Assembly (NCBI GenBank): GCA_964621065.1
Contig: CAZULG010000001.1
Span: forward strand, 11,082-75,081
Direction: 5' to 3'
Length of the DNA stretch: 64,000 nucleotides
Origin: an uncultured Methanosarcinales archaeon
GTDB lineage: Archaea > Nanobdellota > Nanobdellia > Woesearchaeales > UBA583
Below, one piece after another: positions 1-64,000 of this stretch; position 1 is the stretch's first letter, and every line of letters begins with the position of its first letter. The notes below the pieces were generated by a model, which made no database searches, had not been told where the DNA came from, and saw nothing but the letters and a program-made list of their open reading frames with translations. A program made the position numbers and the translations under genes.

Positions 1-783
1 ACGTTTTCTCTCTCTCACACATTACATTCAGGACAATTTTTCAATTATTTATATGATGAGAAGGATGAGAGTTATATTATAGTTGATGGAAAAAAAATTT
101 TCAAAGTTAAACAAGTAGAAAAAATACTCTATTATGAACATATTAATGAAGAATCATTAAAAGCATTTTTAGGACTTAATTTTAATATCAACACTATTAA
201 ACATTTTGAGGATGAGTATTTTCAACAAGCATTTTTAGCTTGCGAAGGAATTCGTGTTATGAAGTGCGATGTATTTCAAACTATAATTTCATTTATCTGC
301 TCAGCTGCTGCAAATATATCTAAGATAAAAAATAACGTAAAACTAATTTCACAAAATTTTGGAGAATATAGTTCTGAGTTTAATACATATTGCTTTCCTG
401 CTCCTGAAAAAATTAATGATTTAGAATTATTAAAAAAATGTAGAGTTGGGTATCGTGCAAAATATATTCTAGAAGTTTCACAATACTTTGCAAAACATCC
501 TTTTGCTCTTAAAGAATTAGAAGATATGAACTATTATGATGCAATGGGTTTTCTACAAACGCTCCTAGGAATTGGTTCAAAGATTGCAAATTGCATTTGC
601 TTATTTGCACTCAATCACTATGAAGCATTTCCTGTAGATACATGGATTGAGAAAATTTTAAAAGAAGAATATAAATTTGTGGGAAATAACAAACAACTTG
701 AATTTTTAGCAAAAGAATATTTTAAAGAGTATGCAGGATATTATCAACAATATTTATTTCATTATTCACGAACAAAAAAATAA
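1..783 (+). CDS. ogg: 8-oxoguanine DNA glycosylase / N-glycosylase-DNA lyase (Ogg, HhH-GPD superfamily); 5' end runs off the window
   Basis: Frame 1 is open from nt 1 (TFSLSHTLHSGQFFNYLYDE...) into the 259..783 ORF. It has the SGQxF N-terminal motif, an ISFICSAAANISKIKNN segment and a helix-hairpin-helix LLGIGSKIANCICLFAL...PVDTWIEKI with a catalytic-type Asp. Confidence 0.6.
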   Translation, partial: TFSLSHTLHSGQFFNYLYDEKDESYIIVDGKKIFKVKQVEKILYYEHINEESLKAFLGLNFNINTIKHFEDEYFQQAFLACEGIRVMKCDVFQTIISFICSAAANISKIKNNVKLISQNFGEYSSEFNTYCFPAPEKINDLELLKKCRVGYRAKYILEVSQYFAKHPFALKELEDMNYYDAMGFLQTLLGIGSKIANCICLFALNHYEAFPVDTWIEKILKEEYKFVGNNKQLEFLAKEYFKEYAGYYQQYLFHYSRTKK

Positions 784-819
784 GAATTCAAATTCATATA
801 TTTTTTTTAATTAATTTAA

Positions 820-1296
820 TTAATTCAACACATATAAACTCAAATTAAGTATTGTTGCAAACAAAACCCATAATACATATGGAACCCATAAATAAAAACT
901 AATTACATCGAGTTTGTAATACTTATACAAAATATAGAGTAAAGTTGTAAGTAATATTAATATGAGTATGAGAGCATATCCTACTTCTTGAAATAAAAAG
1001 AATAATGGAGTCCATAATGAATTAAGAATGAGTTGAAATCCATACAAAAAATACATCTGATATTTTTGAGAATCTTGAATTATTATTGAATTATAAATTC
1101 TAAAAATAGAAATTGCCATAAAGAGATACAAAGTAATCCAAACAGGACCAAATAGCCATGAGGGTGGATTGAAAAAAGGTTTTTCCAACGATTGAAACCA
1201 CTCAGAATTAGGATTTGAAAAAGGAGTCCAAATACCTCCTATGAATTGAGTAATTATAATTAAAGCAATTAAAATAGCAAAGGATTTTAAATTCAT
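820..1296 (-). CDS. tspO: TspO/MBR family tryptophan-rich sensory protein; the ORF extends to 1356 but the internal Met MNLKSF is the likelier start
   Basis: Five TM helices and the W-rich signature WFQSLEKPFFNPPSWLFGPVWITLY. Confidence 0.6.
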   Translation of the reverse strand: MNLKSFAILIALIIITQFIGGIWTPFSNPNSEWFQSLEKPFFNPPSWLFGPVWITLYLFMAISIFRIYNSIIIQDSQKYQMYFLYGFQLILNSLWTPLFFLFQEVGYALILILILLTTLLYILYKYYKLDVISFYLWVPYVLWVLFATILNLSLYVLN

Positions 1297-1399
1297 AATA
1301 ATCCTAGAACTTACATATTTATAAATTTTTATTATAATGTATTTAAAATATAACAAGTAAGAAAAATGTTTAGTAGATGTAAAGATAATAAAATAAAAA

Positions 1400-2211
1400 A
1401 TGAAACTTGCTATAATTAATGATATTCATTATGGAGATGAAAGAATTGATAATGGAGTTGTTAGAAAATTTAGTAAACAAACTGATACCCTAGTTTCTAA
1501 TTTTATCGATGATATGAATTCAAATATAAAACCTGAATTTATAATTATTCTTGGAGATTTAATAGAGTCAAAAAATCATAAAATAGATGTAAAAAATTTA
1601 AATTACATTAAATCAAAATTAGAAAATAATCTTAATTCTAATCTTTTTTATTGTATTGGAAATCATGAACAAAGAACATTAAAAAAAGAAGAAGTAAACA
1701 CAATTCTAAATTTAAAAAATCAATATTATTCATTTGATAACGAAGAATTACATTTTATTATTTTATATTCAATTGAAGTTAATTCCAAAAATTTTAAAGA
1801 TTCTTACAATTATATTGATGATAAGCAAATTAAATAGCTCAAGGAAGATTTACAAAATACAACTAAAAAAACAATTATATTTGTACATCACTCTTTAGCT
1901 GATCAAAATTTAGAGAGAAACCCTTATTTTAGTAATAGAGAGAATAATTGTCTAATTAAAAATAGAGAAGAAATTAGAAGAATTATAGAACAATCAAATA
2001 AGGTGGTTTGTATATATTTAATAGTCACATTCACTGGAATAACATTAATTATAATAACAACATTCCCTACATCACATTGCAATCGTTAGTTGAAAATGAG
2101 GAAAATAAAGGAATTCCTGCAGGCACATACACAATTGTAATTATTAAAAATAATGAGATAAATGTAGATATTAAAGGAAATTTTCCTCAAAAATATATAT
2201 TTAATATTTAA
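1400..2211 (+). pseudogene. Calcineurin-like metallophosphoesterase disrupted by an in-frame TAG (1835-1837) and a frameshift near 2000-2020
   Basis: Motifs in order: IHYGDE (DxH), ILGDLIE (GD), IGNHEQ (GNHE), then after the TAG the same frame continues LKEDLQNTTKKTIIFVHHSLAD... The GHxH-type motif FNSHIHW appears only after a shift to frame 1 (ORF 2008..2211). Confidence 0.5.
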
Positions 2212-2339
2212 AAAATATAATTTATGCTAACTATTATTAATCAAAAATAATATATATAATTGTTAAAAGTAATTAGCATTTATTTAAATATTTGCTTTTT
2301 TCCCATAAATTTTTGAGTGATATTTTTTAAACATAACAT

Positions 2340-2850
2340 AAACTAGCTATTTTTGATTAATATATTTAATAAAAATATAAAATTACGAACTATGATTTTT
2401 GATAGTTATTTTTAAGTTATTTTTTATAACTAGAAACGAAATTCAATTCACATCTTTAATTATGTAATTTAAAAAATTCTATTTTGATAGTTATTTTTAA
2501 AAAAAATATGAATAATAAATATCACATATTATTGTAATTACTAGTAATATTTAGATTTATTAGAATTAAATAAAATTAATTTTGATAGTTATTTTTAATA
2601 TAAAAAACAGATGAAAGATTATATATTCTTATAATTGACAATAGTTTTTAGAACAGTAAAATATTAAATAAAATTATTTTGATAAATATATTTAAAAAAT
2701 TAAAGCTTAAAATTAGTTAGCATAATTACAAATATTTTGAAAAAAATAATAATCAAAAATTATAATTAATGCTAATTATTTATTCTTATAAAGTTTTATA
2801 AGATAGCGATATAAATTTCACACTTTTTATCTCCTAATTTTGATAGAAAT
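2340..2850. repeat. Iteron-like direct repeats in a 680-bp non-coding AT-rich region
   Basis: Perfect 19-mer TTTTGATAGTTATTTTTAA at 2397-2415, 2482-2500 and 2580-2598. Degenerate copies near 2351, 2676 and 2838. Spacing is 85-98 bp. Inverted ATGCTAA/TTAGCAT motifs flank the block at ~2224/2273 and ~2716/2769. Confidence 0.55.
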
Positions 2851-2891
2851 TACAAAAAATTAAATAGATTAAGAATTTATTCATAAAAAGT

Positions 2892-3260
2892 ATGATGATC
2901 TTCAATATAGTATTTATTGTAACATTTATTATAACAAGATTACTAACATACTCTCTACACGATAAAAAAGATTATAATTCTAATACAATCACTGAGTACA
3001 TTAGAAAAAAAAGCAATTTTGAATTTCACCATATACATATAGGAATTTTATTGTTAGTAGTATTGACTATATTTACTCAATTCCTTCAAATTAATGAAAT
3101 TATTTATTACCTACTTCTAGCAATTTCTCTTTCTTTAATTGTAGATCAATTATTTCCCCTATTAAAAATATGTTGTTATTTTTCAAAATATTCATTAATT
3201 GCAGCAGTTGTACTTCACATATCAGTATTAATTATATTTAATGGCACACATTATTTCTAA
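2892..3260 (+). CDS. Hypothetical small membrane protein
   Basis: ORF with 3-4 predicted hydrophobic helices; no recognisable motif. Confidence 0.3.
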   Translation: MMIFNIVFIVTFIITRLLTYSLHDKKDYNSNTITEYIRKKSNFEFHHIHIGILLLVVLTIFTQFLQINEIIYYLLLAISLSLIVDQLFPLLKICCYFSKYSLIAAVVLHISVLIIFNGTHYF

Positions 3261-3439
3261 AAATCCTCAAAACACCCAAATTTAGCACTTCTGAGAACAA
3301 AAAGAAATGAAAACTAATATGAGAGAACTTTTTTATTTTTGTATACAAAAATACATTAAAAATCCTTAAAATTGGCTTAAATATTATTATTTTTAACTAT
3401 AAAAGTTCGTATAATATACATTATACGAACCATATTACA

Positions 3440-3811
3440 TCACCTTAGATATAAGCACAAGTAAAGAGAAAAAACAACCAAATATAATAAAATTATAAAT
3501 ATTGAACTAGAAATTTTAAATTTTTTATACTTAATTTCTATGATATATTTCTTCAAGATATTGGCTCCTAGGTATTCTCCTATTGTTCCAATAAGTGTAA
3601 CAAGAAGAATTGTGATAATGCTTGGAAAAATAATTAATTGAATTATTAAACTACTTATTGAAGTATTATTAATAATTTCAGTTGATATTAATATGACTAG
3701 AAACAGCAATAGTAATCTCACAGCTATTTTTTGAAGGAGTGTTTTCCTAATTGGTCGTTTATCATATTTATGTTTATATTTTTTAAATTTAATTGAAAAA
3801 TCTTTCATCAT
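3440..3811 (-). CDS. Hypothetical small membrane protein
   Basis: Lys-rich N-terminus followed by three hydrophobic helices. Confidence 0.3.
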   Translation of the reverse strand: MMKDFSIKFKKYKHKYDKRPIRKTLLQKIAVRLLLLFLVILISTEIINNTSISSLIIQLIIFPSIITILLVTLIGTIGEYLGANILKKYIIEIKYKKFKISSSIFIILLYLVVFSLYLCLYLR

Positions 3812-4096
3812 TTTATTATGTATTCAATATTTGATAAATCTAATGTTTTGATATATAATTTAGTACTAAAAGTGTGAATTTATTAGAACATATAATAAAA
3901 TTAATAATTGTCATCTTTGTTAGTAATATTTAAGCATAATGTGGCAAAACAATTACTATAATTAAATAGCATTGACAGAAATTTTTTAGCAATAACTATA
4001 CTTGATTTTTATATAAATATTAGTTTTTGACAATAATATTTAAGAAAATACTAATAAATTATTTGTTTGATTTTTTCTATCATTGCTAAATATAAT

Positions 4097-4500
4097 TAAT
4101 CTTTTTCAAATAAAATATATTCTATCATATCTTCTGTAATTGTTTCATCAATTCCTGCTTCAAGTGGAGAAATGATAGGACAATTTATCCATGGATTCAT
4201 CCATCCTTCTTTAATTCTTGTTAAGTAATGTCCATAAGGATATTTATTGGAAGATTTAATAAAGATAATCGTTCTAGGTTTTTTAAGTATTTTTGATACT
4301 TATTTGAATATTTTCTAAATGAATAATTATTTTTGTCATACAATTTAAGTAATTTTTTTAACTCAGGCATATAAAATCCAACTTCAAGAGCATCTTGAGG
4401 ATTTTTTGCATTTACTAAGAACATTATTATATGAATCTCCTACTACTGATGCAACACAAGCAATCCCACAGCCCATATTATGTCTTTGTTTTACAATCAT
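4097..4500 (-). pseudogene. Peptidase C39-like (papain-fold cysteine peptidase) gene broken into three reading frames
   Basis: Frame a from ATG at 4500 gives MIVKQRHNMGCGIACVASVVGDSYNNV (C39 catalytic Cys motif) then stops. Frame b is ORF 4221..4424. Frame c continues ...KYPYGHYLTRIKEGWMNPW...EAGIDET... to a stop at ~4097 (His region). The a/b junction lies in an A6 homopolymer. Confidence 0.35.
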
Positions 4501-4952
4501 AAAAAGTGTGAAAGTTATTTCTCTTTAACTATTTTTGTTACTGTTAAAACATAATTTTTATTAATTTAAATTTTTGTAAATTGTAATTTTTGATTAATAT
4601 TTTTTATCTAATTGTGATTGAATATTATTATCAAAATTAAAATATTATGTATTCACAGAAACAATTATTTTAATATTGAGAAAAATGTTATATCGAATTA
4701 TTAAATAAAATCTCTCAATTAAAAGTGTGAAAATTATTTCTCAATTGAATAAGAAATAATGAGTTTTTGATTGAAAATAACAAACAACGATGATTATTTT
4801 GATATTAAGTTTAATGAGAATCAAGATATTAATTTATAGAATAGTTAAAAGATAGTATTTTTAATAAAAAGTTATTATCAATAACCATAAAAAATCATAA
4901 AAAGTAGATAAAATCACGATAACTATATAAGTCCAGAAAACATACTACAAAT

Positions 4953-5165
4953 ATGATAAAAAAAGAACATATAAATCAAAAAAACATTTGGATTTTAGTA
5001 TTAACTATCATTGTAATAATTTTAGTTTGGGGAATTATTGGAGGAAATGTTGCACAATCTGTTGGTATAACATGTAATGCTGGTATTGGAGATGTGTTAT
5101 GTTGGTTTTGGGAGACAAATGCAATTGGAGATTTAGGTGATACAATAGATGAGATATTTAATTAG
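4953..5165 (+). CDS. Hypothetical small membrane/secreted protein
   Basis: ORF with an N-terminal hydrophobic helix. Confidence 0.25.
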   Translation: MIKKEHINQKNIWILVLTIIVIILVWGIIGGNVAQSVGITCNAGIGDVLCWFWETNAIGDLGDTIDEIFN

Positions 5166-5177
5166 TTAAATAAATAA

Positions 5178-5729
5178 TTAAAATCCCATCTCCTTTTTAA
5201 TCAATTTATGTGCCTTGTTAATTTGTTGAAATTCTTCCATACTTCCTCCTAAATCTGGATGATGTTTCCTTGCAAGTTTTTTATACGCTACATTAATTGT
5301 TTCAACATCTTGTTCATTTTCATCTAATTCAAGTAAGAGTTTAGCATCTTTTAAATCACTCTCTAATGATTTAACAGATTTGCTTGATTCTGTGAATAAT
5401 GAATAAAATTCTTGAATATCTTTTTTCCCATCAATAACTTCTCTTACTTCAATTTCAATGAGCTTTGAAATTAGATATAAATTATCAATAAACCGCTTTG
5501 CCATTGAATATGAATATCTACAATAATGCCTATCTAACCAAAATTCTAAAACTGCTGGCATATTCCTATTTGCAAGACTTGGAATTTTAATCTCAACATC
5601 ATCTCGTTGAATTCCAATTTTTTTCAAATCATTCACAATATTATTTACAAAAATAACTGCTTTTCGATTATATCCACTTTTTGTAATTTTGAGACTAATT
5701 TCGTGACCTTTTAGAGAATATGAGTTCAT
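5178..5729 (-). CDS. J-domain protein with a C-terminal DnaJ-type J domain
   Basis: C-terminal AYKKLARKHHPDLGGSMEEFQQINKAHKLI carries the canonical HPD motif; the N-terminal ~120 aa are unrecognised. Confidence 0.6.
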   Translation of the reverse strand: MNSYSLKGHEISLKITKSGYNRKAVIFVNNIVNDLKKIGIQRDDVEIKIPSLANRNMPAVLEFWLDRHYCRYSYSMAKRFIDNLYLISKLIEIEVREVIDGKKDIQEFYSLFTESSKSVKSLESDLKDAKLLLELDENEQDVETINVAYKKLARKHHPDLGGSMEEFQQINKAHKLIKKEMGF

Positions 5730-5870
5730 TTTTTAACTTATATATTATAAAATTATTCTTATATTTATAAATTAATGAGATTAAGATACTAATTTTTAGT
5801 ATAAAAACAATTTCTTAACTACTCATTTTTTAAAAAAATATATAAAGACAAGAAATATAAAAACAAACAA

Positions 5871-6053
5871 ATGAAACATCAACAAATTGAAGAAACTATT
5901 TTTCAAACACTAGTAATTTTAATAATGGTCATAATTTTTGGAGTTATAGGTTTTCTATTAGAGTATGTATGGTCACAATTTTTATTTTATGTTTTGGCTT
6001 TAACATTAATTTATTACTCTGGAAAGTTGATAATTATTAAACAAAATCTTTAG
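5871..6053 (+). CDS. Hypothetical 2-TM miniprotein
   Basis: ORF with two hydrophobic helices. Confidence 0.2.
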   Translation: MKHQQIEETIFQTLVILIMVIIFGVIGFLLEYVWSQFLFYVLALTLIYYSGKLIIIKQNL

Positions 6054-6129
6054 CAAAATAATGAATAGTTCCTAGATACTTTATTAATTTTAAGATTCAA
6101 AAAATTTTACTTTTATATTATTATTATTT

Positions 6130-7776
6130 TTATTTTTTGCTTACATATTTTGATTTGATATTATGTTGATCATCATAGTCAGTTCTTCCTTTCACTTGAG
6201 CCTTCAAATCATCTAAATTAGCTTCTTTTAAAGCAGTTAATGTGTAAAATTCAGTTTGTAATCCTTTCATCAAACTCCAACACATAACCACCAAAATTAA
6301 ACTAAATGGAATTGCCATTGTAATAACTGCAGTTTGAAGTGCAATTAATCCTCCTCCTATAAGTAATACAGCAGCTGTGAGTCCTTGCAAAATTGACCAA
6401 AATGCTCGTTGAGATTTTACTGAATATCCTTTTCCTCCTGAAGTTATGAGATCTATTACATATGAACCTGAATCTGAAGAAGTGACAAAAAATGTAATAA
6501 TTAAAATAACAGCTAAAAAACTAATTATCTCACCAAAAGGAAGTTGTTCAAGTAGTAAAAACATAGACATTGAAACATCTTCTTGAATGATTGAGGTGAT
6601 TTGTGCATTATCTCCAAGTAGATTAATTGCTGCATTTCCAAATATACTAAACCATAAAAATGTAAGAATTGCAGGTACAAATAATACTCCTCCTATAAAT
6701 TCTTTAATAGTTCTTCCTTTTGAAATTCTCGCAATAAACATTCCAACATACGGAGCCCATGAAATCCACCATGCCCAGTAGAACAGTGTCCACCCACTAA
6801 GCCACGTACTATCTATTGAAAATGTTTTCACAAGCGATAAATCAATAAAATCTTTAATATATACACCTGTGTTTAAAATAAATTGTGATAAAATATGTAG
6901 TGTTGGACCAAACACAAGCACGTAAATGAGTAAAAATGCACCTAATGCCATATTTATAATACTGAACCACTTAATTCCTTTTTTGACGCCTGAGACTACT
7001 GAGAATGTAGCAAGTGATGTAATGAGCAGAATTAATGATATTTTACTCGCAATACTGTCTTCTATACCAAATAAATAATTTAATCCAGTATTAATTTGAA
7101 TAACTCCAAGACCTAGCGAAGTTGCAACTCCAAAGAGCGTTGAGACAACTGCAAAAATATCTATTGCATGTCCTGGCCAACGGTAAACCCTATCTTTTAA
7201 TAATGGATAAAATGTGAAGCGAAACGAAAAAGGAAGTTCTCTTCTAAATCCAACATATGCTAGAGATAATCCTACAATTACATATGTTGCCCAAGCGTGT
7301 AACCCCCAATTTAAATATGTGTATTTCATCGCAATTGACTGATTTGAATCACCATCTACAACAGGAGGTTCTACATAATGCATCACAGGTTCTGCCACAC
7401 CATAAAACAAAATTCCAATTCCCATCCCCGCACTAAAGAGCATTGAGAGCCAAGTAATGTAGCTATATTCAGGTTTTGAATAATCTCCTCCAAGTTTTAT
7501 GACTCCAAATTTACTAAAATACAAATAAATAACAAGAACTAGAAATATTGTCATTGAAAAAATAATCAACCAATTAAATTGAATAATTATAAATTGATTT
7601 AATTCCAGTACAACTTTTTCAAATTGTTTAGAAAAGAAAAAACCAATAAATGCAAGAGAGAGTATGATAAATGCAGAAGTGAAAAATACGGGTGTATTAA
7701 TATGTTGTTCAATATAGTTTGAAATTGACTGTTTCATATCAGAATCCATTGAATATATAGAAAAATATAAATTCAA
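6130..7776 (-). CDS. BCCT family betaine/carnitine/choline transporter
   Basis: 12 TM helices and the BCCT signature GWTLFYWAWWISWAPYVGMFIARISKGRTIKEFI. Confidence 0.8.
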   Translation of the reverse strand: MNLYFSIYSMDSDMKQSISNYIEQHINTPVFFTSAFIILSLAFIGFFFSKQFEKVVLELNQFIIIQFNWLIIFSMTIFLVLVIYLYFSKFGVIKLGGDYSKPEYSYITWLSMLFSAGMGIGILFYGVAEPVMHYVEPPVVDGDSNQSIAMKYTYLNWGLHAWATYVIVGLSLAYVGFRRELPFSFRFTFYPLLKDRVYRWPGHAIDIFAVVSTLFGVATSLGLGVIQINTGLNYLFGIEDSIASKISLILLITSLATFSVVSGVKKGIKWFSIINMALGAFLLIYVLVFGPTLHILSQFILNTGVYIKDFIDLSLVKTFSIDSTWLSGWTLFYWAWWISWAPYVGMFIARISKGRTIKEFIGGVLFVPAILTFLWFSIFGNAAINLLGDNAQITSIIQEDVSMSMFLLLEQLPFGEIISFLAVILIITFFVTSSDSGSYVIDLITSGGKGYSVKSQRAFWSILQGLTAAVLLIGGGLIALQTAVITMAIPFSLILVVMCWSLMKGLQTEFYTLTALKEANLDDLKAQVKGRTDYDDQHNIKSKYVSKK

Positions 7777-7875
7777 TTTATAAATAATAAGAACTATGAG
7801 TAAGTGATATTCTCTATCAAATTATAGAGTTAATTATGTACAAAGTATATATTTAGAGAAAATCAATCTGAAAAA

Positions 7876-8529
7876 TTAATCATTTAAAAAATCTAAATTT
7901 ACTGAACAACTTGAGCCTGTGACACATGAACCATCCCCTTGGCTATCTCCTACATACCCTTCTGGAATTCTCTCTTTGCAAATGTTTGAGTCAATACATG
8001 CCTTATTAGTTACATTGTTAATATAGAATTCTTCTTCCTCTTGTGTATAGTCACCAACTAATATGAGGATTTGGTCTAAATCTTGAGCTATATACTTTTC
8101 ATATTCTTCATTTTCTTCTCCATTGACAAACATATTTATTGAACTTTGATTATTCTCACAATAAGATTTGTTCTCATCTGTAACAAAGCAACTCTCATTA
8201 AATTTCATATCTAAAGATGTGAAAAACTCTTCAAGACTTATATTTTCTTTATGAAAGTGTATCACATCACCATTTCCATCATGTAGATGCACATAACCAT
8301 GTTTGTTAGAGTGAAGACCACTCATATATTTATCTTGCGAAAAATTGAGAACTGTTCCATTGACAACAACTAAAAAATCTGCGTGTGTGTGAAATTCATC
8401 TGAGCTATGATCTGTTGGTTGATGAGTTGAATGTGCTGAAGTTGGATTAATATTTGAATATAGAGCAACACTCACACCAAGTGTAATAATTGCAATAATG
8501 AGTAAATATAATAGATAATTTCTATTCAT
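7876..8529 (-). CDS. Hypothetical membrane-anchored secreted protein, His-rich
   Basis: N-terminal TM/signal anchor, then HSTHQPTDHSSDEFHTHADF and HGYVHLHDGNGDVIHFH clusters and a Cys-rich acidic C-terminus. Confidence 0.35.
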   Translation of the reverse strand: MNRNYLLYLLIIAIITLGVSVALYSNINPTSAHSTHQPTDHSSDEFHTHADFLVVVNGTVLNFSQDKYMSGLHSNKHGYVHLHDGNGDVIHFHKENISLEEFFTSLDMKFNESCFVTDENKSYCENNQSSINMFVNGEENEEYEKYIAQDLDQILILVGDYTQEEEEFYINNVTNKACIDSNICKERIPEGYVGDSQGDGSCVTGSSCSVNLDFLND

Positions 8530-8563
8530 ATATTATAAAATATTGAAGATTTTATAAATATAG

Positions 8564-8977
8564 TTATTTTTTATTCATCAATTCTTTTAAATTTACAATA
8601 AAATCAATAACATTGTTTGGATCCAACTTCTCTTTATTATATTGAGAAAAAACTAAACTATTGTCATTATTATCTCTTCCAATTCTCATTATAATTTTTC
8701 CATTTATTCCATTTTTTAATTTGGCAACTGGTAATCCCAAAGAGTTTAATTTAGTTCCACTAGTTTCATCTGGATTTATATCTCTACTGCCATCTAATTT
8801 TAAAATTTTAAATTTTCTATGAGGTATTAAATGAGGTCTTCCTTGAAACAAAATTAGTATTAATTCATCTGATAAATTTTTAAATTCATCATTTAATATT
8901 TTGATAAATGATTTTTCGTTTTCAAAATTTCCTAATTTATAATAAATTTCACTATTAGAATCGAATACCTTAATCAT
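8564..8977 (-). CDS. Hypothetical protein
   Basis: ORF only. Confidence 0.3.
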   Translation of the reverse strand: MIKVFDSNSEIYYKLGNFENEKSFIKILNDEFKNLSDELILILFQGRPHLIPHRKFKILKLDGSRDINPDETSGTKLNSLGLPVAKLKNGINGKIIMRIGRDNNDNSLVFSQYNKEKLDPNNVIDFIVNLKELMNKK

Positions 8978-9066
8978 TGTTATATTTTTTATATCTCTAA
9001 ATATATAAACTTATCTTTATCAATTGAGTTATGTGTCAGAAAATATTTTCAGTTTTTGATAGAGGA

Positions 9067-9198
9067 ATGTACAAAGATGCTAAACATTGTTTAAACTGTG
9101 GTAGAGTGTTTACAAAACGAAGAAAGTGGAATGATTGTTTTAATGAAGTTAAATTTTGTTCACAGAAATGTAGAGAAGAACATAAAAGATTTAACTAA
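9067..9198 (+). CDS. Small zinc-ribbon protein (DUF2256-like), 43 aa, below the ORF-track cutoff
   Basis: MYKDAKHCLNCGRVFTKRRKWNDCFNEVKFCSQKCREEHKRFN has a CxxC...CxxxC pattern with a conserved RRKW; its 3' end overlaps the stop of the convergent gene 9191..9655. Confidence 0.4.
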   Translation: MYKDAKHCLNCGRVFTKRRKWNDCFNEVKFCSQKCREEHKRFN

Positions 9199-9655
9199 AA
9201 TCAAAATAATCTGTTACATCAAATTTAGGGCTTATGAGTCCTTTAGGTGAATATATAAATAATGAATTTCCTATAAACAAATCATAAGATGGAAATCCTC
9301 TTTCCTTTAATTCATCATAAAAACAACAAGGAATTGAACACCTTCCTTTACCATCAATTTTATAAGTCATTAGCGCTTTTCCACCTTCACTTAATAAATG
9401 CTTCCCAGATAATCCTAACAATACTGGTGAATACTCCTCGCTATTAAATACAATATATCCAACCTTACACTCTCCTTCTTTATTTTTATTATTTTTGTTG
9501 AAATTTGGATTTATTAAAATTCTTTTATTATCATCAACTTTTCTTGTTCTATGGAAGAAATCTTCATTTAATTTATCAAGAATATTTTCTAGTTTATCTA
9601 GAGGGAAGGTTGGAGTAGTTTGAGCAATATTGTTGAGTATTATATTTTTTTCCAT
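9191..9655 (-). CDS. Hypothetical protein
   Basis: ORF only; Cys-containing C-terminal half. Confidence 0.35.
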   Translation of the reverse strand: MEKNIILNNIAQTTPTFPLDKLENILDKLNEDFFHRTRKVDDNKRILINPNFNKNNKNKEGECKVGYIVFNSEEYSPVLLGLSGKHLLSEGGKALMTYKIDGKGRCSIPCCFYDELKERGFPSYDLFIGNSLFIYSPKGLISPKFDVTDYFDFS

Positions 9656-9812
9656 TTTACTTTAATATAGTAACAATTTAACATTTATAAAAATAATTTA
9701 AAATTTAGCTTAAATTTAGAAATTATTCTTTGTTAATGGTGATTATTCAATCTTGGTTTAATTATTTTAATGGAAGTTCTCTTTTTTGTTTAATTATGGA
9801 CGTAAATATTAA

Positions 9813-10385
9813 TTAAAATATTATAATCTCAAAGTAAACTAATAATATTGAAATTATTAAAAGATGAACGAGGTTACCAATACCTAGGGCTAATAAAGTT
9901 AACTTTGGACTATATTTAACAATTCCAGCACTTGCTGATATGAAATCAGTTGGAAGAGGAAGTGGAAGAGATTGAAAAAAAGTTATAATATAGAAAATCT
10001 TCCATTTTGAGTACTTATTTATGTATTTTTGAATATTTTTGAAATATTTACTATATTTAGTTTTATTTGTAATTTCACTTCCTATATATCCCAAATAATA
10101 AAAAAATGCATCTCCTATTGTGAGTCCAATTGCAGATAAAACTGAGAGAAGAATATAATTACTTCCTCCATATAAAAATAGTACAAATAATGCATAAAAT
10201 GAAGCGGAAGTGAGTGCTGATACACCTCCAAATGTTGCGATTAGAAATATGATTATATAAGAGTTATTGATCCCAATTTGAGAAACTATTGAGCTCGCTT
10301 CTAATTGAGAGACTATAATAATATAGATTGTAAAGAGTATCAAAATTAAAGAAAATTCAAGTATTTTTTTAGTATGTATTTTCAT
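9813..10385 (-). CDS. DedA/VTT (SNARE-associated) family membrane protein
   Basis: Multi-TM protein with glycine-containing helices and an FFQSLPLPLPTDFISASAG segment typical of the DedA re-entrant motif. Confidence 0.4.
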   Translation of the reverse strand: MKIHTKKILEFSLILILFTIYIIIVSQLEASSIVSQIGINNSYIIIFLIATFGGVSALTSASFYALFVLFLYGGSNYILLSVLSAIGLTIGDAFFYYLGYIGSEITNKTKYSKYFKNIQKYINKYSKWKIFYIITFFQSLPLPLPTDFISASAGIVKYSPKLTLLALGIGNLVHLLIISILLVYFEIIIF

Positions 10386-10396
10386 CTTACAATTAT

Positions 10397-11608
10397 TTAT
10401 CCTCTATGAAGCATTTGATCAACAATTTCTAAACTTTCAAAAAAATAATCAATTTCATCAATTGTATTATACATCGCAAAACTCACACGCAGTGTTGATT
10501 GAACTCCTAAAACTTCTAAAAGTGGTTGAGCGCAATGTGCTCCTTCACGAAGTGCAATTCCTCTCATATCCAAAAGCGTTGCTACGTCATAACAGTTGTA
10601 ATTTTTATACGTAAATGCAAAAATTGGACCTTTTTTTGAACTATTTGTTGTTCCATATAATTGTAATCCCTCAACTGTGTGTGCTTTTTTGAAAAAATGT
10701 TCAATAAGTTGTTGTTCATGATTTTGAATAGATTTCAAATTAGCTCCTTCAATAAATTCAATTGCTTTTGAAAATGCTATTGCTCCACAAATATCAGGTG
10801 TTCCTGCTTCAAATTTATGATAATTCGTTTGATATGTTGATTGATTAAACGTGACTTCTTCAATCATTCCTCCTCCATATTCATAAGGTTTCATAGTTTT
10901 GATGAACTTTTCTTGTGCAATAATTGCACCAACTCCTGTTGGACCATAACATTTATGCGCTGAGAAAGTAAGTGCGTGACATCCAAGTGTTTTAAAATCA
11001 ATTTGCTCATGTCCAACAATTTGCGCAGCATCATAAAATAAATACGCGTCTTCATAGTAACGTGCAACTTGTTTAATTTTTTGTGTATTTAATTTTTCTC
11101 CCAACACATTTGAAATCAATGGGAGTGCTATAATTTTTGTTTTCTCACTCACTAAGTTTTCAAATGCAATATAGTCAAATTCTTGTGTTTGAGTTAATGG
11201 AACAATTTTAAGTACTGCTCCTGTGTGTTTTGCAAGTTCTTGGTATACTACAAAATTACTATGATGCTCAACACATGATACAATAATTTCATCTCCTGGC
11301 TTAATTGTATGTTCAATTCCTCTCGCTAACATATTAATCCCATTTGTTGTTCCTCGTGTAAATATACACTCGCTGAGTTTTACTTGAAAGTGCTCAGCAA
11401 TTGTTGCTCTTGCGTTTTCAAAAAGAGTTGTTGCTTGCTGTGATAAAAAGTGTGCACCACGATGAACATTTGAATTTTGTGTTGAGTAATATTTAACAAT
11501 TGAGTTAATAACACTTTGTGGAGTTTGTGATGTTGCACCATTATCAAAGTAGACAAGTTGATTGCCATTGACTTTTTTAGTTAAAATAGGAAATTCATTT
11601 CTAAACAT
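10397..11608 (-). CDS. Cysteine desulfurase (class V aminotransferase, SufS/NifS-like)
   Basis: FDNGATSQTPQSVI, NVHRGAHFLS and the PLP-lysine region SFSAHKCYGPTGVGAI. Confidence 0.8.
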   Translation of the reverse strand: MFRNEFPILTKKVNGNQLVYFDNGATSQTPQSVINSIVKYYSTQNSNVHRGAHFLSQQATTLFENARATIAEHFQVKLSECIFTRGTTNGINMLARGIEHTIKPGDEIIVSCVEHHSNFVVYQELAKHTGAVLKIVPLTQTQEFDYIAFENLVSEKTKIIALPLISNVLGEKLNTQKIKQVARYYEDAYLFYDAAQIVGHEQIDFKTLGCHALTFSAHKCYGPTGVGAIIAQEKFIKTMKPYEYGGGMIEEVTFNQSTYQTNYHKFEAGTPDICGAIAFSKAIEFIEGANLKSIQNHEQQLIEHFFKKAHTVEGLQLYGTTNSSKKGPIFAFTYKNYNCYDVATLLDMRGIALREGAHCAQPLLEVLGVQSTLRVSFAMYNTIDEIDYFFESLEIVDQMLHRG

Positions 11609-11685
11609 AATTTATTAAATAGAGCGTTGTTTTTAATTCTTTTTCTCTCTTGAAGAGTTTGAAGAATTTTGAAGTGTAATTAAGT

Positions 11686-11967
11686 ATGAATGGAAACTTA
11701 TTTATATTAAAAAAGGTAGTGTTTAATATGAATAAAAATACTATTTTGAAAGTTATTGTAAGTGTTCTTCTCTTAATTGGACTCGTGATATTGCCATTTT
11801 ATATAAATTCTTATGAAAAATTTTCAATGGAAGGCGAGTCTTGTCAGCTGTATTATGCATCTTGCATTTGTTATGGGAGTTATTATGTTGGAGATTCGTA
11901 TCCTCCTAGCCACGTATGTGGAGGAATTGAGAGATGTTCTTCGATTAATAGAACAGTATGTAGATAA
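11686..11967 (+). CDS. Hypothetical small Cys-rich secreted protein
   Basis: Signal anchor then nine Cys in the C-terminal 50 aa. Confidence 0.3.
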   Translation: MNGNLFILKKVVFNMNKNTILKVIVSVLLLIGLVILPFYINSYEKFSMEGESCQLYYASCICYGSYYVGDSYPPSHVCGGIERCSSINRTVCR

Positions 11968-12004
11968 AAAATATATTTATAAATAATCATAACATATAAA
12001 TAAT

Positions 12005-12211
12005 ATGGTAACATCTAAAACTCTTCATGAAAATGATATTAGAAATATTGTAAGAGATGAAATTTCTCAGATAGTTCCTGAGTTTGAAATAATAACTGAG
12101 TCTCAATTATCATTAAGAGAAAAAAATTTGTGTTTAGAAGCTGAAGAAGAATACAAAAAGGGAGAAACAATATCTTTTGAGGAAGTGTATGATAAAATTT
12201 TAGATGAATAA
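12005..12211 (+). CDS. Putative antitoxin of a type II toxin-antitoxin pair
   Basis: 68-aa acidic protein whose stop lies 3 nt before the RelE-like toxin start. Confidence 0.4.
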   Translation: MVTSKTLHENDIRNIVRDEISQIVPEFEIITESQLSLREKNLCLEAEEEYKKGETISFEEVYDKILDE

Positions 12212-12213
12212 AA

Positions 12214-12474
12214 ATGTATGATATTCAATTTTCAAAAGAATCATTTAAATTTCTTGAAAAACTTAAAGATAAAGAGTTAAAGAGGAGATTGCTTAAATCA
12301 ATCTTTCTACTTAAACTGGAACCTTATCCTAAGAATAATTTTAAGCTTTTAGAACCCTACAAAGAAAAAATAAGAATTAGAGTTGGCAAATATAGAATTC
12401 TCTATACAGTGAAGGAAAAAGAATTAGTTATTTTAATTATTACTATTGATAAAAGAGGAAGAGTTTACAAATAA
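12214..12474 (+). CDS. RelE/ParE family toxin
   Basis: 86 aa ending ...VGKYRILYTVKEKELVILIITIDKRGRVYK, the RelE/ParE C-terminal pattern. Confidence 0.55.
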   Translation: MYDIQFSKESFKFLEKLKDKELKRRLLKSIFLLKLEPYPKNNFKLLEPYKEKIRIRVGKYRILYTVKEKELVILIITIDKRGRVYK

Positions 12475-12620
12475 TCTATTTCTCTTCAAATGCTTCTCTT
12501 AATACACTTTCCAGCAGTTTTTGTGCATATTCTTTTGAATTTTTGATCTCTTCTTCTAATTTATCACAATACCGCATCAATTCATCAACTTTTTGGGTTA
12601 TTCATTGTTGTTTCTATAAA

Positions 12621-15600
12621 TTATTCTCTTTTATTTTTATTTAACTTTTTTGAATCTTCAGCCATTGTAGGCAGACTTGAATTAGAAGGATAACTATAAC
12701 TTTTTATTTCATCAATTGGGTTTTGTATTTCATTTTCTATCTCAAAGTTGTCAGTTGTCTCCTTAACTTGAGCTAATACAATATCTATTGCATCTTTTTG
12801 GTCCTCAGGAGGATATTTGTATTTTGTCAGTAATCGTTTGATCATAACTCTCATTTTTGCTCTTGCAAATTCTCTTTTATCCCAATCAATAGTTTTGTTT
12901 TTTCTGATTTGAATTACTAGCTCTTTTGCAATTTCTTTTAAGACATCTTCGCCCATTACATCTTTTATTTCATCTTTATAACTTAGAGCATCATAAAATG
13001 CAATTTCATCATCACTTAATCCCATTGAATTTCTTCTGTTAAATTGTTCTTTGAAATGTTTTGCCAAATTAATCATTTCTTCAATAACTTTAGCAGTCTC
13101 AATAGTTCTATTTTCATACTTTAAAACAGTATTTTTTAGTATTTCAGAAAATTTTAACTCCATTGCCTTATTATGTTTTGATTTAGTTTTTATCTCATCA
13201 TTAATGAGTTTTTTTAATAATTCAAATGTCAAATTTTTATGCTCTTTATTTTTCAATTCATCTAAAAAATCATCTGAGAGTACTGAGAGTTCTGGTTTAT
13301 CAATTCCTGCTATTTGATAGATATCTACTACTTCTTTTCCTGTAATAGCATTATTGAGTAATTCGTTTAGTTTTGTATTATAATTTACTTCAGTAGTTTT
13401 ATGTTCTCTTGCATTTAATTTCAAAAGGGAAATTCTCACTGCTTGGAAATATTTAATGTCTAAAACTAAATCCCTTGCTTCTTGTGATTGAGGACATAAT
13501 GAATGAGCTTTAATTAATTCAAATGTTGTTTTCATAAATAATTCTTTCTTTTTTTCTCCTTGTGAGAGGATATGTTCCATTCCATCTTCAATTAGTCTTA
13601 TTCTTTTAAAGTATTCAACTGACTCATCTTTGAAATCTTCATAGTTAAAATGTTTAAATAATGAGCTCACGATTTCAAATTTATCTTTCATCACATCAAT
13701 TGCGTGTGAAATTTCTTTTCCAATTACTTCTTTGTCTGAGTCAGAGTAAAAGCTTACTGCTTGTTTTAAAAATTGACCAATTCCAATATAATCTACTACT
13801 AAACCTGAATCTTTGTCTTTGAATACTCTATTAACTCTTGAAATTGCTTGAATTAAGTTATGTCCTTTAATTGGTTTGTCAATATACATCGTGCTCACAC
13901 ACGGAACATCAAAACCTGTGAGCCACATATCACGAACGATTACAATTTCTAATTCATCCTCTTCATCTTTAAATCTTTGAGCAATTGCATCTTGTTCTTT
14001 TTTGCTTCTAATATGATCTTGAAGTTTTTGTTTATCTGATGAAGCACCACTAAATATTATCTTCATCTTTCCTTTAGAATCATCATCATCGTGTAAATCC
14101 GGTTGTAGAGCTTTTAGTATATTATAAAAATCGACACAAATTTCTCGAGACATACATACAAACATTGCTTTTGATTTGAAATTTGATTTTCTTGATTTGA
14201 AATGTTGCAAAAAATCTTTTGCAATTAATTCTAATCTATTTTTATTTCCAACTATTGCTTCAAGTTGTGCCCACTTTCGTTTTGCTTGATTTGATTTAGC
14301 TTCATCATTTTCAGTTATTTCTTCAAATTCTGAATCTAGTTGAGTCAAATATTGTTCTTCTAAACCAATTTTTGCAAGTCTTGATTCATAATAAATTGGA
14401 ACTGTTGTTTTATCTTCAACAGATTGTGCCATTGTGTATTTATCAATATAATCTCCAAATACTTCTGAAGTGTTCTTTCCATCTAATTCTAAAGGTGTCC
14501 CTGTAAATCCAATGAATTGAGCGTTTGGAAGAGAATCTCTCATATGTCTTGCATATCCTTTAATAAAATCATATTGACTTCTATGTGCTTCATCTGCAAT
14601 GATGAATATATTTTTCCTATTTGATAATTCATCTGCTTTTACTTTTTCTTTTTCAAGTAAGAATTTTTGAATTGTTGTAAATATAATCCCTCCTGATTCT
14701 CTGTGTTGTAATAATTCTTTGAGATGTTCTCTATTTTTTGCTTGATCAGGAACTTGTTTTAATATATCAACAGAACCTGAAAATGTTGAAAATAACTGGT
14801 CGTCTAAATCATTTCTATCAGTTAAAACAATAATTGTTGGATTGTTGAATTCATTGATGAGTTTTCCTGTATAGAATGTCATTGAAAATGATTTTCCACT
14901 TCCTGTTGAGTGCCAAATGACTCCTACTCTGTTTGAATTTGTAGTTACTGCTTGATGTGATTTTTCAATTGCTTTATTTACAGCAAAATATTGGTGATAT
15001 GAGGCTAAAATTTTAATTGTTTGTTTTTGTTTATTTTTTTGAATTGTTATGAAATTGTGAATGATATCTAAGAAATGTTCTTTTTTATACATTCCATTAA
15101 TTTGAGTTTCAATTTGAACAAAACTTTTATTGTGTCTTTTTCCATCTTCTGATTTCCATTGTACAAATCTATCAAATTCTGCTGTTATTGTTCCTGCTCT
15201 TGCTTCAAATCCATCTGATATAACTAAGAATGTGTTGTATGTGAATATGTTAGGTATTCTTCGTTGATATGTTTTTATTTGCTCATATGCACTCTCAATT
15301 GTTGTTTTCTCATCACTTGGATTTTTCAACTCAATTATTGAGAGAGGAATTCCATTAAGATATACTACTATGTCTAGGCGTTTTTGATTCTGATCTTGAA
15401 TAATAGTGAGTTGATTTGTTGCTAGAAAATTATTATTATGTATGTTGTGTTTATCAAATAAAAATACTTTTTCATATTTTTGAGTTTTCTCATTATATGT
15501 ATCTACTCCGTTTAAAATGTAATTGTGAAATTCGAGATTTGCTTCTTCTAATACAGGGTGTGTGATTGCTTGAATTTTTTTAACAGCTTCATCTATTTGT

Positions 15601-15779
15601 TTTTGAGTTTTATTTATGTTGATTTGTTTTAACTGAGCTTTTAATCTATTTGTGAGAATAATATTTGCATGGTTTTGTTCTCTCTCATTAATTAAATCGG
15701 GTCCAAATAAATATTCATATTTTAACGATTTGAATAATTCAAGCACTGCTTGTTCTAGAGAATCCTCATTAAACTTCAT
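12621..15779 (-). CDS. hsdR: Type I restriction enzyme R subunit HsdR
   Basis: 1052 aa with helicase motifs HSTGSGKSFS (Walker A) and IIADEAHRSQ (DEAH), and the N-terminal nuclease region. Confidence 0.9.
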   Translation of the reverse strand: MKFNEDSLEQAVLELFKSLKYEYLFGPDLINEREQNHANIILTNRLKAQLKQININKTQKQIDEAVKKIQAITHPVLEEANLEFHNYILNGVDTYNEKTQKYEKVFLFDKHNIHNNNFLATNQLTIIQDQNQKRLDIVVYLNGIPLSIIELKNPSDEKTTIESAYEQIKTYQRRIPNIFTYNTFLVISDGFEARAGTITAEFDRFVQWKSEDGKRHNKSFVQIETQINGMYKKEHFLDIIHNFITIQKNKQKQTIKILASYHQYFAVNKAIEKSHQAVTTNSNRVGVIWHSTGSGKSFSMTFYTGKLINEFNNPTIIVLTDRNDLDDQLFSTFSGSVDILKQVPDQAKNREHLKELLQHRESGGIIFTTIQKFLLEKEKVKADELSNRKNIFIIADEAHRSQYDFIKGYARHMRDSLPNAQFIGFTGTPLELDGKNTSEVFGDYIDKYTMAQSVEDKTTVPIYYESRLAKIGLEEQYLTQLDSEFEEITENDEAKSNQAKRKWAQLEAIVGNKNRLELIAKDFLQHFKSRKSNFKSKAMFVCMSREICVDFYNILKALQPDLHDDDDSKGKMKIIFSGASSDKQKLQDHIRSKKEQDAIAQRFKDEEDELEIVIVRDMWLTGFDVPCVSTMYIDKPIKGHNLIQAISRVNRVFKDKDSGLVVDYIGIGQFLKQAVSFYSDSDKEVIGKEISHAIDVMKDKFEIVSSLFKHFNYEDFKDESVEYFKRIRLIEDGMEHILSQGEKKKELFMKTTFELIKAHSLCPQSQEARDLVLDIKYFQAVRISLLKLNAREHKTTEVNYNTKLNELLNNAITGKEVVDIYQIAGIDKPELSVLSDDFLDELKNKEHKNLTFELLKKLINDEIKTKSKHNKAMELKFSEILKNTVLKYENRTIETAKVIEEMINLAKHFKEQFNRRNSMGLSDDEIAFYDALSYKDEIKDVMGEDVLKEIAKELVIQIRKNKTIDWDKREFARAKMRVMIKRLLTKYKYPPEDQKDAIDIVLAQVKETTDNFEIENEIQNPIDEIKSYSYPSNSSLPTMAEDSKKLNKNKRE

Positions 15780-15831
15780 TTATAAGAGAATTTAGTTGTT
15801 TTATATTTAAATAGTTACTGGTTTAGACTGA

Positions 15832-16350
15832 TTATTGTTTTATGATTTTAAAATTATTATATTTAAACAGGTATTGGGAGATATTAATATATTTTATTTG
15901 TTCGGCTTTACAAATTGTTGGAATTTTTAAAAACAAATTTTTATTATATTTCTCATTTGTAGTTTCGTTTGTTACAATTATAGGTGTTACATTTAATCTT
16001 GTCTTTTCTAAATGTTTTACTAATTCTATTAAATATAAATCTACATATTTATCAAGAAACTTTTTCTTTTCTGAATCAAAAACTCCATTAAATTTTGAAT
16101 TTTTATGTGCTAATTTTTCCAAAAAAAAAGTTTCTTCAACTTTTTGACTTAAAAAATTAGTATCTACTGACTTAATATTTTTCTTAAATGAATCATTTCC
16201 TACTAATTCTCCTTCTACTTTATCAATTACTACGACTTCTTCTGATTGAATTTTTTCTAATAAAAACGAGTACAACTCTTTATTATCATTAGAATAATAT
16301 TTAAAATAATCTATTAATGCACAGGTATCAAAAATAAATACAGGACTCAT
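15832..16350 (-). CDS. DUF4411-like PIN-like domain protein
   Basis: N-terminal VFIFDTCALIDYF acidic PIN-like motif; 172 aa; 4-nt overlap with the upstream ImmA-like gene. Confidence 0.45.
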   Translation of the reverse strand: MSPVFIFDTCALIDYFKYYSNDNKELYSFLLEKIQSEEVVVIDKVEGELVGNDSFKKNIKSVDTNFLSQKVEETFFLEKLAHKNSKFNGVFDSEKKKFLDKYVDLYLIELVKHLEKTRLNVTPIIVTNETTNEKYNKNLFLKIPTICKAEQIKYINISQYLFKYNNFKIIKQ

Positions 16351-17564
16351 TTTTTAGGTAATAACCTCTCAATTTCAAACTCTTTAATTAGTCCATTTTC
16401 ATAATTGATCATTAATATATCTTGAAAAAGTCTTGATTGTTTAGGTTTTGGTTTGGTATAAGGTATTTGTTTTTTGAATTCTTTAATATTTTCATCAGTA
16501 ATTTCAATCCCTTTTTTATTCATTTCAGACTTTATTTGAGATTCTCTTTCTTGTTTTTCTAGTTCTTTTTTTGTTTGAACATTTTTCTCTATTTCTTTGA
16601 GTTTATGCTCATATTCTTTATGAGAAATTATTTCTTGTTTTCTTAAATGAGTATAGAGAGCTGAATTACTTAAATATGTTTTTTGATATATCTCTTCTAC
16701 ATTTGTTTTAGTTAGATTTTCTTCAAAGAGTAAAAAATTAAATGCAAACTCATTACACCATTGCTCTACTTTATTAATTGAGATAATTGGGTACTCTATT
16801 TGTTCGACTTCTTCAATATCAAGTAAATGATGTCCTAATTCGTGAAGTAGAGTAAATATTTGTTTTCTAGGATAATCTTTTTCTCGTTTAACCACTATAC
16901 AATTTGGTTGTATATAACATCCGTTAAAATTAATATTTTGTTTGGAATTTGGTGAGTCTACATGTTCAAATACTATTACATTTAGCTCATCAAGTATTGT
17001 TATCATATTTTTAATGAATACTTCTTCATTGTTTGATTTTGTAGTGTTTAGTTTTTCGTTATTGAGTGTTTTTTTACTGATTTGTTTTGATTGTTTTAAT
17101 TGATGTTCTATTTCTTCACATTTTAATCTTATTGATGTTGCAACTTTTTTTGGATTATCTCTTATATTATAAGTATCTAATTTTCTTGATAAATCATAAT
17201 CAATATTTTTAGCTAAACTTTGAATTTCTTTTGATAATTGTTCGTAATTATCAATTACTTTTCTGCTATATAAGTCTAAATTAGTTTCAAATTGATTATT
17301 TTTTCTTAAAAATATTGAAGAGTTAGTATTTGTTATATCATCTCTTCTATAATAAAAACTTAGTCCTTGATTGAATACTTTATCTATTTTTTTAAGCGTT
17401 TGAATTTTCACAGGGTTTTGAAGATCTTTTTCTTTGATTTTTGTCAGTTCTATAAATTCTTTTTGCGTGAGATTAAATTTTTTAAGAAGAAAGTTTAGTC
17501 GATTATAATTGAGAGTAAATGTTGTATTATTACTCAAATTATTTAAAGAAGCTACAAGAGACAT
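16347..17564 (-). CDS. XRE-type HTH fused to an ImmA/IrrE family zinc metallopeptidase
   Basis: HTH-like LTQKEFIELTKIKEKDL near the N-terminus, central FTLLHELGHHLLD (HExxH), and a coiled-coil C-terminal extension. Confidence 0.55.
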   Translation of the reverse strand: MSLVASLNNLSNNTTFTLNYNRLNFLLKKFNLTQKEFIELTKIKEKDLQNPVKIQTLKKIDKVFNQGLSFYYRRDDITNTNSSIFLRKNNQFETNLDLYSRKVIDNYEQLSKEIQSLAKNIDYDLSRKLDTYNIRDNPKKVATSIRLKCEEIEHQLKQSKQISKKTLNNEKLNTTKSNNEEVFIKNMITILDELNVIVFEHVDSPNSKQNINFNGCYIQPNCIVVKREKDYPRKQIFTLLHELGHHLLDIEEVEQIEYPIISINKVEQWCNEFAFNFLLFEENLTKTNVEEIYQKTYLSNSALYTHLRKQEIISHKEYEHKLKEIEKNVQTKKELEKQERESQIKSEMNKKGIEITDENIKEFKKQIPYTKPKPKQSRLFQDILMINYENGLIKEFEIERLLPKK

Positions 17565-17622
17565 ATTTTCAAAGAGTTATTAAAACTTATAAATTTTTGT
17601 TATTATTTGAAGAAGAGGGGAA

Positions 17623-18588
17623 TTATTCTAAGTCTTCTTCATCAAATCCTTTTACATTACTTTGATTTAATAAATTTACTTTTGTGGACTCTATTTCATC
17701 TATTTCATCCTGAGATTTGTATTCCTTAACTTCATACTTAGGAGAACTGATAATTTTCAATTCTCCTGTGATTTTATTTTTATCAATTTCTCTCCCTGTA
17801 ATTTCATATTTTAAAATGACTTCTCCTTCCTTCTCACATTTAACATAAATTTCAGGAAATCTTGTTGGAAAATGTTGATCTGCTTCTTCACACCAGTACT
17901 GAATGCGATTATTTGAACTAAGAAATACATTTTCACTAGGCTCAATTTTAGAATAAGACTTAATTTCAGGAAATTGGTTTTTATAAATATTAGGATACTC
18001 TCTAATAAAATTAAGTTTGTTTGATATACTTTCAAAGGTGATTCTTACATCTTCAACTCTTATATTTCCTAAATTATTAAGTTTAATTTTAAAAGGTAGG
18101 AATTCTTCCTCAATTTCCTTCAAAGCTTCTTCTTCAATTTGAGTTGGACCTTGGAAGAAATTAAATTTTCCTGATATTATAGAAGATAGAGATGAGCTTG
18201 GAAGACTTATCTTTTTTAATTCCTCTTTTTCTTCTTGAGTTAAGTCATCTTCTTTTTCATCTTTTATGAGTTTTCGTTTAGTAATTGTTGAATTTATTTC
18301 TATTTCTTTCAAATCATTATCAAATACTACATCTAATTTTGGTTTATTATCTTCAAAATGTTTAATTTTGTCAAGTTCTTCCTTCCAAACCTTGTAGGAT
18401 GAATATATTAAAGCTAAAACAAAAAAAATGACTGTTATAATAAAAATATACTTATCTGAAAGATTTACTCCAATTTTTAATGAAAAATCAAAATATGTAT
18501 TAACTAAACCTAAAATAGTTGGTATAATACCTATAACAGTAACCCAATTAGAAAATATTTTCTTCAAATAATATATTAAATCATTCAT
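17623..18588 (-). CDS. Uncharacterised protein with two N-terminal TM helices and a long charged cytoplasmic domain
   Basis: TM1 WVTVIGIIPTILGLV and TM2 IFIITVIFFVLALIY; the rest is Glu/Lys-rich; the start overlaps the hsdS stop by 8 nt. Confidence 0.35.
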   Translation of the reverse strand: MNDLIYYLKKIFSNWVTVIGIIPTILGLVNTYFDFSLKIGVNLSDKYIFIITVIFFVLALIYSSYKVWKEELDKIKHFEDNKPKLDVVFDNDLKEIEINSTITKRKLIKDEKEDDLTQEEKEELKKISLPSSSLSSIISGKFNFFQGPTQIEEEALKEIEEEFLPFKIKLNNLGNIRVEDVRITFESISNKLNFIREYPNIYKNQFPEIKSYSKIEPSENVFLSSNNRIQYWCEEADQHFPTRFPEIYVKCEKEGEVILKYEITGREIDKNKITGELKIISSPKYEVKEYKSQDEIDEIESTKVNLLNQSNVKGFDEEDLE

Positions 18589-19915
18589 TCTTTACTCTAA
18601 TTTCTCCTCTCATTAATTTTGGAAGTAAAACATCCCTTGTATTTTGAAGATATTGAATTTCATTTAAGTTATCAATATAATTATTAAAAAAATTTGAATA
18701 TATCTTTTCAAATTCAATTAGTGTATTTTTATTAGAAATCAAAAGAGAGATATTTTCTATTTCAGTAGAACTGATATTTGGTTGTGCTGAACCAATTGCT
18801 TTGTCTCTTATTTTTTTCAAATATTCATTGGAGTTGAAAACAATATATGAGTATAATAATCCATAATCAAAAATTTGTTTAAACATTCCTACTCGTTGAT
18901 TTAATAATAGTTTATAATTTGATTTTTGAACAACTCCTATTTTCCCTATTTCTGCACCAGTCATTGCAATTAAAATATCTTTTTCTTTAATTATAAATTT
19001 TGAATCTAAGTTTTGAATTGAATTATCATCAATAAATCCAGAATCTGTTAGGTTTACAATTCCTCCTGAAATATTTTTTATTTTGATTAATCTACTCTTA
19101 CTATATTTAACAAAATCTTTACTCTTAAATGCATAACCACTCTGGATTTTTACTAATTCTCCTAATCTTCCGGCTCTCCATCCCTTTGGAATTTCTTTTC
19201 CTAATTCTTCACAAAACACCATTTCTCCTCCATTTGATTTATATTCTTCTCCATTTTCATTTGGAAATTCAAAATCAACAAACCACCTTTTAAAAAGTGT
19301 TTTTCCCATCTCTTCAAGTGTTTGATTAATGTGTTTATTCATTTCAATTTTTGAGTCTAAATCACTTAAGATTTTCGCAATAGATTTTTGTTCTTCAATG
19401 GTTGGAGGGAGAGGAATATTGACTTTTTCTAAAATACTAACATATAAGTTTTTTTGAACACTTCCAACTGCCTTTGATTTTAGTTCTTCTCGAATCAATT
19501 TCAAAAAATTTAATATATATTTAGTTTGATTTTTATCAATTGGATTAATATTAATGATTGCTCTGTTTCCACACATAAAATCCTTCAAAACTCCTAATTT
19601 TCCAATTGTCCCAGACTTACTTATTGCAATAGACTCAGGTTCAAACAACTTAGCACTCTTGCCTGCACTTTTGAAACCTTCTTTAGAAAGCTTTCTACTT
19701 GTGTCATAGATAAAAGTATCATTTAAATCATTAACTCTTAACCATTTAATTTCATCACCAAAAAAATTTGGATTCGTTTGAGAAGGATTTACATATCCTT
19801 CTTGGAATTTACAAAGTTCTCCTAACTCCTTAACTTCCCAATCATGAGGGATTTTTCCAATTTCAGTATCTTTAAATTCTGTTTCTTTGTAAGTGTTCAT
19901 TTTAAAATCCTCCAA
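18581..19915 (-). CDS. hsdS: Type I restriction-modification specificity subunit HsdS
   Basis: Two target-recognition halves, each followed by a conserved helical spacer (HINQTLEEMGKTLFKRWFVDFEFP; NTRDVLLPKLMRGEI). Confidence 0.8.
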   Translation of the reverse strand: MEDFKMNTYKETEFKDTEIGKIPHDWEVKELGELCKFQEGYVNPSQTNPNFFGDEIKWLRVNDLNDTFIYDTSRKLSKEGFKSAGKSAKLFEPESIAISKSGTIGKLGVLKDFMCGNRAIININPIDKNQTKYILNFLKLIREELKSKAVGSVQKNLYVSILEKVNIPLPPTIEEQKSIAKILSDLDSKIEMNKHINQTLEEMGKTLFKRWFVDFEFPNENGEEYKSNGGEMVFCEELGKEIPKGWRAGRLGELVKIQSGYAFKSKDFVKYSKSRLIKIKNISGGIVNLTDSGFIDDNSIQNLDSKFIIKEKDILIAMTGAEIGKIGVVQKSNYKLLLNQRVGMFKQIFDYGLLYSYIVFNSNEYLKKIRDKAIGSAQPNISSTEIENISLLISNKNTLIEFEKIYSNFFNNYIDNLNEIQYLQNTRDVLLPKLMRGEIRVKNE

Positions 19916-21363
19916 TATCCAGCTTTTGTTGAACCTTCTCGCTTAATTATTCCTCTATCAACTAATTGCTTCAAATTATATTTAATCCCATCTTCAGATA
20001 TTTTCTCAATTATTAAAGAAAGTTCTTTTCTTGTAATTTTAGGATTTTTCTTAATTTCAAGTACTATTTTTTTCTGAATATCACTTAATATTTCTTGGGT
20101 AGTTTCTTGGGTAGTTTCTTGGGTAGTTTCTTGGGTAGTTTCTAGGTCTTTTTCTAGGTCTTTTAATCCCTCATCTTCTTTAGTAGTACTTAAAAAAAAC
20201 TCAATAGTGTAATTATCAATATCATTTCTAACAACAGGCTCTTGTTTATACAAACTCAACCAACCATTAAACATTTTATCAAATCCATATCCAGCATTTT
20301 CAGCTAAATCAACAACTCTAAATATTTTAGTAATAATGGGATTTCTAGGAAGAGAAATATCACAACTCCTTAAAATTTCATATGGTTTTGGTAAAGAACC
20401 AGGGTTAAAAAATTCAAATCTATTTGAAAACACTCTAATTCTAGGCTTCATTGGTGAAAAATAATCACTATGAATTAACAAATTAACTAAAGCTTCTCTA
20501 ATTGCTTTAACCTGTGGTTGATTCTCAACTCTATGAGGTCCACTCATTTCAAAAGGAACATCAATTTTTTTAATAATCCTCTCATAAATAGCAAAAAAAT
20601 ATTCAAACAAATTTGAATGTTGTGAAAGTCTAAACTCATATCTACGAAGAGAATCACTATAACTTGTTCCCATAATTTCTAAATAATCAACTCTAAAATC
20701 AACAAAATATCTAGAAATTGAATCTTCACTTCCAAAAACTAATAAACCTCCCAATGTAACATGTAAATTTTCATCTAAAACTCTAAGTTTAGTTAAAAAA
20801 TCAATATCATTTAAAGTATTATATTGATGTTCAGGTTTTAGATTTAATAAATATTGACGAAACCTTGAAATTGTCTCTTTATTCAAATCATCAATTCTTA
20901 AATTTGTAATCTCTCTATCCTTAGTCCCATAAGATGAATTTCTATACAAAGAATCAATTTCTTCTTGAGTTAATCTCTGATCTCCTGAACCAGTTCTAAT
21001 AAATGTATTTTTTAAAGAATTAAAATAAATAGGTTTCTTTTCAGCTATTGGAATATAAAAACCTAATACAATGTTATCTTCAAATTCCCATTTTTCACAT
21101 TTTGGAATTATTTTTTGATTAAATTTACCAACTCTTAGAGCAGTTGTAAAATCTTGTTCAATTTTTTCAGGATGTTTAACTCCAGTAATTTCAAAATTTT
21201 TACCTTTTTCACTCACTCCAAAAATTAGCCAACCACCCGAAGTATTTGAAAATGCTGAAACAGTTTCCCAAGAAGATTTAGGAATTGAAGAATCACAAGT
21301 TTTAAACTCCAAATCCTCCCATTCAATCCCTTCTAGATGTTTAACTAATTCCTCTTTTTTCAT
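19897..21363 (-). CDS. AlbA_2/Schlafen-like ATPase-type DNA-binding regulator (COG2865-like)
   Basis: N-terminal DLEFKTCDSSIPKSSWETVSAFSNTSGGWLIFGV (AlbA_2 domain), and a C-terminal HTH-like ITRKELSLIIEKISEDGIKYNLKQLVDRGIIKR; it sits between hsdM and hsdS. Confidence 0.55.
   Translation of the reverse strand: MKKEELVKHLEGIEWEDLEFKTCDSSIPKSSWETVSAFSNTSGGWLIFGVSEKGKNFEITGVKHPEKIEQDFTTALRVGKFNQKIIPKCEKWEFEDNIVLGFYIPIAEKKPIYFNSLKNTFIRTGSGDQRLTQEEIDSLYRNSSYGTKDREITNLRIDDLNKETISRFRQYLLNLKPEHQYNTLNDIDFLTKLRVLDENLHVTLGGLLVFGSEDSISRYFVDFRVDYLEIMGTSYSDSLRRYEFRLSQHSNLFEYFFAIYERIIKKIDVPFEMSGPHRVENQPQVKAIREALVNLLIHSDYFSPMKPRIRVFSNRFEFFNPGSLPKPYEILRSCDISLPRNPIITKIFRVVDLAENAGYGFDKMFNGWLSLYKQEPVVRNDIDNYTIEFFLSTTKEDEGLKDLEKDLETTQETTQETTQETTQEILSDIQKKIVLEIKKNPKITRKELSLIIEKISEDGIKYNLKQLVDRGIIKREGSTKAGYWRILK
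20091..20162. repeat. In-frame 12-nt tandem repeat inside the regulator gene
   Basis: TTTCTTGGGTAG x4 (20091-20138) then TTTCTAGGTCTT x2 (20139-20162); on the coding strand this encodes (TTQE)x4 preceded by (KDLE)x2. Confidence 0.9.
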
Positions 21364-21444
21364 TTTTCTTATTAATATTTATTGCTTATTTTATTAGTAA
21401 CTGTTTTTCCTATTAATATAAAACACCATTCTTTATTAGTAAGA

Positions 21445-22944
21445 CTAAATTTTAAATCCCAATCCTTCTAGATTCTTCTTGATCTCTTCTTCTAACTCAT
21501 CAGATTTTTTAAACTGCTCAGATAACTCATTAACCAATCTCCTCATTTTATCTTCATATGGCTCACTATCCTCCTCTTCATCTTTTACACCAACATATCT
21601 TCCTGGGGTCAGTACAAAATCTTGCTTAGAAACTTCATCAATGCTCACTGATTTACAAAATCCTTTAATATCTTCATAGTCTTGTGAATTTTGCCAACTA
21701 TGCACCGTTTGAGAAATATAGGAAATCTCATCAGAAGACAACTCTCTTAATCTTCTATTAATCATCTCTCCCATATCACGACAATCTACAAAGAGTATCT
21801 CATTTGTTCTCTTCTTATCTCTATTCAAGAACCACAAACATGCAGGAATTCCTGTGTTATAAAATAACTTATCAGGCAATGCAACAATACACTCAACTAA
21901 ATCATCTTTAATGATTTTCTTTCTAATCTCACCTTCTCCAGCAGTATTTGAAGACATAGAACCATTTGATAATACAAAACCAGCTTTTCCTTTTTGAGAT
22001 AAATGATAAATAAAATGTTGAACCCACGCATAATTTGCATTTCCATTCGGAGGCATACCATACACCCATCGAGGATCCTCTTGTAATCTATTAGCCCCCC
22101 AATCTGAAATATTAAACGGAGGATTTGCAATAATAAAATCAGCTTTCAAAGACGAATGTTGATTAAAATGAAAACTATCATCAGCTCTCTCTCCTAAATC
22201 ATGATCTAATCCTCGAATTGCTAAATTCATTTTACACAATTTCCAAGTAGTAGGATTACTTTCTTGACCATATATTGACAAATCTCCAACTCTTCCACCA
22301 TGAGCCTCCACAAATTTCTCACTCATTACAAACATTCCTCCACTTCCACACGCAGGATCATAAATTTTCCCCTCATAGGGTTCTAAAATCTCAACTAAAA
22401 GTTGAACAACGCTATCAGGAGTATAAAACTCTCCTCCGCCCTTTCCCTCAGCTGATGCGAATTTTCCAATAAAGTATTCATAAATTCTTCCCAAAATATC
22501 TTTACTCTCTTCATACGATTTTCCAGAATCAATTGAATGAATCAAATCAACAACTTCTCCAAGAACAACCTTATTCAACTCAGGTCTTCCATAATTTCGA
22601 GGCAATACATTTCTAAGTGTCTTATTATCCTTCTCAATTGAAATCATAGCATTATCGATAACTTCTCCAATCTCAGGAGTTTTTGCCTTCTCAACAATAT
22701 TTGACCATCTCGCATCTTTAGGAACAAAAAAGACATGATGAGCGAGATACTCATCCTTATCTTCAGGATCTGCATATTCTTCAGTTTTAATTCTCTCATA
22801 AATATTCTCAAAGGAATCAGAAATAAATTTTAAAAATATTAAACCCAAAATAACATGCTTATACTCAGAAGCATCCATATTATTTCTCAACTTATCAGCT
22901 GCAGCCCATAATTTAGCTTCCAATTTTGAATTTTCTTCAACCAT
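21445..22944 (-). CDS. hsdM: Type I restriction-modification methyltransferase subunit HsdM
   Basis: N6-adenine MTase motifs DPACGSGGMF (motif I) and IANPPFN (motif IV), plus the HsdM N-terminal domain. Confidence 0.9.
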   Translation of the reverse strand: MVEENSKLEAKLWAAADKLRNNMDASEYKHVILGLIFLKFISDSFENIYERIKTEEYADPEDKDEYLAHHVFFVPKDARWSNIVEKAKTPEIGEVIDNAMISIEKDNKTLRNVLPRNYGRPELNKVVLGEVVDLIHSIDSGKSYEESKDILGRIYEYFIGKFASAEGKGGGEFYTPDSVVQLLVEILEPYEGKIYDPACGSGGMFVMSEKFVEAHGGRVGDLSIYGQESNPTTWKLCKMNLAIRGLDHDLGERADDSFHFNQHSSLKADFIIANPPFNISDWGANRLQEDPRWVYGMPPNGNANYAWVQHFIYHLSQKGKAGFVLSNGSMSSNTAGEGEIRKKIIKDDLVECIVALPDKLFYNTGIPACLWFLNRDKKRTNEILFVDCRDMGEMINRRLRELSSDEISYISQTVHSWQNSQDYEDIKGFCKSVSIDEVSKQDFVLTPGRYVGVKDEEEDSEPYEDKMRRLVNELSEQFKKSDELEEEIKKNLEGLGFKI

Positions 22945-22952
22945 ACAAAAAT

Positions 22953-22981
22953 CACAATAATTTTATTTATAAATTATTGTG
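22953..22981 (-). promoter_or_regulatory. Palindromic operator-like element over the TATA-like box just upstream of the hsdM start codon
   Basis: CACAATAAT-TTTATTTATAA-ATTATTGTG: 9-bp inverted arms flank an A/T box centred ~23 nt upstream of the ATG, suggesting a leaderless transcript. Confidence 0.35.
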
Positions 22982-23026
22982 TTAATAAAAATAGAATTAT
23001 TCAAAAATAAAAATTAAAAAATATAG

Positions 23027-23230
23027 CTAAAGTGTTAAATACTCTCTACTCCCTCTCATCCCAGCAGTATATACTGCCCTAGAATCAAAGTAATCAATCT
23101 GATTACTCCTTCTATTAACATTATACTGTACTGGTTGTCTATCTTCTAACATTCCAATAAAATAAATGTATGGACATAAATCGTTATTCTCAACTTCTGG
23201 TTTTAAATCTAATATTTTAATTAATGACAT
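23027..23230 (-). CDS. Hypothetical small protein
   Basis: ORF only. Confidence 0.2.
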   Translation of the reverse strand: MSLIKILDLKPEVENNDLCPYIYFIGMLEDRQPVQYNVNRRSNQIDYFDSRAVYTAGMRGSREYLTL

Positions 23231-23421
23231 AATTTATTAAGGAATACAATTTATATAAACATAAAGGTCAACAAGATTTGTAAATTTATATTTTTAAACC
23301 CTATATTTCTAAAATAATGACAAATTAATAGAAATATTATTCAAGAGCGTAGCTCTTAGACACTTCTACTCATCTCTTAAATTAGCGTTAATTTATTCAA
23401 AATTAATGCTCCCTTGAGAGA

Positions 23422-24618
23422 CTATTCGTCCCTCAAATTATCCGCAGGATTTACATTTGCAGCCAAATACGCAGGATATGCTCCAAAAAATCCTCCAAAC
23501 AAAACAGTTGCAATTACAGCTCCTAAAAAATACACCCAACTAAACACAACTGGGAATGAAAATCCAATGCTGTTTAACACAACATCACTCAAAATTTGAG
23601 CAACCCAAAATGAAGTTAAATAACCAATAATTGATCCAACAATACTCAAAATGACACTCTCAACAATATACATATACACAATTTGTGAATTTGTAGCGCC
23701 CATCGCCTTTTGAACTGAAATCTCATTAACTCGCTCCAATACATTAGAGTACATCGTATTCATCACATTAATTCCACCAACTACAAGAGCAATTCCTGCA
23801 ATCACACTAATGACAATATTGAGTGTGAAAAATATCGCATTAATTTGTTCAAGTGTTTGTTGTGGAGATGAAATCTCAATTTCTTTTGGTTGATTTGGTC
23901 GATTAAAATATGAATCAATCTTCTCCCGCTCTGCTTCAATATCTACTCCTTGAAAATAACTCACTCGCACATTTGTAAATGTATCTTGCCCAGATAAATC
24001 TTCAATATCAGAAAATGACATTCGCATTGATGAATCAATAAACAAATCATCCTTTGCTTCTAAAATCCCAACAACACGAAAACTCTTTCCATTAGTTGAA
24101 ATAGAATTTCCAACTCTGAGCTCTCGATTAAACGTATCTTGTGCAACTTTAGCACCCAATACAACAACTCCACTGTCTCCTTGACGAATATTTCTTCCTT
24201 GAGCAATTTCAACATTTAAATCCTCATAAATATCATTTAAATCTTCATCAGGATATGCTAAAGCTAAAATACTCTCCTCCTCACGTCCATACTCATAACG
24301 CGTAGAATAAAATATTGACCCACTAATATACTTATATCCATCTGCAATTCGCTTCAACTCTTCAATTGTCTTTTGCTCAACACCACCTCCTCCTGGTGGA
24401 CCATTTTGCTGTGAATTTTCAGGAGATGAAATTGTCAATACATTAAGTCCAAACGATGAAATTTGATTCTCAACACCTTGTGAGAGCCCTGTTCCTGCAA
24501 ACTGAAAAAAAGTAAATGTGAAAATTCCAATAAAAATACCAAATGTTGTCAAAAACACACGAAGCGGTTTTTCTTGTAAGGTTTTCAAAACTAATTTTGT
24601 TAAATCAAAAACTCCCAT
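23422..24618 (-). CDS. ABC transporter permease, FtsX/MacB-like
   Basis: N-terminal TM, ~230-aa extracytoplasmic domain, and a C-terminal 3-TM FtsX domain (LNIVISVIAGIALVVGGINVMNTMYSNVLER...); no cognate ATPase adjacent. Confidence 0.65.
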   Translation of the reverse strand: MGVFDLTKLVLKTLQEKPLRVFLTTFGIFIGIFTFTFFQFAGTGLSQGVENQISSFGLNVLTISSPENSQQNGPPGGGGVEQKTIEELKRIADGYKYISGSIFYSTRYEYGREEESILALAYPDEDLNDIYEDLNVEIAQGRNIRQGDSGVVVLGAKVAQDTFNRELRVGNSISTNGKSFRVVGILEAKDDLFIDSSMRMSFSDIEDLSGQDTFTNVRVSYFQGVDIEAEREKIDSYFNRPNQPKEIEISSPQQTLEQINAIFFTLNIVISVIAGIALVVGGINVMNTMYSNVLERVNEISVQKAMGATNSQIVYMYIVESVILSIVGSIIGYLTSFWVAQILSDVVLNSIGFSFPVVFSWVYFLGAVIATVLFGGFFGAYPAYLAANVNPADNLRDE

Positions 24619-24719
24619 TCTCTACATAAACAATAAATCAAATATTATTAAAACTATGTATTATCAAGCAAGTTAAGTTAAAAATTGAATAATATTATGA
24701 ATACATAAACGCTCAAATA

Positions 24720-25133
24720 TTAAAATTTAGGTAAATTCTCAATAGCGACACTTTCCTTTTCAAACACTTCTTGTAAGTCATCAACTTGAATAATTCCAAG
24801 GTGAAAATGCATAAGTGAGCGTGAGTTGTGCTCTCCTACTACATAAATTCTAATATTGTTATTCCTCATCCACTCACCTATCACAACTCCAAGCTCAATA
24901 AACATATCTGTCCCACCAACATCAGAAATTAAAACAAATACGTCTACATCTTTAAGAGCTGAGACAATTGAGTGGGCAATATGTAAGCACTGACTTGCAT
25001 TTTCAACATAAGGTTTTTGAACATCTAACTCAGACCAGTCGAATACAATTTCTTCACCTTGCATCTTGAGTTGCTTAGTAATAGATTGAATTTTTTCTTT
25101 ATGCCTCATTCGAGATGCAAAATACCATTTCAT
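24720..25133 (-). CDS. Hypothetical protein, nucleoside 2-deoxyribosyltransferase-like fold suggested
   Basis: WYFASRMRH N-terminus and VFVLISDVGGTDMFIELGVVIG resemble the Rossmann-like NDT/SLOG pattern. Confidence 0.3.
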   Translation of the reverse strand: MKWYFASRMRHKEKIQSITKQLKMQGEEIVFDWSELDVQKPYVENASQCLHIAHSIVSALKDVDVFVLISDVGGTDMFIELGVVIGEWMRNNNIRIYVVGEHNSRSLMHFHLGIIQVDDLQEVFEKESVAIENLPKF

Positions 25134-25255
25134 ACAAATAGTTCAAATACATTATTTATATAATTTTGTAACATTTTTTATATTTATAAAATATGGACTA
25201 ACTACTAAGAATAATGAAAGTATAATAAAAATATTCAAAAAATTAGTTAATTAAT

Positions 25256-25870
25256 TCAATTCTTCTTTTTCTTAAGTGGTTTCATTTGAACCTTATCTGA
25301 AATAATTGTAGAATTTCCAGTTTCATCTTTGAGTTTTAGAGTAATTTTTTTCTCTCCTGCAAACACTTCATCAATTCCCTTTAAAATATTTTTAACTTTT
25401 TTTCGTTGAGCTTTGTCCAAATCATCATCATTTTTCAATAACTCTACTTGATAACGAAACCGTGTTAATACTCCTTCAATATTTGTAATAAACCCCTCAG
25501 ACGCCATTGAGGAATCAACTGAAATTCTAAATGAAGGGATTTTAATCTCACACGCACCTGATTTAATTACTCGAATATTTAAATCTTCTTTTGATTCTAC
25601 ATCAATTGAATACTCAGCAGGAGTTCCTTCTTCAATAAATTCTAAATCTGAATTTTTGAACCCACACGCTGTGCATTTAATCGAAAAAATCGCAATTGGA
25701 CCTGTATATGGATCCTCCATTTCATATTCACTAAATGTTGCTTCATGCTTACCACACACAGGACATTGTTGTTTTTCAACAATAAAGATATCTGGATTTT
25801 GAGAACTTTGAACCATTATATAAAAAGTGAGAGAGTTGTTTAAAAATGTATTGATTAATTTGTCACTCAA
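25256..25870 (-). CDS. ZPR1-type C4 zinc-finger protein (COG1779-like)
   Basis: CPVCG...(28 aa)...CTACG zinc ribbon followed by a beta-rich domain; ~200 aa, typical of archaeal ZPR1 homologues. Confidence 0.45.
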   Translation of the reverse strand: MSDKLINTFLNNSLTFYIMVQSSQNPDIFIVEKQQCPVCGKHEATFSEYEMEDPYTGPIAIFSIKCTACGFKNSDLEFIEEGTPAEYSIDVESKEDLNIRVIKSGACEIKIPSFRISVDSSMASEGFITNIEGVLTRFRYQVELLKNDDDLDKAQRKKVKNILKGIDEVFAGEKKITLKLKDETGNSTIISDKVQMKPLKKKKN

Positions 25871-25890
25871 AACTAATTTGAATATTCAAA

Positions 25891-27357
25891 TCATTCTTTT
25901 TTGTAAATGATAAACCCATTAGCAAATCTTTTATCATCTTTTATAACAAATCCTTGTTGTTCGATTTTCTCTCGAATATCATCTGCCTTTGAAAAGTTCT
26001 TCTCCTCTTTTGCACTCTTCCTCTTCTGAGCAAGTTCTTGAATTTCTTGTGGGATTGAGGATGTAATTTTTGTCTCATCAATGAGTCCAAGAACTCTATC
26101 TATCGTATAAAAATACTCATACACTTTTTTAATATCATCTTGATGAATACTACCAAGTGAGTTTACAAATGAGATAATTGAATACACATTCTTCAATGCT
26201 TTTGCAGTGTTTAAATCATCACAAATCGACTCATTAAATTCCCTCAAATTCTTCTCAAGTTCTTTATGAAGAGATTCATTTTCTCTATCATTGAATGCTT
26301 TAAATTGTAGCTCATATAAAAAATAATGAATCTTATTCAAATTTTGCTGCGCAGCATCAAGTGCTTCAAATGAAATATCTCCTGATTTTCGATAATGTGA
26401 TTGCAATAGTAATAATCGATACGATAAAGCAGAATAGCCTTTTTCTTCTAGATCTGAGATTAAATATACATTTCCCAATGATTTAGACATTTTCTCTCCT
26501 GCAAATGTAATATGACCATTGTGCATCCAAAACGTAACATCTTTAATGCAATGTGAACATGCATTTTGTGCAATCTCATTTTCATGGTGAATCGGAATAT
26601 GATCAATACCTCCTGTGTGAATATCAATATACTCTCCTAAATATTTATACCCCATGGCTGAACACTCAATGTGCCATCCTGGAAATCCAACTCCCCATTT
26701 TGAATCCCATTTCATTGCGTGGTGTTCATGTTTACCACTTGCAAATTTCCACAGAGCAAAATCTTGAGGATTACGTTTTTCAGAATTCACATCAATTCTC
26801 ACACCTACTTCTTTTTCATCCAATTTTTGTCCACTTAATTGACCATAGTCTTTATACTTTGACACGTCAAAATACACACCATCACTTGTTGTATATGTCA
26901 CTCCCTCTACTTCAAGTTTTTCAATCATTTCAAGCTGTTCTTGAATGTGTTCAGTTGCTTTAGGCATAACACTTGGAAGTTGAATATGTAGTTTTTCTAA
27001 ATCTTGTAAATATACATTAGTATAGAACTGAGCAATTTCAAGAGGTGTTTTTTTCTCACTTTTTGCAGCTCTCATCATTTTATCATCCCCATCATCTCCC
27101 AATTCATCATCATCAGTTAAATGACCAACATCAGTAATATTTTGAACAGAGTATAAATTATATCCCGCGTATGTAATCACTCTTCTTAAAATATCCCAAC
27201 TCAGCGCTGCTTTTAAGTTTCCAATATGTTGATACGAATAAACAGTTGGTCCACACGAGTAAATTTTCACAAGTTCAGGATTATGAGGTTGAAATACTTC
27301 AACGCTTCGAGTTTTTGTATTATAAAATTGTAATTGTAATTTTGGTTGCTTTGTCAT
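25891..27357 (-). CDS. cysS: Cysteinyl-tRNA synthetase
   Basis: CGPTVYSYQHIGN (HIGH) and KMSKSLGN motifs; Cys-tRNA synthetase zinc ligands. Confidence 0.9.
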   Translation of the reverse strand: MTKQPKLQLQFYNTKTRSVEVFQPHNPELVKIYSCGPTVYSYQHIGNLKAALSWDILRRVITYAGYNLYSVQNITDVGHLTDDDELGDDGDDKMMRAAKSEKKTPLEIAQFYTNVYLQDLEKLHIQLPSVMPKATEHIQEQLEMIEKLEVEGVTYTTSDGVYFDVSKYKDYGQLSGQKLDEKEVGVRIDVNSEKRNPQDFALWKFASGKHEHHAMKWDSKWGVGFPGWHIECSAMGYKYLGEYIDIHTGGIDHIPIHHENEIAQNACSHCIKDVTFWMHNGHITFAGEKMSKSLGNVYLISDLEEKGYSALSYRLLLLQSHYRKSGDISFEALDAAQQNLNKIHYFLYELQFKAFNDRENESLHKELEKNLREFNESICDDLNTAKALKNVYSIISFVNSLGSIHQDDIKKVYEYFYTIDRVLGLIDETKITSSIPQEIQELAQKRKSAKEEKNFSKADDIREKIEQQGFVIKDDKRFANGFIIYKKE

Positions 27358-27638
27358 TTTTTATTATTTTTTTATTATGTGAAATCTCAAATTAAGATAT
27401 TAATATATTTATTTGTTATTTTTAATCAATCAAGTTATTTTATAACTAATTGATTAAGTTATCTTTTAAATTTTTATAGAGAAATAATAGTTACAAACAA
27501 AACGCTTTTGTGCTACCAATGTAGGAGATTTTACTTAATTGAGTAATCATATTCTAGTATGTTGTAAATTATTTAAAAAACTATGTGAAAAATTGAAACT
27601 ACAGATAAGTTTAATAATACCATATTTCATATAATTGT

Positions 27639-27836
27639 ATGGAACAAAGTAAAAAAGTTACAATTCTTTATACAAATTGGAAAGGAGAAACTGCTCAAAG
27701 AACAATTATTCCTCAATCAATTGAGTTTACTTCAAATCAGTGGCATACTCAAGAGCAATGGATTTTAACTGCATGGGATGTAGAAAAGAAAAATTATAGA
27801 CATTTTCCAATGAAGGATATCAAAAAATGGTCTTAA
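27639..27836 (+). CDS. Small WYL-like domain protein
   Basis: VTILYTNWKGETAQRTIIPQSIEF...WILTAWDVEKKNYRHFPMKDIKKW follows the WYL-domain beta-barrel consensus. Confidence 0.3.
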   Translation: MEQSKKVTILYTNWKGETAQRTIIPQSIEFTSNQWHTQEQWILTAWDVEKKNYRHFPMKDIKKWS

Positions 27837-27901
27837 TCAGTTTAATATTCTCAAAAAGCCTTTGATTTTTGTTGGATATAAAGAAGTGAAAATGAATCAA
27901 G

Positions 27902-28168
27902 TTAATATACTTTTCCTCTAAAATTAGCAGTTTTTACCCAAATTATGTTTTCTTTTTTGAGTAATTGAAAAATTACTCTTACATCTCCTATCCTTAAACG
28001 ATAAAATTCTTGATTCTTTTTTATATTTTGCATCTTTTTAATATCTAAATCTAATTTTTTTGAACTTTTAAAGTGTTTAAGTTGTTGAATTTTTAACTTA
28101 ATTTCATCGTAGTTTTCAAGAGTATATAAAAAATTATCTACGCTTTTCTTAACCTTTAGAATATACAT
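27902..28168 (-). CDS. RelE/ParE family toxin
   Basis: C-terminus YRLRIGDVRVIFQLLKKENIIWVKTANFRGKVY. Confidence 0.55.
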   Translation of the reverse strand: MYILKVKKSVDNFLYTLENYDEIKLKIQQLKHFKSSKKLDLDIKKMQNIKKNQEFYRLRIGDVRVIFQLLKKENIIWVKTANFRGKVY

Positions 28169-28176
28169 TTTTAGTA

Positions 28177-28350
28177 CTCTACACTATCTTGCTCATCAAA
28201 TTCTTCATACAAAGAGTCTTTATGTAGTTTTTCTAATTCTTCTTGTTCTTGAATAGAAATTTCTTCGTAGTCATTTAATTCCTCTCTCACTGCTTTTTTG
28301 ATAAGGGAGAATAATTCGTCTTTACTAATAGTAATCATCTCAGTTGTCAT
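28177..28350 (-). CDS. Putative antitoxin, ~57 aa, below the ORF-track cutoff
   Basis: MTTEMITISKDELFSLIKKAVREELNDYEE... lies immediately upstream of the toxin, separated by a few nt; acidic C-terminus. End coordinate approximate. Confidence 0.35.
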
Positions 28351-28480
28351 ATGTATTATAAGGATTTAAAATTTAAATACTTTTCTAAGATATATGCAAA
28401 AAATAACTATTAATACGCTCAAGACTACAAATACAGTCAATGAAAATGTAAATCAGCTTGAATGTAATGATATTTTTTTA

Positions 28481-28726
28481 TTATTTATCTTTGTGATATA
28501 TATCTAAAAACAAAATTATCAGTTCATCTTCAATATACTCGTAAGAAATTCTAAATGGTTTAGCATAGACTTCTCTAGTTCCTCTTCTAGAATATCTCAT
28601 TGGTTTTCCAATATGAGGATTTTCAATTATTTTGTTTATTTGTTTCAAGATTGCTTTTTGATTATTTGAGTCTAATTTTTGAAATATTTTATCAAACCTT
28701 TTATCATATTCTACATTAATCTTCAT
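28481..28726 (-). CDS. RelE/ParE (YoeB-like) family toxin
   Basis: GKPMRYSRRGTREVYAKPFRISYEYIEDELIILFLDIYHKDK. Confidence 0.5.
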   Translation of the reverse strand: MKINVEYDKRFDKIFQKLDSNNQKAILKQINKIIENPHIGKPMRYSRRGTREVYAKPFRISYEYIEDELIILFLDIYHKDK

Positions 28727-28973
28727 CTTTAATCATAGATTCTAAATGTTTAACAAACTCTTTTGCTCTCATTTTCGTGAACTCTCCTCTCCCATGTGCT
28801 TGATACGCTTTTTCAGTTCTCTGTGCAAATTCTAAATCTTCTTGTTCTTGTTCAATCATTTCCTTAATCATCTCCTTAATTGCAAGATTTTTGCTCTTTA
28901 TTCCTCGTTGAGCTTTAAATACATTAAGAAATTTATTTTCTTCTTCAGTTAAATTAATAATCGCTTGCACCAT
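28716..28973 (-). CDS. Antitoxin partner, overlapping the toxin start by 11 nt
   Basis: 85-aa charged protein directly upstream of and overlapping the RelE-like gene. Confidence 0.45.
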   Translation of the reverse strand: MVQAIINLTEEENKFLNVFKAQRGIKSKNLAIKEMIKEMIEQEQEDLEFAQRTEKAYQAHGRGEFTKMRAKEFVKHLESMIKDED

Positions 28974-29049
28974 TTTATAATAAAATATAATATTTTATAA
29001 TATATAAATGTATTGGAGGATTAAAGAATTGAAAAAAAATAGAGAAGGT

Positions 29050-30390
29050 TTAATTAATAATCTCAAAATTTTTGTAATTAGAGTAAACTATTGGAGAGGG
29101 TAAATTTGAGTAATTAAAGACTAGTTGGATTTCTTTTGCACTATTTGGTTGAATTGTAATATTGCTGACATTTTTTATCAATTTTTTCCCCGTAATAGAA
29201 TCAAATCCTATCCTCTGAGGATCACCTTCTGATACAAATAAAGAAAAGTTTGTGATTTGAATAGTTTCTGTATCATTAAAATTTTCTATGACAGATTTTG
29301 CAAGCCATGTAACATTTGTATCAATTGAATTAGGATTTGGAACACCTATAATTTGTTTTTCTACTTCTATCACAATAGAAGGATGTTTTGTATCTAAGAC
29401 CTTTTTTTTGGTTTCGTTAAATAACTCTTGTAAGTCACTTATTCTTTCATCAATAATGTTATTATCTGTTGGAATATCATCACAATAGGTTTGAGTGGAT
29501 TGTATTGAATTTTGTATATTGATTAGACTACTTGGATATAAAATAGAATTATTCAAGTTTATCTCTACGAAGTCTATTTTTGAAGAACAGTAATCTACCA
29601 TTTCTTGAATTTCTGCTTTTCTCTCTTTTTCTTTTTCTTCCTCAAGTAATTCTTCTTTTATCTCATCCTTTATGTCATTTTTAAGTTCGTCAATATCGAT
29701 ATTTTCACTTAGTTCTAATTTTTCATCAAGCATATTTTCTGTATTAATTGTAACATCACTGTAATCACGATAATCAGTATCAAACTTATTAGCACACTTT
29801 GATTTCACATCCTCTAAACTCTTAATATAATTTGTATAATCAGAGTTTGTAATGTTGTCTTCATTTTCAACATCAGAATTCAAATTTTCTATATCGTTTA
29901 TACAGCTACTTGAAATTGATTCATCAAGATTTAATTTTTCATCTTCTAATTTTATAATAATATCATCCACTCTTTCATCAAAATTGTCTGAATAACTATC
30001 AGTATTTTCAAAATCAGAATTAAACGAAGTCTCACAAGTATCTATAACTGAATTTATTTGAGATTCTATTTCTGAGATTTTTTCAAATTCATTATTGTTA
30101 ATTTTTTGATTTGACTTTAAAATTAAATTGTTGCAGACTTTTTCAAATATCATATATTCAATTTGTAGAGTATTTATTGTTTCTCCATTGTCATTATTAC
30201 TATCATTACTACTTATATTTAGATTATCAATTCTACTAGAAATATTTCTAATCTCTTGCATAAGTTCTTCATTTTCTCTCTCTAAGTAGTCGATATGTTC
30301 ATCCTGTGAAAAATTATCTGATAATGTTGAACATCCACTGAAAATAAAAATAAGAAAACTAAGAATTAAGATATTAAAAAACCTACTCAT
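29050..30390 (-). CDS. Secreted acidic coiled-coil protein, lipoprotein-like
   Basis: Signal peptide ending FIFSGCS (lipobox-like), then a highly acidic Asp/Glu/Asn-rich coiled-coil and a Cys-poor beta-rich C-terminus. Confidence 0.4.
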   Translation of the reverse strand: MSRFFNILILSFLIFIFSGCSTLSDNFSQDEHIDYLERENEELMQEIRNISSRIDNLNISSNDSNNDNGETINTLQIEYMIFEKVCNNLILKSNQKINNNEFEKISEIESQINSVIDTCETSFNSDFENTDSYSDNFDERVDDIIIKLEDEKLNLDESISSSCINDIENLNSDVENEDNITNSDYTNYIKSLEDVKSKCANKFDTDYRDYSDVTINTENMLDEKLELSENIDIDELKNDIKDEIKEELLEEEKEKERKAEIQEMVDYCSSKIDFVEINLNNSILYPSSLINIQNSIQSTQTYCDDIPTDNNIIDERISDLQELFNETKKKVLDTKHPSIVIEVEKQIIGVPNPNSIDTNVTWLAKSVIENFNDTETIQITNFSLFVSEGDPQRIGFDSITGKKLIKNVSNITIQPNSAKEIQLVFNYSNLPSPIVYSNYKNFEIIN

Positions 30391-30439
30391 ACGCTTTTAT
30401 AGTAATTCAAATTTTATAAACTTACTTGTAGCAAAATTA

Positions 30440-30821
30440 AGAAGTATTCTAGCAACTTCGTTGCTAGTATTAATTCAAGCTGCGAAGCAGCTTAGTCTAC
30501 GAATAATAATATACTTCCTCAGAAGTTATCACTTCCGAACCTTGTGAAAGGAGACATTCACTTTGTTCAATCTCCTGATTATTTTCAAGCTCCTAAGTTC
30601 AAGCTGCGAAGCAGCTTAGTCTACGAATAATAATATTCTACGGATTGTCTCTGCTCATTGTCTTTAACAGAGTGCTTCTTATTAATTCTCGGTCGTTTTG
30701 TATGTTCTTCTCATCCAGCTTTTTTTACACCGTTCGTTTTCAACTCACTCAAAAAAAGTTGTGCAAAAAAACTGCTCTCGCTACACTCAAGCCCCTAAGT
30801 TCAAGCAACGAAGTTGCTTAA
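30440..30821. repeat. Tandemly reiterated hairpin units downstream of ABCE1, including a duplicated copy of the ABCE1 3' coding end
   Basis: Hairpins with GAA/TTC triloops at 30450-30466, 30477-30493, 30601-30617 and 30804-30818. Segment 30474-30512 is near-identical to 30598-30636. Segment 30624-30712 is ~95% identical to the true ABCE1 end 30824-30913. Confidence 0.6.
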
Positions 30822-32576
30822 CTAAGAATAATAATATTCTCCGGATTGTCTCTGCTCATTGTCTTTAACAGAATGCTTCTTATTAATTCTCGGTCGTTTT
30901 GTATGCTCTTCACGCCTAAACGTAATATCAACTCCTTTTAAGAAATGATTCATCCCATCTCGCATCCCACTAGGAGAGTTAGCAACTCCTCTAATACTTG
31001 GCTCTCCATCAAATACCATCAATCTGTGTGACAAATAATCCATAAAAATTAAGTCATGATCAATCACAAAACACGCTTTCTCTTTAAGTTCAATAAAATT
31101 TTTAATCACTTTTGCAACCACAAGTCTATCCTCTACGTCTAAAAACGCAGTTGGTTCATCAAGTAAATACACCTGAGCGTCTTCCAATAAACACCGAGCA
31201 ATAGCAAAACGCTGTAACTCTCCCCCTGATAATTCATTAATTTGTTTCTCCTCTAAATTGTGGATTTTTAACGGGTCTAACACATACAATTTATAGAACG
31301 AATCAGTATAATTATTCATCGCACCCAGAACAGACATCACTAAATCATCTTGCTTCTCAATTAACTGCTCTTTATATGAAATCACTTTCCCATCAAGACC
31401 AACTTCATTAACATGCTTCATAAATGTTGATTTTCCAAGAGCATTTCTACCAATAATTCCAATAATCTCTCCTTTTGAAATATGACCTGCTTGAATCTCA
31501 ACTTGAAAATCTCCTCGCTTAACAATTTCTTGAGGCCAACTTACATATGCAGATCTTACTTGCTCATCTAACACACTCTCTTTATTAAACGAAATTGGTT
31601 TATCTCGAAACTGAATATTCTCATCTTTTGAGTACCCTTCTAAATACTCATTCATTCCCTGACGCGCATTTTTAATATTTGTCAACTTTCCATATACACT
31701 TGGCTGACCATACATTAAATGAATATTATCAATTAAAAAATCTAAAATTACCAAATCGTGCTCAACCACTAACGCTGATTTTTCGCCAACTACTTCTTTA
31801 ATAATTTGAGCAGTATTCAATCGCTCATACACATCCAAATAGTTTGTCACTTCATCTAATACATAAAAATTTGCATTCTCTTTCAATAAACACGCACAAA
31901 TTGCAACACGTTGCAGTTCTCCTCCAGACAAGTGTGAAATGTCACGCTCAAGTATTTGCTCAACATTTAAACTCTTCGCTCGCGCTTTAACTTTTTCTTC
32001 GTTACTCTCAACTCTGTGTAGTAAATTTTTTACAACTCCTTTAAATTTTTGAGGAATTTGAATGATTTGTTGTGGTTTAAACGCAACTGTAATATCTTGG
32101 TGCTGCAAAGATGTGAAATATTGTTGCATAATTGTTCCTTTATATTGACCAATAAGTGCTTTAAAATACTCTTCTTTTGTCTCATATGTATTTTCAACAT
32201 CTCCAAAATTTGCTTGAATAAGACCTGCTAAAATTGAAATCACTGTTGACTTTCCAATTCCATTTTTCCCCAAAATACCAACAATTTTGCCATCTTCAAC
32301 ATAAGGTAGATTAAACACACGAAACCCATTTTTACCATATTGATGAATAGGAGGAGTTTTATCTTCATCGGGTAAATTAATAATTGAAATCGCATGAGGG
32401 GCAGCTTTGACGCAAATCCCACACCCTATACATAATACTTCATCAATTAAAAGCTTCTCTCCTTCAAAATACATACAATCAGCTCCTCTACGATTTACAG
32501 GGCAGAGTGATTGAATATGTTTTTTTTCACTCATAACTTTTAATTTTTCATTATTTATAACAGCAAGTCTTGGCAT
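30822..32576 (-). CDS. abcE1: ABCE1 / RNase L inhibitor ribosome-recycling ATPase
   Basis: N-terminal 4Fe-4S cluster motifs (CPVNRRGADC...CIGCGICVKAAP) and two ABC ATPase domains (GKNGIGKST; LSGGELQRV x2). Confidence 0.9.
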   Translation of the reverse strand: MPRLAVINNEKLKVMSEKKHIQSLCPVNRRGADCMYFEGEKLLIDEVLCIGCGICVKAAPHAISIINLPDEDKTPPIHQYGKNGFRVFNLPYVEDGKIVGILGKNGIGKSTVISILAGLIQANFGDVENTYETKEEYFKALIGQYKGTIMQQYFTSLQHQDITVAFKPQQIIQIPQKFKGVVKNLLHRVESNEEKVKARAKSLNVEQILERDISHLSGGELQRVAICACLLKENANFYVLDEVTNYLDVYERLNTAQIIKEVVGEKSALVVEHDLVILDFLIDNIHLMYGQPSVYGKLTNIKNARQGMNEYLEGYSKDENIQFRDKPISFNKESVLDEQVRSAYVSWPQEIVKRGDFQVEIQAGHISKGEIIGIIGRNALGKSTFMKHVNEVGLDGKVISYKEQLIEKQDDLVMSVLGAMNNYTDSFYKLYVLDPLKIHNLEEKQINELSGGELQRFAIARCLLEDAQVYLLDEPTAFLDVEDRLVVAKVIKNFIELKEKACFVIDHDLIFMDYLSHRLMVFDGEPSIRGVANSPSGMRDGMNHFLKGVDITFRREEHTKRPRINKKHSVKDNEQRQSGEYYYS

Positions 32577-32667
32577 TTTTTATCTATTCAATTAAATAAT
32601 GAAGAATTAATAAATGTTTAGTAAAAAAATTTGATATATTTAATTAATCCTAATTATTTAGTTTTTA

Positions 32668-33150
32668 CTATTCTCCTTGCAATTTGCTCATTACTTTCTC
32701 CTTGACAACTCTAAGCTCCTCTTCATCACGCTCTTGACCTTCTAAATTCAAGTTCACATTATCTCCTTTATATCTTGGAATAAGATGAATTGCAAAATGT
32801 TGAATTTGTTGGCCTGCTGCTTGTCCGTTTGGAATAATAATTGTCACATCATCACTTTTTAAACTCTCTTGAAGCAGTTGAGCAATTTGTTTTGCGAGTA
32901 CTTGAGCTTGAGATAACACTTCATCTGGAACAAGAGACATCATTAAATAGTGTTCTTTTGGAATTAAAATTGTATGACCATTAGTAATGGGATTAATATC
33001 TAAAAACGCTAAAAAATTATCATCTTCATGAACAGTCTTGTTTGGAATTTCACCACGAATAATTTTACAAAAAATACAATTCTCTTTCATTAACTCAATT
33101 CGTTTTTGTAACTCTTCTTGTGAAATTTGAGATTGTTGTTCCTCTGACAT
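32668..33150 (-). CDS. HIT family hydrolase
   Basis: CIFCKII...NPITNGHTLIIP and the histidine triad QHFAIHLIPR. Confidence 0.75.
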   Translation of the reverse strand: MSEEQQSQISQEELQKRIELMKENCIFCKIIRGEIPNKTVHEDDNFLAFLDINPITNGHTILIPKEHYLMMSLVPDEVLSQAQVLAKQIAQLLQESLKSDDVTIIIPNGQAAGQQIQHFAIHLIPRYKGDNVNLNLEGQERDEEELRVVKEKVMSKLQGE

Positions 33151-33265
33151 TTATATTAATTATAATCATTAATCTTTAAAAAATTATGTGTTAACTCATC
33201 TTAGTAAAATTCACTAAACGAGGTTATAACATAACTTTAAAAGGAGAAAATGTGAATAAATAATA

Positions 33266-36200
33266 ATGAATTATCAATTTCTATTTTTAAAAAAATTGTA
33301 TCTTTTTTTTGCATTTTTTGTTCTCTTCTCAATCATCTTAGCGCCTCAGAGTTATGCTATTTGTGAAGTAACATCATTTATTAATCAAACTACTCCATCT
33401 CCTCAGGATAGATCTTGCTCTTCAGATGATGGGTATGTTATTACAGATATTACAGGAGATATTTACTGTAGTAATGACCCATTCAATCCTGGAGATTTTG
33501 AGTTTAAAAAAATAACAATTGAAAATTCAAATATTAACTTTATCAATTGTAACTTTAAATATGCAAGTGGAGCATCTGAAGAAATCGATATTTCAAATTC
33601 AACAATTGCTGGATATGGACTAAAGTTTGAATCACCATCTTCTATTGAAAATAATTTTATTTCAGAATTTACAAATGATTCAACAAATTCATATTATGGT
33701 TTTGAGAATAATTTATTCGATATTTACAAAGGAAATGACTCAACACAAGTGTTTGCTCAAGGTGTTGATATTAAAAGAGGTTTTTCAATTCAAAATACTT
33801 CAAGTGGAAATTTTACGAGTATTTCTAAATTTAATACATTAAAAACAATTCCCGATGTAATTGGAAGTGTTGATATGTATCATGTGTATGTGCCATTTCA
33901 ATCGATAACTAATAGTAGTGCAAATAATGATTTTGATAAATCATACAACATTGAATTTGATTTTGATAGTTCAATTGACTCATTGAATTTCTCTTATTCT
34001 AATTTTTCCTCCCTTGATGTTATTCAAGAAGTTCAGATTCCAAAAAACTATCCTCCAACACCCCTCATTGCTCAATATATGTATAATCCTACAACAAATT
34101 ATCAAGAAATTGAAATTAATTTTGATGAATATGTTCAATCGTTAAATATAACAATACTTGATTCAACAAATCAAGAAGTTTTTAATTATTCAGGTGGAGG
34201 ATTAAAAAATATCAGTTTAGAAAATCTTCCTTTTGATTTAAATGAGAGTGAAGAATATGAAGTTCAATTTGAATACATTGATTATTTTTCAAACGCAGAT
34301 TTGAAAAGTATTATTTTAAAATCACCAAGTATTAATAACACAGAGTTTGAAGATGAGTTTTCATTAAATTATATATTTAACCAATCATCAACTGCAACGT
34401 TAGATGCAACGCTGCAAATTGAACCAACAGCAATCTCAACTCCACTCTCCTCACTAGAATTCTCGTCAACTTCACTCTCAAGCCCATTATTTAATATTAC
34501 AAATTCAACTCAAATAACATTTAACTCAAGCTCAATATTTACAATTCCAACAAACTCAAGTTTCTATCAACCTCACAAAGGAGTTATTTCATCTTCTGCG
34601 TTTAATTCATCTCCTGTTGTACAACTCGATAATTCTTCATTTGCTCAATCAACACGTAATAGAGATGGAAATTTTCAATATTCAATTTCTACTCCTAGAA
34701 ATGTATTTGAGATTTTAAACAATACTAAAATCACACCTCAATTTCCTGAAGATATTTATTTTAATAAATCATTTACACTTGAAGCATTATATCTTCAAAC
34801 AAGTGATAATTCACTCATATCTCCCTCCTCGTGTACTATTTACTACAACACACTAACCCCAACACAAACCGTTCAAAATATGACCTTTCAACCATCTCTT
34901 TCAACATTTAATACTTCAATATTATTCAGAGAGTTTTACCCACTCCAACAACCCTTAACTATTCAATGTTCAAATGAACTTGGACTTGAGAATGTATCTA
35001 ATACATTTACAATTAATCAAACAACCCAACCAATTGATAATTTTACAAGTGATATCTCTTACAATCCTAAAAGCCCAGGATCATTTACAACAATTGAAAA
35101 AGAGCTCAATATTAGTATTTCATCTCAAGGTTCTCAAAATATTAACTCTAATTTTGATAATGAATACTCAGTTATGATTTCTCGAATTGAATATTTAAGA
35201 GAGGGATGGAATACGAGCAGAAATTTAACAAATTGGATCAATATTGGAAAAAATGAAGAAGCAAGATTTTCGCATAGCGATCTGAACTATTCTAAATCAA
35301 TTAGACTTGATTTAGAAAATTCTTCAACTCAACAATTAAATAATAGTTTCATATTTAGAGATATTAAAGATGAAAATGGAGATGCAATTTCTTTATTTGT
35401 TATTGTAAAATCTTGTGTACCACCGTATTCAAATGAAGCATGTGAATTTTTCTCTAACTCATCTCAATTTTATATCTTTCAAGACTCAACTCCTCCACTG
35501 CTTTATGATTTTGCGCTTAGAAATATGACCAATGATGATAATTTTTACATAAGAATTAATGTTGATGATTTAGAAAGTGATATTGAATACGCAAATATGA
35601 GATTTTCAAATGCACATAACACCTCAGACTCATTCTCCCTTCCACTCACAAATTACATTAGTGAAGAACTTGGAATTCAAAATGCACCATTAAATAGTAT
35701 CTCATCAATTGAAGAAGGAATTTTATATAATCTCTCAATTAATACTTCAAATAACAATAACATTGCAAATGAAAATCTTGATATTCAAAACCAACTGCTT
35801 CTTGATAACCAGCCGCCTAGTAATTCAAGTCTTCAATTACTCGATACATCTTTATACAATACTTCACATAATAGATTTTACACTAACAATGGAACTCAAG
35901 TTAAGTTTAATATAACATCTGGATTTGATAATTTTATTGGATATCAAAATAATAGTGGAATTAGTCACTACAATCTTACACTATATTCTATGTCAAATGA
36001 TTGCTCAATTCGAGAAAATCAATCAAACTCAATATCAAACAATATTAGTGATAATCAAACCCAAATTATAACTCTCAATATGACTCAAGACACGTGTAAT
36101 GAGCTTGAACTTGTTGTGTTTGATAACGCTGGAAATCAAGAAGTTGTGGATACACTTGAAATAGTTGTTGATACAACCCCTCCAACATTTAATAATGTAG

Positions 36201-39200
36201 ATGGACAACTCAAAATATCACCTATAGGCTCTAACAGCAAATTTTTTAACAGAGATAATCTCAACAAAGACTCAGTTTTATTTAGTTATCAATACGATAT
36301 AAGTGATGATTTAACACCTTTAAAGGAAATCACAGTTAATTTGTATGAGAAACTTAATACAACTGGAGCATCTTCTAATTTAGTTAAACAACTTAATGTC
36401 TCAACTGATTCAAAACAAATTGATTTTACGCTTAGTAATTATTCATTTAAAGATAATCGAAAGTATAAAATTGGAATTGTTGCAGAAAATTTTGCTCAAC
36501 TGCAAACTCCTCAAATTGAATCTTCTGAAATATTTCTAGGATTAACATCCTCTCTCAATATTACACCAAAAGGATTTTTACGAGAAGATGATAATTCATT
36601 TTATTACTCACCACAATTTCTCAATGGAGCTAATTATCCACTTGAATTTAATAATAATAATCAAGCAGATGTAAGTTGTTCTCTTAATACAATTATTCAA
36701 AATTATTCTCTAAGTGATACAAATCAATGCAGTTTAAGTCCAGATAGTTCAATTCTCTCTTGTCAAGCATCTCAAAGTGATATTGAGCAATACGAATACG
36801 TTATTGCAAATTGTTTCATCAGTAATGTTGAAGAAGATGTTCAAGAATATTTCTCTAAAAATATCTCATTTACAACTCTTAATCAAACAAGTAGAGCAGA
36901 TATTGATTTTCAAGTTATCCCAAATAGAACATTTTTCTTTGATAATGAGACAATTGGATTTAATTTTACAACAAAAAATGATAGAGATGATGCTACATAT
37001 TTATTAGAGCAAACACTCAACTCCCCCACAAATAATATTAGTTCAATGAAATTTAATCAAAAAGGACAAAATTTAACACGAGATAATTTGAGTAATTTTA
37101 ACACCTCAATCACACCAACTGCGTCTCAATCTTTTTTCATATTTAATAATTCATATAATAAAACTTCACCTGTGCTCAATTTTACATATAATGGACTCAT
37201 TCCAATATATGAATTTAAATTTAATAATTCTATAAATCAATCACAAATTAACTTGTTAATAGAAAATTTTTTAAGTGAAAATCAAAATGTTGAAGATAAA
37301 CTAACTACTAATTTAACAGTTAATCTCACAGCACCTATCACTAATAGTTTTACTCTTAACACTTCAAATTTTAATAGAAAATTAGACTTTGATACAAGCA
37401 TTATTGAACACGAATTTATGATTCCTAATTTGAATAATAATCAACTCACATTTGAAGCATTAATTGATCAGAGTAATAAATTTGAGGATATTTATTTGAA
37501 AAATTTAAGCACTTACACGTCTTACTTAAACTATAGCACTTCTAATACATTTAATTTTGAATTTTTTGATTATTTCTCATTTGATAATAATGTGACATTC
37601 TCATTCAATTCAACTGATGAGCCAGATGAGCTGCAACTAAACTCATCTCAAAGTTTTAATTTGACACTTGATCCAACTCAAATTAACAAAATTAATTTAT
37701 CTAAATTCATCATTAACAACAATACACAAATTCCTAGCAGTCTCTATTCTATCTCAACACAAATCTCAAATACTCCTTCAACGCTTGAATACAGTTTAAA
37801 CAATAATTCTAAAAATACAGTTGAAGAAGAGTTAATGCTCTATTTAAATGATGGAATAACTAATTCTGAGCAAACAATTGATGTAGTTATGAGTGATAAT
37901 TTTGGATCCTCAGTTTCATTTGAATTAAATTTAAATTGGAATTTAAGTCAAATTAATAGCAGTAGTTATGATATGTCTGAATTCAATACAAATATTTCAA
38001 ATTTCATTACAAAAAAGCAATCATCTTGGTACATTGATTTTGGTGTGGAGCAGAATATAATCTCTCAAATCTCATTTGAAATCGAAAATTCAACAGTTGA
38101 ATATCCTCTCAATATAGATGGTAAAGTGAATGATTCAATTTATACTCTTGCATTTACAAAACAAATTTATGATGAGCTCCATAACAAGTATTTCAATGAA
38201 GATGTTTATGAAGTAGATATCTCAACCACATACACAACTCCTTTTGATATTGAATTTACAGTTAATGATACAATAGAGTTTGATTTTGATGTGAATGAAA
38301 ATACTATTTCAGATAGATTTGACATAGATTTAGATAATAATGGTATTAATGATTTAATACAATCAATAATCTATAATAAAAGTCTTGTGTTCAATATTCC
38401 TACTTCAAATGTAGAAGAAACATTTAATCTTACAAATACGAGTTATTTTAATATCTCATCTGATGTATTTAATTCAAATATTATAATTTCATGGAATGAT
38501 AACAACTCAAATGTGTGGGACTTTTCTTCAACGTATGTGAATATAGAAGAAGTTGAAATTGAAAATTTTAATAAAGTTGGTTCAAGAATGAGCATTGATA
38601 AGTTCCCTAAATTTGATTCAAAAAAATCAATTCAAGTTCCAAAAATTTCTCAAAATAGTGAGTTACAATATTGTATAGGAAATAACGAAAATCTTCAAAC
38701 TTCTAGTAGTTGTAGCGGTAGTGATGAATATCTTGTTGAGAGTTGTGACTCATCAATTGGTGGAGGAATTGAATGTGTTGAAGAGTCTAATAGCTTGACA
38801 TTTACAAATCTCTCATTTACAACTATTGAGACCATTTGCAGTTCTTGTGAAGAAAGTAATGATGACTCCTCTGATGATTCTTCTGGAAATGATAATGATG
38901 GAAGTTCTGGAGGAGGTTCTAGCAGTGGTGGCTCTTCAAGTGGTGGAGGCGGAGGAAGTTCTGGAGGAGGATTTGTAACACAACCCGATATTGAAGAAAA
39001 TAAATCAGATGAGGATGAATCTCAACAAGATGAAGAAAATGGTAGCAATAATGAACCCGAAGAAGTAGAAGAAGTTGATGAAAATGATACTCAAACAACT
39101 GAAGATTCTGATAATGAAAACAATAACAATAATGAAGAAAATCAAACAACTACTTCTGAAGAAAATGAACAAGAAAATGCTCAAGATGAAGTTCCCACTA

Positions 39201-39790
39201 CACCTGAAGAAGAGTCTTCAATGTCTACAATATTAATAGCAGCAGTAATTATTTTGCTACTAATAGTTGCTATTGTTGGTGTTTATTTATATCAACAAAA
39301 GAAGAAAAAGAAAAGAACATCAGCTCTTAGTGTTAAAAATTATAAACAACAAAGTAGCCTATCTAACGAAAAAACACAAAGACCTTTAACTTCTCTAACA
39401 CTTAGAGAAAGAGAAGAATTTTTAACTAAAATTGGGCCATTAATCTATAAAAAAACTCCGTTAAGTGTAATTGCAAAGAAATATAATATTTCTACTAAAA
39501 AAGATATTCAAGAACTATTAAATATGATATATGTAGACACATTTATTGAAAACATTAAAAGAGAACTTGAGAAAAAAACATTTATGCTTACTCCTCAAAT
39601 TATCTCAGAGTTGAAAAATACAAAGTGGTTTAATTCTCTCAATCCATGCTCTGACAATTCTTCATATTTAAGAGATTTAGGCTTTTTCATATCTCAATAC
39701 AAAATAACTCATGTGTTCAACTCAAATGAATTAAAAGAAATAATTACTGATTCTATTTATGAAGAAATATCATCTCAAAATGAAAACTAA
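33266..39790 (+). CDS. Giant (2174 aa) cell-surface protein: signal peptide, huge N/S/T-rich ectodomain, Ser/Gly and acidic stalk, one TM anchor, ~150-aa cytoplasmic tail
   Basis: N-terminal LFFAFFVLFSIILAPQSYA signal and hundreds of N-x-S/T sequons. Near the C-terminus GSSGGGSSSGGSSSGGGGGSSGGG then a poly-acidic stretch. TM ILIAAVIILLLIVAIVGVYLY is followed by a KKKKKR stop-transfer and a tail containing TPLSVIAKKYNISTKKDIQELL. Confidence 0.6.
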   Translation: MNYQFLFLKKLYLFFAFFVLFSIILAPQSYAICEVTSFINQTTPSPQDRSCSSDDGYVITDITGDIYCSNDPFNPGDFEFKKITIENSNINFINCNFKYASGASEEIDISNSTIAGYGLKFESPSSIENNFISEFTNDSTNSYYGFENNLFDIYKGNDSTQVFAQGVDIKRGFSIQNTSSGNFTSISKFNTLKTIPDVIGSVDMYHVYVPFQSITNSSANNDFDKSYNIEFDFDSSIDSLNFSYSNFSSLDVIQEVQIPKNYPPTPLIAQYMYNPTTNYQEIEINFDEYVQSLNITILDSTNQEVFNYSGGGLKNISLENLPFDLNESEEYEVQFEYIDYFSNADLKSIILKSPSINNTEFEDEFSLNYIFNQSSTATLDATLQIEPTAISTPLSSLEFSSTSLSSPLFNITNSTQITFNSSSIFTIPTNSSFYQPHKGVISSSAFNSSPVVQLDNSSFAQSTRNRDGNFQYSISTPRNVFEILNNTKITPQFPEDIYFNKSFTLEALYLQTSDNSLISPSSCTIYYNTLTPTQTVQNMTFQPSLSTFNTSILFREFYPLQQPLTIQCSNELGLENVSNTFTINQTTQPIDNFTSDISYNPKSPGSFTTIEKELNISISSQGSQNINSNFDNEYSVMISRIEYLREGWNTSRNLTNWINIGKNEEARFSHSDLNYSKSIRLDLENSSTQQLNNSFIFRDIKDENGDAISLFVIVKSCVPPYSNEACEFFSNSSQFYIFQDSTPPLLYDFALRNMTNDDNFYIRINVDDLESDIEYANMRFSNAHNTSDSFSLPLTNYISEELGIQNAPLNSISSIEEGILYNLSINTSNNNNIANENLDIQNQLLLDNQPPSNSSLQLLDTSLYNTSHNRFYTNNGTQVKFNITSGFDNFIGYQNNSGISHYNLTLYSMSNDCSIRENQSNSISNNISDNQTQIITLNMTQDTCNELELVVFDNAGNQEVVDTLEIVVDTTPPTFNNVDGQLKISPIGSNSKFFNRDNLNKDSVLFSYQYDISDDLTPLKEITVNLYEKLNTTGASSNLVKQLNVSTDSKQIDFTLSNYSFKDNRKYKIGIVAENFAQLQTPQIESSEIFLGLTSSLNITPKGFLREDDNSFYYSPQFLNGANYPLEFNNNNQADVSCSLNTIIQNYSLSDTNQCSLSPDSSILSCQASQSDIEQYEYVIANCFISNVEEDVQEYFSKNISFTTLNQTSRADIDFQVIPNRTFFFDNETIGFNFTTKNDRDDATYLLEQTLNSPTNNISSMKFNQKGQNLTRDNLSNFNTSITPTASQSFFIFNNSYNKTSPVLNFTYNGLIPIYEFKFNNSINQSQINLLIENFLSENQNVEDKLTTNLTVNLTAPITNSFTLNTSNFNRKLDFDTSIIEHEFMIPNLNNNQLTFEALIDQSNKFEDIYLKNLSTYTSYLNYSTSNTFNFEFFDYFSFDNNVTFSFNSTDEPDELQLNSSQSFNLTLDPTQINKINLSKFIINNNTQIPSSLYSISTQISNTPSTLEYSLNNNSKNTVEEELMLYLNDGITNSEQTIDVVMSDNFGSSVSFELNLNWNLSQINSSSYDMSEFNTNISNFITKKQSSWYIDFGVEQNIISQISFEIENSTVEYPLNIDGKVNDSIYTLAFTKQIYDELHNKYFNEDVYEVDISTTYTTPFDIEFTVNDTIEFDFDVNENTISDRFDIDLDNNGINDLIQSIIYNKSLVFNIPTSNVEETFNLTNTSYFNISSDVFNSNIIISWNDNNSNVWDFSSTYVNIEEVEIENFNKVGSRMSIDKFPKFDSKKSIQVPKISQNSELQYCIGNNENLQTSSSCSGSDEYLVESCDSSIGGGIECVEESNSLTFTNLSFTTIETICSSCEESNDDSSDDSSGNDNDGSSGGGSSSGGSSSGGGGGSSGGGFVTQPDIEENKSDEDESQQDEENGSNNEPEEVEEVDENDTQTTEDSDNENNNNNEENQTTTSEENEQENAQDEVPTTPEEESSMSTILIAAVIILLLIVAIVGVYLYQQKKKKKRTSALSVKNYKQQSSLSNEKTQRPLTSLTLREREEFLTKIGPLIYKKTPLSVIAKKYNISTKKDIQELLNMIYVDTFIENIKRELEKKTFMLTPQIISELKNTKWFNSLNPCSDNSSYLRDLGFFISQYKITHVFNSNELKEIITDSIYEEISSQNEN

Positions 39791-39823
39791 TATTTATTAA
39801 ATTTTGTATTTCTTAATAAGAAT

Positions 39824-40291
39824 ATGAAAATACTATTTGGATGTGATCATGCAGGGTTTGAAAAAAAACATTTTGTATTTGAAGCGTTAGAATCTCTACA
39901 CTGTGAATATGAAGATATGGGTGTATATACCAAAGAGAAAGGTGATATGTATCCTAGAATTGCTAAAGATGTGTGCACAAGATATCTTAAAGATGATTCT
40001 ATGGATTTTGCAATATTAATGTGTGGAAGTGGGACTGGAATGGCAATTGCTGCGAATCGGATAAATGGTATTCGAGCAGTACTCTGTTACGATGAGTATT
40101 CTGCTAAAATGGCACGTTTAGACAATAATGCTAATGTGTTGTGTTTGCGCGCTCGAGAATTTGATAATAATTTATATTATCAAATTATTAAAAACTTTTT
40201 AGAAACAAATTTTAGTGAAGAAGAGAGACATAAAAAACGAGTTGAACAATTAGATATTGTCAACCACGAAGAATTTGATGAATTTAAGTAA
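39824..40291 (+). CDS. rpiB: Ribose-5-phosphate isomerase B (RpiB/LacAB family)
   Basis: MKILFGCDHAGFE..., MCGSGTGMAIAANR, NVLCLRAR. Confidence 0.8.
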   Translation: MKILFGCDHAGFEKKHFVFEALESLHCEYEDMGVYTKEKGDMYPRIAKDVCTRYLKDDSMDFAILMCGSGTGMAIAANRINGIRAVLCYDEYSAKMARLDNNANVLCLRAREFDNNLYYQIIKNFLETNFSEEERHKKRVEQLDIVNHEEFDEFK

Positions 40292-40342
40292 TTAATTTAA
40301 TGAATTATAATATTTGTTTTGTAATAAAAGATTAAAAAAATA

Positions 40343-41257
40343 TTAATTTTGTGGAGGACGTGGAGGCTCATTATTAAAACTACTTTCTGCTTGCTCCATA
40401 TTTTCTTGACTTGGAGTACTTGGTTGCTCACTTGAGAATCTCTTCATCGCGTCTTGTGTAGACATTCCTCGAATTTGTATATCTCGCAGCGCCTTTGTCA
40501 TTTCAATTGGTTCTTTATGTTGCCAAATATTTCTCCCAATTGCAAATCCAAACACACCACAATTATCTACTTCTTTAACTTGGTCTAAAAATTCTTGTGT
40601 TGTGTTTGTTTTATTTCCTCCTGCCATAAGCATTCTTGCTCGTCCACCACATCGAATTTGAGCTTTCATATCTTCAGGATTCCCATTATATTTCATCTTT
40701 AACATATCAGCTCCTAACTCAAGTCCAACTCGAGCTGAGTATTGCAGTGTTTGTGCATCAGTATCATTCTCTACAGCCTCTCCACGAGGATACATCCATG
40801 AAGTTACAGGAAGCCCATATTCATGTGCTTCTTCTTGAACATATCTAAAATCTTCAAAAATTTTAGCTTCGTGCTTGCTTCCAACAAAATTTGTAAATCC
40901 AATTGCACTAGCTCCCAACTCAACTGCTCGCTTTACAGAACACGTAAGAGGAGAGTAGGGATCATCATGCTTTCTCATCGCAGTTTTTCCATTCACTTTT
41001 AAAATTAAATTTGTCTTATAAGAATTTGCATATTTCTCAGCAAGTCCTTTTTGACAAATGAACCCATCAACTTCTCCTTTCTCAGCAACTGAGAATACGT
41101 GCTCTGGATTAATTGATGTTTCATCAAATTCATATACTCCATGCTCTAAACCTTGATCTTGAGCTAAGTATAACGCCTTATTATTTGTAGATAATTTCGT
41201 TGTAATTATCTTGTCAATTTCTTTTTGGTTATGAAATGAATATCCAAATAGTCCCAT
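40343..41257 (-). CDS. fba: Class I fructose-bisphosphate aldolase, archaeal DhnA type
   Basis: DhnA-family pattern including the Schiff-base lysine region LILKVNGKT and GADMLKMKY; the C-terminal ~40 aa is a low-complexity extension. Confidence 0.7.
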   Translation of the reverse strand: MGLFGYSFHNQKEIDKIITTKLSTNNKALYLAQDQGLEHGVYEFDETSINPEHVFSVAEKGEVDGFICQKGLAEKYANSYKTNLILKVNGKTAMRKHDDPYSPLTCSVKRAVELGASAIGFTNFVGSKHEAKIFEDFRYVQEEAHEYGLPVTSWMYPRGEAVENDTDAQTLQYSARVGLELGADMLKMKYNGNPEDMKAQIRCGGRARMLMAGGNKTNTTQEFLDQVKEVDNCGVFGFAIGRNIWQHKEPIEMTKALRDIQIRGMSTQDAMKRFSSEQPSTPSQENMEQAESSFNNEPPRPPQN

Positions 41258-41397
41258 ATTAATATATATTACAAAATTGTGAGATATTAATACTTTACAA
41301 CTATTATGTAGAGATAACTTATGAATTAGTAATAACTAAGAATTTGCATTTATTCTACAAATTTAATTAATTCAATTTAATTCTTATTAATTCATTA

Positions 41398-42210
41398 TTA
41401 ATTCATTATAAACATTGAAATATATTGTGGATAAAATGTGAATATGTATAAGAGTAGAGAGTATTTAATCGCTCTTGCAATTCCAACAAAATACAGATAT
41501 TTTAAAATTGGGTATTTTGAAGTTCCATAAATAATTGATATAAACTCAATTGGAGAAGGTAAAATATTTCCAAGAATTAAAATAATTCCTCCCCACCTAT
41601 TAACAATTTGTTCGTATTTGTAGAATTTTTGCTTGAGCCATAATTGTAATAATTTTCTTCCTAAAATTAACCCAATAATATAATTTACAAACATTGCAAC
41701 ACAATTTGCAATCACTAAGAGTAATACAATTAAAATAATATAATTATCAGACATTACATATTGTAAAAATAATAATTCTGAAGGAATTGATACAAAAAAA
41801 AGTGTCGATAAAAATCCGATAAATAACAATCCCCTAAGTGTCTTTAAATGCCACTCCCTTAAGACTTCTGAGAATAATGAAGCAAGAGGAGGGTATTGAT
41901 ATAAAATACTATAAAACAAAGATACAAGCGGTTGATGAAATACGTATAATAAAAGTAATATAAAACATAAAATTAAGAGTTTAAAAGAAAATAGTGTGAA
42001 AAATTTATTATAGATGTATTGCAAAAATGATTTATAATTTGTTGAATATGTCGTATGTTTAGAATTTCTTCTCGATGAATTATAGTGATTGTTATAAGAC
42101 TTCTTAGAGTTACGCAATCGATAAGAGTTATCTAAATTATTTGAATCTTCAATTTCATAATATGTATTTGTGTTCCTCTTCCACTTTGAAAATAAAGATT
42201 TTAATTTCAT
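41398..42210 (-). CDS. Hypothetical multi-TM membrane protein, possibly DedA/VTT-like
   Basis: Basic N-terminus then five or six TM helices; WGGIILILGNILPSPIEFISIIYG resembles the VTT-domain motif. Confidence 0.35.
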   Translation of the reverse strand: MKLKSLFSKWKRNTNTYYEIEDSNNLDNSYRLRNSKKSYNNHYNSSRRNSKHTTYSTNYKSFLQYIYNKFFTLFSFKLLILCFILLLLYVFHQPLVSLFYSILYQYPPLASLFSEVLREWHLKTLRGLLFIGFLSTLFFVSIPSELLFLQYVMSDNYIILIVLLLVIANCVAMFVNYIIGLILGRKLLQLWLKQKFYKYEQIVNRWGGIILILGNILPSPIEFISIIYGTSKYPILKYLYFVGIARAIKYSLLLYIFTFYPQYISMFIMN

Positions 42211-42263
42211 CTACTCTTTTATGAGTGAATTAAATTTATAAACTTTAATGTTCTTAAGATTTT

Positions 42264-43004
42264 ATGAAGTATCATATTTATTCTGATGATGTAGTTGATA
42301 GACCTCAAGAGGAACCATCTCCAAGAAGAACATCTCAAAATAGAATTCGCTACGAAGATATTGATCAATCGCGATATTCTCGAAGTAATTTTGGTGATGA
42401 CCCACAACCTCCAAGTCGTACAAGAAGATTCATCATATTTTTACACGTTGTTCTTATTTTAGGAGTGCTATTGTTGATTTACTTTGTTATTGTCTCTCCA
42501 TTTATTTTTGAAGATGATAATGATTTTCAACTTACAGGAGAACTCTCTAATTTTACTACTTCTTTGAATCAAACAATTGAATTAAACGCTCAAGAATACG
42601 AATTAGATATAGATAATAGAACAAATCTTGCAGGAAGTAAAGAGAGGTTTATTTTTTATAATTTCACAGGAGATTTATTTTTACAAAATAATACACTCAC
42701 GCTTATAGGTTCAACCCCTCTCATTCAAACTCAATCAAGCAAAATTAACGCAAAAAACCAACAAATTACGCTCTCATTTAGAAAAGGAGGAGTCCAATTA
42801 TTTTTAGAAACTATTTCAATGACTATTTCTAATAAACTAGATATTACCTACTCACCTGATTTATTATATTCAACAAATGAAGAAACCCAAATTTTAATAT
42901 CTAATTTTAGTGGAACATTCTCTCAAGACACACTCATAGGGCTTCGAGGGAATATAGGTTCATTTTCAATTGAAAATAATAATTCAAAATTGGAATTTGA
43001 GTAA
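42264..43004 (+). CDS. Hypothetical single-pass membrane protein
   Basis: Disordered Pro/Arg/Ser-rich cytoplasmic N-terminus, TM FIIFLHVVLILGVLLLIYFVIV, beta-rich ectodomain. Confidence 0.3.
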   Translation: MKYHIYSDDVVDRPQEEPSPRRTSQNRIRYEDIDQSRYSRSNFGDDPQPPSRTRRFIIFLHVVLILGVLLLIYFVIVSPFIFEDDNDFQLTGELSNFTTSLNQTIELNAQEYELDIDNRTNLAGSKERFIFYNFTGDLFLQNNTLTLIGSTPLIQTQSSKINAKNQQITLSFRKGGVQLFLETISMTISNKLDITYSPDLLYSTNEETQILISNFSGTFSQDTLIGLRGNIGSFSIENNNSKLEFE

Positions 43005-43032
43005 TTATTCATAATAAAAACTAACATCTATC

Positions 43033-43680
43033 TTAACTATCCTCAAATAATCTTGCATTAAATTCAAGATACCCAAGATTACCTACTCTTTCAACTAATT
43101 CATTAGCTTGTTCATAGTTAAGTCCTCTCTCACCACCCAATGAAAATATAACTTTTCCATGAAATGGATTAAAAAAACCTTCTAAATCTTCTGAAAGTCT
43201 TGAAATTTGCTCTAATGTAATTAAATCATCAAGATACACAGCTTTTTTTCCGTTTTTTTTTGTATTTGCACTCAATTCTTGTAATTGTAATTCTTGCTGT
43301 CGAGTGTCTTGAAAGTATCTAAAAGGATACCACATATTGGGAGAACCTTCTATAGCTCTTGATGTTTCAGGAATTGTTGAAACATTATCTCTAAAAAAAA
43401 ATGGTGGTATAGTAGAACCTTTATGAAAGGGAGAAGCTAGTAATAGATAATGTGCGAACATATCAACTCCAGATTCTTCGGTTGATAAACCAATATAAGG
43501 TCGAGGCTCTCCACTATGATAACTTGAATTTCTTAGTCTAGTCAATGACCCTAGAAGTTGTCCTATTCTCTTCGATTCAGTAGAAGCAATTAAAATATCA
43601 CCTGCCTCTGATTCATTTGGATTTACTTGACAATCATCATTAACTTTTAATCCTAAATTTTCAATCATAATAGAATTCAA
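43033..43680 (-). CDS. Hypothetical protein
   Basis: ORF only; co-directional with and downstream of orc1. Confidence 0.3.
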   Translation of the reverse strand: MNSIMIENLGLKVNDDCQVNPNESEAGDILIASTESKRIGQLLGSLTRLRNSSYHSGEPRPYIGLSTEESGVDMFAHYLLLASPFHKGSTIPPFFFRDNVSTIPETSRAIEGSPNMWYPFRYFQDTRQQELQLQELSANTKKNGKKAVYLDDLITLEQISRLSEDLEGFFNPFHGKVIFSLGGERGLNYEQANELVERVGNLGYLEFNARLFEDS

Positions 43681-43741
43681 AAAAATCAGAATTTATAAAT
43701 ATTTACTTTTTAGTAATGAATTTATGGTCTCATATCTATTA

Positions 43742-44302
43742 TTATATAGAAACTAGTAAATCTTCTAATTTATTTCTTCTGCGTTCATCTTTGGGTTCTG
43801 CTAAATATTTTATTAATCCATTAGTTTTATCTAAACCATATAATGTAGGATTCCATACAAAAATATTAAATTCATTATTTGTTCTTTGAAATTTTTTTCT
43901 TATTCGTGCAATTTGAGATTCATCTTCTTTAGAATTAGCTTTTTCTATATCTATTAATTTCACACCTTTTAAATCAACAATTCGATGATTGTCAATCTCT
44001 AGTAATTGTGAGATACTATCCTGTTCTGAATAACCACTTAATGTGAGTATTGAAACTAGACCTATTCCTCTATTCATCATAACACTCCTTGAATCACTCT
44101 GCCTATGTAATCGAAGCAGAGTATCTTGATTACTTCTTAAAATATTTATATCTTCAATTCCTTGTGTTGAATAGTGTGCAGAAGCCAGAGTAAGTCCACC
44201 GTACTGGATTCCTAAAATACAATCATTACAATTTCTATCAAACTTTTTTTTAACATCTTCAAGATTAGAATTTATTAATACTGGAGCATATTTCCCTTTC
44301 AT
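43742..44302 (-). CDS. Hypothetical protein
   Basis: ORF only; immediately downstream of orc1 on the same strand. Confidence 0.3.
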   Translation of the reverse strand: MKGKYAPVLINSNLEDVKKKFDRNCNDCILGIQYGGLTLASAHYSTQGIEDINILRSNQDTLLRLHRQSDSRSVMMNRGIGLVSILTLSGYSEQDSISQLLEIDNHRIVDLKGVKLIDIEKANSKEDESQIARIRKKFQRTNNEFNIFVWNPTLYGLDKTNGLIKYLAEPKDERRRNKLEDLLVSI

Positions 44303-44354
44303 AAGATAATTAATTAAATCAAATTTTTAAATGTTACTACTAACATTAAAAACT

Positions 44355-45689
44355 CTATCCAACACACAAATCTTCTTTTAATATTTCAAGAACTTCTTTA
44401 TGCATTGATTTAGGCAAACCTATTGAAATATATCGCGTTCTTCCATATCGTCCTTTGGAAACAACTTTTTCATTCACAATTCCTAAAACATCTAATTCGA
44501 CAACAATATCAGAAATTCTCCTCAATGTTAAAGATTGTATTCTCAAATCTTTTGTCAACTTATTATAAAAGTCAAACACTGAACCTGTTGTTGTTGGCTC
44601 AATCACTTGAGATTTTTTATTAGTAACTAAGTTATGCTTTTCTTTCATAGAGGTTTTAACAATTGAATATAATACCAATTGATAATGTTTTGGTTGTGAT
44701 TTAATAATGTCAATGATTCTATTTTTCTCACTCTTTTTATCAGCTTTATCAATATGGAGTGGAACAACATATGCACTCCCTTCTCGCTCTGCAATCTCGC
44801 CTGCATACTTTAATAATTCAAGTGCACGTCTTACATCTCCATGTTCTCTTGCCATGTATGCTGAGCATCGTGGAATAACTTCACTATCTAACACATTTTC
44901 TCTAAATGCTAAGTGTGCTCTATCGTTTAAAATATCTTGAATTTGTGTTGCATTATATGGTACAAATACGAGCTCTTCTTCGTTCAATGACGACTTAACA
45001 CGAGCATCCACACTATCCATAACAGTTAAATCATTTGTAATCCCAACTAAACACACTTCTGAACTTTTTAAATCAGGATTCAAACGAGTTAAATTATATA
45101 ACACATCGTCTCCTGCCTTTTTAATAAGAGCGTCTATTTCATCAAGAACTAAAATAATTGTTTGCTTCTCACTATCAAGTGCACGATATAAATCTTTATA
45201 TAACTCATTTGTAGAGTGACCGGTGTCTTTTCTCTCAACTCCAAACATTTTTAATATTTCAAGAAGCATTCTGTATTCAGTATCAGCCACTCGCTTTAAT
45301 TTGCAATTAATATTTAAGATTTTAAGAGGAATTTCTCGAGAATTTGCAACATTTCTCATTTTATTAAGCACATGATTGATACATAATGTTTTTCCTGTTC
45401 CTGTTTTTCCATATACAAATACATTAGAAGGTTTTTCATTTCTCAACGCAGGTGCGAGCATTTTCGCTAACTCATTTAAATATTCACTTCTGTGTTGAAT
45501 TCTTGGAGGCTGAAAATTAGACTGCAGAATTGATTTATCTTTAAAAATTGGTTTTGATGACATAAATTCCTCAAAATAATTATCCAGATCATCTTTAATT
45601 TCTTCTTGAATATTTGTATTTTTTTCATCAATATATGTGTTAGAAAAAGTTGTCAAGTCACTTGATTGTTCCATAAGAAATATAAACAT
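44355..45689 (-). CDS. orc1: Orc1/Cdc6 replication initiator
   Basis: AAA+ Walker A VFVYGKTGTGKT, Walker B ILVLDEIDAL, sensor motifs and a C-terminal winged helix. Confidence 0.85.
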   Translation of the reverse strand: MFIFLMEQSSDLTTFSNTYIDEKNTNIQEEIKDDLDNYFEEFMSSKPIFKDKSILQSNFQPPRIQHRSEYLNELAKMLAPALRNEKPSNVFVYGKTGTGKTLCINHVLNKMRNVANSREIPLKILNINCKLKRVADTEYRMLLEILKMFGVERKDTGHSTNELYKDLYRALDSEKQTIILVLDEIDALIKKAGDDVLYNLTRLNPDLKSSEVCLVGITNDLTVMDSVDARVKSSLNEEELVFVPYNATQIQDILNDRAHLAFRENVLDSEVIPRCSAYMAREHGDVRRALELLKYAGEIAEREGSAYVVPLHIDKADKKSEKNRIIDIIKSQPKHYQLVLYSIVKTSMKEKHNLVTNKKSQVIEPTTTGSVFDFYNKLTKDLRIQSLTLRRISDIVVELDVLGIVNEKVVSKGRYGRTRYISIGLPKSMHKEVLEILKEDLCVG

Positions 45690-45859
45690 TTCTACTGTTT
45701 ATAAAACTTTCTTGTTTCATTTAATTGTATCAAAAATGATTATAACTAATAGTTATTATTTTACAATTTTGTATATAAAAATTCAGATGTTTTTAATAAT
45801 GAGTGTTTTAACTTGACAACAGATGAAAATACTTATAAAATAATAAATCTATATATTTT

Positions 45860-46390
45860 GTGATGGAATCAAATAATAACTTTGAATCAACACTTAAAAA
45901 GTCTAAACAAAGAGCTAGAAAAGCCCTTCAGTCTCAAAACTTCACAGAGTTTTTTGTACTCAATGATAGGAGAAGAGTGATTGAATTCTTAGTTACTTCA
46001 AAAAATACAACGTTACTTGAATATTACTTTTTAGAATTACTCCCTCAAGAACTTAGAGAATTTGCAAAACTTGAGATAGTTAATGAGTCTGATGAAAAAA
46101 TTACTCACTGGTATTACACTGAAGAGTTAATTACACTCATATTTAAAATGAATTGGGGAAATGGTGCACAAGAAACAAGCATTGAAATTGATAGTGAACA
46201 GTTTGAATTTTTAATAACAAATACATCTTCAATAGGAATTCAAATGTTTAACTATAAATTATGCAGTACATTTTTAAAAAATATTGTAGAAACACAAGTA
46301 GATTTAATTACGAAAACATATCAAGATATTAAAGAAGAAAATTTTAAATATAACTCAAAGAATAAAAAATTAACACAATTTTTACAATAA
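45860..46390 (+). CDS. Hypothetical protein
   Basis: ORF only; divergent from orc1. Confidence 0.3.
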   Translation: MMESNNNFESTLKKSKQRARKALQSQNFTEFFVLNDRRRVIEFLVTSKNTTLLEYYFLELLPQELREFAKLEIVNESDEKITHWYYTEELITLIFKMNWGNGAQETSIEIDSEQFEFLITNTSSIGIQMFNYKLCSTFLKNIVETQVDLITKTYQDIKEENFKYNSKNKKLTQFLQ

Positions 46391-46493
46391 CTAGTCAAAA
46401 AACATAAAATAATGAAAAAATAATTCTAATAATTTTTTTTGTTTCATTAATTTTAGATAAAAAGTATAAATGATAATAATAAAATTTAAAAAA

Positions 46494-47057
46494 TTATTTA
46501 TATGATTTTACATCATATTTTTTGAACACTGTAATTAAATTTTTAATTGCAATATGGACATCTTTATCAGTTTTTGTACCCGTACATACAATTTTTCCAT
46601 TTCCAAAAATTAAAAATGTTGCACCAGTTTCATCATTGATTTTAAACACAAGTCCTGGAAATTGTTCAGGTTCATATTCTACATTTGTAAGTTTCACTGC
46701 AATTTCATTCAAATCAAGTTTCATATCAATATCACTTGAAGCAACCACATTTTCAACACGAATAACTGGTTTTACTGTAATTGTCACGTCTACTTTTGCC
46801 ATATACTCTATGAGTCTCTCAAGAGCCAAATCTACTTCTTCAAGTGACTTTGTACCTGTACACACTACTTTTCCTGAGCTAAAAATTAAAAAACTCGCTT
46901 TAGGTTCTCGAATTTTCATGATTAGACCTGGAAATTGTTCAGGATTATATTCTGTATTTGGTAAATCCATAATCAATCTCTCTAGAGGAATTTTGTGTTC
47001 AAGAGATGTTGATATTACAATATTTACAATTTTTGTGTTTGCATTTATACTTTCCAT
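46494..47057 (-). CDS. tbp: TATA-box binding protein
   Basis: Two imperfect direct repeats, each with EQFPGLIMKI.../EQFPGLVFKI... and ...LIFSSGKVVCTGTKS/LIFGNGKIVCTGTKT. Confidence 0.9.
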   Translation of the reverse strand: MESINANTKIVNIVISTSLEHKIPLERLIMDLPNTEYNPEQFPGLIMKIREPKASFLIFSSGKVVCTGTKSLEEVDLALERLIEYMAKVDVTITVKPVIRVENVVASSDIDMKLDLNEIAVKLTNVEYEPEQFPGLVFKINDETGATFLIFGNGKIVCTGTKTDKDVHIAIKNLITVFKKYDVKSYK

Positions 47058-47094
47058 TTTTTTATTATTATTTATAATTTACGATTTGAAGAAT

Positions 47095-47367
47095 TTATAA
47101 TCTATCCATTTTCAATAGATTAACTTCTCCTGCGATTTCAATTTCAGCGAGTTTATTTTCTAACTCTTCAGAACCAAGTGTTTCATTTAACTCAACTTCT
47201 ACTCTCACAGCTTGAAGTCCAAAACCTACATTTTGAGCTTCAATTGCTTTTACTTTTAAAGATTCATCATAGTTTTCTACAACATATTTTACACTATCTT
47301 CAAGATTCTGGTATTCAGTCTCCCCATCTTCGGGCATTACTCGAAATTCTAATATCATATTCGCCAT
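47095..47367 (-). CDS. ef1b: Translation elongation factor aEF-1 beta
   Basis: 90 aa; ILEFRVMPEDGETEY...AIEAQNVGFGLQAVRVEV is the archaeal EF-1beta pattern. Confidence 0.8.
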   Translation of the reverse strand: MANMILEFRVMPEDGETEYQNLEDSVKYVVENYDESLKVKAIEAQNVGFGLQAVRVEVELNETLGSEELENKLAEIEIAGEVNLLKMDRL

Positions 47368-47439
47368 TATAATAATATTTATAAATGAGTATTTATAAAG
47401 GTTGCGTAATTATTATAAATAAATTGAATACTTTATAAA

Positions 47440-47591
47440 CAGCTTTTCAAAAAAACAAGGTCGCTCTTTTCAATCGTTCGTTGTATTAATCTTAAGATGA
47501 ATATTTGTGCAAAAAAATTGTTTTCGCTAAGCTCAAACTCCTAATTCTAGTAGCGAAACTACTAATATCTACTTCAAGTAACGAAGTTACT
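47440..47591. repeat. Conserved 3'-flanking element shared with the ABCE1 downstream region (30711-30820)
   Basis: ...CGTTCGTT...TTGTGCAAAAAAAYTGYTYTCGCTA..CTCAA.C.CCTAA.TTC...AGYAACGAAGTTRCT is shared; the terminal hairpin 47577-47591 spans the DP2 stop codon; a second hairpin TAGTAGCGAAACTACTA lies at ~47550-47566. Confidence 0.5.
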
Positions 47592-49854
47592 TTCCAAAAT
47601 AATCTCCAAGTCCTTTTTGTTTCTCAAGCTCCTTTCCAAATACTCCTTCCATTCTCAAATTTACAAGTTCTAAACTCTCAACAATGTATGGATCAACTCG
47701 AAAATCTTTTGTGATTTTAAATGATGGAGCTAAATATTTTTTAATTGAACCTTCATGAATTGTGAAATTAATAGAAGTTGAATAACAATTAGAACATCTC
47801 CCATTCAATGGAGGCCTTCTGTAAATAGTATTACAACTTGTACATCGAAAACTCTGCATTCCAAATTTTCTCAAATTTCCTTTAATGTCTTTCATAAAAT
47901 GCTTATCAATCACTAGCTCTCCCACTTTATTCTCATCAACAGCTCGAATTTTTCGCCCAATTTCTAATTGTTCTGATAATTTTTCTGCCATTGAAGGAAG
48001 TGTTTTATATGAAGAACACAAAATCGTATCATTCATATCATCAGTATCATGCGTAAAAAAATATCCTAAATATTCCTCATCTTTAATTTCTTTCCCTATT
48101 CTATTCTCAACATGCTCAATTTTTACACTTTTAGGAGGAGCGTATTCTCTACAAGCTTTATAAAAATTAAGAGGATAAAATGGAACAATATCCATCCCAT
48201 GAACCTCATCATCAATCTGATCCAAATACAAATGAGAAGTTAATACTAATGATACATCCATTGTCTTAGAACCTCTTCTATTTGGTAAAAATTCACGTGA
48301 CCCGTTTAATAACCCATCTAATAAAAGCATCACTCCGTTCTCATCTCCATCTAAATTACGCCTCTGAGCAGCGTGCCAAACAGGGTGAGAAAAACAACCT
48401 TGAGATTTTGAATATCCAATAATTCTCCCCGTAATACCTGCAGAAGTATGAGGAGCAAGCCCAATTATTATATGCCCAATTGTATCTTCTTTTGATTTAA
48501 AATTATAGTATGGTTGTTCTAAATAAATTTTCTCAAGCAACTCATCAATGAATTGTCCTGTTTTTACAATAATATCACTTGCTTTTTCTTCAAACCCTTC
48601 ATCACAATCAGGAAGTATAACATCTTGAGGAAAAATTTCAACAATTTGATTCTCATCTGTAAGTTCCTCTCCTTTGTAATCATGTGTGTATCCCATCTCT
48701 TTGAGTTTATCAATTGATGTTAAAATTTCTTTTGGCTTAAAGTGCGTAATTCCCATCTCAATCATATCATATCGAATCGTACCATCTTTATTGACATACA
48801 AATCATACTTCTCTCTCAAAAACGCTTTTTCTAAAATTTCAATTGATTTATGCTCATTTGCAGTTCCACGGATTCCTTTCACTATTTTAGGAAGTTGAGT
48901 AAGTTTCAAATTCTCTCTCACTTGTTTAATATAAGGCTCTAAATCTAAAGACATACGTTTGTATTGAACTGCTAATTCATCCTCTTTATTTACTCGAGCA
49001 CCTGTGTATCTATTAAAATATTGAGGAGTACATACTCCTCCACAATATACACATTTTGGATATACACATTCCTCCCCGCAACTCTGACACTCCATTAATC
49101 GAAATTCTCCACTGACCTCACCACCTTCATACGCCTCAATAATATTTCTCATTCGATTTTGTATAACATCTGAGCTGATTTCATCATCTCCAAATCGTCT
49201 TTCAATTTGAACTGACTTACCATTTCCAATTGTAAATAATCCTTGTGGACGACCATCTAGTTTTCTCAATTTTGCCTTCTCAGGACGCCCCATTCTTGCA
49301 CCAATATATGTTCCTGCTTTATCACGAATCTCAATTGATGAATACACATTAATAATTTCAAGCATGGACTTATTCAAATGTTCTCTACATAATTGCTCAA
49401 TATTTGAAAAGTGTGATATATATTTCTCAACTAATGATTGACTTTTAATTTCTCTCTCATCCTTAACATCAATCCACTCTAAAATACCACAATTAGATAT
49501 AAAAGCTAGAAATGAGTTGTCTTGAAACAAAATGGTATCAACTCCCTCTTCTTTTCCCATCCATTTGTGCTCAATTCCTAAATGCTCAAATTTATCTTTA
49601 TTACGTGTTTTAATTCCAAATAACTTTAACTCCTTATCAACATACAAATTTTGAAGTTCTCCAAACACATCAACCCCACGTTGAGGACTTAACTCATTAA
49701 AATAAAAAATATAGTGTGGATGCAGGGATACATCAAATTTTTGTGAGAGCATAATTGCATCCTTTAAAGATGGTTTAGAATAGAGAGGATTAGAAACATA
49801 CTGCTCGTATTTACTTTTGAGCGTTGAATTCAAAATGTAAAAAGAAAAATCCAT
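47587..49854 (-). CDS. DNA polymerase II (PolD) large subunit DP2, central and C-terminal portion only
   Basis: IGARMGRPEKAKLRKL, zinc fingers CQSCGEECVYPKCVYCGG and CTSCNTIYRRPPLNGRCSNC, catalytic region GLAPHTSAGITGRIIG...AAQRRNLDGDENGVMLLLDGLLN. At 755 aa it is far shorter than canonical DP2, and a stop codon lies 2 codons upstream of the ATG. Confidence 0.85.
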   Translation of the reverse strand: MDFSFYILNSTLKSKYEQYVSNPLYSKPSLKDAIMLSQKFDVSLHPHYIFYFNELSPQRGVDVFGELQNLYVDKELKLFGIKTRNKDKFEHLGIEHKWMGKEEGVDTILFQDNSFLAFISNCGILEWIDVKDEREIKSQSLVEKYISHFSNIEQLCREHLNKSMLEIINVYSSIEIRDKAGTYIGARMGRPEKAKLRKLDGRPQGLFTIGNGKSVQIERRFGDDEISSDVIQNRMRNIIEAYEGGEVSGEFRLMECQSCGEECVYPKCVYCGGVCTPQYFNRYTGARVNKEDELAVQYKRMSLDLEPYIKQVRENLKLTQLPKIVKGIRGTANEHKSIEILEKAFLREKYDLYVNKDGTIRYDMIEMGITHFKPKEILTSIDKLKEMGYTHDYKGEELTDENQIVEIFPQDVILPDCDEGFEEKASDIIVKTGQFIDELLEKIYLEQPYYNFKSKEDTIGHIIIGLAPHTSAGITGRIIGYSKSQGCFSHPVWHAAQRRNLDGDENGVMLLLDGLLNGSREFLPNRRGSKTMDVSLVLTSHLYLDQIDDEVHGMDIVPFYPLNFYKACREYAPPKSVKIEHVENRIGKEIKDEEYLGYFFTHDTDDMNDTILCSSYKTLPSMAEKLSEQLEIGRKIRAVDENKVGELVIDKHFMKDIKGNLRKFGMQSFRCTSCNTIYRRPPLNGRCSNCYSTSINFTIHEGSIKKYLAPSFKITKDFRVDPYIVESLELVNLRMEGVFGKELEKQKGLGDYFGK

Positions 49855-49898
49855 ACTCTACACAAATAAAAAAGACTATATAAAAATATCGTATCTGT

Positions 49899-50807
49899 TC
49901 AACTCAGTGCTTTTTCTTTTAATAATTTAGAAATTTCTTGAAGTTTAAGCTCAACTCTGTGCAGATAATTTAAAATCATCATATGAGAGCCAAATTCTTG
50001 TGTTTTAGTTTTTTTATATAACTCTTTTTTAAACATTTGTTGCAATTCTTCAATTTCTTCAATACTCTTCTCAGTTTTTAGATTTTGAGAAGATTTAATC
50101 TTTCTACCACCACTAATTGTGAATTTTTCAGATTCAAACTCACTAAACTCCTTTCCCAATAATTGAATTTTTTTATTTAACACATCAATATGTTTATTAT
50201 GCTCAATTTGCAGAACAGATCCCTCGTATTTTTCTTTTAAAAAATCTTGCAATTGTTCATGGTACCACTTATACAATCCTGTTTCTAATTGTAAAATTGT
50301 CTCAATTGAGTTGTATTCAAGCAAAGACTTTGGAAATTTAAATTTTGTTGAAAAATACTTTAGAGCTTCTTCATATGAAAATCCTACTGCTTTAATACAA
50401 TGCTCTTTTTGAATTGTATTTCCTATTAAATATAATCGTACTTCGTCTTGAAATCCTCCTGCAATGCAGCGAAGAGTAGCTATAATATTGTGAATTTGAT
50501 ATTTTAAATAATATGTATATAATAATTCCTTTAACTCAGAATTTGCAGCTTTATACACCTTTTCATAAATAAGTGTTGCATACGAATTTGTAAAATGTTC
50601 AACAATTCCAATAGAGTCTTTTTTAATATTTTGTGAATTAATTGAAGAATCAATTGTAAGTTTGGTTGTACCTTTCTCAAGCATAGAAAGTGCCTCTGAA
50701 AACGATGCACGTTGAATTTGAGGGGATGAACACAGCTCATCTAATTCTTGAAATATTACACTAAGTTTTGTTGCAACATACATATCTTTTTGAAATTCTC
50801 TACCCAT
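49899..50807 (-). CDS. Putative A-type ATP synthase subunit C (V-type d-like); assignment by synteny and size only
   Basis: 302-aa helical protein two genes downstream of atpK, in the K-E-C order expected for archaeal atp operons. Confidence 0.35.
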   Translation of the reverse strand: MGREFQKDMYVATKLSVIFQELDELCSSPQIQRASFSEALSMLEKGTTKLTIDSSINSQNIKKDSIGIVEHFTNSYATLIYEKVYKAANSELKELLYTYYLKYQIHNIIATLRCIAGGFQDEVRLYLIGNTIQKEHCIKAVGFSYEEALKYFSTKFKFPKSLLEYNSIETILQLETGLYKWYHEQLQDFLKEKYEGSVLQIEHNKHIDVLNKKIQLLGKEFSEFESEKFTISGGRKIKSSQNLKTEKSIEEIEELQQMFKKELYKKTKTQEFGSHMMILNYLHRVELKLQEISKLLKEKALS

Positions 50808-50876
50808 TTTTTTATTTATTATTTTGTATATGTTTAATTATACATGTTTACTATTTTACTAACTTATCCTATCTTC

Positions 50877-51443
50877 TCAATTACTCACTTGTAAACTACC
50901 TTGAACATCTTCACTAATAATGGAGTATAATTCATCTTTTATATTACATCTCACAATTAAATGTTCTTTTCTGCAAACGATTTCATATTTTTGTATCATT
51001 GAACTGGTTTCAACTGAATTCTTAACAAATGTTTTTTTAAGTTGGGAAATAATTGATTGTGAGAGCATAGATGAAATTGTAAGTTGTAGTTCTTTTTCTT
51101 CTACATTTAATATTTGAGAAGCTCTTGACATAAATACTTTTACAGTTTCAAGAAATCTGCTCTCTATAGATTTACACACTTTTTCTACAACTCTTGAAAT
51201 CTCTTCTTGTTGAGCAGTTTGAATAATATTTTTTGCTTGTTTTTTAGCAGAAGATATTCTTTGTTGTTTATAATGTTCAATATCTAATTCAAACTTCTTT
51301 TTCATTACTTCTTCAAACTCAAAAACACTTTTACTACACTCTTCTCTATACAATTCAAGATTTTTATCAAACTCTTCTTTAAGTTGAGACATTGTAGCAT
51401 CTCTATATTCGTAGAGTTGTTGTTGTAGTGCTGAAGATTTCAT
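50877..51443 (-). CDS. Putative A-type ATP synthase subunit E
   Basis: 188 aa with an N-terminal long coiled-coil and a C-terminal globular domain, directly downstream of atpK. Confidence 0.4.
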   Translation of the reverse strand: MKSSALQQQLYEYRDATMSQLKEEFDKNLELYREECSKSVFEFEEVMKKKFELDIEHYKQQRISSAKKQAKNIIQTAQQEEISRVVEKVCKSIESRFLETVKVFMSRASQILNVEEKELQLTISSMLSQSIISQLKKTFVKNSVETSSMIQKYEIVCRKEHLIVRCNIKDELYSIISEDVQGSLQVSN

Positions 51444-51580
51444 TTTGTCTAAGCTATATAATTGATTCTATATATTGTTCTTTGTATTTCATTGAATGCA
51501 ACTTTTATTAAACTCATTAACTAATACGAATAATTCAAGATTAATAAAAATTGTAAATGTAGATAATTGAGGTTCCTCAA

Positions 51581-51814
51581 CTACATTCCCATAATTAAAA
51601 ATGCAATAACGAATCCAAAAATTAAAATTGTCTCTGGTAAAACTGCAAATAAAATTGCTCGTCCCATAAGACTTGGATTTTCACTAACTGCTCCAATTGC
51701 TGCACTTAATGTGTTCTTTTGACCCATTCCTGTTCCAATTGCTGCAAGTCCTAATGCTAGTCCTGCTCCAATTGCTTTCAATCCTAATTCACTCATAATC
51801 ATATGTTCTGCCAT
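51581..51814 (-). CDS. atpK: A-type ATP synthase proteolipid subunit K (c subunit)
   Basis: 77-aa two-helix hairpin with a Gly-rich helix 1 (GAGLALGLAAIGTGMG) and a helix 2 PET motif with the conserved ion-binding Glu. Confidence 0.8.
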   Translation of the reverse strand: MAEHMIMSELGLKAIGAGLALGLAAIGTGMGQKNTLSAAIGAVSENPSLMGRAILFAVLPETILIFGFVIAFLIMGM

Positions 51815-52097
51815 ATAACCAACTTTAATGAATAACCCTTTTTAAATCTTTTGTAGATTTGGCTCTCTTTGAGAACTGAGAAGAAATAAACTTCGAATGA
51901 TTTTTTTCTATAAATTTTAATAATTAAAAACTTTAATTCAATAATTTGAATAATAAAAAGATTATGTTAGCAATTTTTATTCTCAAATTATACAAAAATA
52001 TACTCAAATCTATTTATTTCTTCTTTATAATATTATTTTTTGAACTTAAGTTTCTTTTACACACTCTCTTAAATGCTAAGAAAGCACTTTCAACATT

Positions 52098-52110
52098 ATC
52101 TCGAAGAGAT
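52098..52110 (-). terminator. Stop-proximal hairpin with UUC triloop immediately 3' of thrS
   Basis: ATCTC-GAA-GAGAT lies 6 nt downstream of the thrS stop, followed on the sense strand by a U-rich tract. Confidence 0.3.
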
Positions 52111-52115
52111 TTTAA

Positions 52116-54080
52116 TTAATTCTTTATTTCTCTCTTCTCTCGCTCTTCTTCAATTTGTGCTATAAACTCATCAAGAGTTGTTGTAAACTCTTCATTTTTC
52201 CCATTAACAATTTTTCGAGTTCTCACTGAAATTGTACTATTTTCAATGTCTTTATCTCCTAAAATGAGCATATAATTTGGCATCTCGCTCTCAAGAGCCA
52301 TTGCAATTTTTTTACCAACTCCTTCGTGTGAATAATCTCTCTCAACTCTAAATCCCCTCTTGAACAACTCATCATACACACTATTTGAATACTTTTGGTG
52401 CCTATCAGCCACAGGAATAATTTTTATTTGATTAGGTGATAACCACAGAGGGAATTTTCCAGCAAAATGTTCAATCATAATTGCCATAAAGCGCTCAACA
52501 CTTCCCAAAACTGCTCTGTGAATCATCACAGGCCTCTCACTATGACCTTCTTTATTCTCAAATGTCAAATCAAATCTCTCGGGCAAATTAAAATCAAGTT
52601 GAATGGTCGCAGTTTGATGCACTCTTCCCAGACAATCTTTAATTCTAAAGTCAATTTTTGGACCATAAAAAGCACCATCTCCTTCACAAATCTCATACGT
52701 TTTATTATTTCTCTTAATTGCATCAGCCAATGATTTCTCAGCTAAATCCCAAATCTCATCACTCCCTAGTTTTTCATCAGGTCGAGTTGATAATTCGATT
52801 TCATAACTCATATCAAATGTGTTATAAATATATTCTACAAGTTGAAGCGCTTTGTCAATCTCATCTACTATTTGTTCTTTTGTACAGAAAATATGAGCAT
52901 CATCTTGACAAAACTTACGAACTCTTGTGAGTCCACTTAAAGCACCCGATAATTCATTTCGATGAAGTGCTCCAAAATCAGCAATCCTTAGTGGTAAATC
53001 TCGATATGATTTAAACTCGTTTTTAAATATTAAACAATGAGATGGACAATTCATCGGTTTGAGAGAATATTCTTGTTCTTCAATTTTCATAATAAACATA
53101 TCCTCTTTATAATGTTCCCAATGACCTGATGTTTCCCATAATTTTTTATTGAACATATTTGGAGTCATCACTTCTCTAAAATCATGCTCTCGATACTGTT
53201 CTCGAACAAAATTTTGAAGCTCTTTATAAATTGTAAATCCTTTTGGTAAAAAAAATGCCATTCCAGGAGCATATTCATGATTCATAAATAAATGTAATTT
53301 TCTACCTACAACTCGATGATCTCGCTTTTTTGCTTCTTCAATCATAGCATAGTATTCGTCCATCTCACTCTTTTTCCAAAACGCAGCTCCATACACACGA
53401 GTGAGTTGTTTATTTTCACTATTTCCTCTCCAATATGCACGAGTGAGCTTTTCAAGTTTAAACGCTTTAATAAGTCCTGTTCGTGGAAGATGTGGACCTT
53501 TGCATAAATCTGAAAACTCACCTTGAGTGTAGAATTGTAATTTTCCATGCTCAACTGCTCCTTCAAGTTGCTCATCTTCATTTAATGAGTGAGAGATAAT
53601 TCCTTGAATAATCTCAAGCTTGTAGGGATTGTCTTTGAAAAGTGCTTGTGCTTCATCAATTGTTTTATACTCTTTTGTAATTTCAAGATTTTCCTTGATA
53701 ATTTTTCGCATCTCCTCTTCAATCATTGAAAGGTCGCTCTCTTTCAAATCATCGCAATCAACATCATACCAAAATCCTCTCTCAATTGGAGGACCAATTG
53801 TAATTTTAGTGTGAGGGAATAATCTGAGTAGTGCTTGAGCAAACACGTGCGCAGTTGTGTGATTGAGAATTCCTTTAGACTCACTATCTTTAGATGTTAG
53901 AATTTGAAGTGTTGAATCACTCGTGATGGTGGTCGTTAAATCAACTAATTTTTCATTGTTTAACTTTCCTGCAATTGCTTGTCTTGCAAGACCTTCACTA
54001 ATATGCTTTGCAACATCAAACACACTAGGAGCATGTTCAAATTGCAATGTTTTACCATCACTAAGTGTAATTTCAACCAT
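52116..54080 (-). CDS. thrS: Threonyl-tRNA synthetase
   Basis: N-terminal TGS domain, editing-domain HTTAHVFAQAL motif, and class II catalytic core with the ThrRS zinc site (FRNELSGALSGLTRVRKFCQDDAHIFC; HRAVLGSVERF). Confidence 0.9.
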   Translation of the reverse strand: MVEITLSDGKTLQFEHAPSVFDVAKHISEGLARQAIAGKLNNEKLVDLTTTITSDSTLQILTSKDSESKGILNHTTAHVFAQALLRLFPHTKITIGPPIERGFWYDVDCDDLKESDLSMIEEEMRKIIKENLEITKEYKTIDEAQALFKDNPYKLEIIQGIISHSLNEDEQLEGAVEHGKLQFYTQGEFSDLCKGPHLPRTGLIKAFKLEKLTRAYWRGNSENKQLTRVYGAAFWKKSEMDEYYAMIEEAKKRDHRVVGRKLHLFMNHEYAPGMAFFLPKGFTIYKELQNFVREQYREHDFREVMTPNMFNKKLWETSGHWEHYKEDMFIMKIEEQEYSLKPMNCPSHCLIFKNEFKSYRDLPLRIADFGALHRNELSGALSGLTRVRKFCQDDAHIFCTKEQIVDEIDKALQLVEYIYNTFDMSYEIELSTRPDEKLGSDEIWDLAEKSLADAIKRNNKTYEICEGDGAFYGPKIDFRIKDCLGRVHQTATIQLDFNLPERFDLTFENKEGHSERPVMIHRAVLGSVERFMAIMIEHFAGKFPLWLSPNQIKIIPVADRHQKYSNSVYDELFKRGFRVERDYSHEGVGKKIAMALESEMPNYMLILGDKDIENSTISVRTRKIVNGKNEEFTTTLDEFIAQIEEEREKREIKN

Positions 54081-54164
54081 AGTAATAGATATAATATAAA
54101 ATGCTTTTATATAATTTTGGATTAGAAGAAGAATACTTATAAATATACAACTTTACAAAGTATT

Positions 54165-54689
54165 ATGAATTTGAAAAAATTAAATATTAAGAAAGTAATG
54201 TATATTATATTTTTTATTTTAACTCTGATAATTATTATTCCTGTTGCCATATTTTTCTTATCAGCTTTTTTATACCATTTAGCAGATAACGATCCTTATT
54301 CAAGTAAAGATGGTAGTTCCCAAGTATTAAGTCCCGGGTGTCCTGCATTAACAGAACCTAATGGAAGTGATTTTGAATGGAATAAGATTAAATCAGATCA
54401 AATGCTAGAAAATTGTATGTTTGAACTAGCTTATAATTTAGAAACACCTAGAGAAATGGTAAATTGGTTGGAAGAAGAAAGATTTGATGTTGTTTATACT
54501 AGTTCGACTGTACCTGAAAGAAAGTTAGTTTTTGCTACGTGGAATCCTGAAAATCAAAATACTTCACGACCATATACAACTTCATATTCTATATTTTATG
54601 ATTTGTTGTTTACATTTCCATACAATATTTATGTAGTTTATGAGGAGGGTAGTGTTTCAGAATCAGGTGTAGGTTTAAGAACTAAATAA
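54165..54689 (+). CDS. Hypothetical membrane-anchored protein
   Basis: N-terminal TM anchor; no recognisable domain. Confidence 0.3.
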   Translation: MNLKKLNIKKVMYIIFFILTLIIIIPVAIFFLSAFLYHLADNDPYSSKDGSSQVLSPGCPALTEPNGSDFEWNKIKSDQMLENCMFELAYNLETPREMVNWLEEERFDVVYTSSTVPERKLVFATWNPENQNTSRPYTTSYSIFYDLLFTFPYNIYVVYEEGSVSESGVGLRTK

Positions 54690-54711
54690 TGAGTTTTATA
54701 TTTACTATGAA

Positions 54712-55629
54712 TTATATCACTTGTATCAACAATATTCCTCCTATCATTAATACAATAGCAATTCCTCTTCTCAGTATTTGATACAATGATAAATCTTCTT
54801 GAATAAATGATGGGAAGAGTAATGTAAATATAATTCCAAGTAAATATGCAAATATGAATTGAATATTTGCAATAGCTGAGACAATTGTCACACTTGGAGC
54901 TAGAGAAATGATATAGTAATATAATATGTCTGCAGTCTCAGTTACCAAATTTGCAAAAATGAGTAAGAAAATATACAATTTACTTGAAATGATTATCTTA
55001 AATGTTTTTTTAATATATTCTCGATTCTTTTTTTTGAGTAATAATGAGAGAACTCCAATGTATCCTCCGATTAACAAATAAAGTGTAATTGTAGAGAAAT
55101 TGTAATATTGCAAATAATAAGAGAGTAACGTGAAACTTATTGCAAGTAAAAATGTTAAGACAATCATATAATACAAAGAGAGTCTTGGTTTAAACATCTT
55201 TATTGAGAGTTGAGAAGTTGTCAAAAGCAGTGAAGAGAGAACAATTCCTCCAATTCCAATATAATCATAAATACTCAAAACAACTCCTAAAAAAATAAAT
55301 TCTAAAAACACTAAAAATAATGTGATAAGTCCAAATAATGAGCCAATATGAGAACCATTATCATGTTGAAGAGCTTTTCCATATAATGTGAAAATGTACA
55401 CTAAAGCAAATCCTTGCAATAGTAACAATACTATAATATGCCACTCAAGCATTTCAATAGGTGCGAGTATTACAATTAGTATTGCAAATATTGGAATAAA
55501 TTGGTTTGAAAAAAATATGAACGAAACAGAAGATAAAGTTACTCTCTCAACTAAAACCTTATCATAAAAATTTGAAAGTGCCCACAAAAATGTAGGAATT
55601 AATAAAATAAGCACCCATAAATCAATCAT
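54712..55629 (-). CDS. Multi-TM membrane protein, possibly an EamA/DMT-like transporter
   Basis: About 10 TM helices arranged as two halves; no Cys; C-terminal RRGIAIVLMIGGILLI is a typical EamA terminal helix. Confidence 0.35.
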   Translation of the reverse strand: MIDLWVLILLIPTFLWALSNFYDKVLVERVTLSSVSFIFFSNQFIPIFAILIVILAPIEMLEWHIIVLLLLQGFALVYIFTLYGKALQHDNGSHIGSLFGLITLFLVFLEFIFLGVVLSIYDYIGIGGIVLSSLLLTTSQLSIKMFKPRLSLYYMIVLTFLLAISFTLLSYYLQYYNFSTITLYLLIGGYIGVLSLLLKKKNREYIKKTFKIIISSKLYIFLLIFANLVTETADILYYYIISLAPSVTIVSAIANIQFIFAYLLGIIFTLLFPSFIQEDLSLYQILRRGIAIVLMIGGILLIQVI

Positions 55630-55671
55630 TTATTATATTTTAATGTAACATTATTTAAATATTGCTATTAT

Positions 55672-56349
55672 TTATGCTGCTCTTTTTATGTTATCTTTTT
55701 TTCGAGAATTTTCAATGCTTCTTCGTATCTTCTCATACATCTCAGGCATTTGTTCTTCAATTTCTTTAACTCCAAAATGCTCTTTTGCGTGAGATAATGA
55801 ATATTTTAGACCATCAATTTTTATAAAAGGTGATTTTCTAATATATTGTAAAACATGTAGAGGAGATGAACCAAAATCTCTTTGAGCTTCTTCTCCAACT
55901 TCAATACTTGCTTTATCTCTTAGTGGAGTATAACAAGTAGTGTGAGGTTCATCTAGAAGTAATCTTCTATACGAATCTTCATTAAAATCTCTTCCTAGTA
56001 TATATCTAGCAAATGGTTCTTTATCTCTAATTATTCTTGAATGAGAAGAGCGTAAAAAATGAGGTTGTTTCAATGTTGCCTCAATAATTATTCTTCTATT
56101 TTTTGAGCCATATACCTCTTGAGCCCTATGTAGACGTTCTTCAAAGTCTGTATATAAAAATCTACTATCCATTATATAGCACTTTTTTACTCTTTGAAAT
56201 GGAACTTCAAATAAATCAGCAACTTCTTGAAGTTTCATAACTGAGTCCAATAGTATTGAGTTCATATTACTATTAGTAGAAAATCTTTTACTTAACTTCT
56301 CTATTTCTCTAAAAGTGAAATATTTTCCTACAATACCATCTAAACTCAT
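55672..56349 (-). CDS. Hypothetical protein
   Basis: ORF only, basic. Confidence 0.3.
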   Translation of the reverse strand: MSLDGIVGKYFTFREIEKLSKRFSTNSNMNSILLDSVMKLQEVADLFEVPFQRVKKCYIMDSRFLYTDFEERLHRAQEVYGSKNRRIIIEATLKQPHFLRSSHSRIIRDKEPFARYILGRDFNEDSYRRLLLDEPHTTCYTPLRDKASIEVGEEAQRDFGSSPLHVLQYIRKSPFIKIDGLKYSLSHAKEHFGVKEIEEQMPEMYEKIRRSIENSRKKDNIKRAA

Positions 56350-56385
56350 TCTCTAGTATTACTAACTAGTACTTATTTTTAAATC

Positions 56386-57066
56386 CTACTTCAAAATGTT
56401 TTGTGCCTCTTCAATAAGTAACTCTAAAACTTTAGATTGCTCATGGTAGTGAATAATAACACTACACACCCTCAAACTCTCAATTTCATTAATTGAATGA
56501 ATAAGTTCTAACTCTTTGAGTTCATCAAATGTAGTATAATTAGAAAAATTCAGCTGCCTTCCTGTATCCATCTCCTCATTTTCAATAAAATGAATTGTTG
56601 TCAAAAACTTATGCTCATCTCTAAATTGTCGCTTCCACGCGTGTAGACCGCTATATTTCATATTATTATTCTCATCAACAATTCGTAAATCTCCATGATG
56701 AATATTTATAATTTTTGTAAGTGAATTTCTAAAATTAACAAATTCAGTAAAACTCTTTGGAAGCAGTTTATAATAATTTGAGCAAATAATTAAATCAGGT
56801 TCATAGTCTAAAAGTTGCATTGCAAGCATATCAAAATATTGGTTTTTATTCTTCTCAAACACTCTATCTTTATCAAAATAGTGAACATAAAAATTTCCAA
56901 GCATCTCTTCTTCAACATCAAGAGGAATCTTCCTATCAACAATTAAAAACACTTCAAACTGAGGAGATTGAGCAGCAAATTCATATGCTATATTTGTAGC
57001 AGTTGATGATAAAAAAACAACAACTGGTTTAATTAACTCTAACTCTCCTTTTAGTACCATATTCAA
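56386..57066 (-). CDS. Formyltransferase-fold protein (PurN/Fmt-like)
   Basis: IINIHHGDLRI...YSGLHAWKRQF...TTIHFIENEEMDTGRQL matches the formyl-transferase N-domain core (NiHpSLLP...Tih...DtG). Confidence 0.45.
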   Translation of the reverse strand: MNMVLKGELELIKPVVVFLSSTATNIAYEFAAQSPQFEVFLIVDRKIPLDVEEEMLGNFYVHYFDKDRVFEKNKNQYFDMLAMQLLDYEPDLIICSNYYKLLPKSFTEFVNFRNSLTKIINIHHGDLRIVDENNNMKYSGLHAWKRQFRDEHKFLTTIHFIENEEMDTGRQLNFSNYTTFDELKELELIHSINEIESLRVCSVIIHYHEQSKVLELLIEEAQNILK

Positions 57067-57131
57067 ATAAATAAAAGCTTGTTTTTAACATTTAGCATTT
57101 AAAAGAAAATTGACTACTCGAAATAAACCAC

Positions 57132-57860
57132 TTAATTAAAAATTTTATTTAGTAGTTCTTCTTTAGAAATGTATTGATATGAACCCAAAGGCAAAATCGT
57201 ATCATCTAGATAAAAATTTCCAATTCCTATTCGTTTTAAATTCACAACTCTATATCCACATGATTGAAACATTCTTCGAATAATGTGCTTCTTCCCTTCT
57301 TTAATAATAATTTTATATACAAACGATTGAGATTTAGTGTTCACTGCTTTAATTGATTGTATAAATGATAATGAATTATCTATCTCCACTCCTTCTTCAA
57401 TCAATTGTTTCTTATCTTTTCCCCTTAGCTCTCTATTTAATTCAACTTCATAGGTTTTAGAGATATTAGAAGATGGGTGTATAATTGTATTTGCAACTGC
57501 TCCATTTGTTGTTAAAATCAAAAGCCCAGTTGTTTGAGCGTCTAAGCGCCCAACATATTGCAACGAAGGATGTTTAGGTACTTCATCAAATATTGAGACA
57601 TAAGAGCGCGTTATTACCTTTTTTGAACATTCAACTCCTTTTTTTTTATTGTGCACAATATAAACATCTTCAACAACATCATTTGAAATCTTGTTCCCAT
57701 CAATTTCAATATCACAATCAAATGAGACTAATTGACCAATATGTGCGGGTTCGTTATCAACATTCACAACTCCTTTTGCAATCAGCTCTTCTGCTTTTCG
57801 AGTTGAGCAATATCCTCGCTTTGCAATGAGTTTGTGTATTTTAATTCGCTCCTTCTCCAA
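57132..57860 (-). CDS. RsuA/RluB-family pseudouridine synthase with an N-terminal S4 domain
   Basis: S4-like IHKLIAKRGYCSTRKAEELIAKGVV, catalytic GRLDAQTTGLLILTTNG, and the conserved C-terminal KKHIIRRMFQSCGYRVVNLKRIGIG. Confidence 0.7.
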   Translation of the reverse strand: MEKERIKIHKLIAKRGYCSTRKAEELIAKGVVNVDNEPAHIGQLVSFDCDIEIDGNKISNDVVEDVYIVHNKKKGVECSKKVITRSYVSIFDEVPKHPSLQYVGRLDAQTTGLLILTTNGAVANTIIHPSSNISKTYEVELNRELRGKDKKQLIEEGVEIDNSLSFIQSIKAVNTKSQSFVYKIIIKEGKKHIIRRMFQSCGYRVVNLKRIGIGNFYLDDTILPLGSYQYISKEELLNKIFN

Positions 57861-58015
57861 TTTACCTATATTAAAAATAGATTATTTATTAATATTAGTA
57901 TTAAATAAATAAATAAATAAAAATTTTATGAAATTAAATGCATAAATGTGTGAATAAATTGTCATTGTAATACATAGTTATGAAAATTAATAAATGAGTA
58001 AATTGTATTTAACAC

Positions 58016-58708
58016 ATGAAGTCAAAAAATGATGAAACATACCAATTATTTGAAAACTACTTACGTAACTCTAAAGAGCATATCCAATCTCTTCTCAACT
58101 GCATACAACAAGAACAATTCCAATCAGAACTTGAAATCTGTGAGAGTGATGAGAAAAATATTTGTGAATTATACGAAGTAGGTGCAAACTCTCCTCTTAT
58201 ATATATATTCTCATCAACAAAATATATTCAAGAAATTGAAGAACACAGATTTAAACAACTACTCATTTCAAGTGCAAAAACCATAAAGCTAATGCAAGCT
58301 GTGAAAAAAGCACGTGAGAAAAATAATTCTCTTAAGCTCTCAATTTCTCAAATCACAAATGAGTTAGACATTCACTCAATTCAAGAACAACACAAATATG
58401 TTTCTCACTTACTCTCTCTCACACACTACTTAGATTGGGATATTGAAAAGCACCAACAAGATATTGAAAACGAATCTTATATATTATTCCCACATACATT
58501 TTTATTAGAACTCAAAGAGAGATTTAATTTAACAAATATCTTCTCAATTTATGAAGATGAGAAAATTGCAATCTTTTTAAATGCAAGGCATGAAATAATC
58601 TCATTTTTCAAAGATAAATCTGTATTCACAAACAATGACATTAAAACAATCATACTACCTGCTCTTAAACAATCATTAAATTTTAAAGAAATTTCATTAA
58701 AAGAATAA
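58016..58708 (+). CDS. Hypothetical protein
   Basis: ORF only; 12 nt upstream of the DUF45-like gene. Confidence 0.3.
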   Translation: MKSKNDETYQLFENYLRNSKEHIQSLLNCIQQEQFQSELEICESDEKNICELYEVGANSPLIYIFSSTKYIQEIEEHRFKQLLISSAKTIKLMQAVKKAREKNNSLKLSISQITNELDIHSIQEQHKYVSHLLSLTHYLDWDIEKHQQDIENESYILFPHTFLLELKERFNLTNIFSIYEDEKIAIFLNARHEIISFFKDKSVFTNNDIKTIILPALKQSLNFKEISLKE

Positions 58709-58720
58709 ATTGTCATAAAA

Positions 58721-59695
58721 ATGTTAACTTCTCTTTTTTCCAAAAAACAAAAAAAAAACATTAACTCTTATGAAGAAAACAATGTATCAAACTCAACTTC
58801 TTTAAAGGATTCAAGTAACAATTCTTCTCAAAGTATAATTGAAAATAAGTTGTCCCAAGAATTTAATGTAAGTGTTTCAATTATCTATTGCGATAAAAAG
58901 CACTCATCTGGTTCAATAAAGAATAACTCAATTATTCTTCGAATTTCAAATAGACTCAAAAAAACAACTCAACACCAACATGCATACGAACTAGCTAAGA
59001 AATTATCAAAAATATTACAAACTCAGCCTGAGCGATTTAATCAAAAACATATAAAAACTCAATACTTTTTAAAAGCCATTGAACAGGGTTATTGTTATGT
59101 GAACAATTATAAAATAATTCTAACATTAAATTCCACTAAAACAACTATTAAAAAAGAAAAACAAACAATAAATCGAAAACCTCCTGTAACTCTACTCAAC
59201 ATTGAAAACATTGTATCTCACAGTAATAGTATAAGTAATTCTACTGATATAAATAAAGAGAGTGATGATAATAATAGTATTATAATTTCAATTCCCAATA
59301 AAAACTATTCTCAATTAGACATAAAAGAAGTTGAAAAGATTGAGAGAAAAGTTGCAAAACTATTATGCTCAGAATTTAACTATTTACTTAAAAAAAAAGT
59401 TCATGAACTCAATTCGCAAACTCTACAATCAAAATTACAAGATATTTACTTTGATTATACATCTTCAAAATGGGGTCATTGTTCATATCACAACAATATC
59501 ATGATTCACATCTCCCTTCTCAACTCACCACAAGAAGTATTTGAGTATGTTATTTATCACGAACTTGCACACACCATTGTTAAAAATCACTCTTCTAAAT
59601 ATTGGAAAGTTTGTAATTCTCTTACTCCTCATACAAAGTTTGCAAAACACTATTTGAAGAAGAACCCTCCTATATTGTGGCAATTAGAAAAATAA
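58721..59695 (+). CDS. YgjP/DUF45-like (M48-like) zinc metallohydrolase with a long N-terminal extension
   Basis: C-terminal KWGHCSYHNNIMIHISLLNSPQEVFEYVIYHELAHTIVKNHSSKYWKV has the DUF45 WGxCS...HELxH...HS..FW signature. Confidence 0.55.
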   Translation: MLTSLFSKKQKKNINSYEENNVSNSTSLKDSSNNSSQSIIENKLSQEFNVSVSIIYCDKKHSSGSIKNNSIILRISNRLKKTTQHQHAYELAKKLSKILQTQPERFNQKHIKTQYFLKAIEQGYCYVNNYKIILTLNSTKTTIKKEKQTINRKPPVTLLNIENIVSHSNSISNSTDINKESDDNNSIIISIPNKNYSQLDIKEVEKIERKVAKLLCSEFNYLLKKKVHELNSQTLQSKLQDIYFDYTSSKWGHCSYHNNIMIHISLLNSPQEVFEYVIYHELAHTIVKNHSSKYWKVCNSLTPHTKFAKHYLKKNPPILWQLEK

Positions 59696-59762
59696 TTACA
59701 CTCGCTAATTATTTAAAAGCTACTTATATTCACAAACTATTTAAAAACTCATCTCAATTTAT

Positions 59763-60317
59763 ATGTATAATATGAGTAAGCATAATGAATTGAAAACTCC
59801 TAAATTTGAAAAAAAATCATTTATTGAGAACATTTCAAATAATCTCTATATTACGTATCAAGATTTTTTACACATAGAGTCTGAACGTGATAATCAAATA
59901 TTAATATTTGATACAAATTTTTTATTCGTGCCATTTGAGTTTAGAGTTGAGATTATGAGTGAAATTAAACGAATACTTGGAACAAAAATAACGTTTGCAA
60001 TTGTAGAAGAAACACTCAAAGAATTAGAATCAATTGAACAAAAGAAAACAAAGAATAAAAAATTTCTGCCCCTCATTGCTACATTTTTGAAAACTTATAA
60101 TGTCTCAATTATTACAAACACTCAAAATAATAGTAATAAATCCTCTTCAATACCAGACACTTCTCTTCCTCTAACGCACTATGTAGATGATATTTTACTT
60201 CAACTTCCAACAAAGTGGATTATTGCAACAAATGATAAAGAATTAAAACAAACATTATGGAAGATTCCACGAAGAGTCATATTTATGAGGCAAAAATCTT
60301 ACTTAGATATAAAATAA
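59763..60317 (+). CDS. Fcf1/Utp24-like PIN-domain nuclease (rRNA processing)
   Basis: ILIFDTNFLFVPFEF at the N-terminus and C-terminal IATNDKELKQTLWKIPRRVIFM resemble archaeal Fcf1 homologues. Confidence 0.5.
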   Translation: MYNMSKHNELKTPKFEKKSFIENISNNLYITYQDFLHIESERDNQILIFDTNFLFVPFEFRVEIMSEIKRILGTKITFAIVEETLKELESIEQKKTKNKKFLPLIATFLKTYNVSIITNTQNNSNKSSSIPDTSLPLTHYVDDILLQLPTKWIIATNDKELKQTLWKIPRRVIFMRQKSYLDIK

Positions 60318-60323
60318 TTATAT

Positions 60324-61988
60324 CTATAACAACTGCTTTAATATATCAAATACTTTTTCTTGGTGAATTTGTCGAGGGACAATTATATAATCTGCTCCTA
60401 ACTCATACAAATCATTTGCAATTTCAACATCACTTGCTTGCAAAATAATATATGCTTTAGGATTTTCCTTTCGAATACTCTCAACTATAGTGTATGCAGT
60501 CTCATCATCATTTTTAAAACTTACAAATGCTTTAAAATCAGTAATATTGAATTGTTGTAATAATTCAGGATTTGTTAAATCTCCTCGAATAGTTGGGATT
60601 TGCTTTGATTGAAGTTGTTTTATCTTTCGGGGTTCTTCTTCAATAACTGCGTAGGAGTATTTTGAATTGTGAAGATAGAATAAATGATTTTGTTGATCTG
60701 AATCGAGTCCATGCAGAAGTACTTGAACTGAGTGTTGAGTTGTAGCATTTGGATTTTTAGTGTATGAGTTAAATCGCTTCAAAAAAGGTTTTAATCTTGT
60801 ATAATATGTGTCTGAGTGATAATATAAATATGAAGATACCATCATTGTGATGAGCATTACAAATGTGAGAATTGAAATCTCTGTATTGGTAATGAGCCCT
60901 TTATTGAGCGCTAAAAGACCAATAATTAATGAGAACTCAGAAATTTGTGATACTGCAAGCCCTGCATTGAATGAAACTTTGGGAGTATAGCGAAGCGTTG
61001 ATAATAACAAAAAAACAATAATTGGATTTCCAATAAGAATAAGTAATGTGAGAGGGATAATTAAAGGAAGTAGATCTACGATTTCAGTACCTATTTTTTC
61101 AAGAATTTGAGAAGTATCATCAGTTGTTGTGTCAAATGAAGAAGAAAACATTTGTGAACCTAATACGATGAAAAACATAATAAGGAAGAAATCTCGAAGT
61201 GGTTTTATTTTAGCTGAAATTTCATGATGCATATTTGTTGAAGCTAGAGCAATTCCTGCAATTAATGAACCAATCTCAAGTGAAAATCCTAAAAAATTAA
61301 ACAAAGCAGCAATTCCTAAACACCATGAAACAGAATAGATTAATAATAATTCTGAATTGTGACCTGATGAAAAGAAAAAATCAACTACATATTTTGCACC
61401 AAAAATGAGAGCAATTGATATAAATATTGTTAATATGATTGTTGTTAAAATTTGAAAAAGTGGAACTCCTGTTGAATATTGAACAAATGATTCAATTCCA
61501 ATAAGTGCAAATACTGCAACAAAGTCTTGAACAAGTAAAAAACCTAGTGATATCTTTCCAGCCAATGTGTCAAGTGCATTTTTATCACTTAAAATTTTAA
61601 CAATTACAATTGTTGATGAAAACGCAATTGCAACTGATAAAATAAGTGCAGCTGTGAAATTATACCCTAAGAGCATAATCATTATAATTGCAATTGTAAC
61701 TGTAAAGATAATTTGTCCAACACCTGTTATAACTGCGGGGGCTCCAACTTCTTTAATAAGGCGAGGGTTGAGATGAAGACCAACTATGAAGAGTAGAAAT
61801 GCAACTCCTATGTGTGAGAATAACTCATAATACCCACTTTGTGATAATACGTTAAAAAATATTGGACCAAGTAATACTCCTCCTAGAATATATGCGATAA
61901 GAGTTGGTTGCTTTAAGTATGTTATAATAAAGGATAAAATAAAAATAATTAGAAAAACAAGTGCAAATTCATTAAACATTGAAACCAT
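60324..61988 (-). CDS. Cation:proton antiporter (CPA2/Kef-type) with a C-terminal RCK/TrkA-N domain
   Basis: ~12 TM Na+/H+ exchanger-like N-terminal half; C-terminal Rossmann HSVQVLLHGLDSD... and ...ADYIIVP. Confidence 0.65.
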   Translation of the reverse strand: MVSMFNEFALVFLIIFILSFIITYLKQPTLIAYILGGVLLGPIFFNVLSQSGYYELFSHIGVAFLLFIVGLHLNPRLIKEVGAPAVITGVGQIIFTVTIAIIMIMLLGYNFTAALILSVAIAFSSTIVIVKILSDKNALDTLAGKISLGFLLVQDFVAVFALIGIESFVQYSTGVPLFQILTTIILTIFISIALIFGAKYVVDFFFSSGHNSELLLIYSVSWCLGIAALFNFLGFSLEIGSLIAGIALASTNMHHEISAKIKPLRDFFLIMFFIVLGSQMFSSSFDTTTDDTSQILEKIGTEIVDLLPLIIPLTLLILIGNPIIVFLLLSTLRYTPKVSFNAGLAVSQISEFSLIIGLLALNKGLITNTEISILTFVMLITMMVSSYLYYHSDTYYTRLKPFLKRFNSYTKNPNATTQHSVQVLLHGLDSDQQNHLFYLHNSKYSYAVIEEEPRKIKQLQSKQIPTIRGDLTNPELLQQFNITDFKAFVSFKNDDETAYTIVESIRKENPKAYIILQASDVEIANDLYELGADYIIVPRQIHQEKVFDILKQLL

Positions 61989-62254
61989 ATATTATTTAAA
62001 AATTTCAAATTTAATTTATAAATTTAAAGAATTACTCTAAAGAAAAAAATACATACGTTTTAGAGAAAAATACCAAAAAAATCAATAGACAAAACACGAG
62101 TAAATATCTCAATTGATACTCAATTAAACGATATTTTTGAACAAGAAAAATTTAAATAAATCTGCCCTTATAGAGTCTCTACTCTACAAATATTTAACTT
62201 TAGCACAGAATAAAACTCAAGTCTCAAGTCCCCAAACTCAACACCCTAAAGAAG

Positions 62255-62328
62255 TGATCCGCCCCAGACTCGAACTGGGGACCACACGATTATCAGTCGT
62301 GCATTCTAACCTACTGAACTAGCGGATC
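62255..62328 (-). tRNA. tRNA-Ile (anticodon GAU)
   Basis: Hand-folded cloverleaf: acceptor GATCCGC/GCGGATC, D stem GTTC/GAAT, anticodon stem CACGA/TCGTG with loop CTGATAA, T arm CCCAG-TTCGAGT-CTGGG, discriminator A; no encoded CCA. Confidence 0.8.
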
Positions 62329-62350
62329 AAGAATTGCTAGAATAACAAAG

Positions 62351-62423
62351 CGCCTCATGCAGGACTCGAACCTGCGACAACATGGTTAACAGCCATGTGC
62401 TCTACCTACTGAGCTAATGAGGC
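62351..62423 (-). tRNA. tRNA-Asn (anticodon GUU)
   Basis: Hand-folded cloverleaf: acceptor GCCTCAT/ATGAGGC, D stem GCTC/GAGC, anticodon stem CATGG/CCATG with loop CTGTTAA, T arm GCAGG-TTCGAGT-CCTGC, discriminator G. Confidence 0.8.
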
Positions 62424-62439
62424 ATACTATTGATAATTT

Positions 62440-62458
62440 ATGAGGCATTTATAAATAT
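62440..62458 (-). promoter_or_regulatory. Candidate TATA box for the tRNA-Asn/tRNA-Ile transcription unit
   Basis: Sense-strand TTTATAAAT is centred ~27 nt upstream of the tRNA-Asn 5' end. Confidence 0.3.
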
Positions 62459-62545
62459 TTTGTTATTAATCCAAATTAGATTATAGACCATATTCATTTA
62501 TTAATTGTAATTACAAAAAAGATTTATATACTCTCAATTTAAATA

Positions 62546-63610
62546 ATGACTATGTCAATTTATAAACACTCTCAAAAAAAAGGACTTCCTCCTGGGAGTT
62601 TAGTGTTTGTTGGATATCAAAAAGTCGAACACAGTAGTATTTCTCTAATTTCATATTCTAAACATACACACAAAATACAAAAAAATGTTAAAGTGACAGA
62701 TTTATCTCAATTGTCTAAAGATGAAGTTCACTGGATAAACATTAATGGAATTCACGACACACAACTTGTTAATTCAGTAGGAGAATTGTTTTCTATTCAC
62801 TCTTTAACACTTGAAGATATTCTCAATACCAATCAACGACCTAAAATTGAATTGTTTGAAAAATATTATTACACAACAATAAAAATGCTCTCATATAACA
62901 AAAAGAGTAAATCCATTCAAGTTGAACAAATCAGCTGTATTTTAATTGATAATTATGTATTACTCTTTCAAGAAACAAAAGAAGATATATTTGAACCAAT
63001 TCGAAAACGAATCGCAATTCCTGATTCACGAATTAGAAGTAGAGGAGCAGATTATCTTCTCTACATATTACTAGATATCATTGTTGATCAATATTTTGAA
63101 ATATTAGAACATTTAGGAAATGATTTAGAACAACATGAAGAAGAATTATTATTAGACAATAATAGAGATATTCTCAATAATATATATCAACTCAAAAGAG
63201 AAATTATTTTTTTAAGACGAAATATTTGGCCACTTCGAGAAGCGATTGCAAAGCTTGAGAAACAAGAAGAACATATATTTATTCAAGACTCAACTCTTCC
63301 ATATTTGAGAGATCTATATGACCATGTCATACAAGTAATTGACACAATAGAAAATAATCGAGAATTAAGCTCAGCTCTATTAGAATTATATGTTTCAAAT
63401 GTCAATACACGACTTAATGAAGTGATGAAAACACTCACAATATTTGCAGCAATTTTTATACCTTTAACATTTATTGTCGGAATTTATGGGATGAATTTTG
63501 AGAATATGCCTGAATTAACATGGAAATATGGATATTATGGTATTTTAGGGTTTATGGGTGTGCTTGTTGTTGTTTTATTATCTTTTTTCAAATATCGAAA
63601 ATGGATTTAA
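62546..63610 (+). CDS. corA: CorA magnesium/cobalt transporter
   Basis: C-terminal two TM helices with the YGMNFENMPEL (GMN) signature. Confidence 0.85.
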   Translation: MTMSIYKHSQKKGLPPGSLVFVGYQKVEHSSISLISYSKHTHKIQKNVKVTDLSQLSKDEVHWININGIHDTQLVNSVGELFSIHSLTLEDILNTNQRPKIELFEKYYYTTIKMLSYNKKSKSIQVEQISCILIDNYVLLFQETKEDIFEPIRKRIAIPDSRIRSRGADYLLYILLDIIVDQYFEILEHLGNDLEQHEEELLLDNNRDILNNIYQLKREIIFLRRNIWPLREAIAKLEKQEEHIFIQDSTLPYLRDLYDHVIQVIDTIENNRELSSALLELYVSNVNTRLNEVMKTLTIFAAIFIPLTFIVGIYGMNFENMPELTWKYGYYGILGFMGVLVVVLLSFFKYRKWI

Positions 63611-63696
63611 ATTATTTACATAACAATTATTATAAATTATAATAATAACAAATTAACTTCAAAAAATATTTAAACATTGAATTACTATAGAGATAT

Positions 63697-63897
63697 ATGA
63701 AAAATATTTCAAAAATAACCTTAGTAATAGTCATCCTATCATCACTCATGTTTGCTGGATGTGAAGGAGTTGAAGATGTTGTAGAACAATCTGAAGAAAA
63801 TAATATGTTTGAAATGAATAGTTCTCAAAACAATCAAGTGAATGAAGAACCGGCAATACCACCAACTGGTCAAGACGTTTCAATACCAACTGGTTAA
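63697..63897 (+). CDS. Small secreted/lipoprotein-like acidic protein
   Basis: Signal peptide with lipobox-like LMFAGC, then an acidic Gln/Asn-rich tail. Confidence 0.3.
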   Translation: MKNISKITLVIVILSSLMFAGCEGVEDVVEQSEENNMFEMNSSQNNQVNEEPAIPPTGQDVSIPTG

Positions 63898-64000
63898 ATC
63901 CGAATTATATAAAACAAAACAGTAAATTTTGAGTTAATTAGGTTATTTTAAATTTTTACTCCAAAAAAAGTAAATTACTGTTAAATAAGAGTTGCTGTAT

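Follow-up and report, generated by a model that had tools for sequence, protein, structure and literature searches.

DP2, the catalytic subunit of archaeal DNA polymerase D, is probably encoded by two unlinked genes in a Woesearchaeota-type clade

Background

Most archaea depend on DNA polymerase D (PolD) as their essential replicase. No other DNA polymerase has the two-barrel fold on which the cellular RNA polymerases are built. In the 64-kb stretch of DNA analysed here, which will be called the window, an open reading frame (ORF) codes for a protein related to the PolD subunit DP2, but lacking the entire N-terminal part. The locus raises the question of whether the missing part has been lost, has been detached by an error or a recent disruption, or is encoded by a separate gene. 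A first-pass annotation of the window had left it either absent or encoded elsewhere; the genomes of related organisms, where separate N-terminal fragments are found, favour the second possibility.

Results

The DP2-C locus

The ORF, hereafter DP2-C, is real and lies on the reverse strand, from an ATG at 49852-49854 to a TAA at 47587-47589. An in-frame TAG (Table 1), located two codons 5' of the ATG as the first-pass annotation had reported, rules out any upstream extension. The upstream neighbor, correctly recognized there as an ATPase subunit gene, codes for subunit C of the A-type ATPase; it forms the 5' boundary of the locus and contains no part of a polymerase. The 44 nt spacer between the two genes includes a TATA-box-like element, TTTTTATATA, which suggests that DP2-C may have its own promoter and a leaderless mRNA, although such an element is a weak indication in a genome with 28% GC. 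Comparable A/T elements are found 20-35 nt 5' of both DP2 halves in relatives. A scan of the locus for bacterial promoters and terminators was uninformative, the organism being an archaeon, and a search for origin-like repeats beside Orc1/Cdc6 gave nothing convincing. No gene for the partner subunit DP1 is present within the window; one was found in the related split genome ERZ25074195.

Table 1. Coordinates of DP2-C, of its sequence features and of the adjacent elements in the window
Feature	Position	Strand	Evidence or remarks
DP2-C gene, 755 aa	47587..49854	-	ORF; Pfam PF24844 (partial) and PF24846; PDB DP2; AF2
PIP-box-like motif QKGLGDYF, aa 746-753	47596..47619	-	C-terminal; family consensus EKQKxLxxFF
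Zn-III finger, CTSC-x12-CSNC, aa 671-690	47785..47844	-	In DP1-binding C-terminal domain
DPBB-2 catalytic loop RRNLDGDEN, aa 498-506	48337..48363	-	Sequence motif; alignment to DP2
Zn-I finger, CQSC-x8-CVYC, aa 256-271	49042..49089	-	Sequence motif
Segment with invariant G185, R187-K193 and K195	49261..49329	-	70 sequences; alignment with Pab/Tko DP2; PMC6355029
Second half of central domain, aa 1-175	49330..49854	-	AF2: four helices, four beta-strands, more helices
In-frame TAG	49858..49860	-	Two codons 5' of DP2-C ATG
TATA-box-like element (archaeal), TTTTTATATA	49877..49886	-	In the 44-nt spacer, 22 nt upstream of ATG
A-type ATPase subunit C (AC39) gene	49899..50807	-	Upstream neighbor; Pfam vATP-synt_AC39, E=1.8e-13

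Domains and motifs of the DP2-C product

The 755-aa product is the C-terminal ~60% of DP2. It matches the whole Pfam profile PolC_DP2_cat (PF24846) with E=1e-107 at aa 323-625, while the match to PolC_DP2_central (PF24844; E=6.5e-28) is limited to profile positions 147-365 of 372; in the same Pfam search of the ORF, no match was obtained to the N-terminal, KH-like domain PF03833, nor to any intein. The assignment to DP2 is not due to chance, because DP2 structures in PDB are matched with E=1.7e-139 and the AF2 model (pLDDT 82) superposes on 6t8h_B with a TM score of 0.78. The only fold matches outside PolD, which are weak (E~1e-2), are to chains D and J of RNA polymerases, which from the usual chain lettering we take to be beta'.

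Comparison of the AF2 model with the published description of P. abyssi DP2 (PMC4996933) suggests that the elements found within aa 1-175 correspond to alpha15-18, beta14-17 and alpha19-22 of that protein. The following segment includes the motif RMGRPEK, invariant across the C fragments; the pLDDT of the isolated DP2-C fragment drops below 50 at aa 184-187, so that the disorder of the model sits exactly on the orphan strand of the first double-psi beta-barrel (DPBB-1). Both zinc fingers and the DGDE-type center claimed by the first-pass annotation were located (Table 1). Within the catalytic loop R498, R499, D502, G503, D504 and E505 are invariant in the 70-sequence alignment of DP2-C, and D502 and D504 align with D956 and D958 of P. 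abyssi (PMC4996933); the Zn-III cysteines (C671, C674, C687 and C690) are invariant across C fragments as well. DP2-C thus keeps the predicted DP1-binding tail and a putative PCNA-binding PIP box, a motif already described at the DP2 C-terminus (PMC6355029). What it does not contain is a complete central domain, with six DPBB-1 strands and the basic motif K386/R389/K392 (P. abyssi numbering) in one chain; the basic motif is carried by the N fragments of relatives. DP2-C scores 691 bits against the NCBIfam model NF003103 (cut-off 1269) and 577 bits against TIGR00354 (cut-off 702). Since their scores fall below the equivalog cut-offs, both halves are named 'hypothetical protein'.

Position of the break

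The first residue of DP2-C is equivalent to residue ~468 in the closest full-length relatives (~1180 aa), to position 435 of the 1125 positions of NF003103, to about residue 480-490 of P. abyssi DP2 and to about 483-495 of T. kodakarensis DP2. The missing part therefore amounts to ~465 residues in the numbering of related full-length proteins, or ~480-490 in that of Pyrococcus; the earlier estimate of 375-400 missing residues, with a start at about residue 375, was too low and misplaced the break by ~90-115 residues. In full-length relatives the break falls at about residues 465-468, after the helix that reads ...GYCEEEWALELIEKIN. Set end to end, the N and C halves make up the whole protein, with zero overlap, gap or added sequence at the junction: they cover NF003103 from 7 to 439 and from 435 to 1125, respectively, and match T. 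kodakarensis DP2 at 10-481 and from 515 onwards.

In P. abyssi DP2 the central domain extends from 308 to 667, and DPBB-1 is formed by strands beta7-9, beta13 and beta18 (PMC4996933). The break, for which a domain boundary had been envisaged, falls instead inside the central domain, and DPBB-1 is built from both chains. K386/R389/K392 and D956/D958 (P. abyssi) lie on either side of it, and neither half holds a complete two-barrel catalytic center.

N-terminal fragments in related genomes

The closest homologues of DP2-C form ~66 clusters, 49-77% identical to it (77% for the C fragment of the closest relative), 720-800 aa long and lacking PF03833; in all of them the start falls within a few residues of one position. 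Full-length forms of DP2 emerge only at identities of 46% or less. By using the N-terminus of a full-length relative as query, about 50 stand-alone N proteins with the signature of the clade were collected, 48 of which measure 452-484 aa and end near the break. The N fragments contain PF03833 and only the first part of PF24844, and terminate in ...GYCEEEWALELIEKINxxK; their mean column identity is 77%, GGxRLRYGR and ERPGK being invariant. The first-pass annotation had regarded orthologues uniformly ~750 aa long, with no separate N-terminal fragment, as the mark of a lineage-specific short form. Orthologues of DP2-C do all measure ~720-800 aa, but a family of N fragments of 464-474 aa does exist, and it ends exactly where the C fragments start.

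Both halves were found together in five related genomes. In ERZ25074195 (ctg52608, 1,094,732 bp) the N half occupies 211315-212724 and the C half 970727-973129, 758 kb apart; in the 99.6-kb contig CAYGPK010000005.1 they lie at 66077-67489 and 50885-53155, 13 kb apart, with other genes in between. Two MAGs carry them on different contigs (LAT82_01260 and LAT82_05190; ACOCXG_00770 and ACOCXG_00450), and the complete genome CP060218.1 contains both, the C half being USN43572.1 (longest contig listed, 1,540,096 bp). Wherever a genome could be checked, it has retained both halves. Among GTDB species representatives, 15 have an N-only ORF, which stops 0-9 codons past the end of homology and is flanked by sequences without the C part, while 65 other Woesearchaeota representatives have a single continuous DP2 ORF. 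On the contigs of P0004 and P0010, no N half is present within 10 kb of the C gene.

No DP2-N was detected within the window: a tblastn search of the six frames with 48 N-termini found nothing beyond 41 aa that overlap the DP2-C ORF, and the best hit of a profile HMM, also in six frames, had E=1.6. Judging from the relatives, DP2-N is probably present in the genome of this organism, and its product is expected to be ~468 aa long, to be about 85-92% identical to MCH8519361.1 and to end in ...GYCEEEWALELIEK.... The AF2 model of an N fragment taken alone has poor quality between aa 300 and 472, which fits a need for the partner but may simply reflect a shallow alignment of low diversity.

Phylogeny and gene order

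Neighbour-joining (NJ) trees were built with midpoint rooting, without outgroup or support values. In the tree of the C region split and full-length forms separate, with the sole exception of P0117, and the 50 N sequences bearing the signature of the clade form one monophyletic group. These trees point to a single break of an ancestral, continuous DP2 gene, within a Woesearchaeota/Nanoarchaeota-type clade, and the conserved motifs indicate that both halves are probably under purifying constraint. P0117 was considered as an independent second split and rejected, as it is a disrupted full-length gene: in FWPV01011304.1 DP1 is directly followed by an N ORF of 378 aa, and 256 nt separate that ORF from P0117 (719 aa).

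DP1 is located upstream of DP2, on the same strand, at 63 of 65 full-length loci, against none of 16 loci of the split clade; here the DP1-DP2 operon has been lost, and the three PolD genes are dispersed. The idea that one rearrangement disrupted the ATPase operon and DP2 at once is rejected: the adjacency of atpC and DP2-C is absent from other split genomes, and is therefore younger than the split. The split is a character of a clade with free-standing genomes of ~0.8-1.5 Mb, of Woesearchaeota type, rather than a quirk of extreme genome reduction.

Discussion

The reading that we consider very probable is that DP2 is encoded here by two unlinked, independently transcribed genes, derived from an ancestral gene broken once, whose products assemble non-covalently with DP1. 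The KH-like domain at the N-terminus would come from DP2-N (~468 aa), as would five of the six strands of DPBB-1 and the basic motif GTQLKxERPGK, which binds DNA. DP2-C (~755 aa) would add the remaining central domain, including the last DPBB-1 strand with the connecting loop RMGRPEKAK, followed by clamp-2 with Zn-I, by DPBB-2 with the catalytic DGD, by Zn-III in the DP1-binding tail, and by the PIP box. The two chains would associate by fragment complementation and, upon joining DP1, form a PolD of three polypeptides. A non-covalent assembly is most likely because the junction lacks intein sequences. The split and its fixed position, the co-occurrence of the halves in related genomes, their preserved functional motifs and a junction free of intein sequence are shown by the data; physical assembly, activity of the split enzyme and independent promoters are predictions drawn from sequence.

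A lineage-specific short form, in which the N-terminal ~465 residues have been lost and DP2-C with DP1 makes up the whole polymerase, would agree with the uniformly short close orthologues and with a window devoid of any N-terminal coding sequence. It is nevertheless highly unlikely: of the six strands of DPBB-1 the C fragment keeps a single one, without the K386/R389/K392 motif and without the KH-like template-binding domain, and the presence of highly conserved cognate N fragments together with C fragments in the same genomes refutes it for the five related ones. DP2-C could also owe its form to an artefact, be it a frameshift or faulty sequencing or assembly, or to the recent disruption of a normal DP2 gene. 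Such cases do occur, as the disrupted gene that includes P0117 shows, but here this explanation is extremely improbable. The sequence upstream is an ATPase gene and not DP2-N, the halves are 13-758 kb apart in relatives, the catalytic motifs are intact, and the start is conserved across the ~66 clusters, obtained from independent assemblies which include complete chromosomes.

Protein trans-splicing has a precedent in the Nanoarchaeota: PolB of Nanoarchaeum equitans is encoded by two unlinked genes, and a split mini-intein joins the halves (PMC4104785). Inteins are also known within the DP2 family, in P0007, P0028 and many full-length relatives. They are inserted, however, at positions equivalent to aa ~500 and ~531-538 of DP2-C, away from the break, where none of 65 full-length relatives has an insertion. 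Moreover, N fragments end 0-9 residues past the homology and C fragments begin with M-D-[FLY] at the homologous position, a junction too tight for an N-intein of roughly 100 aa and a C-intein of 35 aa, and no Cys, Ser or Thr is conserved at the +1 position; ligation of the two halves has accordingly almost no likelihood. Somewhat less remote, though still improbable, is a sub-functionalization in which the products act apart, DP2-N having become, for instance, an independent DNA-binding factor and a PolB having replaced PolD in replication. The dispersal of the PolD genes would be in line with it, as would the bacterial-type PolB reported in Woesearchaeota (PMC7544198). Against it stand the co-retention of the halves and the invariance, in both of them, of residues which are meaningful only in an assembled two-barrel center.

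The split DP2 can be compared with several known systems. It shares family and fold with canonical DP2 (P. abyssi 5IJL, 6HMS and 6T8H; T. kodakarensis 6KNB), which the two halves together span entirely, and has in common with it the catalytic DGD, the RMGRPEKAK loop, Zn-I, Zn-III, the DP1-binding tail and the PIP box; it differs in being made of two polypeptides from unlinked genes, in the absence of Zn-II and in not forming an operon with DP1. Multi-subunit RNA polymerases also build their two-barrel center from separate polypeptides (beta and beta', or Rpo1 and Rpo2 in archaea, with the further natural splits A'/A'' and B'/B''). In both cases one chain carries most of the lysine barrel (DPBB-B, which corresponds to DPBB-1), and the other chain the aspartate barrel (DPBB-A, which corresponds to DPBB-2); the DP2 break, however, does not fall between the barrels, as the last DPBB-1 strand is on the DPBB-2 chain and barrel 1 is bipartite. 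N. equitans PolB is likewise the catalytic subunit of a replicative polymerase, produced from two distant genes in a Nanoarchaeota-type archaeon, but it belongs to a different polymerase family and its halves carry intein pieces and are ligated, whereas those of DP2 have none. The PolB of Methanobacteriales, described as a two-subunit, unligated enzyme (Kelman et al. 1999, as cited in PMC4104785), works as a non-covalent complex, the mechanism proposed here for DP2. It is a family B enzyme, for which an origin by faulty intein excision has been proposed, as related in the same source (PMC4104785). The DP2 break bears no trace of an intein, and a corresponding origin is ruled out by the sequence of the junction and by the uninterrupted full-length relatives. 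Clade-restricted splits of information-processing genes have also been reported in DPANN archaea, for reverse gyrase, AlaRS and Dph1/2 (PMC6349945); in the open-access literature no published report of a split DP2 was found, including among the reported DPANN split genes.

Conclusions

A conserved split would mean that PolD tolerates fragment complementation at a defined site, predicted from sequence to lie around residue 480 (P. abyssi), a property that may help engineering as well as structural studies of DPBB-1, a flexible region. Because both halves are under the NCBI family cut-offs and annotated as hypothetical, the split clade may be mis-scored in inventories of replication genes and wherever DP2 is counted in a completeness or marker set. 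The split and the dissolved DP1-DP2 operon provide a clean shared derived character, suitable as a marker of this Woesearchaeota subgroup.

The split PolD, in which the barrel that binds DNA and the one that catalyses are for the most part carried by different chains, is a natural experiment. It also offers a present-day parallel to the beta/beta' arrangement that is invoked when replication and transcription are derived from a common origin. A more speculative extension, to which we give a rather low probability, is that the active site forms only once a dissociable DP2-N docks on DP2-C/DP1, which would give the beta/beta' division of RNA polymerases a natural equivalent among DNA polymerases, and that, the three genes being dispersed and transcribed apart, the supply of DP2-N could switch replication on and off in host-dependent cells. 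If so, the clade would be a ready experimental system for the proposed common origin of PolD and the two-barrel RNA polymerases.

The DP2 gene of the window

Pfam analysis of DP2-C, the product of an ORF for the large catalytic subunit (DP2) of archaeal DNA polymerase D (PolD), revealed a complete catalytic domain (PF24846, E=1e-107) and a partial central domain (PF24844, profile positions 147-365 of 372 only), while the N-terminal family PF03833 was not found in the ORF. Among solved DP2 chains, T. kodakarensis 6KNB_B (E=1.7e-139) is matched from Tko residue 515 onward, and P. abyssi DP2 was also matched. Residue 1 of DP2-C corresponds to position ~468 in 48 full-length relatives (~1180 aa), and positions 435-1125 of NCBIfam model NF003103 are covered. 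Judged by alignment, the predicted protein lacks ~465 N-terminal residues, or ~480-490 by Pyrococcus/Thermococcus numbering; the 375-400 proposed in the first-pass annotation was too small. The same annotation had correctly recognized both zinc fingers, the catalytic centre, the in-frame stop two codons before the ATG and the ATPase subunit gene upstream, whose stop codon is separated from the ATG by a 44-nt spacer. By sequence and fold DP2-C is a fragment of DP2. Taken alone, the chain departs from the defining architecture of the family: the N-terminal domain (NTD) is missing, the central domain is incomplete, and the NCBIfam equivalog cut-offs are not reached.

The window is archaeal (~28% G+C), and genes for Orc1/Cdc6, TBP, aEF-1beta, ThrRS, CysRS, a type I restriction-modification system and a 2174-aa protein lie near DP2-C. 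No coding sequence for the missing part (DP2-N) was found in the window, either by tblastn with 48 N-terminal queries or with a profile HMM against every stop-to-stop frame (best E=1.6), nor was a gene for the partner subunit DP1. The A-type ATPase operon looks truncated just before DP2-C; genes for subunits I, F, A, B or D were not found among the 32 other larger window ORFs scanned. The Orc1/Cdc6 gene, ~2 kb from DP2-C, adjoins a 170-nt A/T-rich spacer, in which clear origin-recognition-box repeats were not found (region 44355-45859). The 2174-aa ORF, which has no credible Pfam domain and only a sub-threshold RIFIN match, may encode a giant surface protein.

Features of the window, of DP2-C, and of contigs carrying both DP2 halves
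Feature	Sequence	Position	Strand	Remarks
DP2-C ORF	window	47587-49854	minus	755 aa
ATG of DP2-C	window	49852-49854	minus	
In-frame TAG	window	49858-49860	minus	
TATA-like element	window	49877-49886		TTTTTATATA
Zinc fingers	DP2-C	aa 256-271, aa 671-690		CxxC...CxxC
Catalytic motif	DP2-C	aa 498-506		RRNLDGDEN
PIP-like box	DP2-C	aa 746-753		QKGLGDYF, C-terminal
A-type ATPase subunit C	window	49899-50807		PF01992, E=1.8e-13
188-aa ORF	window	50877-51443		no Pfam match; possibly ATPase subunit E
A-type ATPase subunit K/c	window	51581-51814		
Orc1/Cdc6	window	44355-45689		
hsdR	window	12621-15779		type I restriction-modification
hsdS	window	18581-19915		type I restriction-modification
Schlafen/AlbA_2 + HATPase_c_4 + wHTH protein	window	19897-21363		embedded between hsdS and hsdM
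hsdM	window	21445-22944		type I restriction-modification
2174-aa ORF	window	33266-39790	plus	
N gene	ERZ25074195:ctg52608	211315-212724		contig 1,094,732 bp
C gene	ERZ25074195:ctg52608	970727-973129		
N gene	CAYGPK010000005.1	66077-67489		contig 99,647 bp
C gene	CAYGPK010000005.1	50885-53155		

Two complementary sets of fragments

Among 5.8 billion proteins searched, about 66 clusters matched DP2-C at 49-77% identity, their sources being labelled Nanoarchaeota or Woesearchaeota. Apart from two with inteins, all are 720-800 aa long; none has PF03833, and their start positions agree to within a few residues, typically reading M-D-[F/L/Y]-S. Full-length DP2 (~1170-1200 aa, with PF03833) is encountered only at identities of up to 46%. 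The short form thus characterizes the clade. Two starts are mis-called in the source annotation, that of P0004 being ~30 codons too long, with a GTG (L001 10001-10090), and that of P0010 15 codons too short (L002, ~9956-10000); the conserved M-D-[ILF]-S is present in both.

With P0068, the nearest full-length relative, as source of the query (residues 1-461), many proteins of 464-474 aa were detected on long contigs, containing only PF03833 and the start of PF24844. Fifty of these N fragments share the signature YGEFSENNH.L.PNGYCEEEWALELIEKIN, after which a few K/N residues lead to a stop, at a site where full-length proteins read YGDF...GYCEEWW and continue. In the junction alignment, N-fragment ends and C-fragment starts coincide on the full-length sequence (...EKAIVSMFG and SLDF... 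in P0068), with no overlap, gap or added sequence. The N fragment P0177 matches residues 10-481 of Tko DP2 and 11-478 of P. abyssi DP2, and on NF003103 it spans positions 7-439, the C fragment supplying the complementary 435-1125. The missing half of DP2 therefore exists, in relatives, as a gene of its own.

The two halves occur together in individual genomes, without linkage. On CAYGPK010000005.1 they lie on one strand, separated by ~12.9 kb that contain several other genes. In the MAG PBR18_bin24 they correspond to LAT82_01260 (N) and LAT82_05190 (C, 77% identical to DP2-C), both annotated 'hypothetical protein', and in a second MAG to ACOCXG_00770 and ACOCXG_00450. An N gene (L015) is also present on CP060218.1, a complete chromosome of 1.54 Mb, and the longest contig listed for the C fragment P0241 (USN43572.1), 1,540,096 bp, has the length of that chromosome. 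Separate N fragments, found in the same genomes as C fragments and tiling with them at one junction, support the split gene suggested in the first-pass annotation; we regard this interpretation of DP2-C as highly probable, the partner gene of this organism being expected outside the window.

Several contigs with archaeal DP2 halves (L012, L013, L019, L020, other loci of the GTDB scan; P0069) are filed under the titles 'uncultured Methanosarcinales archaeon' or 'Bdellovibrionales bacterium'; the bins concerned probably carry a wrong label or contamination.

Origin of the split

GTDB species representatives were scanned with the N-fragment alignment, yielding 80 loci. At 15 of them (at least 70% identity) the ORF stops 0-9 codons past the homology, and no C part is found in the flanks; at the remaining 65 (identity no higher than 59%) both parts form one continuous ORF, in some cases with an intein near the catalytic loop. 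No second, full-length copy was found in the 15 split genomes, among the loci returned. In NJ trees the 50 signature-bearing N sequences form one clade and, with midpoint rooting, split C fragments separate from full-length sequences, with the single exception of P0117. This sequence was rejected as a member of the split clade: at L008 (FWPV01011304.1, 2710-6262) DP1 is directly followed by an N ORF of 378 aa and, 256 nt further downstream, by the C ORF of 719 aa (P0117). It is a full-length gene disrupted by frameshift, pseudogene formation or assembly error, and DP2-C is unlike this apparent frameshift artefact.

Of 65 full-length Woesearchaeota loci (L024-L088), 63 have DP1 upstream in the same orientation. 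In 16 split-clade N loci (split-clade set: L003, L004, L009-L023) it never holds that place; only L003 has DP1 at all, on the opposite strand at a distance of 3.7 kb. The simplest reading is one break in an ancestor, accompanied by dispersal of the three PolD genes. Each half seems to be an independent transcription unit. Genomic contexts vary between genomes, and A/T-rich TATA-like elements lie 20-35 nt before the start codons, a faint hint in so A+T-rich a genome.

Position of the break and probable assembly of the enzyme

P. abyssi DP2 comprises NTD (1-285), central (308-667), catalytic (668-996) and C-terminal (997-1270) domains (PMC4996933); a break at about residue 480 thus falls inside the central domain. 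Over this domain are spread the elements of the first double-psi beta-barrel, DPBB-1 (beta7-9, an unmodelled strand with K386/R389/K392, beta13, beta18), along with a seven-stranded sheet (beta10-12, beta14-17) that has four small helices (alpha15-18) inserted and alpha19-22 at its flanks; DPBB-2 carries the catalytic aspartates, D956 and D958 (PMC4996933). The DPBB-connecting loop with R659/K661 comes after the last DPBB-1 strand (PMC6355029). The N fragment retains GGFRLRYGR and GTQLKxERPGK, the latter being the K386/R389/K392 motif. The AF2 model of the C fragment (pLDDT 82, TM 0.78 to P. abyssi DP2) has four helices at its start, then four strands and another set of helices, which we read as putative counterparts of alpha15-18, beta14-17 and alpha19-22. 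These elements are followed by IGARMGRPEKAK, which does not vary among 70 sequences and within which aa 184-187 are the only internal stretch with pLDDT below 50, as would be expected for a strand deprived of its barrel. Prediction of the isolated N fragment, from a shallow alignment, is good over the NTD and poor over aa 300-472, which may hint at a barrel shared between chains. With the break inside the central domain, barrel 1 and the adjoining sheet would each be built from both polypeptides; DNA-binding lysines and catalytic aspartates are on different chains.

The halves could be joined by protein trans-splicing, as inteins do occur in DP2: near window aa ~500 in many full-length relatives (L028, L035, L048, L050-L053, L059, L061, L064, L066, L074, L079, L085) and near aa ~531-538 in two split-clade C fragments (P0007, P0028). 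None of these is at the split site, and no intein sequence was found at either end of the junction, which makes trans-splicing very unlikely. Non-covalent fragment complementation is most likely: DP2-N and DP2-C would assemble with DP1 into a three-chain enzyme, to which DP2-C would contribute the DP1-binding tail and the PCNA-binding box.

Relation to known split polymerases

The two-polypeptide PolB of Methanobacteriales offers a functional resemblance; the split PolB of N. equitans is similar in genome arrangement, but carries an intein, absent from the DP2 junction (PMC4104785). The beta/beta' partition of two-barrel RNA polymerases is a conceptual parallel, although DP2 is not cut exactly between the barrels. 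Reviewed DPANN split genes include reverse gyrase, tRNA synthetases, Dph1/2 and others, DP2 not being among them (PMC6349945), and no report of a split DP2 was found in the open-access full-text literature.

Both halves miss the NCBIfam DP2 equivalog cut-offs (MCH8520121.1, MCH8519361.1 and MCB9370494.1, i.e. P0002, P0177 and P0010; for example 691 and 555 bits against 1269), so NCBI records name them 'hypothetical protein', and surveys of replication genes may score the clade as devoid of DP2. DP2-C very probably represents a PolD catalytic subunit that is split in nature, a condition conserved throughout a Woesearchaeota-type clade and relevant to specialists in archaeal replication and polymerase evolution.
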